Source: Clostridia bacterium (lineage in GTDB: Bacteria > Bacillota > Clostridia > TANB77 > CAG-465). Taken from it: a stretch of DNA of 64,000 bases. The DNA is taken from the NCBI GenBank assembly GCA_029256705.1, contig JAQSXK010000006.1, forward strand, positions 3,021 to 67,020, in the 5' to 3' direction. Both the position numbers and the translations under genes were made by a program. The number at the start of each line of letters is the position of its first letter. Positions within the stretch are counted from its first letter, which is position 1. The notes below the pieces were generated by a model. The model worked only from the letters and a program-made list of their open reading frames with translations, made no database searches and had not been told where the DNA came from. Shown here piece by piece: positions 1-64,000 of this stretch.

Positions 1-681
1 TATGACTTTTTTTTCAATTCTTGAAATATACGATTGAGATATTCCAAGTTTGTCTGCAACCTCCTTTTGAGTTAATTCATCTATCCCATTAAAACCATAT
101 CTCATCTGCATAATTACTTTTTCTCTTTCATTCAATTTTTTTATTGCGGTATTTAATACCTTCTTATTATCACTATCCTCAACGGATTTAAATATTACAT
201 CAATATCTGTACCTAAAATATCTGAAAGTGATAAATCATTACCTTCACTATCTATATTTATCGGCTCGTCAATAGATATTTCACTACGTATCTTATTATT
301 CTTTCTAAGAAACATTAATATTTCATTTTCAATGCATCTAGAAGCATATGTAGCAAGCTTTATATTTTTATCTAACTTATAACTATTTACTCCTTTCATA
401 AGTCCTATCGTTCCGATAGAAATTAAATCTTCTATATTTATTCCTGAATTTTCAAATTTCTTAGCTATATACACTACTAGCCTTAAATTTTTTTCCACCA
501 AAGTATTTTTTGCATCATTATCTTTATTCATTAATTTTTCAAGCAATACCGCCTCTTCTTCTGGTGTTAATATTGTAGGTAATTTATCACTACCAGATAT
601 ATAGAGAAGTGAATTTTCATCAATACCTATCATTTTTAAAAAATTGTAATAAATTTCTTTTATTTTTATCATACATTTCAT
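1..681 (-). CDS. sigE: Sporulation sigma factor sigma-E precursor (pro-sigma-E). The ATG is at 679-681 and the C-terminus is cut by the window edge.
   Basis: Own translation of the minus strand: MKCMIKIKEIYYNFLKMIGIDENSLLYISGSDKLPTILTPEEEAVLLEK...LTQKEVADKLGISQSYISRIEKKV. The protein has an N-terminal pro-sequence plus sigma-70 regions 2-4. AGGGGGC RBS sits upstream. The gene lies immediately downstream of spoIIGA, as in spoIIG operons. Confidence 0.85.
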   Translation of the reverse strand, partial: MKCMIKIKEIYYNFLKMIGIDENSLLYISGSDKLPTILTPEEEAVLLEKLMNKDNDAKNTLVEKNLRLVVYIAKKFENSGINIEDLISIGTIGLMKGVNSYKLDKNIKLATYASRCIENEILMFLRKNNKIRSEISIDEPINIDSEGNDLSLSDILGTDIDVIFKSVEDSDNKKVLNTAIKKLNEREKVIMQMRYGFNGIDELTQKEVADKLGISQSYISRIEKKVI

Positions 682-720
682 ATTATTGCCCCCTCTAGTT
701 TTTCCAAATATGTATTATAA

Positions 721-1500
721 CTAATTATACCGATCATGTTCATCGTTATTAATTTTTTCATCTATAAATACAATTATTGCTTTCTTAAGTTTTGTTTTCT
801 CTATTCCCCCTTTTTTAATACTTATATCATCAAATATATAACCTTTTACTTTAGTTTTGCCCGTAGCTGTTATAACGTCTAGACTAACTAATTCTCCATT
901 ATTAGTACATATATATTTACCCTTAATTTTTGATTCATATATTTTACTGTTTAAAATTATTACATCCAAATTATTTAAATGATCATTAAGAGTATTTCCA
1001 GTATCTACAAAAACCTTAAATGTAATTTTATTTAAACTATTTATAACTATTTTATACGTTAAATTATTATATTTAATTTTATTTATCCAAATTTTCCACA
1101 TGTATTTATTTATTATATATGTGATAATCATACTTACTATGTATAATAAAATTCTCATACTTATTTTACTTAAATTTATATTTAAAAATATAGAAGTAGA
1201 TATAATTATTCCTATATACGTTATATAAATTGAATAATAGTATATTTGATATTTTAAATATTTTATTATTTTTTTAGGTAAAAACAATAAATATAGTACT
1301 ATATTTATTGTTAGCATTTGAATTAAGATGTTATTGCAAATGTTAAGTATATTTATGATTGATATAACAGATAAAAATATCGATAATATAATTAGCTTTA
1401 ATTTTTTAACTTTTACTTTCACAAAAATACTTGTCTGATATAGAACCGATATATTTACAATAAAATTTTCTATGAATACATAATCTAAATATACTTTCAA
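721..1500 (-). CDS. spoIIGA: Sigma-E processing aspartic peptidase SpoIIGA (TTG start)
   Basis: 259-aa polytopic membrane protein with a C-terminal DTGN aspartic-protease motif (VFVDTGNTLN). GAGGTGA RBS. Placed between ftsZ and sigE. Confidence 0.8.
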   Translation of the reverse strand: MKVYLDYVFIENFIVNISVLYQTSIFVKVKVKKLKLIILSIFLSVISIINILNICNNILIQMLTINIVLYLLFLPKKIIKYLKYQIYYYSIYITYIGIIISTSIFLNINLSKISMRILLYIVSMIITYIINKYMWKIWINKIKYNNLTYKIVINSLNKITFKVFVDTGNTLNDHLNNLDVIILNSKIYESKIKGKYICTNNGELVSLDVITATGKTKVKGYIFDDISIKKGGIEKTKLKKAIIVFIDEKINNDEHDRYN

Positions 1501-1591
1501 TAAAAATCACCTCATAAGCATTATATACCTATTTATAAAAGAAAATTGTTGAAAAAAATTAATATTAAAATAATTTGATCTACAATAAAAC

Positions 1592-1628
1592 AAAAAAAAA
1601 ATCAAGAACACTTAATATTCTTGATTTT
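1592..1628 (-). terminator. Rho-independent terminator after ftsZ
   Basis: ATCAAGAACA / TATTCTTGAT hairpin followed by a 10-nt U-run on the minus strand. Confidence 0.6.
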
Positions 1629-1654
1629 TATATAATTAATTATTATGATTTATA

Positions 1655-2749
1655 CTATTCGCCCTTATTTCTTCTTAAGAAAGGAGGAACATCCCAATCT
1701 ACTTTATATTCACTTGATGTAGTTGACATCTTAGTGTTATTATTTACAGCCGCTTTTATAGCGTCCCCAACAATGTTGTCTAATTTCATGTCTGTATTAA
1801 ATGTTTTTTCAAATCCTGTTGCAATTACTGTTATTACTATTTCGTCTGTCATTGTTTCATTAATCACAGCACCAAATATTATATTAGCTTCTGGATCTAC
1901 AGATTTTTGAACAAGTTCTGCTGCTTCATTTATTTCTAGTAATCCTAAATCTTTTCCACCAGTAACATTAATTAAAACTCCACCTGCACCCTCAATTGAC
2001 GTTTCAAGTAAAGGACTGTGTATTGCTTGTCTTGCAGCTTCTTGAGCTCTATGTTCTCCGCTTGCTCTACCTATTCCAATATGTGCAATACCTGCATCCT
2101 GCATTATAGTTTTTACATCAGAAAAATCTAAGTTTACAAGACCTGGAACTGTTATTAAATCTGATATACCTTGTACACCTTGTTTTAATACGTCATCAGC
2201 CATTTTAAATGCATCAGTTATAGAAGTGTTTTTTTCAACAACTTGTAATAGCTTTTCATTTGGTATCGTTATTAAGGTATCAACAGTTTCTTTTAACTCA
2301 CCTATACCACTGTCAGCTTGATTCATTCTTCTTTTTCCTTCAAAAGGAAAAGGTTTTGTTACAACTGCTACTGTTAATATACCCATTTGTTTAGAAACTT
2401 CTGCAACTATAGGAGCTGCACCAGTACCTGTTCCTCCACCCATTCCAGATGTAACAAATACCATATCTGCACCTTTTAAAGCTTCAGCTATTTCAGCTCT
2501 TGATTCTTCTGCACTACATTTTCCTATTTCTGGATTTGCACCTGCACCTAATCCTCTAGTTAACTTTTCACCTATTTGAATTTTCTTTGAAGCTTTAGAA
2601 AGTTCTAGAGCTTGTTTATCTGTATTTATCGAAATAAACTCTACACCTTTAACTCCAGTTTCAATCATACGATTTACACCGCTATTTCCAGCTCCACCTA
2701 CTCCAACTACTTTAATATTGGCCATTCCTGCTTGCATTTGTGATTCCAT
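1655..2749 (-). CDS. ftsZ: Cell division GTPase FtsZ
   Basis: Tubulin-like signature [24 protein letters not shown]. Confidence 0.95.
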
Positions 2750-2772
2750 CTAAAATTCCTCCTTAATAACTA

Positions 2773-4065
2773 TTAATCATCATTTTCATCATCTGTATCT
2801 ATTTTCTTTGTTCTTTTAAATATATTTGTAAGTTTTTCTTTTGTTCCATTTAATATATCTAAAACTTTATCCTTAAATAAAGGTTCAGTTATTATTTCAA
2901 CTTCACTATTTACGTGTTTACTAAGACCTAAACTTGATATATATCTAACCATACCAAATACAGTGGTATGTTGTGGTTTTATGACATTTACTAATTTTGG
3001 TGAGCAAATTCTAACTTGGTTCAATTTTAATATTAACATTGCAAGTTCTTCCGCACCAATTATATTACTAATACCTTGTCCAGTTAAAACCATACATTCT
3101 ATCTTAGAATTTAATTTATTATCTGCTATTATTTTTTTTACTATTTGGTATATTTCTTTTACTCTTGCTTCTATAACTTGTACAATATCACTACATTTTA
3201 CAATATTTTGTCCATCGCTAGTTGAAACAGAATTTAGTTTAACTTCATGATTATTCTTAATCATTGCCTGTATTGCTAAATTATATTGTCTTTTTAATTT
3301 ATCTGCTTCTTCAGAAGATATATCAAAAGTTATAGCAATATCATTTGTTATATGATTACCACCTACTGGTAAAGTATCGTAGAATTGCAATTCAGAATCT
3401 TTATATACTGATATATCAGTATGTCCTGCACCAACATCTAGTAATAAAACTCCTAATTCTTTTTCTTCTGGCATCAATACAATATTAGATGTAGCCAATG
3501 TCTCTAGTATTACGCCATCTAACTTTATATCTGCAAGTTTAAGAGATTTTATCATTCCATCTAAATAATCCCCTTTTGCAATTACAACATCAGCTTTAAC
3601 TTCAAACTTTTTACAAAAAGCGCCTAAAGGTTCTTGCTTATATATTTTATCATTAACTTTATATTCACAAGGTAAAATATCTATAATTTGCTCATCTTTT
3701 TCTAATTTAGTTGCTGCCTGCATTTTATAGAATAAATTATTAATGTCTGTTACGCTTAATCCATCATCTGGTTTTTCAGTTTCAGATTCTATTAACATTC
3801 TTTGTATTCTTACATTCATTCCTTTTGCATTAACATATGCTGAATTAATAGACAGTCCAGATATTTCTTCCGCTGCATTAATAGCATCTTTTATTGATCT
3901 AGCTGCTTCTTGTGAGTCTATTATTTTTCCTTTTTTTACACTTGTATTATTTGACATTCCGTATCCAATTACTTCAATTTCGCTGAATTTGTTTACTTGA
4001 CCTACTAGTGAACAAGTTTTTGAAGCACCTATATCAAGTCCAACAATAATATCTCCAATAGCCAC
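2773..4065 (-). CDS. ftsA: Cell division protein FtsA (actin-like ATPase)
   Basis: 430 aa, DIGASKTCSLVGQ... actin-fold motifs. Lies upstream of ftsZ. Confidence 0.9.
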   Translation of the reverse strand: MAIGDIIVGLDIGASKTCSLVGQVNKFSEIEVIGYGMSNNTSVKKGKIIDSQEAARSIKDAINAAEEISGLSINSAYVNAKGMNVRIQRMLIESETEKPDDGLSVTDINNLFYKMQAATKLEKDEQIIDILPCEYKVNDKIYKQEPLGAFCKKFEVKADVVIAKGDYLDGMIKSLKLADIKLDGVILETLATSNIVLMPEEKELGVLLLDVGAGHTDISVYKDSELQFYDTLPVGGNHITNDIAITFDISSEEADKLKRQYNLAIQAMIKNNHEVKLNSVSTSDGQNIVKCSDIVQVIEARVKEIYQIVKKIIADNKLNSKIECMVLTGQGISNIIGAEELAMLILKLNQVRICSPKLVNVIKPQHTTVFGMVRYISSLGLSKHVNSEVEIITEPLFKDKVLDILNGTKEKLTNIFKRTKKIDTDDENDD

Positions 4066-4175
4066 ATTTACACCTCCAGATTTTAACTATATATATGATA
4101 CTATTTTTTTTATTAAAAATCAAGTGTTTTTGTAAAAATTATGTAATATATATGTAATTTTAATGAAATAGATAG

Positions 4176-4232
4176 AAATTTAGGGTATTTTTATTAACCA
4201 AAAAAATTATTAATAAAAAATACCCTAAATTA
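4176..4232. repeat. 14-bp perfect inverted repeat (TTTAGGGTATTTTT / AAAAATACCCTAAA) separated by ~25 nt. Likely a bidirectional terminator or operator.
   Basis: Seen directly in the ftsA / M50-protease intergenic region. Confidence 0.5.
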
Positions 4233-4245
4233 TAATTATACTAAC

Positions 4246-4845
4246 CTATTCATTACTCTTATTTATCTTTAATACAAATACATATAAAGAAAATATAAGT
4301 AATGAAAAACTATAATATTCTTTTATTTGATATATAGAGATTATCACCAAAATAACTAGAAATATATTACATATATTATCTATGCTTTTATCAATTTTTT
4401 TACCTGGAAAGAAAATGTTTAATATATTTAAAATTATGTTATATCCATCAAGAGGAAATATAGGTAGTAAATTCAGTAATGCTAAAAATATATTTATTTC
4501 CCTTATCATTATATTGTTTTTAAATATATATGCTAATATCAAATTTGAAAATGGTCCTGATAAATAAATTATTATATTTTTAATATACACATATTTACTT
4601 TTTATATATTTATCTTTTTCAAAAGTTGCGCACACTCCAGAGATAGATAATTTAATTTTAATTAATTTTTTATTTAAAATATTTCCTACAAAAATATGCA
4701 TTAACTCATGAAACAATATAAATAAATAACACGCAAAGAAATAATATAAAAATTTAAATGCTGTATTTGATATAATCGAAGTAAAAATTAAAAATATGAA
4801 TATTATTTCTATTTCGACACGACAAAATTTTGTTTTAAGTATCAT
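4246..4845 (-). CDS. Site-2 protease family (M50) membrane metalloprotease, SpoIVFB-like
   Basis: Polytopic membrane protein with the HELMH zinc motif (FHELMHIFVG). Immediately downstream of an M23-domain membrane protein, as in spoIVFA-spoIVFB. Confidence 0.6.
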   Translation of the reverse strand: MILKTKFCRVEIEIIFIFLIFTSIISNTAFKFLYYFFACYLFILFHELMHIFVGNILNKKLIKIKLSISGVCATFEKDKYIKSKYVYIKNIIIYLSGPFSNLILAYIFKNNIMIREINIFLALLNLLPIFPLDGYNIILNILNIFFPGKKIDKSIDNICNIFLVILVIISIYQIKEYYSFSLLIFSLYVFVLKINKSNE

Positions 4846-4848
4846 ATA

Positions 4849-6009
4849 CTAAAATTTTACTAATTCTTCAGGATTTACTGTTCTTCCATCTATTCTGATT
4901 TCAAAATGAAGATGTGGTCCGGTTGACATTCCTGTATTTCCCATAAATCCTATATTTTCATTTTGTTTTACAATATTGTTCAATTTTACACTTATACTAT
5001 CTAGATGTGCATATTTAAATACAACTCCATTTTCTGTTATTTCCAAAAAATTTCCATAATATTTGTTATTATATTCAATTTTTGTAACGATTCCTTCTGT
5101 TGCACTTGAAATTTTTGTTCCTTTTTTATTTGCAATATCTATACCTGTATGATAAGGATCTACTCCTGTAAATACTACTTCCCTTATACCATATCTTGAA
5201 GTAATAACTCCAACTACAGGAGATATTATACTTATATTTTTGGATTTAATAACATTAACGTCATTTTCCATAATACTTATTGAACTTGTTGCCTCTTCTT
5301 TCTTTTCATCTAATGGTTCAGCTCCCCCAATTCCATTTAAAATTTCTTCTTTTTCTTTAGCAGCTATATAATCACTATTTGAGGATATTGATTCTATATT
5401 TTTATTTTCAATTATAACTTCCTTTTTATTACTATCTAAATTTACTAAATCTTTTAATGCTAATTTCAAATCAAACTCTAATATATATGGTTTTAAAAAC
5501 GTGAAATATTTTTCTTTTAGATATTCTTTTATTTTATCAGGAAATATATTACCAATAGCTAAATCCATATTATAGAATCTATATTCAATTTTTTCTAATA
5601 TGTTTGCTCTTGAAAAATCCATATTGTAATGATTATATAATTTTACAACTGTATCATTTTTCTTTATATTATCTAATAAAAATATTTTAGTTACCAAAAC
5701 TGAAAACAAAATAACCGAACAAAAAAATAATTTGATTATCAATCTTGTCTTAAAATTAAATATTATATTATTTTCATTTTTGCTATTTGGTTTACTATAT
5801 CCTTTTTCTTTATATATTCTTTCTTTATTTCCTTTATATGATTCGATATTTAAATCAACATCCCCAACACTATTTAACAAACTTTTTCTTAACCTTCTCG
5901 CAGAAATAACGTTCTCCATAATTTTCCTCCTATTTTGTATATCGCATTTATAATTACTTATTACAATATATATTATTTTCTTAAAATTATGAATAAAAAA
6001 ATATAACAA
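4849..6009 (-). CDS. Membrane-anchored M23/LytM-domain protein (SpoIVFA- or SpoIIQ-like)
   Basis: N-terminal basic cytoplasmic segment, one TM, and a C-terminal M23 domain with intact HxxxD (YHTGIDIA) and HxH (GPHLHFEIR) motifs. Confidence 0.6.
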   Translation of the reverse strand: MLYFFIHNFKKIIYIVISNYKCDIQNRRKIMENVISARRLRKSLLNSVGDVDLNIESYKGNKERIYKEKGYSKPNSKNENNIIFNFKTRLIIKLFFCSVILFSVLVTKIFLLDNIKKNDTVVKLYNHYNMDFSRANILEKIEYRFYNMDLAIGNIFPDKIKEYLKEKYFTFLKPYILEFDLKLALKDLVNLDSNKKEVIIENKNIESISSNSDYIAAKEKEEILNGIGGAEPLDEKKEEATSSISIMENDVNVIKSKNISIISPVVGVITSRYGIREVVFTGVDPYHTGIDIANKKGTKISSATEGIVTKIEYNNKYYGNFLEITENGVVFKYAHLDSISVKLNNIVKQNENIGFMGNTGMSTGPHLHFEIRIDGRTVNPEELVKF

Positions 6010-6036
6010 CTTTAACTAGCTGTTATATTTTTAAAA

Positions 6037-7416
6037 TTAAACAATTTCAGCAGTTATATACCACAAATTGTTTTTTATTATTTTAACTCTTCTTATTTCA
6101 CCAATATCTTTATCTTCCGCCTTGAAAATTACTATTTTATTAGTATTTGTTCTACCAGTATAATAATCTTCATTAGTCTTACTTTTACCTTCTACTAAAA
6201 TATAATATTCTTTACCCAGCATATCTTCGTTAATTTCATATGTAATCTTTTCAAATAACTTTTTTAATCTTGTTATTCTAGAAACTTTTTCTTCATAAGG
6301 TGTTAAATCTTCCATAATAGCAGCTTTTGTTCCAGTCCTTTTAGAATAAATATACATAAATATTTGATCATATTTAACTTCATCAACAACATTAAAGGTT
6401 TCTAAAAAATCTTCCTCAGTTTCTCCAGGAAACCCAACAATTATGTCTGTTGAAAAAGTTACAATATCACATTTTTCTTTCATTTTATAAATTAATTTTA
6501 AATAATCATCTTTAGTATACTTTCTATTCATCAATTTTAATATTCTGTCACTTCCAGATTGTAACGGTAAATGTATTTGTTTAGATATTTTTATTGATTT
6601 TGATATAGTCTCAATTAAATCATTCGTAAAATCTTTTGGGTGTGGTGATACAAAACGTATTATTTCTATTCCATTAATTTTCTCAATCTCTTCAAGAAGT
6701 TTTGCAAATGTATCACCATTATTTAAATCCTTCCCATATGAATTAACATTTTGACCTAATAAAGTAATTTCTTTATATCCATCTTTTGCTAATTTTTTTA
6801 TATCATTTAATATATCTTCTTTTAATCTACTTCTTTCTCTTCCGCGTACATAAGGAACAATACAATATGTACAAAAGTTATTACATCCATATATAATAGT
6901 TACTGTCGCTTTATATTTATCTTCAAAAACTATAGGAACATCTTCTACTACTTGTCCGTCAGATTGAATATACTCATATTTTTTTTCCTTTTTCATTATT
7001 GTGTTATAGAGTTTTTCTGGAAAACTCTGAATTCCATTAGTACCAAAAACAATATCTGTATATGGGTAAGATTCTTTGATTTTTTTAATTATATGTTCTT
7101 GTTGTGCCATACAACCAGCTACAACTAAATATGTATTATTCTCTGTTTTTCTCTTATTTTTTAATGCTCCCAATCTACCAAACAATGTATTTTCGGCATT
7201 TTCTCTTACGGTACACGTATTAAATAATATAAGATTTGATTCTATCTCGCTTTTCCCCTTAATAAAACCCATAGATTCTAAAATACCCGCATATTTATTA
7301 GAATCATTTTCATTCATTGCACATCCCATAGTATCTATAAAATATGTTAGTCCATTATTTGTTACGTAATCTTTAAGTTTTTCTATATAATTATTTTTAA
7401 ATTTCAATAAATTCAC
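6037..7416 (-). CDS. miaB: Radical-SAM methylthiotransferase (MiaB/RimO family) with a TRAM domain
   Basis: MTTase N-terminal Cys triad plus the radical SAM motif CNNFCTYC. 459 aa. Confidence 0.75.
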   Translation of the reverse strand: MNLLKFKNNYIEKLKDYVTNNGLTYFIDTMGCAMNENDSNKYAGILESMGFIKGKSEIESNLILFNTCTVRENAENTLFGRLGALKNKRKTENNTYLVVAGCMAQQEHIIKKIKESYPYTDIVFGTNGIQSFPEKLYNTIMKKEKKYEYIQSDGQVVEDVPIVFEDKYKATVTIIYGCNNFCTYCIVPYVRGRERSRLKEDILNDIKKLAKDGYKEITLLGQNVNSYGKDLNNGDTFAKLLEEIEKINGIEIIRFVSPHPKDFTNDLIETISKSIKISKQIHLPLQSGSDRILKLMNRKYTKDDYLKLIYKMKEKCDIVTFSTDIIVGFPGETEEDFLETFNVVDEVKYDQIFMYIYSKRTGTKAAIMEDLTPYEEKVSRITRLKKLFEKITYEINEDMLGKEYYILVEGKSKTNEDYYTGRTNTNKIVIFKAEDKDIGEIRRVKIIKNNLWYITAEIV

Positions 7417-7482
7417 CTACTTAAAAAAATATACCCTGCAATTTAATTCAGAGTATATCACATATATAATAGAATATTTTGA

Positions 7483-8040
7483 TTATGCTCTTTCCATGTA
7501 TTGGGAAGTTCTAGTATCTATTCTAATTACATTTCCTATTTCTATAAATATTGGAACATTAAATACTGCTCCTGTTTCTACAGTTGCTGGTTTAGTAGTA
7601 CCTGTTGATGTACTTCCTTTTATTCCAGGTTCTGTATATGTTACTTCAAGTTCAACAAATGTAGGAGGTTCAATACCAAATATATTGCCTTTGTATGATA
7701 ATACTTTAAAATTCATATTATCTTTTAAGAAAGGTAATGTATCTTCTATTTGTTCTTTAGAAAGTTCAACTTGCTCAAATGATGTTGTATCCATAAATGT
7801 ATATCTTTCACCATCATTATATAGATATTGCATTTCTTGTATTGTTATTTGAGCTTCTTCAACTTTTTCAGTTGGATTAAAAGTTTTTTCTAATGTATTA
7901 CCAGTTATAACATTTTTTAATCTTGTCCTTACAAAAGCTGCTCCTTTACCTGGTTTTACATGTTGAAAATCAACAACTCTATATACTGATGAATCCATCT
8001 CAAATGTTACACCATTTCTAAATTCTCCTGCTAAAATCAT
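7483..8040 (-). CDS. efp: Elongation factor P
   Basis: [43 protein letters not shown] matches EF-P. Confidence 0.95.
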
Positions 8041-8060
8041 AAAACTCCCCGCTTTCTATC

Positions 8061-8405
8061 TTATTTTATTTTTTCTACTAATGCTGTAAATGCATTCGCA
8101 TCGTTTACTGCCATTTCTGCAAGCATTTTTCTATTTATATTAATATTTGCTTTTTTTAGACCTGACATAAATTTGCTATAAGGCATTCCATTTAATCTTG
8201 CTGCTGCATTTATTCTTGCAATCCATAGTTGTCTAAAATTTCTCTTTTTTTGTTTTCTTCCAACATATGCATAATTTCCAGATTTCATAACAGCTTGAAT
8301 AGCCATTCTAAATCTTACAGATTTTGCTCCAAAATATCCTTTTGCTCTTTTTAAAACTTTTTTATGTCTTGCTCTTGTTGTAACTGCTCCTTTTACTCTT
8401 GCCAT
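8061..8405 (-). CDS. rplT: 50S ribosomal protein L20
   Basis: [26 protein letters not shown]... Confidence 0.97.
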
Positions 8406-8422
8406 TTTACTCTTCTCCCTTC

Positions 8423-8620
8423 TTAGCTATATGGTAATAATTTTTTAACTGCACTTTTATTTGCACTTTGTACATATGCAGATTGTTTTAATGATAATTT
8501 TCTCTTTGATGATTTACATGTTAGTTTATGTGCTCTGTTTGCTACTGTTTTTTTAATTTTACCAGACTTTGTTACTGATAATCTTTTTTTAGATGCACTA
8601 TGTGTTTTCATTTTAGGCAT
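8423..8620 (-). CDS. rpmI: 50S ribosomal protein L35
   Basis: [24 protein letters not shown]... Confidence 0.95.
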
Positions 8621-8646
8621 AATATTTTCTCCCCTTCCAAATTCAA

Positions 8647-9153
8647 CTATTTTTGTTTTGGTGCTAAAAACATTACAAGGTTCTTACCTTCCATTTTAGC
8701 TTCTTTTTCAACTTGACCTTCTGAAATCATTTCTTTGAAACTATTCATAATTTCTCTACCTTGATTTATAAAATTAAGTTGTCTACCTCTAAATCTCATT
8801 GTAATTTTAACCTTATCTCCTGATGTAATAAATTTAACTGCCATTTTAGCTTTTACTTCTAAATCATGTTTGTCAATATTTGGTGATAATCTTACTTCTT
8901 TAGTTTCAACTATTTTTTGTTTCTTTTTTGCTTCTTTAGCTTTTTTATTCATCTCAAATTTATACTTACTATAATCTAGCATTTTACATACTGGATTTTC
9001 AGCATTTGGAGAAACCAAAACTAAATCTAAATTTTTAGAATAAGCCATTTCAATAGCTTCTCTAGTCGAAATTTTACCTATTTTCTCGCCATTATCATCA
9101 ATTACTTGAACTTGAGCTACTTTTATTTGCTCATTAATTAGAAAATCTTTTAT
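8647..9153 (-). CDS. infC: Translation initiation factor IF-3. The start is probably a non-AUG codon (ATA at 9151-9153 or ATT at 9157-9159).
   Basis: The IF-3 sequence begins at IKDFLINEQIKVAQVQVIDDNGEK. A GGAGGTG RBS lies 9 nt upstream of ATA. The in-frame ATG lies upstream of the RBS. Confidence 0.85.
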   Translation of the reverse strand: MKDFLINEQIKVAQVQVIDDNGEKIGKISTREAIEMAYSKNLDLVLVSPNAENPVCKMLDYSKYKFEMNKKAKEAKKKQKIVETKEVRLSPNIDKHDLEVKAKMAVKFITSGDKVKITMRFRGRQLNFINQGREIMNSFKEMISEGQVEKEAKMEGKNLVMFLAPKQK

Positions 9154-9174
9154 ACTAATACACCTCCACAAAAA

Positions 9175-9212
9175 TATATAAAAAAGATTGCTCTAGTAAA
9201 AGGCAATCTTCT
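9175..9212 (-). terminator. Leader hairpin and U-run immediately upstream of the infC RBS. Putative L20-controlled attenuator.
   Basis: Minus-strand AAGATTGCC-tttactagag-CAATCTT followed by TTTTTTATAT. Confidence 0.5.
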
Positions 9213-9310
9213 CAAAAACTATAAAAATTAATAATCTTATACTAATTTGTATGTTACCATTACGCAATAAATTGGCATGGTGAGAAGAAATCCTCTACTT
9301 GATAAATAGA

Positions 9311-9339
9311 ATTATACACTATAAATTAGTATTTGTCAA
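9311..9339 (-). promoter_or_regulatory. Sigma-A promoter of the infC-rpmI-rplT operon
   Basis: Minus strand: TTGACA, 17-nt spacer ending in TG, then TATAAT. Confidence 0.6.
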
Positions 9340-9382
9340 TAGTTTAATATTTTTTTCATGATTATTAATTGAAAATTAGATA

Positions 9383-9420
9383 ATAAAAAGAGATTTACTA
9401 AAATTAAATAAATCTCCTTT
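9383..9420 (-). terminator. Rho-independent terminator after gyrB
   Basis: GGAGATTTA / TAAATCTCT hairpin followed by a U-run on the minus strand. Confidence 0.6.
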
Positions 9421-9435
9421 TATATTTTTAATATA

Positions 9436-11394
<1,959 letters not shown>

Positions 11395-11411
11395 TTATAT
11401 CACAGACAATA

Positions 11412-12491
11412 CTAATTTTGCAAGTGTCCATTTAATATTTTATAAATTTTAATATTTTCTAAACTTTCTATAAAACCTTGTTCTGTAGTTGTAATTATAG
11501 ATTGATAATTTTCTATATATTTAAGTAAAAACCTTATTCTTTTACTATCTAGTTCAGACATTATATCATCTAATAATAATATAGGCGTCTCATTCTTTAT
11601 TTCTTTTAAAACCTCAAAATTTGATAATTTCAAAGTAAGTAAAGCTGTTCTATTTTGACCCTGTGATCCATACTTATTTACTTCAAATTTATTAATAAAA
11701 ATTTCTATATCATCTCTTTGTAATCCTTTAGTACTTGTTTTTCGAAATATATCTATATTTATATTGCTATTTAGTATTTCAATAATTTGCTCTTTTTTCA
11801 AATCAATAAATTCAGAAATATATTTTATATCTATTTCTTCTTTATTATCTGTTATACTTAAATGTATTCTTTTTGCATGAATCAATATATTATTTAATAT
11901 ATTCTTTCTAATTTCTGTTATTTTTTCTATATTATTACCCATTTTTTCATGTAATATATATATATATTCTTTTGCTTCTTTGGTTATAATTTTTTTAAGT
12001 AAATTGTTTTTTATTTTTAAATATTTATTATATTCTTGTAAATTCATCATATAAGATTTAGAAATTTGACAGCATATCATATCTATAAACTTTCTTCTAC
12101 TACTTGGCGAACCTTTTACAATATCTAAATCATCAGGTGAAAAAACAACTATTAAAATCTCACCAATTATTGAAGATATTTTTTTTATTTTAATATCATC
12201 ATATTTAATTATCTTATTACCTAACCTATCTATAAAAACTTCTACATTGTTTTCAATATTATTTTTATTATATTTTAAACTTACACGTGAATAATCTTTA
12301 TCAAAATTTACTAATTCAATATCTTTTATTGTTCTATATGATTTAGCGAATGCGGATAAATAAATAGCCTCTATAATATTAGTTTTTCCTTGAGCATTAT
12401 CACCTATAATTAAATTTATTCCATTTATAAATAGAATTTTTTGATTATCATAATTTCTAAAACCTTCTAAATTTATTTGATCAATAAACAT
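11412..12491 (-). CDS. recF: DNA replication/repair protein RecF
   Basis: MFIDQINLEGFRNY, Walker A GDNAQGKTNIIEAI, ABC-like signature. Confidence 0.9.
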   Translation of the reverse strand: MFIDQINLEGFRNYDNQKILFINGINLIIGDNAQGKTNIIEAIYLSAFAKSYRTIKDIELVNFDKDYSRVSLKYNKNNIENNVEVFIDRLGNKIIKYDDIKIKKISSIIGEILIVVFSPDDLDIVKGSPSSRRKFIDMICCQISKSYMMNLQEYNKYLKIKNNLLKKIITKEAKEYIYILHEKMGNNIEKITEIRKNILNNILIHAKRIHLSITDNKEEIDIKYISEFIDLKKEQIIEILNSNINIDIFRKTSTKGLQRDDIEIFINKFEVNKYGSQGQNRTALLTLKLSNFEVLKEIKNETPILLLDDIMSELDSKRIRFLLKYIENYQSIITTTEQGFIESLENIKIYKILNGHLQN

Positions 12492-12502
12492 AATTTTGCC
12501 TT

Positions 12503-13621
12503 TTATTCTTGTCTTAATTTAACAGGTAGAACAATATATAAATAATCATTTCCTTGAAGTGGATAAATAACAGCTGGTGCAATATTAGATGTAAAATCAA
12601 TATATATTTCTTGATCTTCTAATACTTTTAGGGTTTCAATGAAATATCTAGGATTAAATCCTATTTCTATATCTTTTCCTTCTAAAACAGCAGGTATACT
12701 TTCTTTTGCATCTCCGGTTTGACTGATGCAACTTAAAGTTAAACCATCTAACGATATATTCATTTTAACTGGAGATTTTTTATCTCTATCTGAACTTTCT
12801 TTTGCAAATAAAGCAACTCTTTCAAAAGCATCTAATATTTTTTTTGTTTTTACTCTTATTCTTGTTTCTTTATCTGATGGTATTATACTATTATAATTTA
12901 AAAATTCACCATCAATTATTCTACTTATTATAACACTATTACCTACCTCAAATAATGCTTGATTTCTATTTGTTCCTATTTTTATTACTTCTTCATCATT
13001 ATCTGTTAATATTTTTAAAATTTCACTTAATACTCTTCCTGGTATTATAGCCTTAAAATTATTTATTTCAGTTTCATTTAAATATTTTTTAAGTGCTAAC
13101 CTAAATCCATCTAATGCTACTAATGTTAATATATTATCTTCTACTTTAAGTAATGCTCCTGTATATACAGGTCTATTTTCATCTGTACTTACTGCAAATA
13201 ATATTTTTCTTATCATATCTTTAAAAATTTTTTGTTTTATTTCTATATTATTATTTATAGTAAAAACAGGTAATTTAGGATATTCTAAAGGATCCATTAC
13301 AGCTAATTTAAATATACCATTTATAGATTTAATAACAAATAATTTATCATCTGCTTCTATTGTTATCTGTTCAGCTTCTAATCTTCTCATTATTTCGTTC
13401 AACATTTTAATATCTACAACAGTACTTCCTTCTTCTTGTACATTACATATCATAGTATGTGTGCATCCCATTTCAAGATCATTTGTTGTTAATTTAATTT
13501 GATTATTATATGCTTCAATTAGCACTCCTTCAAGTATAGGCATTGTTGTTTTAGATGATGCTGTTTTAAATACTACATTAAGTGCATTTATTAATTCATT
13601 AGTTTGACAATTAATTTTCAT
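12503..13621 (-). CDS. dnaN: DNA polymerase III beta sliding clamp
   Basis: 372 aa with typical three-domain clamp architecture. Positioned between dnaA and recF. Confidence 0.9.
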   Translation of the reverse strand: MKINCQTNELINALNVVFKTASSKTTMPILEGVLIEAYNNQIKLTTNDLEMGCTHTMICNVQEEGSTVVDIKMLNEIMRRLEAEQITIEADDKLFVIKSINGIFKLAVMDPLEYPKLPVFTINNNIEIKQKIFKDMIRKILFAVSTDENRPVYTGALLKVEDNILTLVALDGFRLALKKYLNETEINNFKAIIPGRVLSEILKILTDNDEEVIKIGTNRNQALFEVGNSVIISRIIDGEFLNYNSIIPSDKETRIRVKTKKILDAFERVALFAKESSDRDKKSPVKMNISLDGLTLSCISQTGDAKESIPAVLEGKDIEIGFNPRYFIETLKVLEDQEIYIDFTSNIAPAVIYPLQGNDYLYIVLPVKLRQE

Positions 13622-14003
13622 TTTGATTCCTCCATTTAATAAAAAATTATTATTTTTAATATTTATATTTATAAGTTTATCTTAAGTTAACCACATAATG
13701 AACATATGAAAAAATCCTAACATATATATTATATTATTATATAGTTTTAGTAGTAGTAGTAGTAGGTACTGTGGAAACTGTGGATAAGTATCTACAACCA
13801 TTACTACTAAAGAATTTATATCTGTGGATAAAACTGTGGAAAACATGTAAAGTTATTCACAGAACAAATGTTTAACTGTGGATAATTATAATAAAGTTAA
13901 TTTATCCACAAGTTATCCACACCTCTATCCACAGTAAATTGTGGATAACTTTTATTTTTGTAATATTTTTGAAACAAAAGTGAAATATTTGAAATAATGT
14001 CTA
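13622..14003. promoter_or_regulatory. oriC: oriC region in the dnaA-dnaN spacer. AT-rich DUE (13622-13747), (TAG)6 trio repeat (13748-13765), then at least seven DnaA boxes (13779-13948).
   Basis: Perfect TGTGGATAA / TTATCCACA 9-mers at 13779-87, 13823-31, 13877-85, 13902-10, 13913-21 and 13940-48. Degenerate boxes at 13854-62 and 13925-33. Confidence 0.9.
13748..13765 (+). repeat. TAG x6 trinucleotide repeat. Candidate DnaA-trio ssDNA-binding element.
   Basis: tagtagtagtagtagtag immediately followed by a GC-containing spacer (ggtact) and the first DnaA boxes. This matches the box - GC spacer - trio - DUE layout described for B. subtilis oriC. Confidence 0.7.
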
Positions 14004-15410
14004 TTATTCTTCTATAGATAGGGATTTTTTCAATTCTTCTATTACGTTTTTCGTTTCCATATTTTTGTCATATTCTTCTTTTATTTTTCCATATGCATGT
14101 AAAACTGTTGAATGATCTCTTCCACCAAAATCTCTACCAATTGCAGGAAAAGATAAATTTGCTATTTCTCTACATAAAAACATTGCTATTTGTCTTGGAT
14201 ATGTTACACTATTTGATCTTTTTTCACTGGTTAAATCAGTAACTTTTATATTAAAAAATTTTGCAACCACTTGCATAATAAGTTTACTTGTTAGTACTTT
14301 AGTATTTTTAACTAATATTGATTCAATAGTATTATCAACTATTGAATCTGTTAAATCACTATTTGTAAATGAAGAATATGCAACTAATTTATTGAATACA
14401 CCTTCTAATTCTCTAATATTTGATTTAACTTTACTAGCAATTTTTACTAGTACATCATCATTAATTATATATCTTTCATTTTGTGTTTTTTTTCTAAGAA
14501 TAGCTAATCTAGTTTCATAATCTGGTGTTTGTATATCAACAGATAATCCCATTTCAAATCTTGTTTTTAATCTTTCTTCTAGCATCATTATTTCTTTTGG
14601 TGGTTTTTCAGAAGTTAATACAATTTGTTTACCACTTTGAAATAAAGTGTTGAAAGTATGGAAAAATTCTTCTTGGCATTTGTCCTTCCCCGCTAAAAAT
14701 TGTACATCATCTATTAAAAGTAAATCAACATTTCTATATTTTTTTCTAAATTCTTCATTTTTATTTGTCATCAATGCAGTTACAAGTTCATTAGTAAATA
14801 ATTCCCCCGTTGCATAAACAATTCTCATTTCAGGTTTTGTTTTAATTAATTCATTCCCTATTGCTTGCATTAAATGAGTTTTTCCTAATCCTACTCCACC
14901 ATATATATAGAGAGGATTATATTTTTGACCAGGATTTTCTGATACTGCAGTTGCTGCTGCATGTGCAAATCTATTATTTGATCCTATAATATAATTATCA
15001 AAAGTATATTTTTGATTTAAATTTGAATTTAATTCTGTAATAAAACTTTTTGATGACATATTAATATTTTCATTTTCTTTTTCTTTTGTAAATTCAATTT
15101 CTAATGGTTCTTTTGTATCTTGTTCCAAATCTTTTTCATATTTATTATCTTCAGGAATTATTTCTTTTGATTCAAAAGTTATGATATAATCACGTTTAGT
15201 TAAAATTTGTAATGTATTTTGAATCAAATCTAAATATCTTTTTTTACAGATATCAATATGATAATTTGATGGAGCTAGTAAACATATAGTATGTTCATCT
15301 GCAATTCTTGGAATCATTACGTCAACATATGTTTTATAACCAACTGGAGATATTTCTTCTTTCAGTATTTCCAAGGCTTCAGACCATATACTCATAAAAT
15401 TACTTTGCAT
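14004..15410 (-). CDS. dnaA: Chromosomal replication initiator DnaA
   Basis: AAA+ Walker A GGVGLGKTHLMQAIGN, sensor motifs, C-terminal DNA-binding domain. Confidence 0.95.
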   Translation of the reverse strand: MQSNFMSIWSEALEILKEEISPVGYKTYVDVMIPRIADEHTICLLAPSNYHIDICKKRYLDLIQNTLQILTKRDYIITFESKEIIPEDNKYEKDLEQDTKEPLEIEFTKEKENENINMSSKSFITELNSNLNQKYTFDNYIIGSNNRFAHAAATAVSENPGQKYNPLYIYGGVGLGKTHLMQAIGNELIKTKPEMRIVYATGELFTNELVTALMTNKNEEFRKKYRNVDLLLIDDVQFLAGKDKCQEEFFHTFNTLFQSGKQIVLTSEKPPKEIMMLEERLKTRFEMGLSVDIQTPDYETRLAILRKKTQNERYIINDDVLVKIASKVKSNIRELEGVFNKLVAYSSFTNSDLTDSIVDNTIESILVKNTKVLTSKLIMQVVAKFFNIKVTDLTSEKRSNSVTYPRQIAMFLCREIANLSFPAIGRDFGGRDHSTVLHAYGKIKEEYDKNMETKNVIEELKKSLSIEE

Positions 15411-15439
15411 AAAACCACCTTTCTAAAACCAATGTTTTC

Positions 15440-15540
15440 ATAAAGTTATCCACAGAGTTATCAACAGGTGTGGATAACTTTTCGACAAATTAATACTAAC
15501 AAGACAATCATTTTACATAATTTCTGTGGACTATTGTGAA
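15440..15540. promoter_or_regulatory. Second DnaA-box cluster upstream of dnaA. Likely for autoregulation and an oriC arm.
   Basis: TTATCCACA 15446-54, TTATCAACA 15458-66, TGTGGATAA 15469-77, TGTGGACTA 15525-33. Confidence 0.8.
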
Positions 15541-15784
15541 ATTTGTGAAAAATCGATTTAAAATTTATACATATAATATATCACTAATTTACTGAAAATT
15601 CAAGTTATTTTAGTAATTTTAACAAAAATAATCAAAATATCTTTTTAATTTTTTATTTGTAGAAATATGGAAAATTATTATTATTTTTTTATATATAAAA
15701 TTATTAATATTTTTAATAAATCATATCTTAGTATTAAAAATGTTTTATTTTTTTATTAATCATGAGAAAAAATTATAAAAAAAT

Positions 15785-15813
15785 TTGACAAAATGAACAA
15801 AATAGTGTATAAT
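15785..15813 (+). promoter_or_regulatory. Sigma-A promoter of the rpmH-rnpA operon
   Basis: TTGACA, 17-nt spacer ending in TG, then TATAAT. Confidence 0.65.
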
Positions 15814-15925
15814 ATTTTCATTAATATTAAAATAGCATAATTTGTGTTAGCTTTAATATAGATTTTATATATTAAAGTTTTTTAAAAATGTGTAAAATAT
15901 ATTAGCGAATAGGGAGGTGCCAATA

Positions 15926-16060
15926 GTGAATACAACATTTAATCCAAAAAAAATACAAAGATCAAAAGTTCATGGCTTTAGACAAAGAATGAAAACAGCA
16001 GCAGGAAGAGCAGTATTAAAGAGAAGAAGAGCAAAAGGAAGAAAAGTACTATGTGCTTAA
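15926..16060 (+). CDS. rpmH: 50S ribosomal protein L34 (GTG start)
   Basis: Own translation: [56 protein letters not shown]. The gene is below the ORF-track length cutoff. Confidence 0.9.
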
Positions 16061-16068
16061 AAATGTAA

Positions 16069-16461
16069 GTGGGTATGTTTTCATATCCACTTATTTGTAT
16101 TAATTGGGGTGAACAAGTGAAATATACAAGTAGTATAAAGAAAAAGGGTACTTTTAAATATCTTATTAGTAAAGGTAAATATTCCAGAGAAAAGTATATA
16201 GTTGTATATTTAACAAAAAATAATAAACCAAATAATGTACTAGGTATATGTGTTTCGAAGAAAAATGGAATAAGTGTACATAGAAATAAAATGAAAAGAT
16301 GGATAAGAGAAATATATAAAATAGAAGAGTCTAATTTACAAAAAGGTTTAAATTTAGTAGTTATGTATAAAAAGGACACTAAAATTGAAGATATTGATTA
16401 TAATACGATAAAAGAAGATATTATAAATTCTTTTAAAAAATTAGATATATATGAGATTTAA
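16069..16461 (+). CDS. rnpA: RNase P protein component. The true start is possibly the internal GTG near 16117.
   Basis: KGKYSREKYIVVYLTKNNKPNNVLGICVSKKNGISVHRNKMKRWIRE. Confidence 0.85.
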   Translation: MGMFSYPLICINWGEQVKYTSSIKKKGTFKYLISKGKYSREKYIVVYLTKNNKPNNVLGICVSKKNGISVHRNKMKRWIREIYKIEESNLQKGLNLVVMYKKDTKIEDIDYNTIKEDIINSFKKLDIYEI

Positions 16462-16705
16462 TATGATAAAATTAATAAAGAATATTGCATTCATACCGAG
16501 AAATATTGGAGTTCTTTTGATAAATTTTTATCAAAAATATATATCGAATTCTTTTGGGAAAAGATGCATTTTTTATCCAACTTGTTCTGAATACACAAAA
16601 CAGGCAGTTTTAAAATATGGACTTATAAAAGGTAGTATAATAGGATTTATTAGAATTTTAAAATGTAATCCATTTTCTAAAGGTGGAGTAGATCATTTGA
16701 AATAG
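16451..16705 (+). CDS. yidD: Membrane protein insertion efficiency factor YidD
   Basis: FYQKYISNSFGKRCIFYPTCSEYTKQAV... Confidence 0.9.
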   Translation: MRFNMIKLIKNIAFIPRNIGVLLINFYQKYISNSFGKRCIFYPTCSEYTKQAVLKYGLIKGSIIGFIRILKCNPFSKGGVDHLK

Positions 16706-16729
16706 TATTAAAATATAGGAGAAAAATTT

Positions 16730-17593
16730 ATGATAGAAATTATAGCAAATGTATTTGGTGCTATTATTAGGGTTATATATAATTTAACTCAAGATAATTA
16801 TGCACTATCTATAATACTTTTCACAATACTTACAAAAGCTTTATTATTTCCACTTTCATTAAAACAAATGAAATCAAGTATGGAAATGCAAAAGATAAAA
16901 CCAAAGTATGATGAAATAGTAAAAAAATATAAGAATGATAAATCAAAACAAGGTGAGGAGATAACTAAATTATATAGTGAACATAAAATTAATCCATTAG
17001 GAGGATGTTTACCACTTTTGATACAGTTACCACTTATACTTGGAATGTTTTATATAGTTAGACAACCTTTAACATATGTTGTCCAACTTCCACAAGAAGA
17101 AATTCAAATATACACTCAAAAATTACTAAATAAAGAAGAAGTAAACAGTGCTGAAATGAGTAATTCTGAAATAAAAATTGCAAATAGTAATAAATTGATT
17201 GATATGAATTTTGTAGGACTAAATTTAGGAGATGTACCTTCGGATATATTTTCTTCAGATGAATCAAAACGTGCAAATCCATATTCAATTCTAATACCAA
17301 TATTAAGTGTATTATTTTCTATTTATCAAATAAAACAAATGCAAAAAACAAATCAAATGACAGAAGAACAAAAAGAAATGCAAAAATCTATGAACTTTAT
17401 GATGCCTATGCTTTCAGGATTTATCGCTTTCACAATGCCACTTGCACTTGGTGTATATTGGTTAGTAGGCAGTATGTGTCAAATAGCTCAACAGTCTTTT
17501 ATATCTAAATTAATTAAAGAACAAAAAAATGAAGAAAATAGTTTTTTATTAGAATCAGATAAAGGGGGAAAAGGGAATGAAAAGAACAACTGA
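16730..17593 (+). CDS. yidC: Membrane protein insertase YidC/SpoIIIJ
   Basis: 287-aa Oxa1-family protein. Placed between yidD and jag. Confidence 0.9.
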   Translation: MIEIIANVFGAIIRVIYNLTQDNYALSIILFTILTKALLFPLSLKQMKSSMEMQKIKPKYDEIVKKYKNDKSKQGEEITKLYSEHKINPLGGCLPLLIQLPLILGMFYIVRQPLTYVVQLPQEEIQIYTQKLLNKEEVNSAEMSNSEIKIANSNKLIDMNFVGLNLGDVPSDIFSSDESKRANPYSILIPILSVLFSIYQIKQMQKTNQMTEEQKEMQKSMNFMMPMLSGFIAFTMPLALGVYWLVGSMCQIAQQSFISKLIKEQKNEENSFLLESDKGGKGNEKNN

Positions 17594-18236
17594 ACAAGTA
17601 GGTAAAACAATAGAAGAGGCAGTTAGAAAAGGGTTAGAAGAACTTAAAGTTGCAAGAGATGATGTTATTATTGATATATTAGAAGAACCTAAAGCAGGCG
17701 GTATATTAGGAATGCTTTCGCAAAAGTTAGCAAAAGTAAGATTAACTGTTGATAAGAAAATAACAGAAGATGTTCTTGTAGCAACACAAAAAAGAATAGA
17801 TAATATATTGAAAGATATTTTTAAAATAACTGGAGAAGATAATATAAAACATACTTGTACAGGGGATAGTAAACAAGTTATCGTTAAATTAGAACTTGAT
17901 AACCCTAAACATTTAATAGGATATAGAGGTAAAACAATAGAATCTTTACAATCTATACTTAATGCAATGTTGCAAAGAGAAGATGAAGAATACTCTAAAG
18001 TTTTCGTTGAAATAAACAATTATAAAAAAGAAAAAGAAGAAAAATTAAAGATATATGCTAATAAAATGGCAGATAATGTAGCTAAATTTAAAAAATCAAT
18101 AAAATTAGAGCCTATGTCGGCATATGAAAGAATGATAGTTCATCAAGAATTATCTTCTAGAGATGATGTAGTAACAGAAAGTTTTGGCGAAGAACCAAGA
18201 AGAATTTTAGTTATAAAGAAAAAATACAACAATTAG
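17577..18236 (+). CDS. jag: Jag/KhpB RNA-binding protein (KH and R3H domains)
   Basis: 219 aa with a C-terminal R3H motif. Conserved synteny after yidC. Confidence 0.85.
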   Translation: MKRTTEQVGKTIEEAVRKGLEELKVARDDVIIDILEEPKAGGILGMLSQKLAKVRLTVDKKITEDVLVATQKRIDNILKDIFKITGEDNIKHTCTGDSKQVIVKLELDNPKHLIGYRGKTIESLQSILNAMLQREDEEYSKVFVEINNYKKEKEEKLKIYANKMADNVAKFKKSIKLEPMSAYERMIVHQELSSRDDVVTESFGEEPRRILVIKKKYNN

Positions 18237-18300
18237 AAAATAAAAAAATAGTGAAAAATCAGCAGTTATGCTGGTTTTTTAACGGAAAGGTAAAAATGTT

Positions 18301-19671
18301 ATGTCAACAATAGCTGCAATAGGAACAGCGCTTGGATCAAGCGGAATAAATATAATAAGAATTAGTGGAGATAAAAGTAAAGATATAATTAAGAATATAT
18401 TTAATAATTATTCTAAATTATCACCTAATACTATAGTTTATGGAAAAATAATAGATAATGAAGTGTTTTTAGATAATGTTTTAGTATCTTATTTTAAATC
18501 TCCTAATTCATTTACAGGTGAAGATATATGTGAAATAAATTGTCATGGAGGATCATATATAACTAAACAAATATTAGAAACAGTGATAAAAAATGGAGCT
18601 GAAATGGCATCTCCGGGAGAGTTCTCTAAGAGAGCATTTTTAAATGGTAAAATGGATCTTTCTGAAGCGGAAAGTATAATAGATTTAATAAATGCTAAAA
18701 CAAAAATTGAGACCAAAATAGCTACTGAACAATTAAATGGACAATTATTTACTAAAATAGTTAAGTTAAGAGAAAAATTGGTTGAAATATTAGCACAAAT
18801 AGAGGTTAGTATAGATTATCCGGAATATGATTATGAAGAAGTAGAAAATAGTAATGTAATAAAATTACTTGATTTAGAAATATCTGAGATAAATAAGTTA
18901 TTAAACTCATATGAAGAGGGTAAATACATAAAGAATGGAATAAATGTAGCAATTTTAGGTAGACCAAACGTAGGTAAATCATCACTTTTAAATAACTTAG
19001 CTAAATATGAAAGAGCGATTGTTACAGATATAGCAGGTACGACTAGGGATGTTGTAGAAGAAACTATAAATATAGGAGATATTATTTTAAATATTTCAGA
19101 TACAGCGGGTATAAGAGAAACTGAAGATGTAATTGAAAAAATAGGTGTTTCAAAAAGTATAAAAAAAATAGATGAAGTGGATTTAGTTATATATGTTTTA
19201 AACATTGAAAACAAGCTTTCAATTGAAGACATTAATATGCTCTCTAAAATTCAAAATAAAGGAATAAAATACATACCTGTGATAAATAAGATGGATGAGT
19301 ATGAAAAAATGTTTTTTGATGCCTTTATGAGCGAATTAAATAAAAACAACATAACAACTACAATTAATATATCTGCTAAAGAAGATTTAGGAATTGATGA
19401 ATTAAAAAGTAAAATTATGTCCATGTTTTTTGATGATACTATAAATAATACAAATGAGATAATTATAGTAAATGAAAGACATAAGAAATTATTAGAAGAT
19501 TCAATTGAACATTTGAAAATTGCTAAAGAAGAAGTGGTTAAGTGTATGCCAGTAGACATAATATCTATAGAAATAAAGGAGAGTACTAGAAAATTAGGAG
19601 AAATAATTGGTACTGACGTTTCACAAGATATAATTAGTAAAATATTTGAAAAATTTTGTTTAGGAAAGTAG
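18301..19671 (+). CDS. mnmE: tRNA modification GTPase MnmE
   Basis: G-domain [20 protein letters not shown]-terminal CLGK. Confidence 0.95.
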
Positions 19672-21572
19672 GGTATAATATGGAATATAATGCAGAGGAA
19701 TACGATGTTATAATTGTAGGAGGGGGACATGCTGGATGTGAAGCAGCTTTAGCTTCAAGTAGATTAGGTAAAAAAACCGCTATGTTTATAATAAACATGG
19801 ATACATTAGCTAATATGCCATGTAATCCTAATATAGGTGGAACATCTAAAGGTCATTTAGTAAGAGAAATTGATGCTTTAGGTGGAGAAATGGGAAAGGT
19901 AGCAGATAAAACATTTATACAATCAAAAATGTTAAATATGTCAAAAGGTCCAGCTGTACATTCACTTAGAATGCAGTCAGACAGAATGAAATATCATATA
20001 GTAATGAAAGAAACTCTAGAAAATCAGAAAAATCTAGATATTTATCAAGCAGAAATTGTAGATATAATTGTTAATGAAAAAAAAGATAAAATCCTTGGAG
20101 TTAAAACAAAAACAGGAGCAATATACAATACAAAGGCTATTGTTGTCGCTACAGGAACATATTTAAAGGGAAAAATAATTATCGGAGAAATTTCATATGA
20201 AAGCGGACCTGATGGAGTTTTCCCGGCTAATGATTTGTCACAAAGTTTAATGAATATAGGTGTTCAATTAAGAAGATTTAAAACAGGAACTCCTTCAAGG
20301 ATTAATATAAATAAAATGGATTTATCTAAAATGGAAGTACAAAAAGGTGATAGTGAAATAAGTTTATTTTCATATGATAATGTTGACAATGAAAGTATGT
20401 TAAATAAAAAACAAGTTGATTGTTACCTCACTTATACAACTGAAAAGACACATAAACTAATATTAGATAATCTTCATAGATCGCCATTATATAGTGGTAA
20501 AATTGAAGGTGTTGGTCCAAGATATTGTCCTTCTATAGAAGATAAAATAGTTAGATTTAAAGATAAAGAAAGACATCAGATATTTGTGGAACCATTAGGC
20601 GAATATACATCTGAAATGTATATTCAAGGAATGTCAACATCGATGCCGGAAGATATACAAATAGCTATGTATAGAAGTATTCCTGGATTGGAAAATGCTA
20701 CTCTTATGAGATCTGCTTATGCTATCGAATATGATGCAATTGATTCTACTAATTTGAATTTAAATCTCGAATATAAGGGGATTCAAGGATTATTTTTTGC
20801 TGGTCAGGTAAATGGTAGTTCTGGTTATGAAGAAGCAGCTGCACAAGGTATTATGGCTGGTATTAACGCTAGTTTAAAAATAGATAATAAAGAAAGTTTC
20901 ATATTAGATAGATCGGAAGCATATATAGGAGTTTTAATAGATGATTTAGTTACAAAAGGAACTAATGAGCCATATAGAATGATGACATCTAGAGCTGAAT
21001 ATAGGCTTAACCTTAGACAAGACAATGCTGATATAAGGTTAAGAGAAAAAGGATATAATTTAGGATTGATTTCACAAGAAAAATATAATAAGTTTCTTAT
21101 TAAAAAAGAAATGATTGAATTAGAAACAGAAAGACTGAAGAAATTGAATATATATCCAACTGATGAAACTAATGATTTACTTAAAGAACTTGGTAGTAGT
21201 GAAATAACTACATGCCATAAAGCTAGTGATTTATTGAAGAGAAGTGAAATTTCATACAAGGATTTAATTAAATTAAATCCTGAAAAGAATATTTTAAGAA
21301 AAGAAATTACTGAACAAGTCGAAATACAATTAAAGTATGATGGGTACATTAAACTACAGTTAGAACAAATTGAAGAATTTAAAAAACTTGAAAATAAAAA
21401 GTTATCAAAAGATATTAATTATTCTGAAATAAAAGGTTTATCTCTAGAGGCAAGGCAAAAACTAGATAAGCAAAAACCTTTATCTGTTGGTCAAGCTTCA
21501 AGAATATCAGGTGTTTCACCAGCAGACATATCGGTACTTTTAATTTATTTAAATCAAAGTCAAAAAAGATAG
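19656..21572 (+). CDS. mnmG: tRNA uridine 5-carboxymethylaminomethyl modification enzyme MnmG (GidA)
   Basis: FAD motif [16 protein letters not shown]. 638 aa. Confidence 0.95.
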
Positions 21573-21584
21573 GGGAGTTTTCAT

Positions 21585-22334
21585 ATGAAAAATGAGGAAA
21601 ATAATTCATTTATAGAAAAGTTAAATAAAGAAGCAAAAAAATATGGTTTTGAGCTTAATAACAGTATTCTTAATAAACTTGAAATATATAAAGATATGTT
21701 AATAGAGTGGAATGAAAAAATGAATTTGACATCTATTACTGATGAATATCAAATGATTATAAAACATTTTATTGATTGTTTAGAATGTACGAAATATATA
21801 AATGAAGCTGAAAATATAATAGATGTTGGTACGGGCGCAGGGTTTCCAGGTATAGTTGTAGCAATATATTTTGAAAACAAAATAAATATTACATTATTAG
21901 ATGCTTTAAATAAAAGATTGATTTTTCTTGAGGAAGTTATAAAAAAGTTAGAATTAAAAAATATAAATATTGTTCATGGCAGAGCAGAAGATAAAGCAAA
22001 TGATATCATATACAGAGAAAAATATGATATAGTTCTAGCAAGAGCAGTAGCGCCATTAAATATACTTTTAGAATATACTTCTCCATATATTAAGTTAAAT
22101 GGTAAAGGTATATATATGAAAGGGGATAGTATTCAAGAAGAAATAAATAATTCAAAAAATGCATTTAAAATATTAAATGTTAAAGTATTAGATAAACATC
22201 AATATGACCTAGAACTTATAGAAAGTGATAAAAAAGAAATATTTAATAGAAGTATACTTGAGATAAAAAAGATTGATAGAACGCCAAAAAATTACCCAAG
22301 GAGTTATTCTAAAATAAAATCAATGCCACTATAA
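21585..22334 (+). CDS. rsmG: 16S rRNA m7G527 methyltransferase RsmG (GidB)
   Basis: SAM motif DVGTGAGFPGI. Confidence 0.9.
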   Translation: MKNEENNSFIEKLNKEAKKYGFELNNSILNKLEIYKDMLIEWNEKMNLTSITDEYQMIIKHFIDCLECTKYINEAENIIDVGTGAGFPGIVVAIYFENKINITLLDALNKRLIFLEEVIKKLELKNINIVHGRAEDKANDIIYREKYDIVLARAVAPLNILLEYTSPYIKLNGKGIYMKGDSIQEEINNSKNAFKILNVKVLDKHQYDLELIESDKKEIFNRSILEIKKIDRTPKNYPRSYSKIKSMPL

Positions 22335-22460
22335 TAAAACAAACGTTTGTAAAATAATTAATGAAAATAAATAAAAAAAAAGAGAAAATGATTGAAAAAA
22401 TAACAAATTTCATAATTTCTCTTTTTTTTTGACTTCAAATGTATTATAATATGTATTGAG

Positions 22461-23243
22461 GTGACAGTAATGGCAAAGGTTATATCAATTGCTAATCAGA
22501 AGGGTGGAGTTGGAAAAACTACTACGGCTGTAAATTTAAGTGCATGTATTGCAGAAAAAGGAAAAAAGGTATTACTTGTAGATATAGATCCGCAAGGAAA
22601 TGCGACTAGTGGTCTAGGTGTTGAGGCGCATCAGGACAAGTCAGTTTATAATGTACTTGTAGATAGTATATCTATGGAGGAGACAATTCAAGGAACTATG
22701 ATAAAAAAATTAGATGTATGTCCAGCAAATATTAATTTGGCTGGTGCAGAAATAGAATTAGTTTCAATGGTTTCAAGAGAGAATAGATTAAAAAAGGCAA
22801 TAGATGCAGTTAGAGAAAAATATGATTATGTTATAATAGATTGTCCACCATCATTAGGACTTATAACTTTAAATGCATTTACAGCTTCAGACAGTGTCCT
22901 TGTACCAATACAATGTGAGTATTATGCATTAGAAGGGTTAGGACAACTTATTAATACTATAAAATTAGTACAAATGCATCTAAATCAAGATTTAATAGTT
23001 GAAGGCGTCGTATTAACAATGTTTGACGCAAGAACTAATTTATCTAGTGAAGTAGCTATAGAAGTAGAAAAATATTTTGGTAATAAAGTTTTTCAAACAA
23101 TTATACCTAGAAATATAAGGTTAAGTGAAGCACCAAGTCATGGGCTTCCAATAACTTTATATGATAAAGATTCTAAAGGCGCAGAAACATATAAAAAGTT
23201 AGCAAAGGAGTTACTTACTCTTAATGAGAAGGGGGTAAAATAG
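22461..23243 (+). CDS. soj: ParA/Soj chromosome partitioning ATPase
   Basis: Deviant Walker A KGGVGKTTTAVNL. Confidence 0.9.
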   Translation: MTVMAKVISIANQKGGVGKTTTAVNLSACIAEKGKKVLLVDIDPQGNATSGLGVEAHQDKSVYNVLVDSISMEETIQGTMIKKLDVCPANINLAGAEIELVSMVSRENRLKKAIDAVREKYDYVIIDCPPSLGLITLNAFTASDSVLVPIQCEYYALEGLGQLINTIKLVQMHLNQDLIVEGVVLTMFDARTNLSSEVAIEVEKYFGNKVFQTIIPRNIRLSEAPSHGLPITLYDKDSKGAETYKKLAKELLTLNEKGVK

Positions 23244-23244
23244 T

Positions 23245-24129
23245 ATGTCAAAAGGTTTAGGTAGAGGTTTAAATGTTTTTTTTGGTGAGGACGGATTAGA
23301 ATTAGAAAAAGTTACAACTGCTTCTAAAGAAAAAGGATATAAAGAACTTGATAAAGTTGTAGAACTTAATATTACAGAAGTTGAACCTACACTTAATCAA
23401 CCAAGAAAAATATTTGATAAAGAAAAGTTGCAAGAACTTTCAGATTCAATAAAAGAAAATGGCGTATTACAGCCTATTTTAGTTGTAAAAGATGATACAG
23501 GATATACTATTGTTGCTGGTGAAAGAAGATGGAGAGCCGCTAAAATAGCAGGACTTAAAGCCATCCCAGCAATTATAAAAGATTATACAGATACTAAGAA
23601 AAAACAAGTTGCATTGATTGAAAACATACAAAGAGAAGATTTAAATATAGTTGAAATAGCTAAAGCCATTAAAGAATTAATGGATATAGATGGATATTCG
23701 CAATCAGAGGTAGCTAAAATAACAGGCAAGAATGTTTCAACTGTATCGAATATAATGAGACTTCTTAAATTACAAGATAAAATACTAGATTATCTAATGG
23801 AAGGTAAAATAGTTGAAGGACATGCAAGAGCGTTGCTTGCTGTAGACGATCATAATAAGCAACTAGAAATACTTGAAAAGATAGTTGAAAGAAAATTGAC
23901 TGTAAGAGATGTTGAAAAGTTGATTTATGGCGCAGATGATTATGGTAGAAACAAAGAAAAGAAACAACCTAAGAATGTATATTACCAAAAAATAGAAAGT
24001 AGATTAAAAGAGTACTTTGGATATAAAGTAAAGTTAGAAACAACAAAATCTCATCAAAAACTTATTGTTGAGTACAATGATGAAGATGGATTAGAAAGTT
24101 TACTTTCTAAACTTAAAATAAGAATGTAA
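23245..24129 (+). CDS. spo0J: ParB/Spo0J chromosome partitioning protein
   Basis: ParB box GERRWRAAKIAGL plus an HTH. Confidence 0.9.
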   Translation: MSKGLGRGLNVFFGEDGLELEKVTTASKEKGYKELDKVVELNITEVEPTLNQPRKIFDKEKLQELSDSIKENGVLQPILVVKDDTGYTIVAGERRWRAAKIAGLKAIPAIIKDYTDTKKKQVALIENIQREDLNIVEIAKAIKELMDIDGYSQSEVAKITGKNVSTVSNIMRLLKLQDKILDYLMEGKIVEGHARALLAVDDHNKQLEILEKIVERKLTVRDVEKLIYGADDYGRNKEKKQPKNVYYQKIESRLKEYFGYKVKLETTKSHQKLIVEYNDEDGLESLLSKLKIRM

Positions 24130-24132
24130 TAA

Positions 24133-24170
24133 AAAAAACATAGTATTTTTATACTATGTTTTTTTCTTAT
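24133..24170 (+). terminator. Rho-independent terminator after spo0J
   Basis: AAAAACATAGTAT / ATACTATGTTTTT perfect hairpin followed by a T-run. Confidence 0.75.
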
Positions 24171-24196
24171 TTTTTATTAAAATTATAAAAAAGTAC

Positions 24197-24224
24197 TTGA
24201 CAAATTATAAAAAACTGATATAAT
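24197..24224 (+). promoter_or_regulatory. Sigma-A promoter for the tRNA-Ser pair
   Basis: TTGACA, 16-nt spacer, TATAAT. Sits 18 nt upstream of the tRNA 5' end. Confidence 0.6.
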
Positions 24225-24241
24225 AATATAGTACCAAGTTT

Positions 24242-24330
24242 GGAGGAGTGTCCGAGTGGTTTATGGAGCTAGTCTTGAAAACTAGTGATATCGCAAGGTA
24301 CCGTGGGTTCGAATCCTACCTCCTCCGCCA
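24242..24330 (+). tRNA. tRNA-Ser (anticodon TGA), CCA encoded
   Basis: 89-nt cloverleaf with a long variable arm and T-arm GGTTCGAATCC. Anticodon loop cTTGAaa. GGAGGAG / CTCCTCC acceptor stem. Confidence 0.9.
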
Positions 24331-24384
24331 AATTTAAAGCGGGAATAATAAAATATTTCCGCTTTATGTATATATATAACCTTT

Positions 24385-24474
24385 GGAGAGTTACCCAAGT
24401 GGTTAAGGGGGCAGTTTGCTAAACTGTTAGGCGCCTTTTGGTGTGCGAGAGTTCGAACCTCTCACTCTCCGCCA
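24385..24474 (+). tRNA. tRNA-Ser (anticodon GCT), CCA encoded
   Basis: 90 nt with a long variable arm, T-arm AGTTCGAACCT, and anticodon loop tTTGCTaaa. Confidence 0.85.
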
Positions 24475-24630
24475 TAAAAAACCAAAAATATTTCTATTAA
24501 TGGAACTAAAACTTACTTCTATAATATATGAAGTAAGTTTTTTGTTATATATTATTTAATAATAAAATTAACAAAACATTGATGTTTTATCAATTTTATG
24601 ATAATATATTTATATAGTTTAATAAAGGTG

Positions 24631-25371
24631 ATGTATTTGAAAAATGTTAATTTTCTAAGAGAACACTTAATTGCACATAGAGGCTTTCATAATAAAGAAA
24701 AAGGAATACCTGAAAATTCAATTGGAGCTTTTATTGAAGCAATTAAAAATAATTGTATAATAGAGCTAGATATTCATTTATTAAAGGATGGAAATATAGT
24801 TGTTTTTCATGATGATAATTTAATTAGAATGACAAATGTTAATAGAAACTTAAAAGATTGCACTTATGAAGAAATAAAAGATTTGAAATTATACGGAACT
24901 AATTATAATATTCCTTTATTTAAAGAAGTTTTAAAGTTAGTTAATAGTAAAGTTGCAATAGTAATAGAATTAAAAACAGATAAAAAGGTAGGAAAATTTG
25001 AAAAAAGACTAGTAGAGGAAATAATTGATTATACAGGAGAATATGCAGTTAAAAGCTTCGATCCTTTATCTGTTTTCTGGTTTAAAAATAATTATCCAAA
25101 TATAGTGCGAGGTCAATTATCATATAATTATTATGATACTAAATTTTGTTTTTTTCGAAAAATTATTTTAAAAGAAATGCTATTAAATATTATTACAAAA
25201 CCTGATTTTATATCTTATGGGATTAAATCTTTACCAAATAAAAGGGTTGAAAAAATTAGAAAAGAAAAGTTAATTTTAGGATGGACAATAAAAAATAATT
25301 CTGATTATGACTACGCCAAGAAGTATTGTGATAACTTTATATGTGAAAATATACAAAACTTAAATCATTAA
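24631..25371 (+). CDS. Glycerophosphodiester phosphodiesterase family protein
   Basis: HRGFHNKEKGIPENSIGAF...ELDIHLLKDGNIVVFHDD GDPD motifs. AAAGGTGA RBS before ATG 24631. Confidence 0.8.
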   Translation: MYLKNVNFLREHLIAHRGFHNKEKGIPENSIGAFIEAIKNNCIIELDIHLLKDGNIVVFHDDNLIRMTNVNRNLKDCTYEEIKDLKLYGTNYNIPLFKEVLKLVNSKVAIVIELKTDKKVGKFEKRLVEEIIDYTGEYAVKSFDPLSVFWFKNNYPNIVRGQLSYNYYDTKFCFFRKIILKEMLLNIITKPDFISYGIKSLPNKRVEKIRKEKLILGWTIKNNSDYDYAKKYCDNFICENIQNLNH

Positions 25372-25408
25372 AATTAATTATATGTAATTTAAATTAGAGA
25401 GGTTAAAA

Positions 25409-26476
25409 ATGAAAGAAAAAAAGTTAATAATTATATTTGTTATATTAGTAATTTTAGCTGCAACATTATTTTATTTATATTATGAGAAATATTTAAAGTC
25501 TAATAATTTAAATGTTAATATTGCGGATGAGCAAACCAATGTAGATAATAATATTGTTCAGGAAATAAAGGAAGAAAAGAAGTTACAAATATATACAGGT
25601 TATGATAGACCTATAGCTGTTATGATAGATAACGAACAACCAGCCTGGCCACATTCAGGATTACAAGATGCTTATATGATATATGAAATGATAATTGAAG
25701 GTGGAGAAAGTAGAATGGTAGCTTTTTTCAAAAATGTTAATACTGCTAAAATTGGTCCTATAAGAAGTGCAAGACATTATTTTGTTCATTATGCAATGGA
25801 ACATAGTGCAATATTTGCACATTTTGGATGGAGTCCTAAGGCACAGTCAACTATTGCAACAAATAATGTAAATAATATAAATGGTATATATGATAATTAC
25901 TTTTGGCGTGTTGGAGGGGGATATCATAATGCATTTTCAAGTATTAAAAAAATAAAAGAAACTGCAAGTATTAAAAAATATATTGATTCAGGGAATGATA
26001 CCCCAATATATAATTATAGTATTGATGAATATAATATTGAAGTAGGTCAAAAAATAACAGGACTTAAGATTAAATATTCGGATTTACATAATGTATCTTA
26101 CAAATATGATGAAACAGACAAAGTATTTTATAGAAGTATGCGTGGAATAGCAGATAAGGATAGAGAAACAGGGAAACAATACTATGCAAAAAACATTGTT
26201 ATAATGTACGTTAAAAATTACAACTTACCGGATATAGAAACTAAGGGAAGACAAGAACTAGAAAATTTAGGGACAGGAAATGGATATTATCTTACAAATG
26301 GTAAATATATAAATATCACATGGAAAAAGGATTCAGCAAAGTCAAGAACTTTATGGCTTGATGAAAATGGTAAAGAAATAGTTTTAAACGATGGAATTAC
26401 ATATGTACAACTTGCTCCTAGTGCATATAAAGTGAATTTTGATTTACTTGAAGAAGCACAGAGGGACATTCAATAA
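25409..26476 (+). CDS. DUF3048 (YerB-like) secreted protein
   Basis: N-terminal TM/signal. RPIAVMIDNEQPAWPHSGLQDAYMIYEMIIEGGESRMVAFF is typical of DUF3048. Confidence 0.7.
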   Translation: MKEKKLIIIFVILVILAATLFYLYYEKYLKSNNLNVNIADEQTNVDNNIVQEIKEEKKLQIYTGYDRPIAVMIDNEQPAWPHSGLQDAYMIYEMIIEGGESRMVAFFKNVNTAKIGPIRSARHYFVHYAMEHSAIFAHFGWSPKAQSTIATNNVNNINGIYDNYFWRVGGGYHNAFSSIKKIKETASIKKYIDSGNDTPIYNYSIDEYNIEVGQKITGLKIKYSDLHNVSYKYDETDKVFYRSMRGIADKDRETGKQYYAKNIVIMYVKNYNLPDIETKGRQELENLGTGNGYYLTNGKYINITWKKDSAKSRTLWLDENGKEIVLNDGITYVQLAPSAYKVNFDLLEEAQRDIQ

Positions 26477-26536
26477 TTGTCAAACATAAATAAATGAGTT
26501 ATCTCCTGAATATATTATTTGAGAGGTGACTTTTTT

Positions 26537-27259
26537 ATGGTATCTAGTGTTTTTTTTCTTGTCTTTACCGTAAGTGTAACAACTAGCATAGTTGGGCTTT
26601 TTTTAGGAAGTGGAATTAATTCTAAAAGAAAAAATGTAGTTGCTAGCTTATATGAAATTTCTGCTGGAATGATGACAGGAATAGTATGTTTTGAAATGAT
26701 TCCGGAGGGAATAGAAGTGGCCAATATAAATTTAACACTCATTGGATGTATAATTGGAGCTCTATTCACACTTTTATTAGATATAGCAGTAAATAGATAT
26801 AAAAATAAAAAAAACAAATTAATCAATTCATCTTCATTAATAATAATTATCTCTATGTCAGTTCATAATATAGTTGAGGGAATTGCTATTGGATCTGCCC
26901 TTGTTTATTCAATGTCGCTAGGTATATCAATTCTTATATCTAATGCCCTACATGATATACCTGAAGCAATGGTTGTGGGAATAGGAATTAATAAAGAAAG
27001 AAACAATATTATAAGAAAAATCTTAAAAGCAATTATTTTAGGTATTCCAACGGCGTTGGGTGCAATTATAGGAAATATAGTAGGTAGTGTATCAAATACA
27101 TATATTGCCTTAAGTTTATCTCTTGCAGGAGGATGTATGCTTTATATAGTTGCTTGTGATTTGATTCCAAGTTCAAAAGAAATATCTAAGAGAAAAATAG
27201 TATCTCTAGTTTATATAATAGGAATATTATTTGGTTTGTACATAAGTACAGTTAAATAA
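26537..27259 (+). CDS. ZIP-family divalent metal (zinc) transporter
   Basis: Polytopic protein with HNIVEGIAIGSA and HDIPEAM motifs. GAGAGGTGA RBS. Confidence 0.7.
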   Translation: MVSSVFFLVFTVSVTTSIVGLFLGSGINSKRKNVVASLYEISAGMMTGIVCFEMIPEGIEVANINLTLIGCIIGALFTLLLDIAVNRYKNKKNKLINSSSLIIIISMSVHNIVEGIAIGSALVYSMSLGISILISNALHDIPEAMVVGIGINKERNNIIRKILKAIILGIPTALGAIIGNIVGSVSNTYIALSLSLAGGCMLYIVACDLIPSSKEISKRKIVSLVYIIGILFGLYISTVK

Positions 27260-27327
27260 TTTTAAAGTATTGACAAATGTGATATAATATTATTAATAAT
27301 ATTTTTTAAAAATAGGGGGATTGTCTA

Positions 27328-27498
27328 ATGAGAATTCAAGAGAATTACAATGGTATTGTAAATAGAATTGAAAGTATATGTCCCACCAATAATAACAAAA
27401 CTAAACCAAATTTACCTGAAACTAAAAAAAGAAAAGAGAGTTTTAAGGCAAACAATTTTAAAAGTATGTTAGATGTAGAAATGAAAAAGTTAGTTTGA
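27328..27498 (+). CDS. 56-aa hypothetical small basic protein with its own RBS and terminator
   Basis: AGGGGGA RBS 7 nt before the ATG. ORF MRIQENYNGIVNRIESICPTNNNKTKPNLPETKKRKESFKANNFKSMLDVEMKKLV. A perfect terminator follows directly. Confidence 0.45.
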   Translation: MRIQENYNGIVNRIESICPTNNNKTKPNLPETKKRKESFKANNFKSMLDVEMKKLV

Positions 27499-27502
27499 AA
27501 TA

Positions 27503-27540
27503 AAACATAGTGTTGCAATTGCAACACTATGTTTTTGTTA
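27503..27540 (+). terminator. Rho-independent terminator
   Basis: AAACATAGTGTTGC / GCAACACTATGTTT perfect palindrome followed by TTTTGTT. Confidence 0.75.
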
Positions 27541-27638
27541 TTTAGATAATTCTTCAAAAGGGTTTATATTTTAAGGATAACTATTGATAATTAGTACTTA
27601 TATTGGTATAATATATACAATGATAAGGAAGTGATTTT

Positions 27639-28094
27639 TTGAAAAAGATTATGTTTATATGTACAGGCAATGTTTGTAGAAGTCCGATGGCACATGCTTA
27701 TATGGAAAAAAAGATAAAAGATCTAAAAAAAGAGAATGAATACATAATATCTTCTTGTGGAACTCATGCAATAAAAAATCAAAATGCTACAAATAACGCG
27801 ATAGAGGTTATGAAAAAATATGGGGTTGATTTGAAAGAACATATGGCAACTCGTATAGAGGATTCAAATATAATTAATTTTGATTTGATTTTTGCGTTAA
27901 CAGAAATTCATAAAAAAGAAATTTTAAAAATTTATCCTTCACTTAGTGGTAAAGTATTTACTTTAAAGGAATATGTAAATAAAAATGAAAAATATATAGA
28001 TATAGATGATCCATGGGGATTAGATATTGTTGTATATGATGCAACTGCTAATGATATAGTAAGCAGTATAGATAAATTGATTGAAATGATATAA
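27639..28094 (+). CDS. Low-molecular-weight protein phosphatase (YwlE-like arginine/tyrosine phosphatase)
   Basis: CTGNVCRSPMA P-loop. Followed by rpiB, as in B. subtilis ywlE-ywlF. Confidence 0.8.
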   Translation: MKKIMFICTGNVCRSPMAHAYMEKKIKDLKKENEYIISSCGTHAIKNQNATNNAIEVMKKYGVDLKEHMATRIEDSNIINFDLIFALTEIHKKEILKIYPSLSGKVFTLKEYVNKNEKYIDIDDPWGLDIVVYDATANDIVSSIDKLIEMI

Positions 28095-28106
28095 GGAAGT
28101 GAAATT

Positions 28107-28577
28107 ATGATAATAATTGGAGCAGACCACGCTGGGTTTGATTTAAAAGATTTGATAATAGAATACTTTAAAGAAAGTAATATAGAGTATCAAGACGTTA
28201 CTGATTATGATAGAAATGATAAGGATGATTACACTGATGTAGCAATTGATGTATGTAAAGGAGTTTTAAATGATAAAAATAACTTAGGGATTGCTATATG
28301 TGGAACTGGTTTGGGTATATGTATTGCTTGTAACAAAGTAAAGGGAATAATTGCCACTCCATGTTTTGATGTGTATACGGCAACAATGGCTAGGAAGCAT
28401 AATGATTCTAATATTTTATGTTTAGGAGGAAGGTTAGAATATTCTAAAAGCAGAAAAGTTATTATAGATATAATAAGAGCATATCTAGAAACTAAGTTTG
28501 ATGGAGAAAGACACTTAATAAGAGTAAATAAAATAAAACAAATGGAAGATAAATTTGGTGAGAAGTTATGCAAATAG
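28107..28577 (+). CDS. rpiB: Ribose-5-phosphate isomerase B
   Basis: MIIIGADHAGFDLK...AICGTGLGICIACNKVKG. Confidence 0.9.
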   Translation: MIIIGADHAGFDLKDLIIEYFKESNIEYQDVTDYDRNDKDDYTDVAIDVCKGVLNDKNNLGIAICGTGLGICIACNKVKGIIATPCFDVYTATMARKHNDSNILCLGGRLEYSKSRKVIIDIIRAYLETKFDGERHLIRVNKIKQMEDKFGEKLCK

Positions 28578-29656
28578 TATATTTTATAATAATAATAACA
28601 TTTGTTTTATCAATAATAATAACACCATTAACAATAAAATTTGCGAACAAATTTGGATTTGTTGATGTTCCGAAGGATAGTAGAAGGGTTCATGCTAAAC
28701 CAATGCCTAGAATTGGTGGACTTGCCATTGTAATATCTATGCTTATTGGACTAGCAATATATTATTTAATAACTATGAATATACCCTCTATTACTCTAAA
28801 TAACAAGTTTTTTGGATATGTATTGGGGGCGTTGATAATATCTTCTATGGGGCTTATTGATGATGTAATTAATATGAGAGCCAGATATAAATTTATATTT
28901 CAATTATTAGCAGCAACAGTTATATATTTTTTCGGTGTTTCTATTGAAGGAATTAAAATACCATTTATATATACTAATCTTATAGATTTTGGATTTTTAT
29001 CATTTCCGATAACCTTGATTTGGGTAATTGGAATAACAAATGCGGTTAATTTAATTGATGGATTGGATGGTTTAGCTGCGGGTATATCAGCAATTTCAGC
29101 AACGGCATTACTTACTATATTTATTACTACATCTTCAAGTTTAGAGGCAATAGTAATAACTGCTGTGTTAGTTGGAGCGACACTAGGATTTTTACCTTTT
29201 AATTTTAATCCAGCAAAGACATTTATGGGCGATGTAGGATCTAATTTTCTAGGATTTACTTTAGCAACAGTTTCAATACTAGGTTTTGCAAAAGGATATA
29301 CATTAATAGCTATTATTGCACCAATACTTACTTTAGGTGTTCCTATTTTCGATACTTTATTTGCTATGATAAGAAGATTTTTAGCAGGAAAACCTATGCT
29401 GAGTCCAGATGGTGGTCATGTTCACCATAGACTACTTAAAAGAGGATTTAACCAAAGACAAGCTGTATTGATGCTTTATACAGTAACAAGTTTACTATGT
29501 ATAGTTGCTGTTACAATAATATCAGCAGATATATACAAATTAGTTTTACTTATATTTGCAACAATAACATTTGTTATACTTGGTTATGTAACAACTATAA
29601 AACATAAAAATATTAAACAATTAGATGAAAATATTGAAATTAAAAAGGATAAATAA
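28568..29656 (+). CDS. Glycosyltransferase family 4 undecaprenyl-phosphate sugar-1-phosphate transferase (TagO/WecA/MraY-like)
   Basis: Polytopic protein with NAVNLIDGLDGLAAG and GDVGSNFLGF motifs. Confidence 0.8.
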   Translation: MQIVYFIIIITFVLSIIITPLTIKFANKFGFVDVPKDSRRVHAKPMPRIGGLAIVISMLIGLAIYYLITMNIPSITLNNKFFGYVLGALIISSMGLIDDVINMRARYKFIFQLLAATVIYFFGVSIEGIKIPFIYTNLIDFGFLSFPITLIWVIGITNAVNLIDGLDGLAAGISAISATALLTIFITTSSSLEAIVITAVLVGATLGFLPFNFNPAKTFMGDVGSNFLGFTLATVSILGFAKGYTLIAIIAPILTLGVPIFDTLFAMIRRFLAGKPMLSPDGGHVHHRLLKRGFNQRQAVLMLYTVTSLLCIVAVTIISADIYKLVLLIFATITFVILGYVTTIKHKNIKQLDENIEIKKDK

Positions 29657-29696
29657 ATATAAAATAGATATAATATAATGGAAGGGATGTATTGAA

Positions 29697-30134
29697 ATGA
29701 AGGAAATGTTATTAAATGAATTAAAAGAAGCTATGAGAGATAAAGATGAGCTTAGAAAAGACACTATTACAATGTTAAGAGCTTCAATATTACAAATAGA
29801 AAAAGATGAAAAAAAAGTACTTAATGATGATGATATTAAAATAGTTGTAGCAAAAGAAGTAAAAAAGAGAAAAGAGTCTATTCTTGAATTTGAAAAGGCG
29901 GAAAGATTAGATTTAGTAGAAGGTTTAAACAGAGAAATAGAAATTTTATCTAAATATTTGCCAGTACAATTAAGTGAAGATCAAATCAGAGAATTAGTTA
30001 AAGAGTCAATTTCTTTAACAGGATCTGTTTCATCAAAAGATATGGGTAAAGTAATGCAAGACTTAAGGTCTAAAACGAATGGGAAAGCAGATGGAAAGTT
30101 AGTTAGTGATATAGTTAAAGAATTGTTAAAATAA
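29697..30134 (+). CDS. GatB/YqeY domain protein
   Basis: 145-aa YqeY-like sequence. Confidence 0.7.
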   Translation: MKEMLLNELKEAMRDKDELRKDTITMLRASILQIEKDEKKVLNDDDIKIVVAKEVKKRKESILEFEKAERLDLVEGLNREIEILSKYLPVQLSEDQIRELVKESISLTGSVSSKDMGKVMQDLRSKTNGKADGKLVSDIVKELLK

Positions 30135-30145
30135 AGGAGCAATTA

Positions 30146-31411
30146 ATGGAAAAAATATATAAAGTCAATGATAGTAAATTCAAAAGCATATATTTATCAT
30201 ATAATTTTACTTTTGAAACTAATAAAGAAGATATACCTAAGAATGTTATAACAAGTTTAATACTTTCCAAGGGATCTAAAAAATATAAAACTAGTAAGGA
30301 AATAGAAAAATATTTATCTAGTTTATATGGAACAAATTTTGATATAAATATGGAGAAAATAGGAGATTTATATAATATAGAGTTTAGATTAGAATGCGTA
30401 AATAAGAAATTTTTACCTAATAATGAAGATGTATTTAAAAATGCAATTAATTTTTTAAGTGAAATTATATATAATCCTAAAATAGAAAATAATGAATTTG
30501 ATAAAATAATTTTTGAAAGAGAAAAAAGTTTTATTATTGATAAAATTAATAAGAAAAAAGACGAAAAATTAAGATATGCAGTGCTTAAAACTGAAGAAAT
30601 TTTGTGTGAAAAAGAACCTTTTGGTATTTATATTTATGGAGATATTAAAGACGCAGAGAATGTTAAAATAAGTGATATATATGACGCGTATCAAAATATA
30701 ATAAATAACTCTAATATTTCTATTATTGTATCTGGAAATTTAAGTGGATATGAGGATATAGATCAGTATCTAAAAGAAATTTTTATTAATAGATTCAATA
30801 ACGATAATGAAATAGATAAAACATTAATTAATAAGTCTGTAAAAAGAAAATTTTGTGTTGAAGATGTAAAAGAAATAAAAGAAAAAATTCAGACAAATCA
30901 AGCTGTAATAACAATTGGTTTAAGAGTAGAAGATTTAGAACAAAATGACTTTTATGCGCTTAATGTTTATAATAGCATTTTAGGGGGAACACCAAGTTCT
31001 AAGTTGTTCCAAAATGTAAGAGAAAAAGAATCATTAGCATATACAACAAAATCTAGGTACTACAGATTTAAGGGTATTTTTATCATATACGCAGGTATAG
31101 AGGAAAGTAACTATGAGCGAGCTAAAAAGGTTATACTAGACCAAATAAGCGATATGGAGAACGGAAATATATCTGAATTAGAACTTAATTCGTCAAAACA
31201 GTCATTGGTAAATGATTTACTAGAATGGAATGACTCTAAAATTTCTTTGGCTAAGTTAGCCTATACAAACGCAATAAATAATGAAAAGATAACTATAGAT
31301 GAGCTTATAACTAACATGAAGGCTGTTGAAATAGAGGATGTAGTAAGGGTTGCTAAAAAAGTAAAATTACAATTGATTTATATGCTGGGTGGTGAAGATA
31401 ATGAAAAATAA
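30146..31411 (+). CDS. M16-family peptidase, non-catalytic subunit-like
   Basis: Insulinase fold lacking HxxEH. Paired with the next gene. Confidence 0.65.
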   Translation: MEKIYKVNDSKFKSIYLSYNFTFETNKEDIPKNVITSLILSKGSKKYKTSKEIEKYLSSLYGTNFDINMEKIGDLYNIEFRLECVNKKFLPNNEDVFKNAINFLSEIIYNPKIENNEFDKIIFEREKSFIIDKINKKKDEKLRYAVLKTEEILCEKEPFGIYIYGDIKDAENVKISDIYDAYQNIINNSNISIIVSGNLSGYEDIDQYLKEIFINRFNNDNEIDKTLINKSVKRKFCVEDVKEIKEKIQTNQAVITIGLRVEDLEQNDFYALNVYNSILGGTPSSKLFQNVREKESLAYTTKSRYYRFKGIFIIYAGIEESNYERAKKVILDQISDMENGNISELELNSSKQSLVNDLLEWNDSKISLAKLAYTNAINNEKITIDELITNMKAVEIEDVVRVAKKVKLQLIYMLGGEDNEK

Positions 31412-32684
31412 TATAGAGATTATTAACAATGATAATTTGAATGAATCTATTTATAAAAAAGTACTTGAAAATGGATTAGAAGTATACATTTGTGTAAAAA
31501 AAGGATTTACTAAAAAAATAGGAATGTTTGGAACTAAATATGGATCTATAAATAATGATTTTGTTGATTCTTCAACTGGTGAAAGAATCAATGTTCCAGA
31601 CGGAGTAGCACATTTTTTAGAACATAAATTATTTGAACAAGAAGGTGCTAATGCATTAGATTTGTTTTCAAAGGAGGGTATATCTTCAAATGCGTATACA
31701 TCTTTTGATCAAACAGTATATTATTTTGAAACAATTGATAAGTTTAAAATCGGTTTAGAGATGCTAATTAAGTTAGTTAAAACGCCATATTTTACTGAAG
31801 AGAATGTTCAAAAAGAACAAGGTATAATAGGTCAAGAAATTTCAATGTATGATGATGACCCGAACTTTAATGTTTATTTTAATACTCTTAGAGCAATGTA
31901 TATTAAACATCCAATAAGAATAGACATTGCAGGAACAATTGATAGTATATCAAAGATAGATAAAGAAATCTTATATAAATGTTATAATACATTTTATAAT
32001 TCTAATAATATGTTTATTGTAATTGTTGGAGATGTTGATGTAGAAAATACTATTGATATAATAAATGAAAACATTAAATTATATGAAAATGTTAACAATA
32101 AAGATAAAGTAATTAAATTTGGAGTAGATGAACCAAAAAATATATTACAAAAGAGAATAGAAAAAGATATGGGATTATATATGCCTCAAGTTTCTATAGG
32201 TTATAAATTAGAACCAGCTCAAAAGAATGATAGAATAAAAATTGAAATAATCGCAGATATAGTTTCGGATATGTATTTTTCTAAAAGTTCCAATTTTTTT
32301 GAAATTGAATATAATAAAGGTGCAGCAAATGATACTATAGATTTTTCATATGAGGGAAATAAGGATTTTGCACATATCATAATTTCTACAACATCTATAA
32401 ATGTTAATGAAATTGAAAAGGATATTTTTGAATATATTGAAAAGATTAAAAGTGAAGAAATTGATACAGAACTATTTGAAAATACAAAAAGAAGAAAAAT
32501 TGGTGAAAATATGGTAGCATCCGAAAATTTAAATAGTTCTTATAGGAGAATTATTGACAGTATATTGAATGAAAATACAATATACTATGATATTGAAGTA
32601 TTAAGTAATATAAGAATAGAGGATATAAAGGATTTTTTGAAAACATTAGAATTATCAAAATCAGTTATTTCAATAGTAAAATAG
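31389..32684 (+). CDS. M16-family zinc peptidase (HxxEH)
   Basis: GVAHFLEHKLFEQEG inverted zincin motif. Confidence 0.75.
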   Translation: MVKIMKNNIEIINNDNLNESIYKKVLENGLEVYICVKKGFTKKIGMFGTKYGSINNDFVDSSTGERINVPDGVAHFLEHKLFEQEGANALDLFSKEGISSNAYTSFDQTVYYFETIDKFKIGLEMLIKLVKTPYFTEENVQKEQGIIGQEISMYDDDPNFNVYFNTLRAMYIKHPIRIDIAGTIDSISKIDKEILYKCYNTFYNSNNMFIVIVGDVDVENTIDIINENIKLYENVNNKDKVIKFGVDEPKNILQKRIEKDMGLYMPQVSIGYKLEPAQKNDRIKIEIIADIVSDMYFSKSSNFFEIEYNKGAANDTIDFSYEGNKDFAHIIISTTSINVNEIEKDIFEYIEKIKSEEIDTELFENTKRRKIGENMVASENLNSSYRRIIDSILNENTIYYDIEVLSNIRIEDIKDFLKTLELSKSVISIVK

Positions 32685-32689
32685 GTTTA

Positions 32690-32731
32690 ACAAAACACAT
32701 ATACATTTTAATATATATGTGTTTTGTTTTT
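32690..32731 (+). terminator. Rho-independent terminator
   Basis: CAAAACACATATA / TATATGTGTTTTG hairpin followed by a T-run. Confidence 0.7.
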
Positions 32732-32796
32732 ATTTTAAATATATATAAGTAATAATTTTAAACCTTATTAATAAAATGTAATAGGTGATTTTGATT

Positions 32797-34290
32797 ATGA
32801 AAAAATTAACAGACGATTTAGGTAATCCAATATTTAATGATGATTTTTCTTTGTCTACAGGTATACCAGGTATAACAGTGATAGAGGATACATATATGAT
32901 GAATAAACTTGCACATTTCAATAGAGAAAGAATACCTGAAAGAGTTGTTCATGCAAAAGGTTCTGGGGCTTTTGGATGCTTCGAAGTTACAAATGATTTG
33001 AGTAAATATACGTGCGCAAAATTTTTGTCTAAAGTAGGTAAAAAAACAGAAATGTTAGCAAGATTTTCGACTGTTGGTGGTGAAAAAGGTTCATCAGATA
33101 CCGCGAGAGATCCAAGAGGATTTGCCCTTAAATTTTATACTGAAGATGGTAATTATGATTTAGTAGGGAATAACACACCAGTTTTTTTTATAAGAGATGC
33201 TATAAAATTTCCAGATTTTATCCATTCCCAAAAAAAAGATCCTAAGAGCGGACTAACTAATTATAATATGTTTTGGGATTTCCTTTCACTTACGCCAGAA
33301 TCTATGCATCAGGTTATAATACTTTTTTCAGATAGGGGTATACCAAAAGGTTTTAGACATATGCATGGATTTGGAACTAACACATTTATGTGGTATAATG
33401 AAAAAAATGAGTATTGTTGGATTAAATATCACTTCAAGACTGAACAAGGTATAGATAATTTTAATCAAGAAGAAGCGAATATTTTGAACGGAATAGATCC
33501 AGATAGTTCAAGGCATGATTTATATGATAGTATAAAATCTGGTAACTATCCATCATGGAAAGTATATGTGCAAATAATGAGTGTTGAAGAATCGAAAAAA
33601 TATAAATTTGACCCTTTTGATCCAACAAAAGTATGGTATCATAAAGATTATCCACTTATTCCACTTGGTAGAATGGTATTAGATAAGAATCCACAAAATT
33701 TTTTTACAGATATAGAGCAAGCTGCATTTTCCCCATCACATTTTGTTAGAGGTATTGGTCCGTCGCCAGATAAATTATTACAAGGAAGACTTATGGCATA
33801 TCCTGATGCACATAGACATAGAATAGGAACAAATTCTAATGAGCTTAGTGTAAATAAAGCTAAAAATATGGTTACAACATATCAAAAAGATGGAAATATG
33901 GCGGATGATTCACAAGGAAATACAAGACTTAATTATTTTCCAAATAGTTATGAAGATGTTTATACTGATCAAAAATATAAAACACCTAACTTTGATATTT
34001 CTGGTTTTATTCAAAGACATACTTATCCATCATCAGATATAGACTTTGAGCAACCTGGTGAATTATATAGAAGGGTAATGAGTGATAAACAAAAAGAAGT
34101 TTTAATAAATAATATATGTAATAGTTTGAAACTTGCAGATCTTAAATTACAATATAGAATGACTGCATTATTTTACAAAACAGATGTGAATCTAGGAACT
34201 AGAATATCAGATATATTATCACTAAATGTAGATAATATAAGGGCATTAGCATCAATGACACAGGAGCAAAGAGTTATAAATACAAAATGA
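32797..34290 (+). CDS. katA: Monofunctional heme catalase
   Basis: KLAHFNRERIPERVVHAKGSGAFG, distal His and Asn motifs. AGGTGA RBS before ATG 32797. Confidence 0.9.
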   Translation: MKKLTDDLGNPIFNDDFSLSTGIPGITVIEDTYMMNKLAHFNRERIPERVVHAKGSGAFGCFEVTNDLSKYTCAKFLSKVGKKTEMLARFSTVGGEKGSSDTARDPRGFALKFYTEDGNYDLVGNNTPVFFIRDAIKFPDFIHSQKKDPKSGLTNYNMFWDFLSLTPESMHQVIILFSDRGIPKGFRHMHGFGTNTFMWYNEKNEYCWIKYHFKTEQGIDNFNQEEANILNGIDPDSSRHDLYDSIKSGNYPSWKVYVQIMSVEESKKYKFDPFDPTKVWYHKDYPLIPLGRMVLDKNPQNFFTDIEQAAFSPSHFVRGIGPSPDKLLQGRLMAYPDAHRHRIGTNSNELSVNKAKNMVTTYQKDGNMADDSQGNTRLNYFPNSYEDVYTDQKYKTPNFDISGFIQRHTYPSSDIDFEQPGELYRRVMSDKQKEVLINNICNSLKLADLKLQYRMTALFYKTDVNLGTRISDILSLNVDNIRALASMTQEQRVINTK

Positions 34291-34439
34291 TATAAGTAAA
34301 GAATGTCTATAAGTTTATATAGCATTCTTTTTTTAAAAATTACATTAAATTTTTATTATTTGATTGATAAACAATAGTATATATGGTAAAATTTATTTAT
34401 TCGTTAAATTAAAATTATTGAAAGGAAATAAATGATTTT

Positions 34440-34793
34440 ATGAAGTATATAATAATAACAATTTGTTTTATAGTATCATATTGTGGATTTGGTGCAATAA
34501 ATTTTTATCAGGCAAAAAATGTAGAGCCTTCAATTAGAAATTTGATACTATATAATTTATGCATAATACCTATAACTTTTATAATGAATTTAATAGTAAC
34601 ATTTACTTTTAATAAGGGATATAAGGCAGTGGGAGAAATGCTTCCAATAACAATAATTTATTTAGCAGTTGGAGTTTTTTCTTATGTAATTGTAAATTAC
34701 ATTTTCTTTAAAGAAATTCCTAAATTAAATCAATTAATTGCTATTGTATTAGTCTTTATAGCATTGATACTTTGTAATATAAAGGGTAAATAA
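34440..34793 (+). CDS. Small hydrophobic membrane protein, hypothetical
   Basis: 117 aa with 3-4 predicted TM segments. Confidence 0.5.
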   Translation: MKYIIITICFIVSYCGFGAINFYQAKNVEPSIRNLILYNLCIIPITFIMNLIVTFTFNKGYKAVGEMLPITIIYLAVGVFSYVIVNYIFFKEIPKLNQLIAIVLVFIALILCNIKGK

Positions 34794-34821
34794 AAACAGT
34801 AGTATATACTACTGTTTTTTT
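34792..34821. terminator. Bidirectional terminator between the 34440-34793 gene and nrdR
   Basis: AAACAGTAGTATA / TATACTACTGTTT perfect palindrome flanked by A-run and T-run. Confidence 0.7.
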
Positions 34822-34826
34822 CACTA

Positions 34827-35276
34827 TTACTTTAAAAGTTTGTTTAATTCTTTTTTAAATTCGTTTATATCTTTAAATTGTCTATATACTGATGCAAATC
34901 TTACATAAGCAATTTCATCAATTTCCCTTAATTTTTGGATAACAATGTCACCTATTTTAGAAGCTTCAATTTCTTTTTCCATAGAATTATTTAATTCCAT
35001 TTCGATTTCATCAACAGTTCTTTCTATAACATTTAATGGGACTGGTCTCTTTTCACACGCTCTAAGCATACCATTTATTATTTTGTTTCTGTCAAATTGC
35101 TGCCTTATACCATTTTTCTTTATTACAACTATAGGTGTATATTCAATTTTTTCATAAGTAGTAAATCTATTTCCACATCCTAAACACTCACGTCTTCTTC
35201 TGGTTGAATTTCCATCTTCTACAGTTCTAGAATCTACAACTTTGCTCTCTTCGTTTCCACACTTTAAACATTTCAT
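34827..35276 (-). CDS. nrdR: Transcriptional repressor NrdR
   Basis: [42 protein letters not shown] zinc ribbon plus ATP-cone. Confidence 0.95.
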
Positions 35277-35285
35277 AAAAACACC

Positions 35286-35801
35286 TCACTTAAAATTATA
35301 TATAACAGTATTATTATTTCTTAAACTTTCTTTGCAATCTATTGATCTTTGGTTTGTACTTCCTCTATAAGCTAAAACGTCACTTTTAAAATTAATATCA
35401 AATTTACCGTCAATAAGAATATCTGTATTATTTAGTAATGAATTAAAGCCATTATTTTCATTTGAATTTTTTAATAAAAATTCAAATTCATATCCTGTAT
35501 ATACAATCACATCTAGTTTTTTTCTATCTAATTTTGATAGTAGTTGTGATACTTGGTTAGCTTGCATAAATGGCTCTCCACCACTTACAGTAATACCTTT
35601 TAAGAGAGGATTTTTAGTAATATCGGTTATAATATCATCTATAGCTATAAGATTTCCACAATTAAACGAATGAGTTTGAGGATTGTGACATCCATCACAT
35701 TTATGTGGACAACCTTGTGTGAATAATACGTATCTTATTCCTGGTCCATCTACAATTGACTCTTTAACTATTCCAGATAACCTAATTTTTTCATTGTCCA
35801 T
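35286..35801 (-). CDS. nrdG: Anaerobic ribonucleotide reductase activating protein
   Basis: Radical-SAM CPHKCDGC. Confidence 0.9.
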   Translation of the reverse strand: MDNEKIRLSGIVKESIVDGPGIRYVLFTQGCPHKCDGCHNPQTHSFNCGNLIAIDDIITDITKNPLLKGITVSGGEPFMQANQVSQLLSKLDRKKLDVIVYTGYEFEFLLKNSNENNGFNSLLNNTDILIDGKFDINFKSDVLAYRGSTNQRSIDCKESLRNNNTVIYNFK

Positions 35802-35829
35802 AAAAATACCTCCGTATTAAAATTTTATA

Positions 35830-38151
35830 CTATAATGAGTGTTTTATTCTGTCTTTCTCTTCTGATTTTTTTGCATTATTAAATCTATCTATTGTACCAA
35901 CTAAGTATCCAGTAATTCTTCTTATTCTTTCAAAGCCACCTAAATCATTTTCAAATTCTTTTCTACCACATTGAGGACATGTGTCTCCAATTATTCCTGT
36001 GTAACCACAAACAGGGTCTCTATCTACTGGATGATTAATTGAACCATATCCAATACCTGATTCTTTCATACATCTTATTATTTGTTCAAAAGCTTCTAGA
36101 TTTTTTGTAGGATCACCATCTAATTCTACATAACTTATATGACCAGCATTTGTTAATTCGTGATATGGTGCTTCAATTCTAATTTTATCAAAAGCGTTTA
36201 TTTTATAATATACTGGAACATGAAAAGAGTTTGTATAATAATCTTTATCTGTTACTCCTTCAATGTTTCCAAACCTTTTTCTATCCATTTTGACAAATCT
36301 ACCAGATAGACCCTCTGCTGGAGTGGCAAGTAATGTATAATTAAATCCACTTTTTTCCGCTTCTTCATCCATTCTTTGTCTCATATGTTTTACTATTTTT
36401 AGTCCTAATCCTCTTGCTTCTTCAGTTTCGCCATGATGATTACCAATAAGAGATTTAAGTGATTCTGCAAGTCCAATGAAACCTACAGATAGAGTGCCAT
36501 GTTTTAAAATTTCTCCAACTTCATCTTCTAATTTTAATTTTTCAGATCCAAGCCATACGCCTTGTCCCATCAAAAAGGGATAATTCAAAACTTTCTTCTT
36601 TGCTTGAATTTTATATCTATCCATTAATTGTTCTATAACAAGATCAATTCGCTCATCTAGTAATTTAAAGAATAAATCTACATTATGATTTGATAATATA
36701 GCAAGTCTTGGTAAATTTATTGAAGTAAAACTTAAATTACCTCTACCACAGACAACTTCATTTTCTTTATCATAAATATTAGCCATTACTCTGGTTCTAC
36801 ATCCCATGTATGCTACTTCACTGTTATAGTCTCCCTTTTTATAGTATTTTACATTAAATGGTGCATCAATAAATGAAAAATTAGGAAATAGTCTTTTAGC
36901 TGAAACTTTACATGCTAACTTAAACAAATCATAGTTTGGTTCACCTTCATTGTAATTGATTCCTTCTTTAATTTTAAATATTTGTATAGGGAATATAGGG
37001 GTTTCTCCAAATCCAAGACCAGCATCTGTTGCAAGCAGTAAATTTTTCATTACAAGTCTTCCCTCGGCAGAGGTGTCTAATCCATAATTTATAGAGCTAA
37101 ATGGTACTTGTGCGCCTGCTCTTGAATGCATAGTATTTAAATTATGTATAAATGCTTCCATTGACTGATATGTTGCTTTATCAATTTCTTTGTATGTATA
37201 TTTATTTACGAATTCTTGAATTTTATTTACTATATTTTCACTAAATTCTTTTAATAAAATGTTTTTTTCTTCATTTAAATAGTTATTTGTATTTTCTAAT
37301 GTAGGTATCATATTTTTTGTGGATTCAATTTTATTAATCAAATCATTAACATAATTTTCGGTATCTGATTTTTCAGTAAGTAATTCGATTGCTTTAATTA
37401 AATTCTTTACATGTAATTTTTTATATGTTTTTCTTACACCAATTGCTAATGCATATTCGAAGTTTGGTATACTCTGTCCACCATGTTGATCATTTTGGTT
37501 AGATTGTATTGCAATTGCAGCAAGGGCTGCATAACTTGCTATATCATTTGGTTCTCTTAGATGACCTTCACCAGTTGAAAATCCGTTTTCAAATAATTTG
37601 ATTAAATCTATTTGAGTGCATGTAGTTGTTAATGTTAAAAAATCTAAGTCATGTATATGAATGTCTCCTTCTACATGTGCTTTAGAGTGTTTTTTATCCA
37701 AAACAAACATTTGATAGAATTTTTTAGCACCTTCACTACCGTACTTTAGCATTGTACCCATAGCTGTATCTGCATTTACATTCGCATTTTCTCTTTTTAT
37801 ATCGTTATCCTTACTGTTTGAAAAAGTTAATTCTTCAAACGTTTTCATTATTTCACTATTCATTTCTCTTAATCTTGTTCTTTCAGCTCTATATAATATA
37901 TAAGCTTTTGCAGTGGTTGCATGCCCTTCTTCAATTAATATTTTTTCTGTGGCATCTTGGACTTGTTCAACAGTTGGAACATTTCCATTAATTTTTGATT
38001 CAAGATATTCACAAACTTTTTGTGCTAGCTCCTCGGCAATTTCATAATCATGACCTCCAACTTCTACTGCTGCTTTATAAATTGCTTTTGAAATTTTTTC
38101 GACATTAAAGGCTACTTTTCTGCCATCTCTTTTTATTATTTTAGTTATCAT
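35830..38151 (-). CDS. nrdD: Anaerobic ribonucleoside-triphosphate reductase
   Basis: N-terminal ATP-cone, C-terminal Zn ribbon CGYTGIIGDTCPQCG, glycyl-radical motif RITGYLVG. Confidence 0.9.
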   Translation of the reverse strand: MITKIIKRDGRKVAFNVEKISKAIYKAAVEVGGHDYEIAEELAQKVCEYLESKINGNVPTVEQVQDATEKILIEEGHATTAKAYILYRAERTRLREMNSEIMKTFEELTFSNSKDNDIKRENANVNADTAMGTMLKYGSEGAKKFYQMFVLDKKHSKAHVEGDIHIHDLDFLTLTTTCTQIDLIKLFENGFSTGEGHLREPNDIASYAALAAIAIQSNQNDQHGGQSIPNFEYALAIGVRKTYKKLHVKNLIKAIELLTEKSDTENYVNDLINKIESTKNMIPTLENTNNYLNEEKNILLKEFSENIVNKIQEFVNKYTYKEIDKATYQSMEAFIHNLNTMHSRAGAQVPFSSINYGLDTSAEGRLVMKNLLLATDAGLGFGETPIFPIQIFKIKEGINYNEGEPNYDLFKLACKVSAKRLFPNFSFIDAPFNVKYYKKGDYNSEVAYMGCRTRVMANIYDKENEVVCGRGNLSFTSINLPRLAILSNHNVDLFFKLLDERIDLVIEQLMDRYKIQAKKKVLNYPFLMGQGVWLGSEKLKLEDEVGEILKHGTLSVGFIGLAESLKSLIGNHHGETEEARGLGLKIVKHMRQRMDEEAEKSGFNYTLLATPAEGLSGRFVKMDRKRFGNIEGVTDKDYYTNSFHVPVYYKINAFDKIRIEAPYHELTNAGHISYVELDGDPTKNLEAFEQIIRCMKESGIGYGSINHPVDRDPVCGYTGIIGDTCPQCGRKEFENDLGGFERIRRITGYLVGTIDRFNNAKKSEEKDRIKHSL

Positions 38152-38187
38152 AAAAATACCACCCCTTGTATTACATAAAATGTAAAA

Positions 38188-38203
38188 ACACTATATATTG
38201 TGT
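38188..38203. promoter_or_regulatory. NrdR box upstream of nrdD
   Basis: ACACTATATATTGTGT matches the acaCwAtATaTwGtgt consensus at 16/16 positions. A weaker palindrome TTACATAAAATGTAA lies at 38171-38185. Confidence 0.75.
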
Positions 38204-38383
38204 TTATGAAGTAATTATAACATAAGTAAAATTTATTGTCAATGTATTTTAATAAGATTTTTAAAATGTAATATTTATGACATATTGAACTAATTTTCTA
38301 CATAAATTTATGTAAATAAAATAGTATATAAAGTAAATCAATTGCATATAATTTTAATATGAAAAAAGTTATAAAACTCATTT

Positions 38384-38393
38384 TTTGTCGAAA
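38384..38393 (+). promoter_or_regulatory. Spo0A (0A) box TTTGTCGAAA upstream of the Spo0E-like gene promoter
   Basis: Exact match to the TTTGTCGAAA consensus, 28 bp upstream of -35 TTGACA (38422-27). The -10 is TATTAT (38445-50). Confidence 0.5.
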
Positions 38394-38470
38394 CTTGCGA
38401 CCGAAAAAATGACAGCAGATATTGACAACTGTGTCATAAAATGGTATTATATTTGCGGAAGGGTGATTTG

Positions 38471-38623
38471 ATGGTACAAGAAAAAATTATTGAATTGAAG
38501 AAAAAATTAGATGATCAGATAATGAATAATGATTTATATGAGAAAATATATAAAACTAGTGTGGACATTGATAAGTTAATAATAGAATATTACAAACAAT
38601 ATGGACTAAGTGGGGTTAAATAG
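38471..38623 (+). CDS. Spo0E-family aspartyl-phosphate phosphatase-like small protein
   Basis: MVQEKIIELKKKLDDQIMNNDLYEKIYKTSVDIDKLIIEYYKQ matches the Spo0E-like helical hairpin and SxxxDxLI..YY pattern. GGAAGGGTGA RBS. Confidence 0.6.
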   Translation: MVQEKIIELKKKLDDQIMNNDLYEKIYKTSVDIDKLIIEYYKQYGLSGVK

Positions 38624-39013
38624 TCGTTTGAAAATATCCATATTTTTAAATGTGTCCAATGAGATATCAAAAAGTAGTAGTCCAAGAATTATAAGTAATA
38701 AATAATCTCGTTTATTTTCCATGAACAAGAATATTACGATACCTACTATTATTATGTCATCGATATTAATTGATAGTCCAAATAGAGAAAGTCTATCTCT
38801 ATTTGGTTTAGATGGATCACTCACAAATTCTTGAGACTCTTTATTATCATCAAAAGAGATTTGACTCATGATTTCGTTAGTAGCTTCTTTTTTTGAGTCT
38901 GTTTCAATAATAGGATGAACGGGAGCAGGTCTAGTGTACATATTGTTGTATGGTATGTAATTATTATAATAGTTAGTATTATGTAACATTATTACCACTC
39001 CCCTTATCATCAA
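38606..39013 (-). CDS. Hypothetical protein with a C-terminal TM (possibly sporulation-related)
   Basis: 135-aa ORF, N/Y-rich N-terminus. Last gene of a three-gene minus-strand cluster. Confidence 0.4.
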   Translation of the reverse strand: MMIRGVVIMLHNTNYYNNYIPYNNMYTRPAPVHPIIETDSKKEATNEIMSQISFDDNKESQEFVSDPSKPNRDRLSLFGLSINIDDIIIVGIVIFLFMENKRDYLLLIILGLLLFDISLDTFKNMDIFKRLFNPT

Positions 39014-39419
39014 ATATACCTAACGCACTTCCAATAGTTAAGTATGTTAAATACTCATTTATTTTCTCTTGCCTTGATTTTCTAAGAAAAGGTTTTAGAG
39101 AAATAAGTAAATTTTTTCTAGGATCATCTTTGCTCATTGAAGACAATATTTTCTGAATTTTCATCATTGTATTTACATCAAATCCAGATTCATTACTTCC
39201 AAATAATCCTGCTAAATTTAAATTATTTAGTACATCGGATATGTTAAAATTGTTGTTTTCTTTTTTACTTTCTTTTTTTTGCTCATTTTTAAAAAAATTT
39301 TCTTGCATGTATTCTATATTATTTTTTTCTTCTTTTGGACTTGGCGGCTTTTCTTCACTTAATTTGGATTGAATTCCCTGTATCAATTCAAATAAATAAT
39401 TATTATCTTCTTTATCCAT
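38979..39419 (-). CDS. Hypothetical K/E/N-rich protein
   Basis: 146-aa ORF overlapping the next gene by 35 nt. Confidence 0.4.
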   Translation of the reverse strand: MDKEDNNYLFELIQGIQSKLSEEKPPSPKEEKNNIEYMQENFFKNEQKKESKKENNNFNISDVLNNLNLAGLFGSNESGFDVNTMMKIQKILSSMSKDDPRKNLLISLKPFLRKSRQEKINEYLTYLTIGSALGIFDDKGSGNNVT

Positions 39420-39430
39420 CTTTAATTCAC

Positions 39431-39616
39431 TTATTTTCCGTCTTGTGAGTTGTTATTCACATTTTTGTTTAACATTCCAACTAAATTATTTAAATCTTCT
39501 TTAGACATGCCGCTTACCATTTTTCCAACTTGTTCAATTTTACTTCTATCAACCCCAGATAGTAGTTCTAATAGTTTAGAATTTAACATATTATTCATGT
39601 TACTCATATACATCAA
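39431..39616 (-). CDS. Hypothetical small protein
   Basis: 61-aa ORF. 11-nt gap to the next ORF, so a frameshifted single gene is possible. Confidence 0.35.
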   Translation of the reverse strand: MMYMSNMNNMLNSKLLELLSGVDRSKIEQVGKMVSGMSKEDLNNLVGMLNKNVNNNSQDGK

Positions 39617-39828
39617 CCCCCTTAAATAACTTATATATTGTAATTATATGCACCTTATTAAAAAGTGTGATTGAAATGCGAGGTGAAAGATGCTTAATTT
39701 TAAAAAAAATAATTTTATAACTAAAAATATATATGCGGATATATCTATATTATATGATATTGTTGATGTTAATGATAATGTGATATAATAATTTTAATTA
39801 AAGTAAAATATATGAAAGGTGGATAATA

Positions 39829-41955
39829 ATGAAGATTGATTTGCACTGTCATACAATGAAAGTAAAAAGTGGTGATTCGGTAAAAAGAAACATAGATGCA
39901 GACACATTTGTAAGGAAAATAAATAATGCTGAAGTTAAAATTGTTGCTATAACAAATCATAATTTATTTGATATTAATCAATATAATAATTTCACACAAA
40001 AGGCAAATAATGAATTTCAAATATGGCCAGGTATTGAACTTGACATTAATGATATAGAGAATAAACGCGGACATCTAATTGTAATAGCAAATCCAGCGAT
40101 TGTTGAAGAATTTCATAAAACAACATTGGAACTTATAAATGGTATACATCCAGATACATTTAGTGCTGACATAGAAAAGGTTATAGAAAAATTTAATAGT
40201 AAAGATGTAATTTACATTGCACATTCAGGTGGAAAGAAACAATCGCTTACTGATGAGACAATTAAAAAAATAGATTTTATAATTAAAGAAAAATATAGGT
40301 TGTTTAAGGAACCTAGTAACTTTAAAACTTTAAGTATAATGTCTAATGTAGGATTTAAAGTTATCATAGGAAGTGATGTTTCAGATTGGGATAAGTACAA
40401 TGATTTTAAATTTGCGGAACTAAAATTAAAAATAGACAGTTTTGAACAGTTTATTCTATTATCTAAAAAAGATGTGGGAACAGTTAAGACACTATTAGAA
40501 AAAAAACAAAAGCAAGATCTGCAAATAAAAGTTAGTATAGATAATAATAAAAAGGTTGATATGAGTATACCTATTTATAATGATGTTAATATATTGTTTG
40601 GTGCTAAGGGTACAGGTAAGACAGCAATATTATTGGGCTTAAATGATAAGTATAATAATGATGGTGGAGATATTTCTTTTTATGCTGCTAAAGATTCGGA
40701 TAGCATTATAGATAATATGTTAAAAGAAAATAAGGGAGAAAGAAGTCTAAAAAAGTTAAATTTAGAATATTTGAAAACATGTTTTGAAGATATAAAAAAA
40801 TGGAGAGAGACAACCTTTACTGAAATAAAGCAATATATAAATTATTGTGAAACAAAAAATTTTAATACAAATAAGAATAATTTAAAAATAACAATTATGA
40901 GAAAATTAAACAATATAACTCCTAAGAAATATAGGGCTGAAAAAGAAGTATTAAGTATAATAGAAGATATAATTAATAATTACAAAAAAATAGGATTAAA
41001 AGAAATCTTAAAATCAAAAGAGTTAATAGAACTAACAAATATTAATAATAAAATATTTAAAAGTATTGAAGAAAAATTAAAAAAAGAATATATAGAATAT
41101 CTTTCAAAAGAATTTACAAATAATTGTATAACAAAAATCAAAGAAAGAGCCGACATCTACACAACTTCAAAGTCTTTGCCAAATAGTACTGGCTTTTTAG
41201 ATTTTGCAAAAAATAGGCTTGTTTTAAAGATAAATATAGATAGAATATTAGTTGGTTTTAATGAGGCAAAAATTGAAGAAAAAACTAAAGTTGGAGAGTT
41301 AGATAATAATAAATGTATATATTTAAAGACAATATATAAAGCTTATTCTAAAGGAGACAATGGATTTAAATATGGAAAACACAATAAGAATTTGAAACCT
41401 ATATTTGAAATTATTAGTAAAATAAAAGAAAACTATTTTGAAAGCATAAACGATGATATGATGAAATTGATTGCATTAATAATTGATGAAAATATTGATT
41501 TTGAAGATTTTGTAGGAATTAAAAAAAGTTTTGTTAATCAAGATGATGCAGAATATACACCTTCAGATGGAGAAAAAATAATGCTGGTATTACATAAAGC
41601 TTTAATGGCGAATAAGCAAATATACATATTAGATGAACCAGAAAGAAGTTTAGGCAATTCTTTTATTAATGATGTGGTTCTTCCAAGAATAAATGATATT
41701 GCAAGAGAAGGAAAGACGGTTATAATAGCTACACATAATGCAAATATAGCTGTAAGAAGTTTACCTTTTGTTTCAATACTAAAAGATTATAATAATGGAA
41801 AATATAATACTTATATTGGAAATCCATTTACGAACAAGTTAATTAATACTGAAAATGAAATAGATGTAAAGGACTGGAAAGATGAGAGTATGAGAATATT
41901 AGAAGGTGGAAAAGAAGCTTTCAATGAAAGAGAGGATATTTATGAATCAAGATAA
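39829..41955 (+). CDS. PHP phosphoesterase domain fused to an ABC/OLD-type (AAA_15/21-like) ATPase. Candidate defence effector.
   Basis: N-terminal PHP motifs DLHCHT, ITNHN, GIELD, IAHSGG. Walker A ILFGAKGTGKTAIL (~aa 259). ~300-aa helical insert. Signature-like YTPSDGEK. Walker B QIYILDEPERSLG. H-loop IIATHNANI. AAAGGTGG RBS. Confidence 0.7.
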   Translation: MKIDLHCHTMKVKSGDSVKRNIDADTFVRKINNAEVKIVAITNHNLFDINQYNNFTQKANNEFQIWPGIELDINDIENKRGHLIVIANPAIVEEFHKTTLELINGIHPDTFSADIEKVIEKFNSKDVIYIAHSGGKKQSLTDETIKKIDFIIKEKYRLFKEPSNFKTLSIMSNVGFKVIIGSDVSDWDKYNDFKFAELKLKIDSFEQFILLSKKDVGTVKTLLEKKQKQDLQIKVSIDNNKKVDMSIPIYNDVNILFGAKGTGKTAILLGLNDKYNNDGGDISFYAAKDSDSIIDNMLKENKGERSLKKLNLEYLKTCFEDIKKWRETTFTEIKQYINYCETKNFNTNKNNLKITIMRKLNNITPKKYRAEKEVLSIIEDIINNYKKIGLKEILKSKELIELTNINNKIFKSIEEKLKKEYIEYLSKEFTNNCITKIKERADIYTTSKSLPNSTGFLDFAKNRLVLKINIDRILVGFNEAKIEEKTKVGELDNNKCIYLKTIYKAYSKGDNGFKYGKHNKNLKPIFEIISKIKENYFESINDDMMKLIALIIDENIDFEDFVGIKKSFVNQDDAEYTPSDGEKIMLVLHKALMANKQIYILDEPERSLGNSFINDVVLPRINDIAREGKTVIIATHNANIAVRSLPFVSILKDYNNGKYNTYIGNPFTNKLINTENEIDVKDWKDESMRILEGGKEAFNEREDIYESR

Positions 41956-42253
41956 TATTGTAAAGGTTATTCTAAAGAAAAACTTAAAAAATCAGGATGT
42001 ATTAGAATTTAATTTTTTTAAAATTCAGCATATAATTTTAACAAGCGAAAATGCAAATAATTTAAAAAATTTTTTTGAAATACTATTATTAGAATTATCT
42101 AAAAAACCATTTATTTTAGAACTGGTAATTGAAAAAGATTATGAAACCGTTTTGTATAAGGATGTTGCTATGGCATATATAGATTCATTAAATGATGAGA
42201 TAATTGAATTAATTGACTCAGAAGAATGGAAAGAAGTTTTTAAGAGTAATTAA
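41942..42253 (+). CDS. 103-aa acidic hypothetical protein, translationally coupled to the PHP-ATPase gene
   Basis: ATG at 41942 overlaps the upstream gene end by 14 nt. AGAGAGGA RBS. Sequence MNQDNIVKVILKKNLKNQDVLEF...IDSEEWKEVFKSN. Confidence 0.55.
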   Translation: MNQDNIVKVILKKNLKNQDVLEFNFFKIQHIILTSENANNLKNFFEILLLELSKKPFILELVIEKDYETVLYKDVAMAYIDSLNDEIIELIDSEEWKEVFKSN

Positions 42254-42493
42254 TATTGTGTAATTTAATATTAAGCTTATTTAATTAATTAAAAATATAT
42301 CTAACAAACAAAAGACAAGCGTAATGAATAATGATGTAATGAAAGCAGCAAAAATTATTTTAAATATGACGGAGTTTGTAAATAATAAAAAAGATAAACT
42401 TTCACTAACACAACTAGATGTATGTAAAAGTATTTAATTTAAATCACTTTCTAGGCTAAATTATCATAAGATATTCTAGGAGGTGATTATTTA

Positions 42494-43351
42494 ATGGATA
42501 CATTTAAAATAGGTGATGTAGTTGCAAGAAAATCATACAACATGGATATATTATTTAAGATAACAGGTATTAATAAAGAAATAATAGAACTAGCTGGTCT
42601 TACGGTTAGAATTGTGGCGGATTCACCTGTAACAGATTTAGTACATATATTAGAATCCGAAGTTAAAGATAGAATGAAAAAAATAGATGATTCAAGAAAA
42701 ATAAGAATGAATAGATGTTACAATAATATAAATAAAAAATTTAATATTAGAGATACAACATCAGAAAATCCAAATGTTTATGTAAAAGAGAAAATTTTTA
42801 AAAGACCAGGAGTAATATTACATATAGATGGCGATTCAGAGTATACTGAAAAATGTAGAGAAAATTATAAGAGAATGGGTCTTACTGCATATGTATATAA
42901 TATAAGTGAAGAAGAACAGTATAAACAGATATACTCATTGCTTCAAAAAATAAGACCGAATATTTTGATACTTACAGGTCATGATGCTTTCTTAAGAAAA
43001 AGAAATGATATATATAACATAAATAACTATAAAAATTCAAAATACTTCATACAGGGTGTTTTGGAAGCAAGAAGATATGAACATAATTTAGATAATTTAG
43101 TTATATTTGCAGGAGCTTGCCAAAGCTATTATGAAGCGATAATATCTGCTGGCGCAAATTTTGCTTCGGCTCCAAAAAGAGTTTTAATAGATATGTTAGA
43201 TCCACTTATAGTTGCTGAATCAATAGCATATACACCAGTTGATAAATTTATTCCTCTTGCTAGTATAATTTCAAATACAAGGGAGGGAATTGATGGAATT
43301 GGGGGGGTACAAACTAGAGGGCAATATAGGGAAGGTATGCCAGGTATTTAA
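42494..43351 (+). CDS. yabG: Sporulation-specific protease YabG
   Basis: MDTFKIGDVVARKSYNMDILFKITGI... with a conserved C-terminal peptidase U57 region. Confidence 0.85.
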   Translation: MDTFKIGDVVARKSYNMDILFKITGINKEIIELAGLTVRIVADSPVTDLVHILESEVKDRMKKIDDSRKIRMNRCYNNINKKFNIRDTTSENPNVYVKEKIFKRPGVILHIDGDSEYTEKCRENYKRMGLTAYVYNISEEEQYKQIYSLLQKIRPNILILTGHDAFLRKRNDIYNINNYKNSKYFIQGVLEARRYEHNLDNLVIFAGACQSYYEAIISAGANFASAPKRVLIDMLDPLIVAESIAYTPVDKFIPLASIISNTREGIDGIGGVQTRGQYREGMPGI

Positions 43352-43453
43352 AATACTAATAAATATTAATTGATTGTAAAATTATGAAGAATATAAAATA
43401 AAAAAATTATATATAAATCGGGTCATATGCCACAAAATGGCACTGTTGCGCTA

Positions 43454-43520
43454 TTTCGACAAAACTAGACTGTAAAATTTTAGCAGAAGACTTGATTTCT
43501 TATATTTAATTGTGTATAAT
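43454..43520 (+). promoter_or_regulatory. spo0A promoter region: a 0A box (TTTGTCGAAA on the minus strand) plus a sigma-A promoter
   Basis: Reverse-complement TTTGTCGAAA at 43454-63. TTGATT at 43492-97, 17-nt spacer ending in TG, TATAAT at 43515-20. Confidence 0.55.
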
Positions 43521-43557
43521 TGTAATGTACTAAGAGATAAGGTATGGGGGTAATAAA

Positions 43558-44370
43558 ATGATTCAAAAGAAAAAGGTTATGTTGCTGGATGATAATAGGG
43601 AGTTCGTAATGCTTCTTAAGGAGTATATAAATCTCCAAGAAGATATGGAAGTAGTTACTTATGCGTATGATGGGACAAATGCTATGAAACTTATGAAAGA
43701 AACTAATCCAGACGTGCTACTATTAGATATTATAATGCCTGAAAAAGACGGGTTGACAGTTTTAGAAGAAATGTCTAAAGAAAATGAGCATAAAATGCCA
43801 TTAGTAATAGTAATGTCTTCAATTGGCCAAGAAAGAATAACGCAAAAGGCTATATCACTAGGAGCAACATATTATGTTGTAAAACCATTTGATATGAAAA
43901 GTTTAACTGAAAGAGTTAGAGATTTAATGTCGCCAGATAATTCAACAACAACTATCAATAGTAGATTTACATCTAAAGATAATGTTTTGGATACTAGAAG
44001 ACTTAATACTAGTCTAGAAGTAAGAGTAACAAATGCTATACATGACGTTGGGGTTCCAGCACATATAAAAGGATATCAATATGTTAGAGAAGCAATAATT
44101 ATGACAGTAAAAAATGAAGATGTTATAAACGCTGTTACGAAGACATTGTATCCAAACCTATCACATATGTTTGATACAACACCATCTAGAGTAGAAAGAG
44201 CCATAAGACATGCTATTGAAGTGGCGTGGAATAGGGGACAAATTGAGGTTCACGATAAGATATTTGGATATACAGTAAATTCAAATAAAGGAAAACCAAC
44301 AAATTCTGAGTTTATAGCAATGATAGCAGATAAATTGAGATTAGAAGAAAAAGCTGCTGCTAATATGTAA
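43558..44370 (+). CDS. spo0A: Sporulation master regulator Spo0A
   Basis: Receiver domain [10 protein letters not shown]...[14 protein letters not shown] and a C-terminal 0A DNA-binding domain ...[10 protein letters not shown]...[18 protein letters not shown]. Confidence 0.95.
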
Positions 44371-44435
44371 ATTTAAAGAATGCTTTGTGTTATTTTAACA
44401 TAAGGTATTTTTTTATTTTGTGAATAAACAAAAAA

Positions 44436-44462
44436 ACGTAGCAATAACTACGTTTTTATTTA
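44436..44462. terminator. Bidirectional terminator between spo0A and the convergent membrane-protein gene
   Basis: AAAACGTAG-caataa-CTACGTTTT. Confidence 0.6.
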
Positions 44463-44466
44463 TATG

Positions 44467-45030
44467 TTATTTTTTAAATAAATGCAAAAATTTACTAACC
44501 AGTGCAACAATTTTAGTTGTATTATGTTTAGCAACCGTTTTGCCTATTGCTTTACCACCAACTGTTAATGAAGCAACTAATGCACTAATAAGAAACTGCA
44601 TATTAAAATTTAACCCAAAATCATTAGTAATTTTAACCGCAATTAAAGCACTTATTGCACCACTTAAAACGCCAGATATATCACCTACAACGTCTGCACA
44701 AAAATTAGATACTTTATGTGAGTTACGTATAAGCTTAATTGCTGTCTTAGATCCTCTTAATTTTTTACTAGCTTTGGCATGAAATTCTTCTTCATTTGCT
44801 AGTGTAACAGCAACACCAATTATATCAAAGAAAATACCAACAAATATAACAATTATTAATACTAATATTGCTACAAGAATAGGTAAATCTTTTATAGATT
44901 CACTTGAAATATAAGAAAAAAATAAAGATGATATAAAAGTTAAGACAAAGATAGAAATCAACCATTTAAGTGTAGACTCGTCTGACTTTACTTTTTTATA
45001 TCTTTTTTGTTTTAAATCTTTTGTTTCCAT
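44467..45030 (-). CDS. Four-TM small membrane protein. Possible OapA (OLE-associated protein A).
   Basis: 187 aa (~21 kDa) with basic termini and 4 predicted TM helices. Immediately downstream of, and on the same strand as, a long structured non-coding region. Confidence 0.45.
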   Translation of the reverse strand: METKDLKQKRYKKVKSDESTLKWLISIFVLTFISSLFFSYISSESIKDLPILVAILVLIIVIFVGIFFDIIGVAVTLANEEEFHAKASKKLRGSKTAIKLIRNSHKVSNFCADVVGDISGVLSGAISALIAVKITNDFGLNFNMQFLISALVASLTVGGKAIGKTVAKHNTTKIVALVSKFLHLFKK

Positions 45031-45784
45031 TTTGTATTATTTACAACCCCTATTTAAAAATTATTTAGATGGTAGAAAATTAGGTAAATTTTACGGTTTA
45101 GGTCTAGTAGAATTTCTCTATTCTTTACTAAATATTACTATTTAGTCGTTTCCATTTAAAAAGAATATTCTTTGGTTACCCAAAAGACAACTAGATCACC
45201 ACTTAAATCCGTACCTTAATCCCTAAAAACCTTCGCTTTTAATAAAGCAAACATTCTAGAAGTTTTCCTAAAAAATATACTGCTACCTATTATTAGTCTT
45301 TTTCGCAATAATAATTTCATTATCATAAGTTAAAAATTATGGCCAATAATCAAATAACTCTTAAAATAAATCCCAATAATATCACTCAAGACAGGCTACA
45401 CTATGCATTGTGTCTTGGCACTTAACATAGGTTACACTTAATAATTTTGAACATTAAGTCTCCACGAAATTAGGGAATAAGCTGTATGCCATTACAACGT
45501 ACCCTAATTTCTTTACTCCCTGAAACCACGCAGAACTGGGCGTTCTGCGCATTAACAAGGAACTTCAACGATGTGCCTTTTAGTGGATTTTTAGCCCCAC
45601 CCTCACAACAGACAGTATAACTAGAATAATGCACCATCAATAATATATTATATCATAAAATTTGCTTAAATGCAAATTTGTATCAAAAACACTTAAAGTT
45701 TTTTCATGTGTGTTACATTATATAATATTATATTTTATGTGTTTTATACACAAAAAACGCACATAATATTAATGAATTTTATAT
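45031..45784 (-). ncRNA. Large ORF-free, locally GC-enriched structured region. Candidate OLE-like RNA.
   Basis: 750 bp with no ORF longer than 58 aa and clearly more G+C than the flanks. Strong hairpins include CGCAGAAC-tgggc-GTTCTGCG and AAATTAGGG...CCCTAATTT. No tmRNA, RNase P or SRP signature motifs were found. Confidence 0.4.
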
Positions 45785-46360
45785 TTATTTTTTCCACAAT
45801 CCTGTATTGTTTTTTATTGCTTCTGATGCTAGTTCCTTAAAAATTTTAGAGTATTTAATATCTGGTGGGTAGGTAAATACATTTGCATATCCATTTTTAA
45901 GTAGTAGTCCATTAAACATTTTAGACTCAATTTCCTCTTTAGAAATTTCCACTGGAGTTTCTAACCAAACATAACAAAGCAGACGTCCAAACGTATCTGT
46001 TTTACTAACATCCTTTTCAAGAAAAATATTCTTATTCAGCAATATTGATTTAGTATACTGTGTTGATTCCTTTCCGTAGAATTCAACTTTAGATGTATAT
46101 TCTGGACAATCTATCCCTATAAGTCTAACTTTATATTTTTTGGAATCAATAAGAACCTCTATTGTATCCCCATCAACAATTCTAGAGACATAAGCTTTCA
46201 AGGTATTATTTAAAATAGTAGATTCATCAAGTTTTTTTGGCTTATTAGAAACTGTTTGAGAATTATAAGTGATAAATTTGTCTATATTTTCAATATATTG
46301 ACTCGTATAAATTACAACAATTAATGATAATCCAATAATAAATTTATTTCTTCTTTTCAT
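45785..46360 (-). CDS. Secreted thermonuclease (SNase-like)
   Basis: Signal/TM followed by RLIGIDCPE...YGKEST SNase motifs. Confidence 0.75.
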   Translation of the reverse strand: MKRRNKFIIGLSLIVVIYTSQYIENIDKFITYNSQTVSNKPKKLDESTILNNTLKAYVSRIVDGDTIEVLIDSKKYKVRLIGIDCPEYTSKVEFYGKESTQYTKSILLNKNIFLEKDVSKTDTFGRLLCYVWLETPVEISKEEIESKMFNGLLLKNGYANVFTYPPDIKYSKIFKELASEAIKNNTGLWKK

Positions 46361-46699
46361 ATTAAGTTCACCTATAATATTATATCATTTAAATAAATAT
46401 TTTCAATTTAAATAAACTGATATTTAACTATTATTATGTTACAAATTAAGATTGTCTTTGTTTTAATATGATTGTTTGTTGTTAAAAATAAAAACTAAAT
46501 TTTATTATTTTCAACAATGACAGCGAAAAGATTAAAAACAATTTACATAAAATATTTACATAATTATGAAAAAAGGTTGACATAATGATTGGAGATGTGT
46601 TATAATAAGATATAAGTTAGTAACGACAGAATATGACATAAGGTGTTTGTAGGGGGTTGTTTACTAAATATCTATAAATATTAAGAGGAGGAAATTTAA

Positions 46700-47389
46700 A
46701 TGGAGGAATTAGAACTAAAAGATATTTTGAATATTTTTTTTCAAAAAATAGTTCTTGTAATTATTATAACAGCTATTATAACAACAGCTGGAATGCTTTA
46801 TACTTTGTTTGTACAAACTCCAATGTATAAATCTGATGTGACTATGGTGTTAACAGCGCCAACAAGTTTAAAAGATGAATCAAAGTCAGCAGACACAATA
46901 ACGCAAAGTGATGTGCTGCTTAATCAAAAGCTAGTTTCTACATATGGAGAGATTGTTAAATCAAGAAAAATTGCTAGTCAAGTAATTGATAAATTAAAAC
47001 TTAGCTACAGTCCAGACGAATTAAACAATATGATTTCAGTAAATTCTAAAAAGGATACAGAAATGTTACAAATAACAGTTTCTAATGAAGATCCAAAAAT
47101 AGCAGCGGATGTAGCAAATAATGTTGCTGAGGTCTTTGGGAAAGAAATCGTTAACATATATAACATTAAGAATGTATCGATAATTGATAGAGCTTTAGAA
47201 ACGGATTCGCCATACAATATAAGTATTGTGAAACAAATAATTTTATTTTTCTTTTCAGGTATAGTAATATCATTATTTTTCGTATTTATTTCTTATTATT
47301 TTGATACTACAGTAAAAGATCCTGAAGAAGTAGAAAAAAGATTAGGTATGTCTGTACTTTCAGCAATACCAATCTATAAAAATAATTGA
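46700..47389 (+). CDS. Wzz/CpsC-type polysaccharide co-polymerase, the transmembrane modulator of a BY-kinase
   Basis: Two TM segments flanking a periplasmic Wzz domain. Confidence 0.75.
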   Translation: MEELELKDILNIFFQKIVLVIIITAIITTAGMLYTLFVQTPMYKSDVTMVLTAPTSLKDESKSADTITQSDVLLNQKLVSTYGEIVKSRKIASQVIDKLKLSYSPDELNNMISVNSKKDTEMLQITVSNEDPKIAADVANNVAEVFGKEIVNIYNIKNVSIIDRALETDSPYNISIVKQIILFFFSGIVISLFFVFISYYFDTTVKDPEEVEKRLGMSVLSAIPIYKNN

Positions 47390-47390
47390 G

Positions 47391-48212
47391 GTGAAAAATA
47401 TGGGTAAATCACTAAGAACAAAGGCAAAAGTAGTTAATGAATTAATAGTAAAAGAAGATCCTAAATCTCCAATATCTGAAAAATTAAGAACTTTAAGAAC
47501 TAATATACTATTTTCAGCTGTTGATGAAGAAATAAAAACAATTCTTATAACAAGTCCTACCCCAGGTGATGGAAAAAGTTGGACTTCAGCTAATTTGGCA
47601 GTAGCTTTTGCGCAAACTGGTAGTAAGGTTTTACTTATCGATGGAGACTTAAGAAAAGGAAGACAACACAAAATATTTGGATTAAGCAATGAGTTTGGAT
47701 TTTCAAACTATTTGCTTGAATATGGAAAGAAAAAAATAATTAATAATTATCAAACAGATGAAGATGATTCAGAAAATGAAATTATTTCAGATGTAAAGGT
47801 TGAAAAACCAGTTGTAACAAAATTTCATGAAACATCTGTTCCAAATTTAACTGTAATGACTGCAGGAAGTGTTCCGCCAAATCCTTCAGAATTACTGGGA
47901 TCTAAAAAAATGCTAAAGTTTCTTGAAAGTATAAAGAAAAGATATAGCATAATAATATTTGATGGACCACCAGTAAATGTAGTAACGGATTCTCTTATAT
48001 TAACAAGATTAGTAGATACTACAGTATTGGTAGCTTCAGTTAAAAATACACAAGTTAAACATTTAATTACAGCTAAAAAAACAATTGAAAATGTTGGAGG
48101 AAAACTAGCAGGTGTGGTTGTAAATAAAATACCTGTTACAAGCGGAAAGCAATATACTGAATATTATGAATATTATCAAAGAAAAGAAGATGCTAAGAAA
48201 AATATAAAGTAG
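47391..48212 (+). CDS. CpsD/YwqD-type bacterial tyrosine kinase (BY-kinase)
   Basis: Walker A SPTPGDGKSWTSANLA, Walker A' LLIDGDLRKG, C-terminal Tyr-rich tail YTEYYEYYQ. Confidence 0.85.
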   Translation: MKNMGKSLRTKAKVVNELIVKEDPKSPISEKLRTLRTNILFSAVDEEIKTILITSPTPGDGKSWTSANLAVAFAQTGSKVLLIDGDLRKGRQHKIFGLSNEFGFSNYLLEYGKKKIINNYQTDEDDSENEIISDVKVEKPVVTKFHETSVPNLTVMTAGSVPPNPSELLGSKKMLKFLESIKKRYSIIIFDGPPVNVVTDSLILTRLVDTTVLVASVKNTQVKHLITAKKTIENVGGKLAGVVVNKIPVTSGKQYTEYYEYYQRKEDAKKNIK

Positions 48213-48227
48213 GATGAAGGTGGAATA

Positions 48228-48998
48228 ATGTTAGATTTACATACACATATAATTCCTGGGGTTGATGACGGTTCTAAAAACATAGGTGAGACAATAGAAA
48301 TATTGAAAAAAGCAAAATTAGCTGGTTATTTAGGCGTAGTAGCGACTCCTCATTATATAGAAGGCTCGTATGCAACTAATAATGCAGATAAAATGAAGTA
48401 TATTAAGGATATAAAAACTGAACTTAGATTGCAGAATATTGATTTAGAAATATATATTGGAAATGAAGTTTTTATAACAGATACTATTGAAAATCTTTTA
48501 TATTCTGGTAAAATCTCTTCGATAAATAATTCGAAATATATGCTTATAGAACTACCTATGGCTGGTGGATCTAATGGTTTACAAAGTTGTATCTTTAAAG
48601 TGTTTTCATTAGGATACATTCCTATAATTGCACATCCAGAAAGATATTCATTTGTACAAAAGGATCCTAATAAGCTATTAGATTATATTGAGCAAGGAGT
48701 ACTATTTCAACTTAATTCAGGTAGTCTATTTGGACATTATGGTAAAACAGCTAAAAAAACAGCTAGAATTTTAATTAAACATAATATGGTACAATTCATT
48801 GCAACAGATATTCATAGTGAAAAAAGTTCTAGTTATAGTCAAATATCTGATGTTTGTAAGCTCATTTCAAAATTAACTTATGAAGAAAATGTAGATATTT
48901 TGATGAATAAAAATCCCAATGATGTAATCAATAATAATAAAATAATTTTTAATGAACCCACAAAATATAAAAAAGGATTATTTGAAATTTTCAAATAA
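48228..48998 (+). CDS. CpsB/YwqE PHP-family protein-tyrosine phosphatase
   Basis: MLDLHTHIIPGVDDGSKN.... Confidence 0.85.
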   Translation: MLDLHTHIIPGVDDGSKNIGETIEILKKAKLAGYLGVVATPHYIEGSYATNNADKMKYIKDIKTELRLQNIDLEIYIGNEVFITDTIENLLYSGKISSINNSKYMLIELPMAGGSNGLQSCIFKVFSLGYIPIIAHPERYSFVQKDPNKLLDYIEQGVLFQLNSGSLFGHYGKTAKKTARILIKHNMVQFIATDIHSEKSSSYSQISDVCKLISKLTYEENVDILMNKNPNDVINNNKIIFNEPTKYKKGLFEIFK

Positions 48999-49067
48999 TT
49001 TATTCAAATCACCCATTATATATTATAATATGTATAAAATATTACATAATATATAATGGGTGATTTT

Positions 49068-50618
49068 ATGAAAAAATTTAATAATATTCTAATTACATTA
49101 ATATCTGATTTAACTAAAATTGTAATCATGATAATTTTAATATATGTTCAAATTGAATTTGTTAAAATAGAAGTTCAAGAAAGTAAGGATTTAGTAATAT
49201 ATTTAAATTTTGCAGTAGAGTTATTAAAGGTAATTTTAGTTATACATATAATATACAAATTTCAAAGTGCATCTTACAAATTATTATGGATAATTTTAAT
49301 AATGTTTTTTCCTATATTGGGCGCAATATTATACCTTATACTTGGAAATTCAGAAGTATCTAAATCTTTTAAAAAACGAATTGACGAAGAATACTCAAAT
49401 TCACAACAATTTATAGAAAAAAATTATGAAGAATTCGAAGAGATTAAAATATTAGATAAGGTTATGTATAATCAAGTAAATTATATATATAATACAAACA
49501 AATTGCCTATATATAAAAATTCAAATTTACAATATTTAAAAAGTGGAGAAGAATATTTTGAATCAATTCTAAAAGATATTGCAAATGCAAGGGAATACAT
49601 ATTTATACAATATTTCACTATAAGTGAAGGAAGTATGTGGAATAGATTATTTGATGGTTTAAAACAGAAGTCACTAGAGAAGGTGAAAATTTATATTATT
49701 GTAGATGGAATGGGTAACCAAGGAAAATTTCCTGAAAAATTCAAACTAAATTTAGAACAATTTGGAATAAAATTTTACATATTTAATTCATCATTAATAT
49801 CAATTAATGAATATTTAAACTATAGAAACCATAGAAAAATAGTTGTAATAGACGGTAATATCGCATATACAGGTGGTGTTAATATAGGCGATGAATATAT
49901 TAATTTGGATAAAAGATACGGACATTGGAAAGATTCTGGAATCAAAATTTTTGGAAGGGCAGTAACAAGTTATATAATAATGTTTATTAGAATGTGGAAT
50001 CTTTGCAATAAAAAAAATTATTTAGATTATAAAAAATTTATAAATAAAATAAGTAAAGAAGATATTGGTAAAGGATATATAGTACCTTACTGTGACTCGC
50101 CGGATAATAAAAATAATACGGCGCAAAATTTATATATTCAAATTATAAATTCATCAAAGAATTATGTATATATAATGACGCCTTACTTAAGTTTAGATAG
50201 TGACGTTGTTACAGCATTTGTAAATGCAGCAAAATCTGGTGTTGATGTGAGAATAATAACTCCATATATTTCAGACAAATTAGTGATGCACTTTATAAAT
50301 AGGGCATTTTATCAAGTATTGCTTGAAGCAGGTGTTAAAATATACGAATATAAACCAGGATTTGTTCATTCTAAAGTGTTTATATCTGATGACGAATTGG
50401 CTACAGTTGGAAGCATAAATCTTGATTTTAGAGGGTTATATTTCCATTTTGAATGTGGAAATTGGATTTATAGAACTGGAGAAGAGCAAAAAATTAAAGA
50501 AGATTTTTTGGATACGCAAGAGAAATCATTAGAAATAAATTTAGTTGAATGGAATAGACGTGGTATTATTAAAAGAATAATTGATAAAATAATTGTAACT
50601 TTTTCGCCGTTAGTATAG
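49068..50618 (+). CDS. cls: Cardiolipin synthase
   Basis: N-terminal TM segments and two HKD motifs (HRKIVVIDG, HSKVFISDD). Confidence 0.85.
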   Translation: MKKFNNILITLISDLTKIVIMIILIYVQIEFVKIEVQESKDLVIYLNFAVELLKVILVIHIIYKFQSASYKLLWIILIMFFPILGAILYLILGNSEVSKSFKKRIDEEYSNSQQFIEKNYEEFEEIKILDKVMYNQVNYIYNTNKLPIYKNSNLQYLKSGEEYFESILKDIANAREYIFIQYFTISEGSMWNRLFDGLKQKSLEKVKIYIIVDGMGNQGKFPEKFKLNLEQFGIKFYIFNSSLISINEYLNYRNHRKIVVIDGNIAYTGGVNIGDEYINLDKRYGHWKDSGIKIFGRAVTSYIIMFIRMWNLCNKKNYLDYKKFINKISKEDIGKGYIVPYCDSPDNKNNTAQNLYIQIINSSKNYVYIMTPYLSLDSDVVTAFVNAAKSGVDVRIITPYISDKLVMHFINRAFYQVLLEAGVKIYEYKPGFVHSKVFISDDELATVGSINLDFRGLYFHFECGNWIYRTGEEQKIKEDFLDTQEKSLEINLVEWNRRGIIKRIIDKIIVTFSPLV

Positions 50619-50688
50619 GATTAATAGCGGGTTTTCATCTTGTATACTATGAAAAACATACTCATTATGTATAATTTTATTGAAAAGA

Positions 50689-50717
50689 TTGACATAAATA
50701 TGACTTTGTGATATAAT
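50689..50717 (+). promoter_or_regulatory. Near-consensus sigma-A promoter (TTGACA, 17-nt spacer ending in TG, TATAAT)
   Basis: Seen directly. Drives the 80-aa ORF. Confidence 0.6.
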
Positions 50718-50779
50718 ATCTATGCAATTAAATATTAGATATTTAAATTTAAAATAAATTTATTGGAGGAGTGTAAAAT

Positions 50780-51022
50780 ATGAATGAGCATATGTTGAGT
50801 GGTGCAAGTGCCTATATTAAAGATTTTACTGAATGGTATCTAAAAAACGAAAATCCCCCGGATATTAGGGTATTTGTTAATGACAGATTTTCTGAATGCT
50901 CAGAGAGCAAAAAAAGGGAATTATATGAAATCTTCGTTAAACTAAGTACAATAATCTCCAATGGTGATACATGTAATCAGGATACAATTGATATAGCTAA
51001 CAGCTTAGTTAAGATCCTTTGA
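50780..51022 (+). CDS. 80-aa hypothetical cytoplasmic protein
   Basis: GGAGGAG RBS. No recognisable family. Confidence 0.5.
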   Translation: MNEHMLSGASAYIKDFTEWYLKNENPPDIRVFVNDRFSECSESKKRELYEIFVKLSTIISNGDTCNQDTIDIANSLVKIL

Positions 51023-51056
51023 TAAATAAAATATCATATAAAATTAAATTAAATAT

Positions 51057-51097
51057 AAAAACTCTTACGAATACATTTTTATTCGTGAGAGTTTTTA
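51057..51097. terminator. Bidirectional rho-independent terminator
   Basis: AAAACTCTTACGAATA / TATTCGTGAGAGTTTT. Confidence 0.7.
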
Positions 51098-51099
51098 CT

Positions 51100-52734
51100 T
51101 TATATAGTCATTTCATTTGCACATGGTTTTAGATTTTTAAGTTCATAACCTCTTTTTCCTTTTTCTAAGTTAATGCTTTTATGTGTAGATTTTAAATGTG
51201 ATGAATCTTTTTCTTTTTCAATGCAATTTTTAAATCCAATTTTAATCATTTCTAAAATTTTTTCTCTTTGATTTAAACTACTTTTTGATAAAAGTTTAAT
51301 ATCATCCAAATTTGCAATTTGTCGGTAGATTTTTTTAATTGACCCTTTTATTTCTTCTACATCCTTCAATTTTCTGCTAAAACTTTCTTCTTGAAGATTA
51401 CTTTCGATTTTAGTAAGATTATCATTAATTATATTTAGAAAGTTAGGCTTTTTTAACTTATTTTTGCTAATTTCTTGAATTGAACAAATAATAGACATAT
51501 TATATTTTGCCCCAGTATTAGTTCCATATCTTTGTATATCACTTATAATTTCGTTTTCCGAAATATCATTACTTTTTTCAATCAAAACGTATGAATTTCC
51601 TCCACCTTTTGCAACAATATTTGAATACATCTTAATGTTTTTTTCTTTAAGCACATTTTTTACATGTTCTAGTGAATCAGAAATTGCAATGTCACCTGCA
51701 TCATGCCCATGAGTATCATTTATATTTTTTAATCCTGATAAATCAACAGCAAGAATACTAAAACCTTTAGAACCCTTATCTTTCATTATATTTTTATATG
51801 CCTTTCTATATCCAAGGCCTTGAAAATATTCTGAACTTATTACATCATTCACAGGGTGCTTTGATAACATGCTAGCTAATACATATTCATTTATTAGATG
51901 AGTCTTATTTCCATATAATGATTTAGCTTCATCGGTATATTGTCTTTTTAATTTTTCAAACGTATCCTGCTTATCTGCTGTACCTAAATCTTGCGAAATA
52001 TGACTATCTGAAACTATATCATCCATATCTAATTGTTCAATTGCTTTATCGAAAGTGTTTCTTAAATCTGGTTTGTTACTATTCTTAAGTTTTTCCATAT
52101 TTATTCTCATTTTATCTAATTGTGTTTCAACAACCGTATTAACAATTTTTTCCAAATCATTCCCACAAATACTTCTTAATCTTTCACTTTTAAAAATGCC
52201 TTTGTTTTCTGCCATTTTTTCATCTGCAATATTCATTGCATGTGTTAAGCCATTTGATAAATCTGAACATGATCCTACACTAATAGTTAGTTCATTTTCC
52301 TTTACCTTTTTTAAATCATCTACAATGGTATTTGCTTCTTGCTCGTTTTTATCTGGCAAATATATATATATTTCATCTCCCATTTTTGCTATTTTGTAAT
52401 TTTTACATTCGTTTTCGTTTAGAGAAACTTTTATTTTATCTATCATACTTTTAATCATACTATTTACTTTTTCTTTTCCTCTAAATTTATTTGCGACAAA
52501 TAAATCATTAATATCTGCCATTATTATGGTTCCCTCTGGTGATTGTCTTATCATTTCATCCGCGAACATTCTAAATGCTGGCATAGACAACACGCCATAT
52601 TGCTTAATATATGTAAAACTATCTATTATTTGTTTGTTAGTTGATTTACTAGATAATTTATCTATATATCTTTTTGCAATATTTAGTATATCTTTTTGTT
52701 TATTTAATACCACTGGTAGTTTATCATTTGCCAT
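51100..52734 (-). CDS. Tandem GGDEF-like domain protein. Both signature motifs are degenerate (MGDEIY; GGGNSY).
   Basis: Two nucleotidyl-cyclase-like segments, each with DxNxL..N.HGH.AGD-type upstream elements. Confidence 0.5.
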   Translation of the reverse strand: MANDKLPVVLNKQKDILNIAKRYIDKLSSKSTNKQIIDSFTYIKQYGVLSMPAFRMFADEMIRQSPEGTIIMADINDLFVANKFRGKEKVNSMIKSMIDKIKVSLNENECKNYKIAKMGDEIYIYLPDKNEQEANTIVDDLKKVKENELTISVGSCSDLSNGLTHAMNIADEKMAENKGIFKSERLRSICGNDLEKIVNTVVETQLDKMRINMEKLKNSNKPDLRNTFDKAIEQLDMDDIVSDSHISQDLGTADKQDTFEKLKRQYTDEAKSLYGNKTHLINEYVLASMLSKHPVNDVISSEYFQGLGYRKAYKNIMKDKGSKGFSILAVDLSGLKNINDTHGHDAGDIAISDSLEHVKNVLKEKNIKMYSNIVAKGGGNSYVLIEKSNDISENEIISDIQRYGTNTGAKYNMSIICSIQEISKNKLKKPNFLNIINDNLTKIESNLQEESFSRKLKDVEEIKGSIKKIYRQIANLDDIKLLSKSSLNQREKILEMIKIGFKNCIEKEKDSSHLKSTHKSINLEKGKRGYELKNLKPCANEMTI

Positions 52735-52984
52735 AAATAAAATCCCCTTTTTTCACCTTTTTATTGCATTATATCATAACAATATTTTTTTTTCAATATA
52801 TATACTAATTTTAATAAATAAATTTAATAGATTGAATTTATTTATTAAAATAAAAAAGATAGAAACATTAAATCTACCCGTTCATTTTTAATTCACTCTA
52901 CCTTAAATATTATATGAATTACAAAAAGATATATACAATTAATTAAAATAATATGAAATTAAATTATTAGAACAAGGTAAAATA

Positions 52985-53015
52985 AAAAAACTACCTTTTT
53001 GAGGTAGTTTTATAT
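52985..53015 (-). terminator. Terminator after the small Cys-rich peptide gene
   Basis: CTACCTC-aaaa-AGGTAG hairpin followed by a U-run on the minus strand. Confidence 0.6.
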
Positions 53016-53021
53016 ATAATT

Positions 53022-53171
53022 TTAAAATATGTCATTTGGGTAATAAGGTTCAATGCAATCTTTTTTATTATTGCAAAAACATGAAAATATTATAAATATT
53101 ATAATAAGTATAATTATACAACTACAACCAGAACCGAATATTCCACCTGTACTACAACGATCTTCACTCAT
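53022..53171 (-). CDS. 49-aa Cys-rich single-TM peptide (YjcZ-like sporulation peptide?)
   Basis: Perfect AGGAGG RBS 7 nt upstream. Sequence MSEDRCSTGGIFGSGCSCIIILIIIFIIFSCFCNNKKDCIEPYYPNDIF. Own terminator. Confidence 0.55.
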   Translation of the reverse strand: MSEDRCSTGGIFGSGCSCIIILIIIFIIFSCFCNNKKDCIEPYYPNDIF

Positions 53172-53182
53172 ATGAATACCTC

Positions 53183-53995
53183 CTAACGATTATTATAACT
53201 GTTTTGAAACATATTTATATTTTCCTGTGGCATTACATTAATCATTGGATTTGTAAATATTGGTTGCTGTTCTATAATTGGTTGCATATATTCAGAATTC
53301 TTTTTAAAGCATAAATACCAATCCATACAATTGTATCCCATAGGATTTTTTACTCTTTCTAATAATTCATCATAGGTTTTTGGATAAGGAACTATTACTG
53401 ATTGACCTGGCATCCAATTAGCGGGTGTCACAACACCTTCAATATCTGTAGTCTGTAGCGCATCTAATAATCTCAATATTTCTGGAATATTTCTTCCGTT
53501 TGACATTGGATATTGTAGTATAGCCCTTATTTTTTGTTCGGGATCGATAATAAACACACTTCTTACAGTTTGAGTAGCATTTTGATCAGCCGGTAACATT
53601 CCATACATTCTAGCAATTCTCATGTTTCTATCCGCAACAATTGGAAACGGTATTTGTATACCAGTCATTTTATAGATATTATATACCCAAGCTAAATGTG
53701 ATGGATTACTATCAATCGATAAACCAAGTAAATTAGTATTTCTATTTTTGAACTCTGGATAATATTTGGCAAATGCTATAAATTCAGTAGTACATACAGG
53801 TGTAAAATCTCCTGGATGAGAAAAAAATACTAACCATTTCCCTGCGTAATCTGACATTTTAGCAGGTCCAAATGTAGTTTCAGCTATAAATTCAGGTGCC
53901 CTCATTCCTATTGTAAGTAGTGCATCTTGTCTATAGGTATCTGTCATTTCTACAATTTCTCTATGTAAATTATCATTATGATTTTTGTTTTCCAT
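53183..53995 (-). CDS. Peroxiredoxin (AhpC/TSA family, Prx6-like)
   Basis: FFSHPGDFTPVCTTE peroxidatic Cys motif. Confidence 0.85.
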   Translation of the reverse strand: MENKNHNDNLHREIVEMTDTYRQDALLTIGMRAPEFIAETTFGPAKMSDYAGKWLVFFSHPGDFTPVCTTEFIAFAKYYPEFKNRNTNLLGLSIDSNPSHLAWVYNIYKMTGIQIPFPIVADRNMRIARMYGMLPADQNATQTVRSVFIIDPEQKIRAILQYPMSNGRNIPEILRLLDALQTTDIEGVVTPANWMPGQSVIVPYPKTYDELLERVKNPMGYNCMDWYLCFKKNSEYMQPIIEQQPIFTNPMINVMPQENINMFQNSYNNR

Positions 53996-54154
53996 TTTTT
54001 GTACCTCCTAGTTATATAATATTGATAGTTATTTGCGTTTGTTACATTAATACTTAAATAAAGATGATTTGGGTGGCAATTATATTTAAGATGTTTATTA
54101 TTAGAACAATCTTGTTATAAATTACATATATACTTATATGAGGCGAGTTAAAGT

Positions 54155-54394
54155 ATGGATTCATCAAAAAATCTAATGGATAATTGCGAGGGATATAAAT
54201 TAATTACATTAGCAACTTCGATATCAATTTTTTTAGCTGAAAATTTAAGTTTAGATGACCAAAATGTAATTGGTAATCTTATAGTAGGGGTGGGACAAAA
54301 TTTACTAATAATTGCCGCACAAAATTCTAAATTTCAGGATTGTATTCAAACATGCAAAAACAAAGAAATATCCAACCAAAATGATTGTATCTAA
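54155..54394 (+). CDS. 79-aa hypothetical protein
   Basis: The ORF has a GGCGAG RBS-like sequence. A terminator follows at 54403-54446. Confidence 0.4.
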   Translation: MDSSKNLMDNCEGYKLITLATSISIFLAENLSLDDQNVIGNLIVGVGQNLLIIAAQNSKFQDCIQTCKNKEISNQNDCI

Positions 54395-54471
54395 TAATTT
54401 ACAAAAAGACGTAATAATTTCATTCGAAATCGTTACGTCTTTTTTATTATAATGATTTATATATAATATTA

Positions 54472-55233
54472 TTATTTTATTAAATCTTTGACAACTTCTG
54501 ATGCTATTATTAATCCAACAACAGAAGGGACAAATGATATGCTACCTGGAATTTGCCTTTTTGCGGTACATTTTCTTACTGTACCTTTTGGACAGACGCA
54601 ATTTTTTTTACAAGAAGATTCACAATCGCTTATAGGTACTAACGGTTCTTCTTTAGAATAAACAATTTTAAGTGACTCTATATTTCTTTTTCTTAGCTCT
54701 TTTCTCATAACTCTTGCAACAGGACACATTGAAGATTTTTTAATATCTGAAATTTCAAATCTTGTAGGGTCTAGTTTGTTGCCAGCACCCATGCTAGATA
54801 TTATTGGGATATTTTTTTCTTTTGCTTTAATAACTAAATCAATTTTTGAACCAATTGTATCAATTGCATCAACTATGTAATCATAATCTTCACTAATAAG
54901 TTGGCCTGAATTTTCTGGATTTAAAAAAGTTAAATGAGTAATAACAGTGGCTTTAGGATTTATATCTAGTATTCTATTTTTCATAGCTTCCACTTTTTCA
55001 ATACCAACGGTTTTTGTTGTAGCATGTATTTGTCTATTTATATTTGTAAGACATATTTTATCATCGTCTATAAGAATAAATTTACCGACACCAGATCTTG
55101 CCAGTCCTTCGGCAGCATATGACCCAACACCACCTATACCAAATATAGCAACTGAACTGTTCATTAGTTTATTCAGATTATCTTTTCCTATTAATAATTC
55201 TGTTCTGGAAAATTTATTTAACATTTGTATCAC
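54472..55233 (-). CDS. tcdA: ThiF/MoeB-family tRNA threonylcarbamoyladenosine dehydratase
   Basis: Rossmann GIGGVGSY motif plus a C-terminal Cys-rich tail. Confidence 0.75.
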   Translation of the reverse strand: MIQMLNKFSRTELLIGKDNLNKLMNSSVAIFGIGGVGSYAAEGLARSGVGKFILIDDDKICLTNINRQIHATTKTVGIEKVEAMKNRILDINPKATVITHLTFLNPENSGQLISEDYDYIVDAIDTIGSKIDLVIKAKEKNIPIISSMGAGNKLDPTRFEISDIKKSSMCPVARVMRKELRKRNIESLKIVYSKEEPLVPISDCESSCKKNCVCPKGTVRKCTAKRQIPGSISFVPSVVGLIIASEVVKDLIK

Positions 55234-55407
55234 CTTTCTAAGCTTATAACGTATAGATTATATCACAATTTTTCCTTTCTTTCAATAAAAAATAAATTAT
55301 TGGTACAAAATATAATTAATAAAACTAGCGTTAAAACAAAATGTTATTAAATAGTTGATTTTAAGTATTAAATATGATACAATGAAATAAATTTTAAGGG
55401 GTGTATT

Positions 55408-57279
55408 ATGAGAATATTAAAAGATTTTAAAGTACCAAATTTTAAAATACCAAAATTTAGAATGCCAGGAATATCTAATATTGAAGAATTAAGTATTGAA
55501 AATGAAAAAGAAAAAATTAAGGAGAAAAAAAATTCAAAAAATCGCGTAGTTAAGAGACACGTAACTATTCAAGAGATGTTTATTGAATCAACTGAAAAAT
55601 ATAAAGAAAATGTTTGTATACTTGAAAAATTTGATCACAAAGGTGAGTATTCAGAAATTAAATATTCAAATTTTAGGGAAGATGTAGTAGGATTAGGAAC
55701 AGGTATTATAGAATTGCTTGGGCTTAAAGATAAAAGAGTTATTATAATCGGTGAAAATACATATAATTGGTATGTTTCTTATATGACACTTCTTTGTGGT
55801 GGTATAATTGCAGTGCCGGTGGATAAAGAACTACCAGCTAATGAAATTGAAAATATCGTTAAAAGAAGTAGAGCTTCTGCCATTATATATTCTCCTCGTA
55901 AAAAAGATGTAATTGAAAAAATTAAAAATAATTTGCAGGAAATCGAATATTTTATTGAAATGTACTCTGAAAAAGAGTTATCTGGCAAAGATGTTGGATT
56001 TAATTATGTTACAAATGTCGGAAAGCAGTTATACAAAAATGGAAATAATAGTTTTCTTTCTACTAAAATAGAGCCAGATGAGTTTAAGGTTTTATTGTTT
56101 ACTTCAGGAACAACATCTAGCTCTAAGGGTGTTATGTTATGCAATAGAAATTTAGTAGATAATATATGGGGTGCACTTTCATATGCTGAAATGGATAGTA
56201 AAGATAGATTTTTTTCTATATTACCACTACATCATACATATGAATCCACAATTGGCTTTTTAATACCTATTTCTGAAGGGTCTTCTATAGCAGTTTGTGA
56301 AGGTCTGAAGTATATTGTACAAAATCTTAAAGAAACAAAACCTACAATAATGCTCGCTGTACCTTTATTAGTTGAAACTTTATATAAAAAAATTAATGCC
56401 GGTATTAAAAAGAGTAAAAAAGAAGGTATAGTTAATTCGATGATTCATGTGACTAATGCATTGAAATCAGTAAATATAGATATAAAAAGAAAAGTTTTCA
56501 GTGAAATATATGATAATTTAGGTGGCAATATTAGAATTATAGTAAGCGCTGCTGCACCTATAGATGCTAAAGTTGGTAAATGGGTAGAAGATATTGGAAT
56601 ATTGTTTTTACAAGGTTATGGTCTTACAGAAACTGCTCCAATAGCTGCACTTACACCTGAATTTAAACCTAAGGTTGGATCAACAGGAATAGCTGTACCT
56701 TGTAGTGAAATTAAGATAAAAGATCCAAACGAAAAAGGTGAAGGAGAAATATTAATAAAAAGTACTACTTTAATGTTAGGATATTATGAGGATGAAGAAG
56801 CAACAAAAGCTTGTGTTATAGATGGATGGTTCCATTCTGGAGATATTGGATATATGGATGAAGAGGGATATCTTTATATAACTGGTAGATGTAAAAATGT
56901 AATAGTAACCCGCAATGGTAAAAACATATATCCTGAAGAGTTAGAACTTATGCTTGCTAAAATACCTTATATTAAAGAATGTATGGTGTATGGTTTAGAA
57001 GAAGACGGTAATAAAGACGATCTGAAAATAGCTGTTAAGGTTACAGTTAATGATGAATATATAGAGCAAAATCATAGCGTAAAACCGTCAAAAGAAGAAA
57101 TATATAACATAATATGGAATGCTATAAAAACTATAAATAGAAGTTTAACATCATATAAAGCTATTAAGCATCTTGAAATTAAGGAAGATGAGTTTGAAAA
57201 AACTACAACAATGAAAATAAAAAGATTTGCTGAAATGAAAAAAGATCAAGAAAAGAAAATTGAAACTCAAAATAAATAA
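55408..57279 (+). CDS. Long-chain fatty-acid--CoA ligase (AMP-binding), paralog 1
   Basis: AMP-binding LFTSGTTSSSKGVM, GYGLTET. Confidence 0.85.
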   Translation: MRILKDFKVPNFKIPKFRMPGISNIEELSIENEKEKIKEKKNSKNRVVKRHVTIQEMFIESTEKYKENVCILEKFDHKGEYSEIKYSNFREDVVGLGTGIIELLGLKDKRVIIIGENTYNWYVSYMTLLCGGIIAVPVDKELPANEIENIVKRSRASAIIYSPRKKDVIEKIKNNLQEIEYFIEMYSEKELSGKDVGFNYVTNVGKQLYKNGNNSFLSTKIEPDEFKVLLFTSGTTSSSKGVMLCNRNLVDNIWGALSYAEMDSKDRFFSILPLHHTYESTIGFLIPISEGSSIAVCEGLKYIVQNLKETKPTIMLAVPLLVETLYKKINAGIKKSKKEGIVNSMIHVTNALKSVNIDIKRKVFSEIYDNLGGNIRIIVSAAAPIDAKVGKWVEDIGILFLQGYGLTETAPIAALTPEFKPKVGSTGIAVPCSEIKIKDPNEKGEGEILIKSTTLMLGYYEDEEATKACVIDGWFHSGDIGYMDEEGYLYITGRCKNVIVTRNGKNIYPEELELMLAKIPYIKECMVYGLEEDGNKDDLKIAVKVTVNDEYIEQNHSVKPSKEEIYNIIWNAIKTINRSLTSYKAIKHLEIKEDEFEKTTTMKIKRFAEMKKDQEKKIETQNK

Positions 57280-57306
57280 ATTAAAAACAACGTGCTAAAA
57301 TTTGTT

Positions 57307-57345
57307 AAAACAATGCTTTTTTTATATAAAGCATTGTTTTTTTAT
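57307..57345 (+). terminator. Rho-independent terminator
   Basis: AACAATGCTTT / AAAGCATTGTT hairpin followed by a T-run. Confidence 0.65.
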
Positions 57346-57373
57346 ACTAAATAGTATATAATAACGTTTGTAG

Positions 57374-58225
57374 GTGATAGTAATGAAAAAGAAAATTATA
57401 ATTATCTCAACGTCAGTGATTGCTTTATTAACAATAGTTATATTGGCTTCATATATTCTGACAAAAAATAGTGAATTGGGCGGTAAAAAATCAGACAATA
57501 TTCAGGAACAACCATTGATTAATTCTAACAATAACGAAGAGAAAACTGTAGATCCAAGTGAATATATAGAGATAAATAAAGATAGTCAACTGGCTAGGGA
57601 AATATATAATTTTGTACCTAAGTATCTTCAAAATACAATTGATAAGATGTCAGGAGAATATATATTATATTCTGCAATTTCTAGACTTGAGGAAACACAA
57701 AGTCCTACAATTAGTTATATGGTAGGTGATGAGAAGATTTCCGGGTATAGATATGATACTGTTTTAAAGGCTGCTAAAGAAATATATGGAAATAGTATTA
57801 AAATCGATAAGAAAGATGAATATAAATTACCAATTGGCTATAGCTATAAGGATGATGCATTTTGTAAATATGCCATGGGTTTTGGGTCATCTGAAGAATT
57901 TCAAATAATAAAAGAATTAAAAGAAAATGATAAGACATATAAACTTACACTATATGCGCTAAGTATAGAGTATGATATTAACGATTTAACACATATTTTT
58001 ATTTCTACTAAAAATACATATAAGTTGTATAAAAGTTCAAGTAGTGATTTAGAAGCTATAAGAAAAAGTATGGAAGAATACGTTTTGAATGGAATAGACT
58101 TAGATCCAACAAATGTAGCAAACGAGTATAAAAACAGCTTGCCATTAATAGAATATGAATTAGAGAAGCTAGATGATAGAGGAACAAAATATTTTGTAAA
58201 AAATGTTAAACTTATTTTTGATTAA
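57374..58225 (+). CDS. Membrane-anchored hypothetical protein
   Basis: 283 aa with an N-terminal TM anchor and no recognisable domain. Confidence 0.5.
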   Translation: MIVMKKKIIIISTSVIALLTIVILASYILTKNSELGGKKSDNIQEQPLINSNNNEEKTVDPSEYIEINKDSQLAREIYNFVPKYLQNTIDKMSGEYILYSAISRLEETQSPTISYMVGDEKISGYRYDTVLKAAKEIYGNSIKIDKKDEYKLPIGYSYKDDAFCKYAMGFGSSEEFQIIKELKENDKTYKLTLYALSIEYDINDLTHIFISTKNTYKLYKSSSSDLEAIRKSMEEYVLNGIDLDPTNVANEYKNSLPLIEYELEKLDDRGTKYFVKNVKLIFD

Positions 58226-58240
58226 TATAGGAGGATTGTT

Positions 58241-59956
58241 ATGAAAAAAATAGAGAGAATGGATACCTTAAAAGATTTTGTACTAAAAAGATGTGATCTA
58301 TATGCTGAAAAGATAGCTATAATAGAAAGAAATAAAAAAACAAATAAATTTGATGAGATAAAGTTTAAACAGATAAAAGAGGATATACTTAATCTTGGAA
58401 CTGCGCTACTTTTGAAGTTAAACCTAGATAATGAAAAAATTGCTGTTATAGGAGAAAACAGTTATAAATGGTTTGTTACATATATGGCAACCGCTTGTGG
58501 GGTAGGAATTATTGTTCCTCTAGATAAAGAATTACCAGCTAATGAAGTTTTAAATCTATTAAATAGATCTAGAGCTAAATGTATTGTATATTCCAGCAAG
58601 AAAAAAGAACTGATTAATGAATTGAAAGATAAGTTGCCAAAAGACACGGTGTACATTGAAATGGATAAGGAAAATTCAAATGAAGAGTCTTATTCATTTG
58701 ATGAATTATTGGTTGAAGGAAAAGAATTAATTGATACTGGCTCACACGAATATATTGAGAGAAAAGTCGATCCTAACGAGTTTAAAATTTTATTATTTAC
58801 TTCTGGAACTACTTCAAACTCAAAAGGTGTTATGCTATCACATAACAATATAGCTAGCAATGTATACTCAATAGCTTATGCATATAGTGAACAAACAACA
58901 CTTAGATTCCTATCTTTTTTACCAATGCACCATACATATGAGTTCACAGTAACATATTTATCTGTTTTAAGTGAAGGTGGTAGTGTAGGAATATGTGAAG
59001 GATTAAGATATATAATGCAAAATTTGTCTGATATGAAACCTGATTGTATAACATGTGTTCCACTGCTTGCTGATAATATTAAAAAGAAAATTGAAAAAAC
59101 AATAAAGAAGGAAAATAAGCAAGGTTTAGTGGATACCGTCGTTAAGGTAAGTTCCTTTTTAGGTGGGGCAAAAACGGATATTAGAAGAAAGATATTTAAA
59201 AAAATACATGATAATTTGGGTGGAAATTTAAAATATATATTAATAGGTGCTGCACCAACTGATAAAGAAACTGTAGACGCCATGGAAGGATATGGATTTG
59301 TAATACTTCAGGGTTATGGTCTTACAGAAACTTCACCACTCGTTGCGGGTACTTTAGTTAAAACTAGAAAATCTGGAACTGTTGGCGTTGCTATTAAAGA
59401 CGTTGAGGTAAGAATAGATTTAAAAGAGGATGAAATAGAAAATTCTGGTGAAATAATGGTTAAAGGTCCAAACGTTATGTTAGGATATTACGAGGACGAA
59501 GAGGCGACAAAAAAAGTTCTCAAAAAAGGTTGGTTTTATACTGGGGATGTAGGATACTTTGATAATCAGGGCAATTTAGTCATATCAGGAAGAACAAAAA
59601 ATGTTATAGTAACGCAAAATGGAAAAAATATATATCCCGAAGAAATAGAAAATTACATAAATAAAATACCTTACGTTTCTGAATCGATGGTTTATGGACT
59701 AGGTGAAGATCAAAATAGTATAATAGTTGCAGCAAAAGTTACTTTAGACGAGGAATATATGGAGGAAACATATGCTTCTAATAGACCTTCAGATGAGCAA
59801 ATACATGAACTAATATGGGAGGAAATCAAAAAGATTAATAGAAAATTAGTACCATATAAAGCGGTAAAAAATTTAGAGATAAAAAAAGATGAGTTTGAAA
59901 AGACAACTACATTAAAGATTAAAAGGTTTGCTGAGATGAGTAAAGTAAAAAAATAG
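58241..59956 (+). CDS. Long-chain fatty-acid--CoA ligase (AMP-binding), paralog 2
   Basis: LFTSGTTSNSKGVM. Shares the C-terminal tail KDEFEKTTT.KIKRFAEM with paralog 1. Confidence 0.85.
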   Translation: MKKIERMDTLKDFVLKRCDLYAEKIAIIERNKKTNKFDEIKFKQIKEDILNLGTALLLKLNLDNEKIAVIGENSYKWFVTYMATACGVGIIVPLDKELPANEVLNLLNRSRAKCIVYSSKKKELINELKDKLPKDTVYIEMDKENSNEESYSFDELLVEGKELIDTGSHEYIERKVDPNEFKILLFTSGTTSNSKGVMLSHNNIASNVYSIAYAYSEQTTLRFLSFLPMHHTYEFTVTYLSVLSEGGSVGICEGLRYIMQNLSDMKPDCITCVPLLADNIKKKIEKTIKKENKQGLVDTVVKVSSFLGGAKTDIRRKIFKKIHDNLGGNLKYILIGAAPTDKETVDAMEGYGFVILQGYGLTETSPLVAGTLVKTRKSGTVGVAIKDVEVRIDLKEDEIENSGEIMVKGPNVMLGYYEDEEATKKVLKKGWFYTGDVGYFDNQGNLVISGRTKNVIVTQNGKNIYPEEIENYINKIPYVSESMVYGLGEDQNSIIVAAKVTLDEEYMEETYASNRPSDEQIHELIWEEIKKINRKLVPYKAVKNLEIKKDEFEKTTTLKIKRFAEMSKVKK

Positions 59957-60273
59957 TTTGATAGTAAAAAACATTATGGAGTTTTCCATAGTGTTTTTTT
60001 ATAAATAGCTAAATAAATGGTCAAAATCATTTAAAATGCTTGAAAACTAAACATGAATGATATATACTTTATACATTACATTATGTTGCTACTATGTCCC
60101 AATATATATACTTATACAGTAATATCTAATAATGTAAAATAAAGCAGAAACAAACATTGGTTTTAAAAAACTTAGCTATTTTTTAAAATTTTTAACTAAA
60201 AGTGTTGACAAACCATTTTTTACATAGTATAATAATTTCAAACAAACGTTTTAATATTTGTAAGGAGGAAATT

Positions 60274-61344
60274 ATGATTTCAGAAGAAAGAAAAAAAGCG
60301 CTTGACATTGCAATGGCGCAAATCGAAAAAAATTTTGGTAAAGGTTCTGTCATGAAACTTGGTGAAGTTTCAGACGTAAACATTGACTCTATACCAAGCG
60401 GTGCACTTAGTTTAGACATTGCACTTGGCATAGGTGGTTACCCAAGAGGTAGAATTATAGAAATATTTGGACCAGAATCATCTGGTAAAACAACACTTGC
60501 TTTACATGCAATTGCTGAGGCACAAAAATTAGGTGGCATAGCAGCATTTATTGATGCAGAACATGCATTAGATCCTGTGTATGCAAGACAATTAGGTGTT
60601 GATGTGGATAATTTAGTTGTATCACAACCTGATACAGGAGAGCAAGCTTTAGAAATTACGGAACAATTAATACGTAGTGGGGCAGTTGATATCATAACTA
60701 TAGATTCTGTTGCAGCACTTGTACCCAAAGCTGAAATTGATGGTGAAATGGGCGATAGTCATATAGGTTTACAAGCAAGACTTATGTCACAAGCTTTAAG
60801 AAAATTAACAGGAGTTATTAGTAAATCTAAAACAGTAGTTATATTTATAAATCAATTACGTGAAAAAGTTGGTATTATGTTTGGAAATCCAGAAACTACA
60901 CCAGGTGGTAGAGCACTTAAGTTTTACTCATCTGTTAGATTAGACATAAGAAAACAAGAAGCAATAAAAACTAATGGAGAAGTTACTGGTAGTAGAACTA
61001 AAGTTAAAGTAGTAAAAAATAAAGTTGCTCCTCCTTTTAGAGAAGCTGAATTTGATATTATTTATGGACATGGCATATCAAATGAAGGATGTATTTTAGA
61101 TTTAGCAGCATCATTAGATATTGTTAATAAGAGTGGAGCTTGGTTTGCTTACAATGGAGAAAAAATCGGTCAAGGAAGAGAAAATGCAAAACAATATTTA
61201 TTAGATAATCCTAAAACAATGAAGGAAATTGAGAAGAAAGTTAGAGAAAATTTTGATAAAGCCTTTGAAAAGAGTATGGGTGAAATACCAGAAGTGGGTT
61301 TAGTTGATGAAGATGAAAATTTAGAAGAAATAAGTGAAAAATAA
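60274..61344 (+). CDS. recA: Recombinase RecA
   Basis: [31 protein letters not shown], Walker [24 protein letters not shown]. Confidence 0.97.
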
Positions 61345-61748
61345 TGGAGTTTGAAGAAGCTAAATTTAAAGCTATAAAATATTTAGGAATATCTAAAAAA
61401 ACTGAATATGAAGTGGAAATGAAACTTAAAAGATTAAATATAGATGAAAAAATTATAAATAAGGTTATACAATATTTGATAGAAATCAATTATATTAATG
61501 ATTTAGATTATGTTGAGTCTTTTATAAGACAAAACGAGAAAATGTTAAAGTATTCTATCTATGAAATTTCCGAAAAATTGAAAGTTAAAGGAGTAAATTC
61601 AGATTTAATTGAAGATAGATTAAACAATTTATCTTTTAAAAATTATGAAAATAGTGTAATTGAAAAAATTATTAATTCCAAATCAAAAAATATGGATATA
61701 GAAAAAATAAATCAATATTTATTTAGAAGAGGTTTCAAAAAAAGATAA
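61344..61748 (+). CDS. recX: RecA regulator RecX
   Basis: 134 aa. Follows recA. Confidence 0.8.
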   Translation: MEFEEAKFKAIKYLGISKKTEYEVEMKLKRLNIDEKIINKVIQYLIEINYINDLDYVESFIRQNEKMLKYSIYEISEKLKVKGVNSDLIEDRLNNLSFKNYENSVIEKIINSKSKNMDIEKINQYLFRRGFKKR

Positions 61749-61766
61749 AGATGAGGAGAATGAATT

Positions 61767-62492
61767 ATGACTAACACACCAACTGTTCACAATAGTGCAA
61801 ATTATGGAGATATAGCAAAAATTGTTTTAATGCCAGGTGACCCATTGCGCGCTAAATTTATTGCAGAAAATTACCTTGAAAATGTTGTATGTTTTAATGA
61901 GCTTAGAGGAATGTTAGGTTTTACAGGAATATATAAGGGTAAAAAAGTTTCTGTTATGGGTAGTGGTATGGGTATGCCAAGTATTGGTATATATTCATAT
62001 GAATTATTTAAATTTTATGATGTTGAAAAAATAATTAGAATCGGTTCTTGTGGTGGATATTCTGAAGATTTAGAACTATTGGATACTATTCTTGTAGATA
62101 ATGCATATAGCGAAAGTACTTTTGCCTTAACATTTAATAGTTGCAAGGATAACTTGTTATCTGGATCAAAAGAATTAACTGATATACTTTCAAATGTTGC
62201 AGATAGATTAAATATTAAAGTTAAAAGGGGTACTGTTTTAACTAGTGATGGTTTTGATTATTATATTGATGTAAAATCTTTGCTAGGTAGAATCCCACAA
62301 GAAATAAAATGTATTGGTGCTGAAATGGAATGTTTTGGATTATTTCATGTAGCTAATTCATTAAATAAAAAAGCAGCTTGTCTTTTATCTGTTGTAGATT
62401 CACATACAAAAAAAACATTAGTCTCACCTAAAGATAGAGAAAAATCACTAAAAAATATGATAGAGATAGCTCTAGAATCAGTTTTAGAGTAA
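61767..62492 (+). CDS. deoD: Purine nucleoside phosphorylase, DeoD type
   Basis: VLMPGDPLRAKFIAE...RGMLGFTGIYKGKKVSVMGSGMGMPS. Confidence 0.9.
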   Translation: MTNTPTVHNSANYGDIAKIVLMPGDPLRAKFIAENYLENVVCFNELRGMLGFTGIYKGKKVSVMGSGMGMPSIGIYSYELFKFYDVEKIIRIGSCGGYSEDLELLDTILVDNAYSESTFALTFNSCKDNLLSGSKELTDILSNVADRLNIKVKRGTVLTSDGFDYYIDVKSLLGRIPQEIKCIGAEMECFGLFHVANSLNKKAACLLSVVDSHTKKTLVSPKDREKSLKNMIEIALESVLE

Positions 62493-62506
62493 TTAAAGGA
62501 ATTGAT

Positions 62507-63301
62507 ATGAAAGAAAAAATTTTAAATAATAATGATGAATATAAATTGATTATAGATAATTTTGAGGGACCTTTAGATTTGCTTTTATTTCTTATTTCTA
62601 AGAATAAAATGAATATATTTGATATTTCTCTTAGCGATTTAACAGATAAATATATTGATTATCTTAATGAAATGTCTAATTTGAATCTTGATATAGCAAG
62701 CAGCTTTGTTGTTATGGCATCTACATTATTAGATATAAAAGCTAGAAAGCTTCTTCCAGAACTTGAAGAAAAGGTAGAGAATGAGCTAACAGAAGAAGAT
62801 ATTATATCTAGAATAATTGAATATAAGAAATATAAAGAAATTAGTAATACAATTGGTAATATGTATATATCTAATTTTGGAACGTTTGATAAACCTATGG
62901 AGAAAATTAAATTTGCCAAGACAATGCAGTATACTGGTGAAAAGTTTGAAAAAGATGAATTATTTGATATTTATAATGAAATAATAAGTAGGAACATTAA
63001 TAAAATGAACGCAAATGCAAAAGAGATTGAGAGATTAACTTTATATGAGAAAGTTACTGTAAAAGATAAGGCTAAACAGATAATATCTTATTTAGAAAAA
63101 AATGATTGTCTCGTATTTAATAAGGTTTTTAATACAGAAGAAATAGATAATTTAGAAGTTGTTACAGCTTTTTTAGGCACTTTAGAGTTAACAAAGTTAA
63201 AACAAGTATATGTTGATCAGAAGAAACAATTTTCCGATATATTTATTAAGAGAAATAACGATGTAAAAGTAGAATATGACTTATCTAGAATAGCAGAATA
63301 A
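62507..63301 (+). CDS. scpA: Segregation and condensation protein A
   Basis: FEGPLDLLLFLISKNKMNIFDISLSDLTDKY. Confidence 0.85.
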   Translation: MKEKILNNNDEYKLIIDNFEGPLDLLLFLISKNKMNIFDISLSDLTDKYIDYLNEMSNLNLDIASSFVVMASTLLDIKARKLLPELEEKVENELTEEDIISRIIEYKKYKEISNTIGNMYISNFGTFDKPMEKIKFAKTMQYTGEKFEKDELFDIYNEIISRNINKMNANAKEIERLTLYEKVTVKDKAKQIISYLEKNDCLVFNKVFNTEEIDNLEVVTAFLGTLELTKLKQVYVDQKKQFSDIFIKRNNDVKVEYDLSRIAE

Positions 63302-63307
63302 TTAAAC

Positions 63308-63353
63308 AAAACACAAAATTTAAGCAATAAAGTTTGAATTTTGTGTTTTTTTA
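63308..63353 (+). terminator. Rho-independent terminator
   Basis: AAACACAAAATT / AATTTTGTGTTT hairpin followed by a T-run. Confidence 0.65.
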
Positions 63354-63425
63354 TGATTTTTAAGGTATGCTATTGAAAAAAAAAACTTTTTATGATACTA
63401 TATAATCGATAGGGGAGAGATAATT

Positions 63426-64000
63426 ATGACTGATAAAAAAACAATATTAATTTTGATTTTAATAGCATCTTTGGTAGCAATACTGGTTGGTGTTTTAATA
63501 TTTATTTATAGTGGACCAAAAGATACTGGAAAAGCTAATAATCAAATTGAACAAAATAATTTATATTTTGTTACTGAGGAAGTAGGAGTTGGTTATGGAA
63601 TTAGTAAAACTGATGGTTCGGTGTTACTAAAACCAGAATATTCTCAACTAGCAAGAGTGGACAATTCTGTTTATCTAAAAACTGCAGAAGATAGTTATAT
63701 ATACTTTTTAAGCGATGGTAAAAGCGTTAGTTTAGGTGGTAAAGAATCTGAAGTTTATTTTGTATATGATAAAGAAAATAAATTATTGCCATATTTTATA
63801 TTTAGATATGGTGAGACAGAACAAGCTAGTATATTTAGAATTTTCAATAATAAAGGAATAAGACATGATACAAAAGATTTTGCAAGCCTAAATGATGCAT
63901 ATAAATTTTTAAATGCAAAAGAAGTATTTAAATCTACAATAGCATCAACAAGTATAACAGATAAATATGCCGTTATTTCAACTTTAGACTATCCAACAAT
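63426..64000 (+). CDS. Membrane-anchored hypothetical protein. 3' partial, continues past the window.
   Basis: AGGGGAGAGA RBS. MTDKKTILILILIASLVAILVGVLIF... No stop codon before the window end. Confidence 0.5.
   Translation, partial: MTDKKTILILILIASLVAILVGVLIFIYSGPKDTGKANNQIEQNNLYFVTEEVGVGYGISKTDGSVLLKPEYSQLARVDNSVYLKTAEDSYIYFLSDGKSVSLGGKESEVYFVYDKENKLLPYFIFRYGETEQASIFRIFNNKGIRHDTKDFASLNDAYKFLNAKEVFKSTIASTSITDKYAVISTLDYPT

Follow-up and report, generated by a model that had tools for sequence, protein, structure and literature searches.

A two-gene islet pairing a PHP phosphoesterase-ABC ATPase fusion with a small acidic protein, a candidate immunity module in a Clostridia bacterium

What is a PHP phosphoesterase fused to an ABC ATPase, followed by a small acidic protein, doing between the sporulation and housekeeping genes of a Clostridia bacterium? 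The 64,000-nucleotide stretch of DNA analysed here (the window; contig JAQSXK010000006.1) carries such a pair, and a reading made earlier from the letters alone (the sequence-only reading) had proposed it as a candidate new anti-phage defence module. The features on which the following analysis draws are listed by window position and strand.

39761..42424 (no strand assigned), acquired islet, a 2,664-bp segment in the window, with 46 bp at the same site in the near-identical genome L015.
39763..39789 (+), promoter-like element, with a -35-like TTGATG at 39763-39768 and an extended -10, TGaTATAAT, at 39781-39789.
39815..39822 (+), ribosome-binding site for the large gene, read from the sequence as AAAGGTGG, 6 nt before the ATG.
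39829..41955 (+), large gene, an ORF of 708 aa for a fusion of a PHP phosphoesterase and an SMC-like split ABC ATPase.
39829..40503 (+), PHP domain, aa 1 to ~225, with putative two-metal ligands H6, H8, E70, H82, H132 and D183.
40504..40728 (+), N-lobe of the ABC ATPase, with Walker A G258-AKGTGK264-T (K264 100% conserved; AriA alignment, profile positions 233-295).
40729..41508 (+), helical insert of ~260-310 aa from AF2 secondary structure, a coiled-coil or helical arm between the lobes.
41509..41763 (+), C-lobe of the ABC ATPase, with S579-D-G581-E, Walker B D602-E603 and H-loop H636 (Pfam ABC_tran, E 4.4e-7).
41764..41952 (+), conserved C-terminal module, GNPF...W...ES..LEGG..AF..R..IYE (invariant columns in alignment A2).
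41930..41936 (+), ribosome-binding site for the partner gene (GAGAGGA), within the 3' end of the large gene and 5 nt before the partner ATG.
41942..42253 (+), partner gene, 103 aa, with its ATG 14 nt inside the large gene.

Both ORFs and both ribosome-binding sites were found as the sequence-only reading had given them, and all the motifs it quoted were located, namely HCHT (6-9), NHN (43-45), ELD (70-72) and AHSGG (131-135) in the PHP part and GAKGTGKT (258-265), SDGEK (579-583), ILDEPE (600-605) and ATHN (634-637) in the ATPase part. Homologues of the large protein fell into 321 clusters at 50% identity (E ≤ 1e-30), and at this identity level its own clade comprises at least 100 full-length clusters. 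The MKIDLHCHT start is kept in homologues, and among 103 representatives with 23-41% identity, H6, H8, H44, E70, D183, K264, S579, G581, D602, E603 and H636 were 100% conserved, with H82 and H132 at 86-88%.

The borders of the islet were obtained by blastn of window positions 31001-51000 against L015, in which window 31881-39760 aligned with L015 1-7884 (95.5% identity) and window 42425-51000 with L015 7931-16498 (94.8% identity). The span first assigned to the unit, 39617..42493, is the entire intergenic span, and the acquired segment within it is 39761..42424. The pair is missing from this ~95%-identical genome, which confirms that it is an accessory islet, and neither the pair nor the partner was detected by tblastn in 49 related YabG loci, one of which (L024) gave one short partial match to the large protein (27%). 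In another relative, the islet site is occupied by different cargo. No target-site duplication, integrase or transposase was seen at the borders. On the flanks lie NrdD, three small ORFs that matched nothing in Pfam, YabG peptidase and Spo0A, that is, the housekeeping and sporulation surroundings already described for the pair, and no defence genes adjoin it in the window. The pair had also been credited with its own promoter. Promoter-like hexamers do lie within the islet, ~40 nt 5' of the large-gene ATG, and TGaTATAAT is a perfect extended -10; however, TTGATG is spaced 15 nt from the -10, and promoter-like matches in this 24% GC DNA were indistinguishable from chance (28 found, 27 expected in shuffled sequence), so that the element is best called a putative promoter. 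The same promoter and terminator scan found no terminator-like site.

The Pfam PHP model did not match the large protein even at E ≤ 1, ABC_tran being the only Pfam model matched, and the fold was therefore examined by structure prediction. The AF2 model of the large protein (pLDDT 86.3) showed a PHP fold. The sequence of the domain has the complete set of putative metal ligands (HxH, E, H, H, D) and an invariant N43-H44-N45 motif. The PHP assignment of the sequence-only reading is thus carried by the structure model and ligand conservation, not by a Pfam match. Structural likeness was found to EndoQ, RNase AM, the PHP domain of Pol III, RecN and UvrA. EndoQ (5zb8) and the RNase AM / TM0559-type enzymes have the same six-residue two-metal pattern with nearly identical spacing, the ligands agreeing with His8/His10/Glu76/His84/His139/Asp193 of EndoQ, an equivalence drawn from order and spacing, not from superposition. 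The window protein differs from these enzymes in lacking the Zn-finger and C-terminal domain of EndoQ and the final D-x-H histidine (it has GSDV), and in the joining of its PHP domain to an ATPase. No sequence similarity between these enzymes and the window PHP domain was detected by phmmer, and a phmmer search of PDB sequences with the PHP domain alone returned nothing meaningful. Phosphatase activity and action on RNA are known from PHP domains as well. The domain is likely the nuclease effector, with a two-metal site of the EndoQ / RNase AM type.

The ATPase part carries all the marks of the SMC/Rad50/RecN-like (OLD/AriA-class) ATPases, with GxKGTGK(T/S), SxGE, DE(P)E, H636 and a helical split, and its best PDB sequence match was AriA of PARIS (E 1.4e-9), which bears out the OLD/ABC-type engine proposed before. 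The top Foldseek matches were JetC of Wadjet, SMC heads including Smc2, RecN and SbcC, with TM-scores to JetC, SMC, RecN and SbcC that are low (≤ 0.22 over the query). The long helices of the insert span aa 366-388, 396-444 and 456-479 in the AF2 model, the longest being ~49 residues. A split ABC ATPase with an inserted helical region, and the same ATPase-plus-nuclease logic, are found in PARIS (AriA/AriB), OLD, Gabija GajA, Septu PtuA/PtuB and AbiL, and relatives of the window protein weakly matched AriA, PtuA, GajA, HEC-02A and mad8 in PADLOC. The nuclease candidate in the window, however, is an N-terminal PHP domain instead of a Toprim or HNH domain, and the second gene encodes a 12-kDa non-enzymatic protein instead of an effector. 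Neither protein matched Toprim in Pfam, PADLOC or NCBIfam, which separates the pair from OLD, Gabija GajA and PARIS AriB with their Toprim nucleases.

The partner had been described as a translationally coupled acidic protein with no recognisable domain, and it shares 14 nt with the large gene, has a pI of 4.66 and a net charge of -7, and matched nothing in Pfam, PADLOC or NCBIfam. Its predicted fold is beta-beta-beta-alpha-beta-alpha, and it has no conserved catalytic residues or acidic catalytic set. A word-indexed homology search with the partner only found just the partner itself, and a profile of seven partners derived from genomic context was needed to recover the family. The net charge was negative in 28 of the 29 sequences of the resulting partner alignment. 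The partner is a fast-evolving orphan protein that is always paired with the large gene. Origin as a domain fused inside Ppl/TrlF was considered and rejected (hhalign probability 0.13%).

The pair is not entirely new, as the combination of a PHP-ABC protein and a coupled partner of ~100 aa already exists as PDC-M49. PDC-M49 is a two-gene phage-defence candidate of PADLOC with the cassettes FAM_00021>>FAM_01695 and FAM_00021>>FAM_02682, listed as untested (Payne et al. 2024, bioRxiv 10.1101/2024.01.29.577857), and the PDC systems as a whole are expressly candidates awaiting validation. The large protein matched the PDC-M49A profiles PDLC04680 (E 2.4e-33, 113.6 bits, aa 2-706 on profile positions 3-670 of 674) and PDLC04678 (E 3.9e-20), although the score is weak (114 bits against 660-957 for bona fide members) and identity to PDC-M49A is only 24%. 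The two share a PHP domain at the N-terminus, a split ABC ATPase, a conserved C-terminal module and a length of ~670-710 aa, and hhalign against bona fide PDC-M49A gave 99.7% end-to-end over 638 columns. In PDC-M49, as in the window, an ORF of ~100 aa follows the large gene on the same strand and overlaps its stop codon, but an unrelated family of the same size takes the place of the window partner. PDC-M49B HMMs did not match the window partner or 11 of its homologues from Clostridia, Staphylococcus and Vibrionaceae at E ≤ 10, whereas the partners at three control loci (L069, L070 and L072) matched with E values of 1e-15 to 1e-36. Profile-profile alignment of the two partner families gave a probability of 1.2%, no evidence of homology, and the window partner resembles neither PDC-M49B nor any known protein. 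Judged by these HMM results, the two-gene model of PADLOC probably misses the window locus. PDC-M49 is mentioned in no paper of the literature searched, and no experimental report of defence by the clade or by PDC-M49 was found in the searchable literature.

The closest analogue named in the sequence-only reading, the single-gene Ppl system, proved to be a real homologue. The TrlF-family AAA-like ATPase (NCBIfam NF045780) is the counterpart of Ppl (Gao et al. 2020). Ppl is anti-phage by experiment and is countered by gp130 of phage Bas63 (PMC11482910), and was still called uncharacterised in 2024 in the papers searchable here; for the Photorhabdus trlF operon, the link made was with temperature restriction instead of phage, and that work yielded no trlF mutants (PMC7554251). 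A TrlF-family protein matched both the Ppl HMM (E 2e-41) and the PDC-M49A HMM, and hhalign linked the window family to TrlF with a probability of 98.5%, the aligned part being the PHP and Walker A region. The TrlF HMM matched the window protein at aa 304-705 (E 1.5e-24), aligning up to its last positions, and hhalign of the large-protein family against L069 also extended to the C-terminus; the C-terminal module is thus common to PDC-M49A and TrlF, end-to-end. The score for TrlF_fam_ATP (NF045780) was 86.8 bits, below the 350-bit cut-off, and the Ppl HMM (PDLC02208) did not match the window protein at E ≤ 1. Ppl/TrlF proteins have the same fusion of PHP and ABC-type ATPase, but are encoded by a single gene of ~870-945 aa whose middle region is much longer and which has no small partner coupled to it, unlike the 708-aa window protein with its obligate partner. 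Listeria TrlF (867 aa), for example, has no overlapping small ORF, and no segment of TrlF resembles the window partner. By profile comparison, the window large protein is a sister of Ppl/TrlF, and what is new is the clade, its pair being missed by the Ppl and PDC-M49B HMMs.

As the sequence-only reading had suggested checking, co-occurrence of the two genes was examined, and they were together and co-directional in 15 of 15 independent neighbourhoods, partner identity following large-protein identity. The pair occurs in Clostridia, Staphylococcus plasmids, Vibrionaceae and prophage contigs, a distribution that is patchy across phyla. Plasmids of Clostridium, Photobacterium and S. aureus carry homologues, as do IMG/VR viral contigs, in one case 2 kb from a terminase gene, and homologues also have integrase/resolvase or conjugative surroundings; one partner sequence was present on 510 contigs (Staphylococcus plasmids). 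Recognised or candidate defence genes lay nearby in 8 of the 15 neighbourhoods. The defence genes seen around relatives were AbiLi/AbiLii, type I-B CRISPR-Cas and an SLFN-like helicase, and further Vsr-Dcm-Eco47II with a NucC-like PD-DExK, DpnII RM with Mrr and Hachiman, PDC-S02 and PDC-S41, BsuBI/PstI RM, and an Eco57I-like methylase with ResIII and GmrSD, DUF4365 and a McrB-like AAA_5. The typical defence-islet setting claimed for the pair therefore holds for relatives, not for the window itself.

Taken together, the fold, the conserved catalytic centres, the obligate pairing, the strain-specific presence, the mobility, the homology to defence families and the defence-rich neighbourhoods make it fairly probable that the pair is an immunity module of two genes, self-contained and gained by horizontal transfer, directed most likely against phages or other invading DNA. 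In such a module, on the model of OLD, Gabija, PARIS, Septu, Wadjet and SbcCD, two heads would dimerise on ATP binding, with the Walker A and signature sites at their interface, and a cue made during infection, either nucleic acid or protein, would be sensed by the head and arm. The cue would license the PHP site to cut nucleic acid, so that the invader is destroyed or the infection aborted. Nuclease activity, its gating by ATP, the role of the partner and defence itself are here put forward as inferences from these features. The partner, made in a fixed ratio through translational coupling, is most likely a regulator that binds the large protein; it could be an inhibitor (an antitoxin or a nucleic-acid mimic), which infection would displace or remove, or alternatively an adaptor that senses the trigger.

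The small size, acidity and tight coupling of the partner and its lack of catalytic residues would also suit a toxin-antitoxin or addiction module that stabilises its carrier element, with the PHP-ATPase as toxin and the partner as antitoxin. The pair moves as a minimal two-gene unit, on plasmids it adjoins Fst toxin-antitoxin genes and IS257, and in the sister clade the partner is swapped for an unrelated protein of equal size, for which reason a neutralising binder fits better than an enzyme. We nevertheless consider this reading unlikely, as an antitoxin encoded downstream of an 82-kDa toxin would be unusual in a type II system, the SMC-like ATP-dependent machinery exceeds known toxins in elaboration, and the pair is linked to RM, CRISPR and Abi clusters, not solely to plasmid maintenance regions; moreover, toxin-antitoxin and abortive-infection behaviour can coexist.

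The JetC, SMC-head, RecN and SbcC matches raise another alternative, namely surveillance of plasmids or DNA topology of the Wadjet/SbcCD type, in which the head and arm would sense the shape or ends of DNA and the PHP domain would cleave plasmids or hairpins and not mainly phage DNA. The layout of a metal-dependent nuclease with an ABC head and helical arm indeed parallels Mre11-Rad50/SbcCD and JetC-JetD. However, the window protein is a single chain whose insert is far shorter than SMC or Rad50 arms, it lacks a zinc hook as well as kleisin or KITE partners, its PHP domain belongs to a different superfamily from the nucleases SbcD, Mre11 and JetD, and the pair is accessory, unlike the core SbcCD-type gene. 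Given also the low TM-scores and a clade that is itself often plasmid-borne, we regard this alternative as quite improbable.

A housekeeping repair or RNA-processing factor (PolX-, RecF/RecN-, SbcCD-, EndoQ- or RNase AM-like), to which the structural likenesses of the large protein and the housekeeping and sporulation neighbours in the window would point, is very unlikely and was rejected because of the presence/absence data, the pair being absent from L015 and the 49 related loci with other cargo at the site in a relative, while its patchy spread on plasmids and prophages and its constant fast-evolving orphan partner also argue against it.

Within the immunity reading that we prefer, a more specific proposal can be made tentatively. 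The window clade might be a mechanistically distinct type of defence in which the exchangeable acidic partner plugs an SMC-like PHP nuclease as a nucleic-acid mimic or decoy, until infection cues displace or deplete the partner and an ATP-dependent PHP endonuclease is armed. In this picture, homologous large subunits would be paired with either of two unrelated partner families, and the cues could be DNA-mimic anti-restriction proteins of phages, host shut-off or a specific phage protein. If true, this would provide the first mechanistic model for the poorly understood Ppl / PDC-M49 superfamily. Human-gut Clostridia, S. aureus plasmids and vibrios would then hold a new sensor-effector logic that seems to escape existing annotation models.

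Systems combining a PHP nuclease and an ABC ATPase are among the least understood defence architectures, and the locus defines a large sister clade among them in gut Clostridia, Staphylococcus plasmids and Vibrionaceae. To judge from their HMMs, current defence finders probably miss the pair, in which Pfam sees an ABC_tran fragment only. The presence/absence polymorphism offers a natural isogenic comparison, with a 2.7-kb fragment that holds its own promoter-like element, and the two unrelated acidic partners on homologous large subunits would give a lever on how such machines are silenced and triggered.

L015 (MAG OH_SBrB_108) is ~95% identical in DNA to the window over 16.5 kb, covering window 31881-39760 and then 42425-51000. 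As homology breaks at 39760 and resumes at 42425, the islet carrying the PHP-ATPase gene and its small partner gene (39761..42424) is a 2,664-bp insertion in place of 46 bp. In the L015 empty site (~7886..7904), just upstream of yabG, the replaced 46 bp contain a near-perfect palindrome, AATTCACATTGTGTGAATT, which is gone in the window strain and might serve as an operator or as a site of recombination. At the same site (equivalent to window ~39787..42291), L016 (related MAG, JAQUGQ010000007.1) carries a different 6.1-kb cargo (1647..7798) between a 61-aa ORF and yabG, encoding a HerA/TraG-like ATPase, a ParA-like ATPase and CpaF-like T2SSE plus T2SSF; this makes the site a variable hotspot. 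GTDB species representatives were scanned with the adjacent YabG protein, and the pair was present in 0 of the 49 related loci obtained. The absence from L015 and from these loci bears out the accessory status that the sequence-only reading had proposed. No integrase, transposase or target-site duplication was found at the islet borders, and at 0.21-0.26 the islet is barely lower in GC than its flanks. The features of the islet, taken from the sequence and, for the two genes, an ORF scan, are as follows.

39781-39789, perfect extended -10 (TGaTATAAT) within a promoter-like element
39829..41955, + strand, large gene, 708 aa
41942..42253, + strand, partner gene, 103 aa, from the conserved start (MNQ...) with ATG at 41942

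The genes overlap by 14 nt, and each is preceded by a Shine-Dalgarno-like sequence (AAAGGTGG, spacing 6 nt, for the large gene; GAGAGGA, spacing 5 nt, for the partner gene), in agreement with the coupling claimed earlier. The claimed promoter fared less well: the extended -10 is present, but promoter-like matches are no commoner than in shuffled sequence (28 vs 27 expected). The scan of the islet region for promoters and terminators found no terminator-like site. The sporulation and housekeeping surroundings were correctly recognised, the pair being flanked by NrdD, three small ORFs without Pfam matches, YabG peptidase and Spo0A. Upstream of the small-ORF cluster, a 60-aa ORF (38441..38623, +) resembles by eye a Spo0E-like aspartyl-phosphate phosphatase (...SVDIDKLIIEYY...). 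Further along lie a full-length OLE (Ornate Large Extremophilic) RNA (45053..45653, -; RF01071, 357 bits, E 2e-101) and, directly after it on the same strand, a gene for a 187-aa membrane protein (44467..45030, -) with a weak CNNM transmembrane match, which is plausibly an OapA-type OLE-associated protein.

The public JGI starts of both identical proteins appear to be wrong. The identical large protein (P0001) is called as 699 aa, starting 9 codons late (window 39829..39855) and so losing the HxH motif, and is curiously named 'predicted ATPase/ribosomal protein L7Ae-like RNA K-turn-binding protein'; homologue alignments favour the longer 708-aa start. The identical partner is called as 109 aa (window 41924..41941 added).

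All motifs quoted in the sequence-only reading were located at their described places in the ORF translation and homologue alignment. Its PHP-ATPase assignment gained support from an AlphaFold2 model (27 input homologues, mean pLDDT 86.3), the EndoQ ligand pattern and a C-terminal ABC_tran segment (E 4.4e-7), the only Pfam match, but the Pfam check for a PHP domain returned nothing. NCBIfam gave a weak match to CehA/McbA PHP-type metallohydrolase (aa 2-134) and a TrlF-family match over aa 304-705 that, at 86.8 bits, stays under the 350-bit cut-off. The two-metal ligands of EndoQ are His8, His10, Glu76, His84, His139 and Asp193, and cleavage is weakened or lost when they are mutated (PMC5961232); H6, H8, E70, H82, H132 and D183 of the large-protein family follow the same order and spacing. 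For conservation, clusters at 50% identity were sampled through 103 full-length representatives, which share 23-41% identity with the window large protein. H6, H8, H44, E70, D183, K264, S579, G581, D602, E603 and H636 are invariant in all 103, and H82 and H132 are conserved in 86-88%; this pattern suggests that both catalytic centres work and are under selection. Foldseek matched the model best to the heads of JetC, Smc2/cohesin, RecN, retron-IA PtuA and SbcC, with TM-scores of at most 0.22 over the query, and the whole architecture is therefore absent from solved structures. PARIS AriA ranked first among PDB sequences in profile search (E 1.4e-9), its alignment taking in the Walker A region and the signature/Walker B/H-loop region. 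The large protein thus combines a PHP fold, predicted to be EndoQ-like and conserved in its ligands, with an ABC head of SMC-like type whose helical arm is short and whose ATP-site residues are intact.

The partner is acidic, as described earlier (pI 4.66, net charge -7), and 28 of the 29 sequences in the partner alignment likewise carry a net negative charge. Its reported lack of a recognisable domain held against the Pfam, NCBIfam and PADLOC models, none of which matched. A word-indexed search with the window partner alone found only itself, and a profile search gave 236 clusters, all hypothetical or unnamed at source. A ~100-aa ORF overlaps the large-gene stop codon at every locus with a large-protein homologue, and the identities at which these ORFs align with one another (54, 54, 38, 35, 24 and 19%) roughly follow those of the large protein (57, 52, 40, 40, 35.5 and 31.5%). 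The partner HMM also matches directly downstream of the large gene in four viral-contig loci; conversely, when partner homologues in Vibrio and a Bacilli MAG served as the starting point, a gene for a 714- or 707-aa protein was found overlapping them from upstream. The co-occurrence check proposed with the earlier reading found both genes in 15/15 independent neighbourhoods; in a sixteenth (L068), the contig end truncates the partner, leaving its N-terminus visible. Taken together, the data on the partner indicate a coupled, co-evolving, non-catalytic, acidic protein. Two over-long gene calls for partner homologues (P0311 and P0314, 159-165 aa) carry a precomputed Pfam match, PF27117, which is absent from the results of the Pfam scans run here and might belong to a newly added model for the partner or for the C-terminus of the large protein.

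The proposal of a candidate new module overstates novelty, because the architecture is an already catalogued, untested candidate, PDC-M49: the PADLOC PDC-M49A HMMs match the window large protein full length, if weakly (E 2.4e-33). Payne et al. (2024, bioRxiv 10.1101/2024.01.29.577857) present PDC systems as single- and multi-gene candidates from 'guilt by embedding', explicitly untested, and list the PDC-M49 cassettes FAM_00021>>FAM_01695 and FAM_00021>>FAM_02682; a later study left PDC systems out as unvalidated. Three more distant viral-contig loci (L069, L070 and L072) are bona fide PDC-M49, with large proteins of 670-680 aa (PDC-M49A, E 1e-199 to 1e-288) and overlapping ORFs of 97-105 aa (PDC-M49B, E 1e-15 to 1e-36; 7669..7983 in L069). 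The window large protein aligns end-to-end with these PDC-M49A proteins (hhalign 99.7%, 24% identity), whereas the partners share position and size but not detectable sequence: the window partner family gave no HMM match to PDC-M49B at E<=10 and a profile-profile probability of 1.2% against PDC-M49B-type partners. The two families may have no common origin, or may have diverged too far for kinship to be recognised.

The suggested kinship to Ppl was upheld at family level. The PADLOC Ppl HMM does not match the window large protein; a Listeria TrlF-family protein matches both Ppl (E 2e-41) and PDC-M49A (E 4e-21), so TrlF corresponds to Ppl, and Ppl is a sister of the superfamily of the window pair. 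TrlF aligns with the window large-protein family over the PHP and Walker A region (hhalign 98.5%) but, unlike the window pair, lacks a coupled partner. The partner as a domain fused inside TrlF was ruled out, no partner-like segment being found there. TrlF is named from the temperature-restriction operon of Photorhabdus (PMC7554251); Ppl is a validated single-gene system of still unknown mechanism, countered by Bas63 gp130 (PMC11482910).

The pair family is mobile and lies in defence neighbourhoods. Across 1.84 billion cluster representatives, a full HMMER scan gave 321 large-protein clusters at E<=1e-30; the scores of the best 150 are all 284 bits or higher, and the length of full-length members is a uniform ~700-745 aa. 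Named sources include [Ruminococcus] torques, Blautia, Clostridium sp. CF011, C. gasigenes, S. aureus, S. epidermidis, Vibrio, Aliivibrio and Photobacterium. Copies occur on plasmids, on IMG/VR viral contigs (in one case with a terminase large subunit 2 kb away), within an integrase/resolvase islet and beside TraC-like genes. Neighbours in individual relatives include AbiLi/AbiLii, type I-B CRISPR-Cas and an SLFN-like helicase; DpnII-type RM, Mrr and Hachiman; and BsuBI/PstI RM. Others are the PADLOC candidates PDC-S02 and PDC-S41, Eco57I-like methylase with ResIII and GmrSD, DUF4365, and McrB-like AAA_5. Judged from these genes, this is a classic defence-gene signature. A five-gene cassette of Vsr, Dcm-type methylase, Eco47II endonuclease, DUF6602 NucC-like PD-DExK and the PHP-ATPase pair recurs in two distinct chromosomal contexts (L007 2277..8422 and L080 3272..9422), one adjoining Mob_Pre, TnpV and VapE genes, which suggests that the pair travels with an RM system as a composite defence island.

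We therefore lean towards a defence module. By analogy with OLD, Gabija, PARIS, Septu, Wadjet and SbcCD, ATP-driven head dimerisation would sense or clamp a nucleic-acid or protein cue and thereby license the PHP site to cleave, with the partner regulating the large protein as a plug/antitoxin or as a sensor. A generic binding or regulatory role of the partner is favoured because in the sister clade its slot is taken by an apparently unrelated protein of equal size. An addiction or toxin-antitoxin module, to which strict pairing and an antitoxin-like partner would also be suited, is unlikely beside the defence-gene company of the relatives. Slightly less likely again is Wadjet-like anti-plasmid surveillance; copies of the pair are themselves found on plasmids. 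A housekeeping repair factor is scarcely credible for genes absent from all 49 YabG loci. What is new beside the catalogued candidate is a large divergent clade whose partner, by sequence search, finds no match among the Pfam, NCBIfam or PADLOC models, and with it a natural, clean-cut polymorphism in the presence or absence of the pair.

Follow-up and report, generated by a model that had tools for sequence, protein, structure and literature searches.

A conserved small gene overlapping the end of a PHP-ABC ATPase gene encodes the proposed small subunit of a candidate two-gene anti-phage or anti-plasmid module

In the window, by which we mean the whole 64,000-nucleotide stretch of Clostridia bacterium DNA analysed here, a 103-codon open reading frame (ORF) begins within the last codons of a gene for a PHP-ABC ATPase. 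We propose that it encodes the obligate small subunit of a two-gene PHP-ATPase module, a candidate anti-phage or anti-plasmid system in which it would have a stoichiometric regulatory or assembly role; we put the probability of this reading at roughly 0.55. The small ORF is a real, separate gene, and across genomes the two genes are always adjacent, overlapping and co-diverging, and move together between defence islands, plasmids and conjugative elements. The features on which the argument rests are the following.

39779–39828, + strand: putative promoter −10 and ribosome-binding site (RBS) of the two-gene operon, read from the sequence (TGATATAAT at 39781–39789; RBS AAAGGTGGA)
39829–41955, + strand: PHP-ABC ATPase gene, 708 aa, large subunit of the proposed module (ORF, PADLOC, NCBIfam, homologues)
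39829–40503, + strand: PHP phosphoesterase domain, aa 1–225, putative nuclease effector
40504–41952, + strand: SMC/AriA-like ABC ATPase, aa 226–708, a head interrupted by a helical arm (about aa 301–480)
41924–41926, + strand: alternative in-frame ATG, which would give 109 aa and is used by JGI gene call P0001
41930–41936, + strand: Shine-Dalgarno (SD) sequence GAGAGGA of the small ORF, inside the ATPase codons E-R-E-D
41942–41955, + strand: overlap of the small-ORF start with the ATPase-gene end, 14 nt, ATGAATCAAGATAA
41942–42253, + strand: small partner gene, 103 aa, of an uncharacterised family (sequence, homologue alignments)
42149–42217, + strand: helix α2, the most conserved element of the small protein, motif L-[YF]-x-[DE]-V-x-x-E-Y-[IV]-x-x-L-N-x-E-[IL]

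The small ORF runs from the ATG at 41942–41944 to the TAA at 42251–42253, and its start overlaps, in another frame, the end of the ATPase gene, whose own TAA lies at 41953–41955. A preliminary description of this DNA had reported a start embedded in the upstream gene's last codons and preceded by an RBS, which is indeed the arrangement found, with GAGAGGA 5 nt before the ATG. A stop-free stretch of 103 codons has a chance of about 7e-5 given the base composition of the window. Across loci the protein keeps a length of about 100 aa at 20–62 % identity, and identity by codon position in the small gene is 0.52/0.65/0.415, the third position being the most variable; the kept length, the cross-locus identity and the third-position variability thus indicate that the ORF is truly coding. 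Gene callers are inconsistent in their choice of its start. The ATG at 41924 is not conserved (ATT in locus L004 and GTG in L022 at the same position) and is preceded by a poorer SD than the ATG at 41942, so that translation probably does not begin there; the universal start of the family, which reads MNQ in 32/69 members, aligns with the ATG at 41942.

The same arrangement recurs at homologous loci. The overlap is 14 nt in 5/7 close loci and 4–44 nt in 69/72 metagenomic loci, these being the ones with an assignable ATG, with 20, 17 or 26 nt the commonest lengths. At the position equivalent to the SD, 9 aligned loci carry purine-rich blocks (AGGGAGGA, AGGAGA, AGGAAGGA, GCGAGGAAAA). The retention, at every homologous locus, of both the overlap and the embedded purine-rich SD fits a fixed ratio of the two products, and in this respect the coupled, stoichiometric co-expression suggested earlier appears sound. 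The aligned loci contain no conserved RNA hairpin that would hide the RBS of the small ORF (z = −0.93, alifold −0.7 kcal/mol), an Rfam search of 38000–44500 gave no match, and neither an intrinsic terminator nor an internal promoter was detected for the two-gene operon. The element TGATATAAT is a putative −10 region of the operon promoter; a promoter consensus scan found 28 sites against 27 expected in shuffled AT-rich sequence.

Word-indexed searches with the small protein or its alignment returned the protein itself only, or very few matches, and since they failed to reveal the family, its members were found by exhaustive HMMER searches (phmmer), which yielded proteins of about 100 aa in 29 representative clusters. 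A word-index search matching the ORF alone would suit a spurious ORF, or one that is the frameshifted C-terminus of the ATPase, readings that are otherwise a priori possibilities only. The comparative data already refute them, leaving them next to no credence. Family members from different phyla retain a start codon and SD of their own, the codon positions vary in the manner of coding DNA, and the predicted fold is confident. The ATPase C-terminus and stop are conserved, too; more than 80 independent loci share this stop, together with a separate ATG in an offset frame, which excludes the frameshift raised in the preliminary description. ATPase homologues span 583–758 aa among the 120 matches listed, none of which is fused or reaches the length of a fusion (about 810 aa).

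The association of the two genes is strict. A family member starts within the end of a homologous PHP-ATPase gene in 13/13 inspected contexts, and the pairing holds in 72/72 usable metagenomic loci, with no stand-alone copies. The range of the pair extends from Clostridia to Staphylococcus and Photobacterium plasmids; it is carried by S. aureus, Clostridium and Photobacterium plasmids and by a conjugative element, and the plasmid copies adjoin partition and Fst toxin genes. The divergence of one protein parallels that of the other (r = 0.96 over 9 loci), with identities for small protein and ATPase, respectively, of 62/69, 54/57, 49/53, 47/48 and 37/40 %; at distant loci the small protein is at 21–23 % identity where the ATPase is at 31–35 %. 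The small protein evolves only a little more quickly than the ATPase, and a structural or regulatory role is therefore likelier than that of a fast-evolving sensor of phage proteins.

This bears directly on a second way of reading the pair, namely that the small protein is a specificity or sensor subunit that signals to the ATPase once it has recognised a phage protein or DNA structure. Many defence systems have small subunits that serve as adaptors or sensors, and the variable helix α3 together with the C-terminal tail could form a diversifying recognition surface. However, the divergence follows that of the ATPase and neither partner swapping nor hypervariability was seen; repeats and known sensor folds are absent, and a single domain of 100 aa whose conserved residues are mostly hydrophobic looks structural rather than recognitive. 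We therefore regard a sensor role as distinctly unlikely.

The large protein has 811 homologues, many of about 707 aa, and because they all begin MKIDLHCHT we take 39829 to be its true start in preference to that of the 699-aa JGI call. Its AlphaFold2 (AF2) model has a pLDDT of 85.5. In the PHP domain, which has the HCHT motif, residues H6, H8, H44, E70, D72, H82, H132 and D183 are invariant in 17 homologues; Foldseek matches the domain to the PHP domains of Pol III alpha (2.2e-5) and RNase AM (1e-4, TMt 0.53), and NCBIfam to the CehA/McbA metallohydrolases (2e-5). In the ATPase the Walker A (GAKGTGKT, aa 258–265, nt 40600–40623), the signature (PSDGE, aa 578–582), the Walker B (LDEPE, aa 601–605, nt 41629–41643) and the H-loop (H636) are likewise invariant among homologues. 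The modelled arm contains long helices at 366–387, 396–444 and 456–479, and Foldseek matches the ATPase to JetC, RecN, cohesin and condensin heads, AriA and SbcC. With the PHP effector and the ATPase motor joined in one large polypeptide, the small partner is not the effector.

The small protein is predicted to fold into one compact α/β domain of mild acidity, for which no relative was detected. Its AF2 model (pLDDT 85.3, pTM 0.73) has the topology β6–13, β19–23, β29–32, α39–54, β58–63, α70–92, α94–101, in which α2 carries the nearly invariant residues L71, V75, Y79, L83, N84 and E86. Neither the protein nor its family members match Pfam, NCBIfam, PADLOC or PHROGs beyond scattered hits at chance level (MksE in 2/23 members, RNase HI in 1, Cas5b in 2, HamA in 1). 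There was no significant match to the PDB or BFVD, and profile searches of the PDB with 23- and 42-sequence alignments of the family gave nothing better than E = 0.29. Foldseek returned integrase, RNase H, RuvC and TsaB at E 0.08–2 and TM <= 0.45; an RNase H-like nuclease identity was rejected, as the model has four strands, not five, and the likeness is a weak topological one alone. We further rejected that the longer Ppl/TrlF proteins contain the domain as a fused segment, or that it arose from the ATPase by duplication (hhalign probability about 0.1 %); the small-protein profile has no match inside a TrlF protein. The preliminary description had also raised roles as a sensor, an inhibitor or an immunity factor, and no match in sequence or fold points to any of these.

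The preliminary description had called the ORF acidic and suggested that its tail, DSEEWKEVF, could mimic nucleic acid. The acidity holds across the family (pI 4.15–7.63, median 4.62, 94 % below 5.5; net charge about −7), but it is modest, the window protein having a pI of 4.66, 18 % D/E and a net charge of −7. Mimicry by the tail finds no support, since DSEEWKEVF is conserved in the closest subclade only: the motif EWKE[IV][FY] is limited to it, tails elsewhere are unrelated and partly basic (PEKLKIL, PEQLRLK), and confidence in the model is lowest in the tail (pLDDT 53 for the last residues).

These properties also frame a third reading, in which the small acidic protein is an inhibitor or antitoxin that blocks either the active site of the PHP-ATPase or the site where it binds DNA, perhaps by mimicking DNA in part, and is titrated or degraded on infection so that a toxic nuclease is freed, as in an abortive-infection or addiction module. 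The consistent acidity of the family points this way, as do the conserved acidic positions 74, 78 and 86, all on α2, the proximity of plasmid copies to partition and Fst toxin genes, and the precedent of PARIS, where an ABC ATPase restrains a nuclease and PDB entries 8v45/8v46 are named 'AriA antitoxin'. However, 18 % D/E and a net charge of −7 are ordinary for cytoplasmic proteins and far below those of classical DNA mimics, and the acidic tail is not conserved. An electrostatic fit to a basic ATPase arm holds for the window protein, whose arm has a net charge of +13, but fails across the family; the charge of the ATPase, arm included, varies widely among homologues (arm net −8 to +15), so that there is no consistent electrostatic complement. 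A downstream, coupled gene would moreover be synthesised at or below the level of the putative toxin, a poor fit for an antitoxin, and the small protein has no DNA-binding or autoregulatory domain. A type II toxin-antitoxin was rejected on similar grounds, the gene being downstream and coupled and no HTH, RHH or AbrB domain having been detected. We consider an inhibitor or antitoxin role rather unlikely.

Among known systems, the closest counterpart of the large protein is PDC-M49, a PADLOC candidate. The window protein matches two PDC-M49A models, each over its full length, namely PDLC04680 (E 2.4e-33, residues 2–706 on 3–670 of 674) and PDLC04678 (E 3.9e-20), and its plasmid homologues score similarly. 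Both have a PHP followed by an ABC ATPase, a length of about 680–710 aa and a defence-island context, although at 114 bits over about 700 aa the match is a distant one. The 'A' in PDC-M49A implies that a further component exists. No PADLOC model, PDC-M49B included, matched the small protein (E <= 1) or 37 family members (31 of alignment A2, 3 plasmid homologues among those scanned). As the small protein is already so diverged where the ATPase is at 31–35 % identity, the further PDC-M49 component may be a partner too diverged to detect.

Ppl is reportedly due to Gao et al. 2020. It is a validated anti-phage gene that acts as a single gene and whose mechanism is uncharacterised (PMC11482910). 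Like the window protein, Ppl/TrlF proteins combine a PHP domain and an ABC-type ATPase in one polypeptide, and the C-terminal ATPase region of TrlF is homologous (window protein on model positions 558–943, E 1.5e-24). However, the window protein falls below the family cutoff (TrlF_fam_ATP of NCBIfam, 86.8 bits versus 350), covers the C-terminal 386 model positions alone and has no match to the PADLOC Ppl model at E <= 1; as a positive control, a Vibrio TrlF protein matches Ppl (2.9e-34) and PDC-M49A (6.8e-18). Ppl/TrlF proteins are also longer, at about 880–940 aa, and encoded by single genes, in contrast to the 708-aa window protein with its universal partner, and downstream of the TrlF gene inspected there is no small overlapping ORF, while the gene before it encodes a RecB-like nuclease. 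The window ATPase is a distant relative of Ppl/TrlF. That this validated relative works as a single gene speaks against the subunit model, since a partner is then not intrinsically needed by PHP-ATPases.

The best sequence relative of solved structure is AriA of PARIS (Foldseek 7.9e-5), with a profile match (1.1e-9) limited to about 60 residues around the Walker A; the PADLOC AriA model is not matched by the window protein and only weakly, at 4e-6 to 2e-7, by homologues. PARIS, too, is a two-gene combination of ATPase and nuclease, in which the ATPase is thought to restrain the nuclease. Here, in contrast, the nuclease is a PHP and not a TOPRIM domain and is fused to the ATPase, the second gene encoding a non-enzymatic domain of 100 aa; the small partner, which has 103 aa only and matches nothing in Pfam or PADLOC, shows no homology to AriB/DUF4435. 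The ATPase head is further similar to those of the SMC complexes Wadjet (JetABCD) and Lamassu (LmuACB) and of Mre11-Rad50/SbcCD (Foldseek: JetC 3.5e-6, cohesin/condensin, RecN, SbcC), and TM-scores to these proteins are low (0.15–0.24 on the query) because the head alone aligns. Such complexes share the helical arm insertion and offer an analogous arrangement of nuclease, ABC ATPase and small regulatory subunit, although the arm of the window ATPase is short (about 180 aa). The β-β-β-α-β-α-α topology of the small protein is not a winged helix; JetA, JetB and LmuC models matched neither it nor 31 members of alignment A2, and the two MksE matches are weak (best E 0.013).

We propose that the small subunit gates the PHP-ATPase in the following way. 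Ribosomes finishing the ATPase gene would re-initiate at the embedded start, leading to near-equimolar synthesis of the two proteins. The small protein would bind the ATPase at its heads, its helical arm or its invariant C-terminal tail, LEGGxxAFxxRxxIY, as a regulatory or assembly subunit, and would control ATP-dependent engagement so that the fused PHP nuclease remains inactive as long as neither foreign DNA nor a phage factor is detected. Such a role would resemble, by analogy and not homology, that of LmuC in Lamassu, of kleisin/KITE in Wadjet or of the AriA-AriB sequestration in PARIS. A bolder and rather doubtful version holds that the protein of about 100 aa represents a new fold or family and serves as a gate, opened by a trigger, for an immune nuclease of fused PHP and SMC parts that is 'Mre11-Rad50-like', in a new two-component system distinct from Ppl; the small subunit would decide between self and non-self and might, for instance, cap the ATPase heads and be displaced from them by foreign DNA ends or by a phage protein.

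The preliminary description had also placed the pair in a defence context, and homologous loci agree with it. Neighbours of homologous pairs include RloB/AAA_21, DpnII and Eco47II restriction-modification (RM), Hachiman (HamA with a helicase), Abi_2, OLD, integrase and T4SS genes, as well as C5 MTases, HpaII, type I R/S, GmrSD, an SLFN helicase and recombinases. The window's own pair lies amid core genes (nrdDG, yabG, spo0A), about 25 kb from oriC and outside any defence island, which counts against the proposed defence module; a search for flanking repeats that would mark its insertion gave AT-rich chance matches alone. This location, the presence of the pair on plasmids and a conjugative element, and the structural likeness to RecN, SbcC/Rad50, SMC heads and replicative polymerase PHP domains would suit a module for the repair or upkeep of DNA, made up of a PHP-SMC nuclease akin to Mre11-Rad50 and an accessory factor, which mobile elements carry for their own replication or stability. 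We consider such a non-defence role improbable. The distribution is patchy and horizontally mobile, the pair lies repeatedly between RM, GmrSD, Hachiman and Abi genes, the large protein matches a candidate-defence model of PADLOC, and the related Ppl is experimentally validated as a defence gene (PMC11482910). Relatives were not found in phage genomes (IMG/VR, GenBank phages), which counts against this role and gives a phage origin of the pair no support. The literature searched for PDC-M49, TrlF, PHP-ATPases and the mechanism of Ppl does not describe the pair, and PDC-M49 is mentioned in no paper found; the supplement of Millman 2022 contains a defence-enriched PHP + PtuA-like family of about 666 aa, which may or may not equal the present one.

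Modules that join a nuclease to an ABC ATPase make up a major class of bacterial immunity (PARIS, Gabija, Septu, Lamassu, Wadjet, Ppl), and the means by which each is restrained and then set off are under active study. The pair described here is a compact case, in which 2.4 kb encode just two proteins, a nuclease fused to its motor and a partner of 100 aa that is strictly co-inherited with it. Since start calls are inconsistent, no Pfam, NCBIfam, PADLOC or PHROGs profile covers the partner and Ppl is described as a single gene, cloning the PHP-ATPase alone could mislead, giving a false-negative or toxic result. On the plasmids of S. aureus, Clostridium and Photobacterium, the pair may affect phage susceptibility or plasmid compatibility.

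The preliminary description had the small ORF overlapping the end of the PHP-ATPase gene and preceded by a consensus RBS, and the sequence bears out both points. The ATG at 41942 precedes the ATPase TAA (41953–41955), so that 14 nt are shared in different frames, and a GAGAGGA motif at 41930–41936 stands 5 nt from that ATG. The features of the locus are:

39829–41955, forward strand: PHP-ATPase gene, 708 aa
N-terminal ~225 residues of the ATPase, forward strand: PHP phosphoesterase domain, beginning MKIDLHCHT
Remainder of the ATPase: ABC-type ATPase, with Walker A at residues 258–265, signature PSDGE at 578–582, Walker B LDEPE at 601–605 and the H-loop at H636
41942–42253, forward strand: small ORF, 103 aa, net charge −7, pI 4.66
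41924, forward strand, in frame: alternative ATG of the small ORF, used in the JGI gene call (109 aa, 6 codons early)

The ATG at 41924 is not conserved across loci and lacks an SD sequence comparable to that of the ATG at 41942, with which the family's universal start coincides in the alignment. The purine-rich SD block and ATG keep their position inside the invariant ATPase tail ...LEGGKEAFxERxxIYES. Since the junction carries no conserved RNA structure, coupling looks like plain re-initiation after termination, the SD being exposed.

That the small ORF is an artefact is extremely improbable. The window has a G+C content of 26% and stop codons are therefore common, the chance of 103 open codons being ~7e-5; in addition, identity per codon position (0.52/0.65/0.415) follows the pattern of a coding sequence. 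A fused ATPase C-terminus or a sequencing frameshift, which had been named as a way in which the proposal could fail, is ruled out: among 120 listed ATPase homologues (583 to 758 aa) none has the length of a fusion.

While a word-indexed search with the small protein returned only the small ORF itself, an exhaustive phmmer search of 1.84 billion representatives recovered 29 clusters of ~100-aa proteins. Starting from the ATPase, homologues 69, 57, 53, 48, 40 and 39% identical each have their stop codon overlapped by a 99–105-aa ORF homologous to the small ORF (62 to 30% identity). In the reverse direction, the distant small-protein homologues P0139, P0130 and P0151 each lie at the end of a 641–711-aa gene that is PHP-ATPase-like in size and position, a weak PHP match being recorded only for the neighbour of P0139. 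Scanning metagenome contigs with the ATPase alignment yielded 80 loci. In 72 of them the ATPase gene is complete at its 3′ end and is followed by 330 nt or more of sequence; every one of these has a small-family homologue beginning where the ATPase gene ends (HMM E 4.6e-35 to 6.6e-5), and none carries a stand-alone copy. Among the 69 loci with an assignable start, the overlap is 20 nt (30 loci), 17 (15), 26 (11), 11 (4), 14 (3), 4 (3), 8 (2) or 44 (1). The identities of the two proteins correlate across nine loci (r = 0.96). On this comparative sequence evidence the small ORF can be taken as a conserved gene, and its product is almost certainly a real, obligate partner of the ATPase.

The same pair is present on annotated plasmids: pCF011-89 of Clostridium sp. 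CF011, pWMD-P1-1 of Photobacterium damselae and several from S. aureus. There the small gene is annotated 'hypothetical protein' and its product aligns via the motif L[YF]x[DE]VxxEY[IV]xxLNxE[IL]. Staphylococcal plasmids (locus L023; matches H3–H7, H9 and H13–H17; S. aureus and S. epidermidis) carry either the full pair, with IS257 and an Fst type I toxin as neighbours, or just a C-terminal piece of the ATPase (query residues 565–705), a remnant that looks like IS-mediated decay of the module. A 37-aa ORF (42324–42437, forward strand; MNNDVMKAAKIILNMTEF..., from the metagenome annotation) sits between the partner gene and yabG; it probably lies outside the module, because the gene tables of the other inspected loci hold no same-sized counterpart at that position.

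The AF2 model of the small protein, built from a 23-sequence alignment (pTM 0.73, pLDDT 85.3), has the topology β(6–13) β(19–23) β(29–32) α(39–54) β(58–63) α(70–92) α(94–101). Most conserved positions form the hydrophobic core (F23, F45, Y67, Y79 and several Leu/Val); the polar ones are D19, K42, D/E74, E78, N84 and E86. The acidity noted earlier extends to the family, albeit mildly (94% of members have pI <5.5, median 4.62), but the acidic tail proposed to mimic nucleic acid does not: EWKEVF, the lowest-confidence stretch of the model, is confined to the closest subclade, and is replaced elsewhere by, for example, PEKLKIL or PEQLRLK. Searches of four profile libraries (Pfam, NCBIfam, PADLOC and PHROGs) gave no significant match, and no description of this subunit was found in the searchable literature. 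PDB sequence-profile searches with the family reached E = 0.29 at best, and Foldseek a probability of 0.35 (PDB) or 0.72 (BFVD) with TM <= 0.45. The weak PDB fold matches, at noise-level scores, are mostly RNase H-like with the common order β-β-β-α-β-α, although those folds have a fifth strand that is missing from the model. With hhalign, the small domain was detected neither inside a TrlF/Ppl-type protein nor in the ATPase itself.

In the PHP domain, H6, H8, H44, E70, D72, H82, H132 and D183 are invariant across 17 homologues, and in the ABC part a helical arm of ~180 residues splits the two halves of the head. The AF2 model of the whole protein (pLDDT 85.5) resembles SMC-type heads (JetC, RecN, cohesin/condensin, SbcC) and AriA, as well as the PHP domains found in Pol III alpha and RNase AM; the best PDB sequence relative in a family-profile search is AriA of PARIS (1.1e-9). 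The JGI call (3933–6032 on the matching contig L001) begins 9 codons late, giving 699 aa without the catalytic HxH; its name, 'predicted ATPase/ribosomal protein L7Ae-like RNA K-turn-binding protein', finds no support in any result here.

The ATPase matches the PADLOC candidate PDC-M49A, catalogued and experimentally unvalidated, over its full length (E 2.4e-33) and belongs to it; the suffix 'A' implies a second PDC-M49 component, which may be a diverged equivalent of the small protein. Ppl is a validated single-gene PHP+ATPase defence system whose mechanism is still unexplained (PMC11482910). A TrlF protein from the conjugative Vibrio tubiashii plasmid p123 (L024; NZ_CP009357.1 81288–83924, 878 aa, NCBI 'TrlF family AAA-like ATPase') matches the PADLOC Ppl model at 2.9e-34, so that TrlF and Ppl appear to be one family. 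Our ATPase is related to both, but only its C-terminal part matches the NCBIfam TrlF model, sub-threshold (86.8 bits versus a cutoff of 350), and it does not match the Ppl model at E <= 1; it is therefore a relative of Ppl rather than a member. The p123 gene directly follows, and overlaps, a gene for a 1144-aa 'TM0106 family RecB-like putative nuclease', which suggests that Ppl-type genes may also have working partners. A defence-enriched PHP + PtuA-like family (~666 aa, score 0.647), listed in the supplement of Millman et al., may be the same family.

At inspected loci the pair adjoins RloB/AAA_21, DpnII- and Eco47II-type RM, Mrr, Hachiman (HamA plus helicase), Abi_2, OLD, integrases and IS elements, and it was found inside a conjugative element. 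The 126 ORFs that flank the metagenomic loci belong most often to the C5 DNA methylases, integrases, type I/III restriction subunits, HpaII and GmrSD, together with SLFN-type helicase, Eco57I, HNH and AAA_21. The pair moves among defence islands and plasmids; no relatives were found in IMG/VR or GenBank phages. A defence function is likely, and a repair or maintenance role instead is very unlikely. In the window itself the module is isolated amid core genes: nrdD/nrdG precede it, yabG and spo0A follow it, and dnaA/oriC is ~25 kb away. The chromosomal origin region (9436–24129) contains:

14004–15410, reverse strand: dnaA; dnaN, recF and gyrB are also on the reverse strand
Same region, forward strand: yidC, mnmE, mnmG, a parA-like gene and noc/parB

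Because the GC skew changes sign at ~15–16 kb, oriC probably lies in the 15.4–16.7 kb gap. Between nrdD and the PHP-ATPase, the reverse strand carries three short ORFs (135, 146 and 61 aa; 38606–39616) that are conserved in the two JGI contigs; the first two had no Pfam match, and the 135-aa product has a hydrophobic C-terminal segment. By the Pfam labels of the matching JGI contig, a secreted SNase-like nuclease gene (45785–46360, reverse strand) and capsule/exopolysaccharide genes for Wzz, a CpsD-like tyrosine kinase and a CpsB phosphatase (46700–48998, forward strand) lie further downstream.

The genes for the compact α/β protein and the intact PHP-ABC ATPase are strictly co-inherited, overlapping and SD-coupled. 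The two proteins would be synthesised at a fixed ratio and would associate in a complex. Since nuclease and motor are already fused, the partner would most likely serve in regulation or assembly, as a subunit that gates PHP activity and ATP-dependent engagement. LmuC, kleisin/KITE subunits and AriA-AriB sequestration are analogous in role, although sequence and fold differ. An inhibitor or antitoxin of the ATPase is an unlikely alternative for the same coupled gene, and a specificity sensor a distinctly doubtful one. We give a probability of roughly 0.55 to the small protein being a coupled, complex-forming regulatory or assembly subunit of a PHP-ATPase defence module. The pairing itself is solid and of practical use; the pair would fall within a known class, the ABC-ATPase/nuclease defence modules.

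Follow-up and report, generated by a model that had tools for sequence, protein, structure and literature searches.

The stretch of DNA analysed here (64 kb, referred to below as the window) is densely coding, with open reading frames (ORFs) of at least 60 aa making up 87% of its length. Its longest segment without an ORF of this size is a gap of 754 bp (45031..45784), located between two ORFs of the minus strand (44467..45030 and 45785..46360); the longest ORF inside the gap comprises 56 aa. A sequence-only reading of this DNA had drawn attention to an ORF-free, locally G+C-enriched region of about 750 bp, and both of these observations were borne out. The enrichment is real yet modest (28.9% G+C in the gap and 31.3% in the RNA described below, compared with 26.5% in the window as a whole) and is concentrated in about 45350-45680. 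The richest 200-nt stretch (41.5% G+C, ~45405) is equalled by 0.12% of the 200-nt stretches of the window.

The remaining non-coding gaps of the window contain 19–23% G+C, with the exception of a gap carrying two tRNA genes (29.7%) and of the first 720 bases (26.1%), which touch the window edge. The former, which is the only other G+C-enriched non-coding stretch in the window, is 468 bp long and carries two tRNA-Ser genes on the plus strand (24242-24330, tga; 24385-24474, gct). Two other long non-coding gaps, 15411-15977 (567 bp) and 52735-53182 (448 bp), are very A+T-rich (19% G+C) and gave no Rfam match at gathering thresholds.

The ORF-free stretch is a gene for the non-coding OLE RNA, an ordinary member of the described family, and it is followed by oapA. 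The locus is best explained as a minus-strand unit of two genes, ole-oapA, a reading to which we assign a probability of about 0.96. The following features were identified:

45647..45676, minus strand: promoter-like site (-35 box TTTGCA at 45676..45671, 18-nt spacer, extended -10 box TGaTATAAT at 45655..45647)
45053..45653, minus strand: OLE RNA gene, match to Rfam RF01071 (601 nt, 357.4 bits, E-value 2.2e-101)
45068..45638, minus strand: likely functional RNA core, closed by helix P1 (nt 16-21 GAUGGU with nt 581-586 ACCAUC)
45529..45549, minus strand: distal P5 hairpin, RNA strand GCGCAGAAC-GCCCA-GUUCUGCG (helix 2; 90.7% paired, 10 double-sided changes)
45467..45510, minus strand: P6 stem-loop with the conserved AAUGGCAU loop (helices 3 and 4; 88% and 100% paired)
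45168..45188, minus strand: P13 hairpin, the described OapB-binding site (GUAA tetraloop 45179..45176, single bulged U 45183)
44467..45030, minus strand: oapA, encoding a 187-aa membrane protein, the OLE partner (CNNM-like, DxxxD motif, four helices, OLE adjacent)
44432..44457, both strands: two-way intrinsic-terminator-like hairpin (stem of 11 or 10 pairs followed by a T run)

OLE stands for ornate, large, extremophilic. The RNA was reportedly described by Puerta-Fernandez et al. in 2006, and those of Halalkalibacterium halodurans and Clostridium acetobutylicum are said to be the reference examples. When Rfam 15 was run on the entire window at gathering thresholds, only OLE and two tRNAs were recovered, and no second family was detected in the gap region. 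The comparison with RF01071, which the sequence-only reading had proposed as a check, gave a match on the strand implied by that reading; the match is untruncated (model positions 1-616 of 616) and its score of 357.4 bits compares with a gathering score of 50. Together with the OapA hallmarks found downstream (see below), this full-length match supports the earlier guess of an OLE RNA/OapA pair.

When the Rfam consensus structure was transferred to the 601-nt RNA, 145 pairs were retained, 129 of which are standard; the 16 mismatched consensus pairs are found in P8, in the middle of P9 and at the base of P12. The window RNA is similar to RF01071 in covering the full length of the model, in the order of its stems, in the position of oapA directly downstream and in the GNRA loops of both P13 and P14.1. 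The capital-letter consensus blocks of the model are matched as well, including GGUGCAnUAUUCUAGU, CUAAAAAUCC, AAUGGCAU, GUAGCCUG and GGAAAACUUCUAGA. In contrast to the family, the window RNA is very A+U-rich (31% G+C). It is an RNA already known in kind, which a routine Rfam scan annotates.

The perfect G+C-rich stems noticed in the sequence-only reading are both present. They correspond to the distal part of P5 (CGCAGAAC at 45529, pairing with GTTCTGCG at 45542) and to P6 (AAATTAGGG at 45467, pairing with CCCTAATTT at 45502), and none of these words recurs elsewhere in the window. The whole window contains only 11 perfect 8-bp hairpins having four or more G/C, CGCAGAAC/GTTCTGCG among them, a count that includes several overlapping frames of the same stem.

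Inspection of the sequence of P6 and its flanking joiners revealed the putative k-turn elements CAUC-GUU-GAAG and GAGUAAAG. The OLE k-turn has been defined previously (PMC9723947), and in our own reading against that description the nucleotides of the proposed OapC k-turn appear to be present, with a retained C-G pair and with U-A in place of the U-G pair. Binding of OapB needs a tetraloop of the GNRA type and one bulged nucleotide in P13 (PMC7936274); the predicted OapB site in P13 of the window OLE is intact, its loop reading G-GUAA-C, and P14.1 is likewise tipped by GUAA. P7 alone departs from the consensus to a large extent: the stem taken as P7 (model 198-241) retains just 5 pairs with a loop of 12 nt, compared with 17 pairs in the Rfam consensus. 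The region from J6/7 to P8 is a common site of variation in OLE (PMC12265935; PMC11332333). P9 is of full length.

Covariation among homologous regions, also named as a check in the sequence-only reading, proved to be strong. The analysis was based on a MAFFT alignment of 21 OLE sequences, 62–99% identical to that of the window, and the structure tested was taken from Rfam and not derived from these sequences. The alignment contains ~210 invariant columns. The Rfam-derived structure was 87.8% paired, the corresponding value being 39–47% when the 3' partners were slid by 1–3 columns, and 79 pairs were found to be altered on both sides. None of 500 column shuffles gave values as high as those observed.

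Helix P1 does not belong to the Rfam consensus structure line. It covaries among the related loci (numbered here with the prefix L), with A-U replaced by G-C in L006, L042, L072 and L080, A-U by U-A in L010 and L036, and G-C by A-U in L036. As the closing helix, P1 probably bounds the functional RNA to ~45638..45068. A possible long-range pairing, AUUCUAG/CUAGAAU (nt 27-33 with nt 395-401), is perfect and invariant, so that covariation lends it no support. The OLE sequence is 99.2% identical to that of the closest genome (L002), whereas the adjacent nuclease protein is only 85% identical, which is consistent with purifying selection on the RNA.

The gene downstream of OLE encodes an OapA-type, CNNM-like, four-helix membrane protein of 187 aa. 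The Rfam match ends 22 nt ahead of its ATG and on the same (minus) strand, which agrees with the earlier placement of the RNA directly upstream of the protein gene; a Shine-Dalgarno-like AGGGG lies ~16 nt ahead of the ATG, farther than usual. Homologues of the protein in a large protein collection number 4227. Its match to the CNNM domain (PF01595) is sub-threshold (22 bits, Pfam cut-off 28.4), no NCBIfam model matches it, and a PDB sequence search was empty at E-values up to 1. Both aspartates of the DxxxD motif (D113-VVG-D117), the feature which sets OapA apart from CNNM domains (PMC11332333), are invariant in an alignment of 21 homologues.

The AlphaFold2 model of the protein (mean pLDDT 77.8) predicts four long helices (17-46, 51-77, 104-138 and 144-169). 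Simple hydropathy strongly flags three of them, the fourth being less hydrophobic; the four transmembrane segments claimed earlier are matched in full by the model and in three cases strongly by hydropathy. The top three PDB fold matches of the model are to the archaeal CNNM protein MtCorB (7M1T/7M1U; probability 1.00, TM 0.50–0.58 normalised to the query), a link that was found by fold comparison alone. The CorB structure family is likewise the best match of H. halodurans OapA (PMC11332333). With OapA and the CNNM/MpfA/CorB family of Mg2+ transporters it shares a small size, four long helices, the DxxxD motif, a weak PF01595 match and a CorB-like fold. It differs in having no CBS or CorC domains and in scoring below the PF01595 cut-off; the lack of CBS/CorC and a low PF01595 score have been described in the literature for OapA relative to MpfA. 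A further trait described for OapA proteins is the lack of a proline that is conserved in CNNM domains.

The linkage of the two genes was analysed by scanning relatives of the 187-aa protein in one genome per species (80 loci). OLE was found directly upstream of oapA, on the same strand and in full length, in all 20 loci run through Rfam (268–367 bits), and an nhmmer profile detected it in 77 of the 80 loci, again immediately ahead of the OapA-related gene and in the same orientation. Two of the three OLE-negative loci end at a contig edge. In L021, nhmmer detected no OLE in the 612 nt upstream of oapA (L021 1-662).

Other deviations were observed among the related loci. Only the 3' third of OLE is left in L033 (2680-2876), where the upstream DNA resembles an ABC-transporter ATPase gene, reflecting either a rearrangement or a chimeric assembly; neither this case nor the OLE-negative loci affect the reading of the window. 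L078 (~2120-2870) and L074 carry an insertion of ~150 nt at the tip of P9, which is itself a long inverted repeat (alignment columns ~370-480); it may represent a lengthened P9 arm or a small element that has inserted there.

The neighbours of ole-oapA are yabG, spo0A (convergent with oapA) and, upstream of OLE, a staphylococcal-nuclease-like gene, beyond which Wzz/tyrosine-kinase/CpsB capsule genes are located. A Pfam scan of 41 ORFs across the window identified these genes (spo0A, yabG, nuclease, capsule genes) as well as recA and others, and no isoprenoid-synthesis gene was present among the ORFs scanned. Isoprenoid synthesis is listed in the literature among the processes linked to ole neighbours; in contrast to this classic neighbourhood, the nuclease gene, spo0A, yabG and the capsule genes take the place of the isoprenoid genes. 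The 16 commonest neighbours of ole reported in the literature include two sporulation genes, of which spo0A of the window may be one. Genes for OapB, OapC and MpfA were not found within the 64-kb window, and its small ORFs include no L7Ae-type or small KOW-type protein.

Besides spo0A and yabG, the window encodes the anaerobic ribonucleotide reductase NrdDG, and the closest genome is a Bacillota metagenome genome. The host appears to be a member of the Bacillota, with a lifestyle that is probably anaerobic or extremophilic. A catalase gene (32785-34290, plus strand), i.e. an oxygen-defence gene in an otherwise anaerobe-looking host, lies close to the NrdD/NrdG and NrdR genes (35286-38151, minus strand). 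ORFs without a Pfam match were found at 38606-39419 (minus strand), 57374-58225 (plus strand) and 34440-34793 (plus strand); the ORF pair at 38606-39419 is likewise found in L001, the closest relative.

Comparison of the aligned OLE sequences revealed that the P13 GGGUAACC is kept in the window, L002, L003 and L004 and is absent from the remaining 17 relatives in the alignment, which are mostly genomes from gut metagenomes and have non-GNRA P13 loops (alignment columns 628-663). The GNRA loop of P14.1 is kept in all 21 aligned sequences. The gene order nuclease/OLE/oapA/spo0A/yabG is common only to the window, L001/L002, L003 and L004, and it is these loci that have retained the GNRA loop of P13. 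In their non-GNRA P13 the gut relatives resemble variant 1, published for the TANB77 clade (Fernando and Breaker 2024), a form whose hosts are for the most part without OapB and OapC; the traits of this variant are a shorter P7, P8 and P9 and a P13-tip OapB site that is often missing (PMC11332333).

This raises the question of whether the window RNA, while a true OLE, comes from a reduced lineage like variant 1, in which the particle would have fewer partners or a narrower role. Several of its traits point in this direction. The stem taken as P7 has only 5 pairs, P8 is short or imperfect, and judged by OapA sequence the closest relatives belong to uncultured gut Clostridia. The nearest 76 loci outside the window's own small clade come mostly from gut metagenome genomes in which P13 has no GNRA loop, in line with the description of variant 1 and of its hosts largely lacking OapB and OapC (PMC11332333). 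However, the window RNA differs from variant 1 in that P9 is not shortened and the predicted OapB site at the P13 tip is intact. It retains the GUAA loop and bulged U of P13 and the GNRA loop of P14.1, and the k-turn nucleotides appear to be kept. The host genome also carries spo0A and yabG, sporulation genes that set it apart from a strongly reduced symbiont. We therefore regard a reduced particle of this kind as rather unlikely.

The ole-oapA unit seems to be transcribed from a promoter of its own. The promoter-like site upstream of OLE has 10 of 12 consensus matches and carries the TG of the extended -10 form. In a comparison of 75 OLE loci (74 related loci and the window), the best -10 box (5 or 6 of 6 matches to TATAAT) begins 15–17 nt before a conserved GGTGCA in 70 cases; in the related loci it is mostly preceded by TG, giving the extended form TGnTATAAT, with a TTG-type -35 box. 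This near-fixed position across the group suggests that OLE has a dedicated promoter here. As judged from these motifs, the sigma-70-type promoter (45676..45647) probably starts the transcript near 45640, i.e. ~7 nt past the -10 box, which falls at the first strand of P1. The transcript would then cross the ~570-nt OLE RNA (45638..45068) and the oapA frame (45030..44467), and would end at the hairpin 44457..44432, which sits between the convergent oapA and spo0A and is common to both. The promoter, the lack of an internal terminator and the shared hairpin together point to an ole-oapA transcript of ~1.2 kb. In this respect the window unit, with what appear to be its own promoter and terminator, differs from ole of H. 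halodurans, which the literature places inside a long polycistronic cluster.

Such an arrangement would also be expected if the RNA worked chiefly in cis, being an extended structured 5' leader that controls the translation or stability of oapA: the two genes appear to be served by a single promoter, and the distance from the 3' strand of P1 to the start codon of oapA is only 37 nt and includes no terminator. We consider this very improbable. The OLE of H. halodurans builds up as a very abundant RNA of its own which binds OapA (PMC12265935), ~570 nt with ~25% near-invariant nucleotides are more than a leader would need, and the spacing between OLE and oapA reaches ~300 nt in many related loci.

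The view that the region is a decayed protein-coding gene or an unconstrained spacer with chance hairpins, for which one could invoke the unusual length of the gap in so dense a genome and the short ORFs (up to 56 aa) scattered over both strands, is refuted by the full-length Rfam match (E-value 2e-101), by the conservation in relatives of base pairs through double-sided changes rather than of a reading frame, and by the finding that a long ORF replaces the RNA in none of 81 fetched loci. An intact protein in the homologous regions of relatives, which the sequence-only reading had given as the mark of a pseudogene, was not encountered there; these regions hold the conserved RNA structure instead.

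The locus is thus best read as an ole-oapA unit. The identity of OLE RNA and OapA, their linkage and the structural selection acting on the RNA come from the present analysis, and the function would be that extrapolated from distant species. By analogy with studies of H. halodurans and C. acetobutylicum, the OLE RNA would dimerise, and OapA dimers would bind to the RNA and keep it at the cell membrane; cooperative binding (2:1) of OLE RNA by OapA has been described in the literature. Species-dependent partners may join the particle, i.e. OapB at the P13 GNRA hairpin and OapC or bS21 at the k-turns near P5/P6. On the same analogy, the particle would aid tolerance of short-chain alcohols, cold, excess Mg2+ and poor carbon sources, possibly through its influence on a CNNM-like transport of divalent cations by OapA.

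OLE genes listed in published surveys of the Bacillota already number in the thousands, and the copy described here is nothing new in kind. The short P7, the predicted OapB site, the putative own promoter and the spo0A-side neighbours are minor variations within the published range. The practical value of the identification is that it annotates a 754-bp 'empty' stretch as OLE and a 'hypothetical' membrane protein as OapA. Among the conserved bacterial non-coding RNAs for which the field still seeks a biochemical function, OLE is one of the largest, so that every correctly annotated copy adds comparative data.

The small comparative point offered by this copy is that it represents a lineage with a short P7 and yet with an apparently intact OapB site and its own putative promoter. 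It is conceivable, although we hold this only tentatively, that the window and L002–L004 form a small spore-forming clade whose OLE is intermediate between the full-length RNA and variant 1 (P7 and P8 short, P9 and the predicted P13 OapB site intact, with a promoter of its own beside spo0A) and which marks the point of OapB loss. Should complete genomes reveal OapB here but not in the sister gut lineages, the clade would stand at the step where a protein partner was lost from the OLE particle and could be used to map which elements of the RNA depend on which protein.
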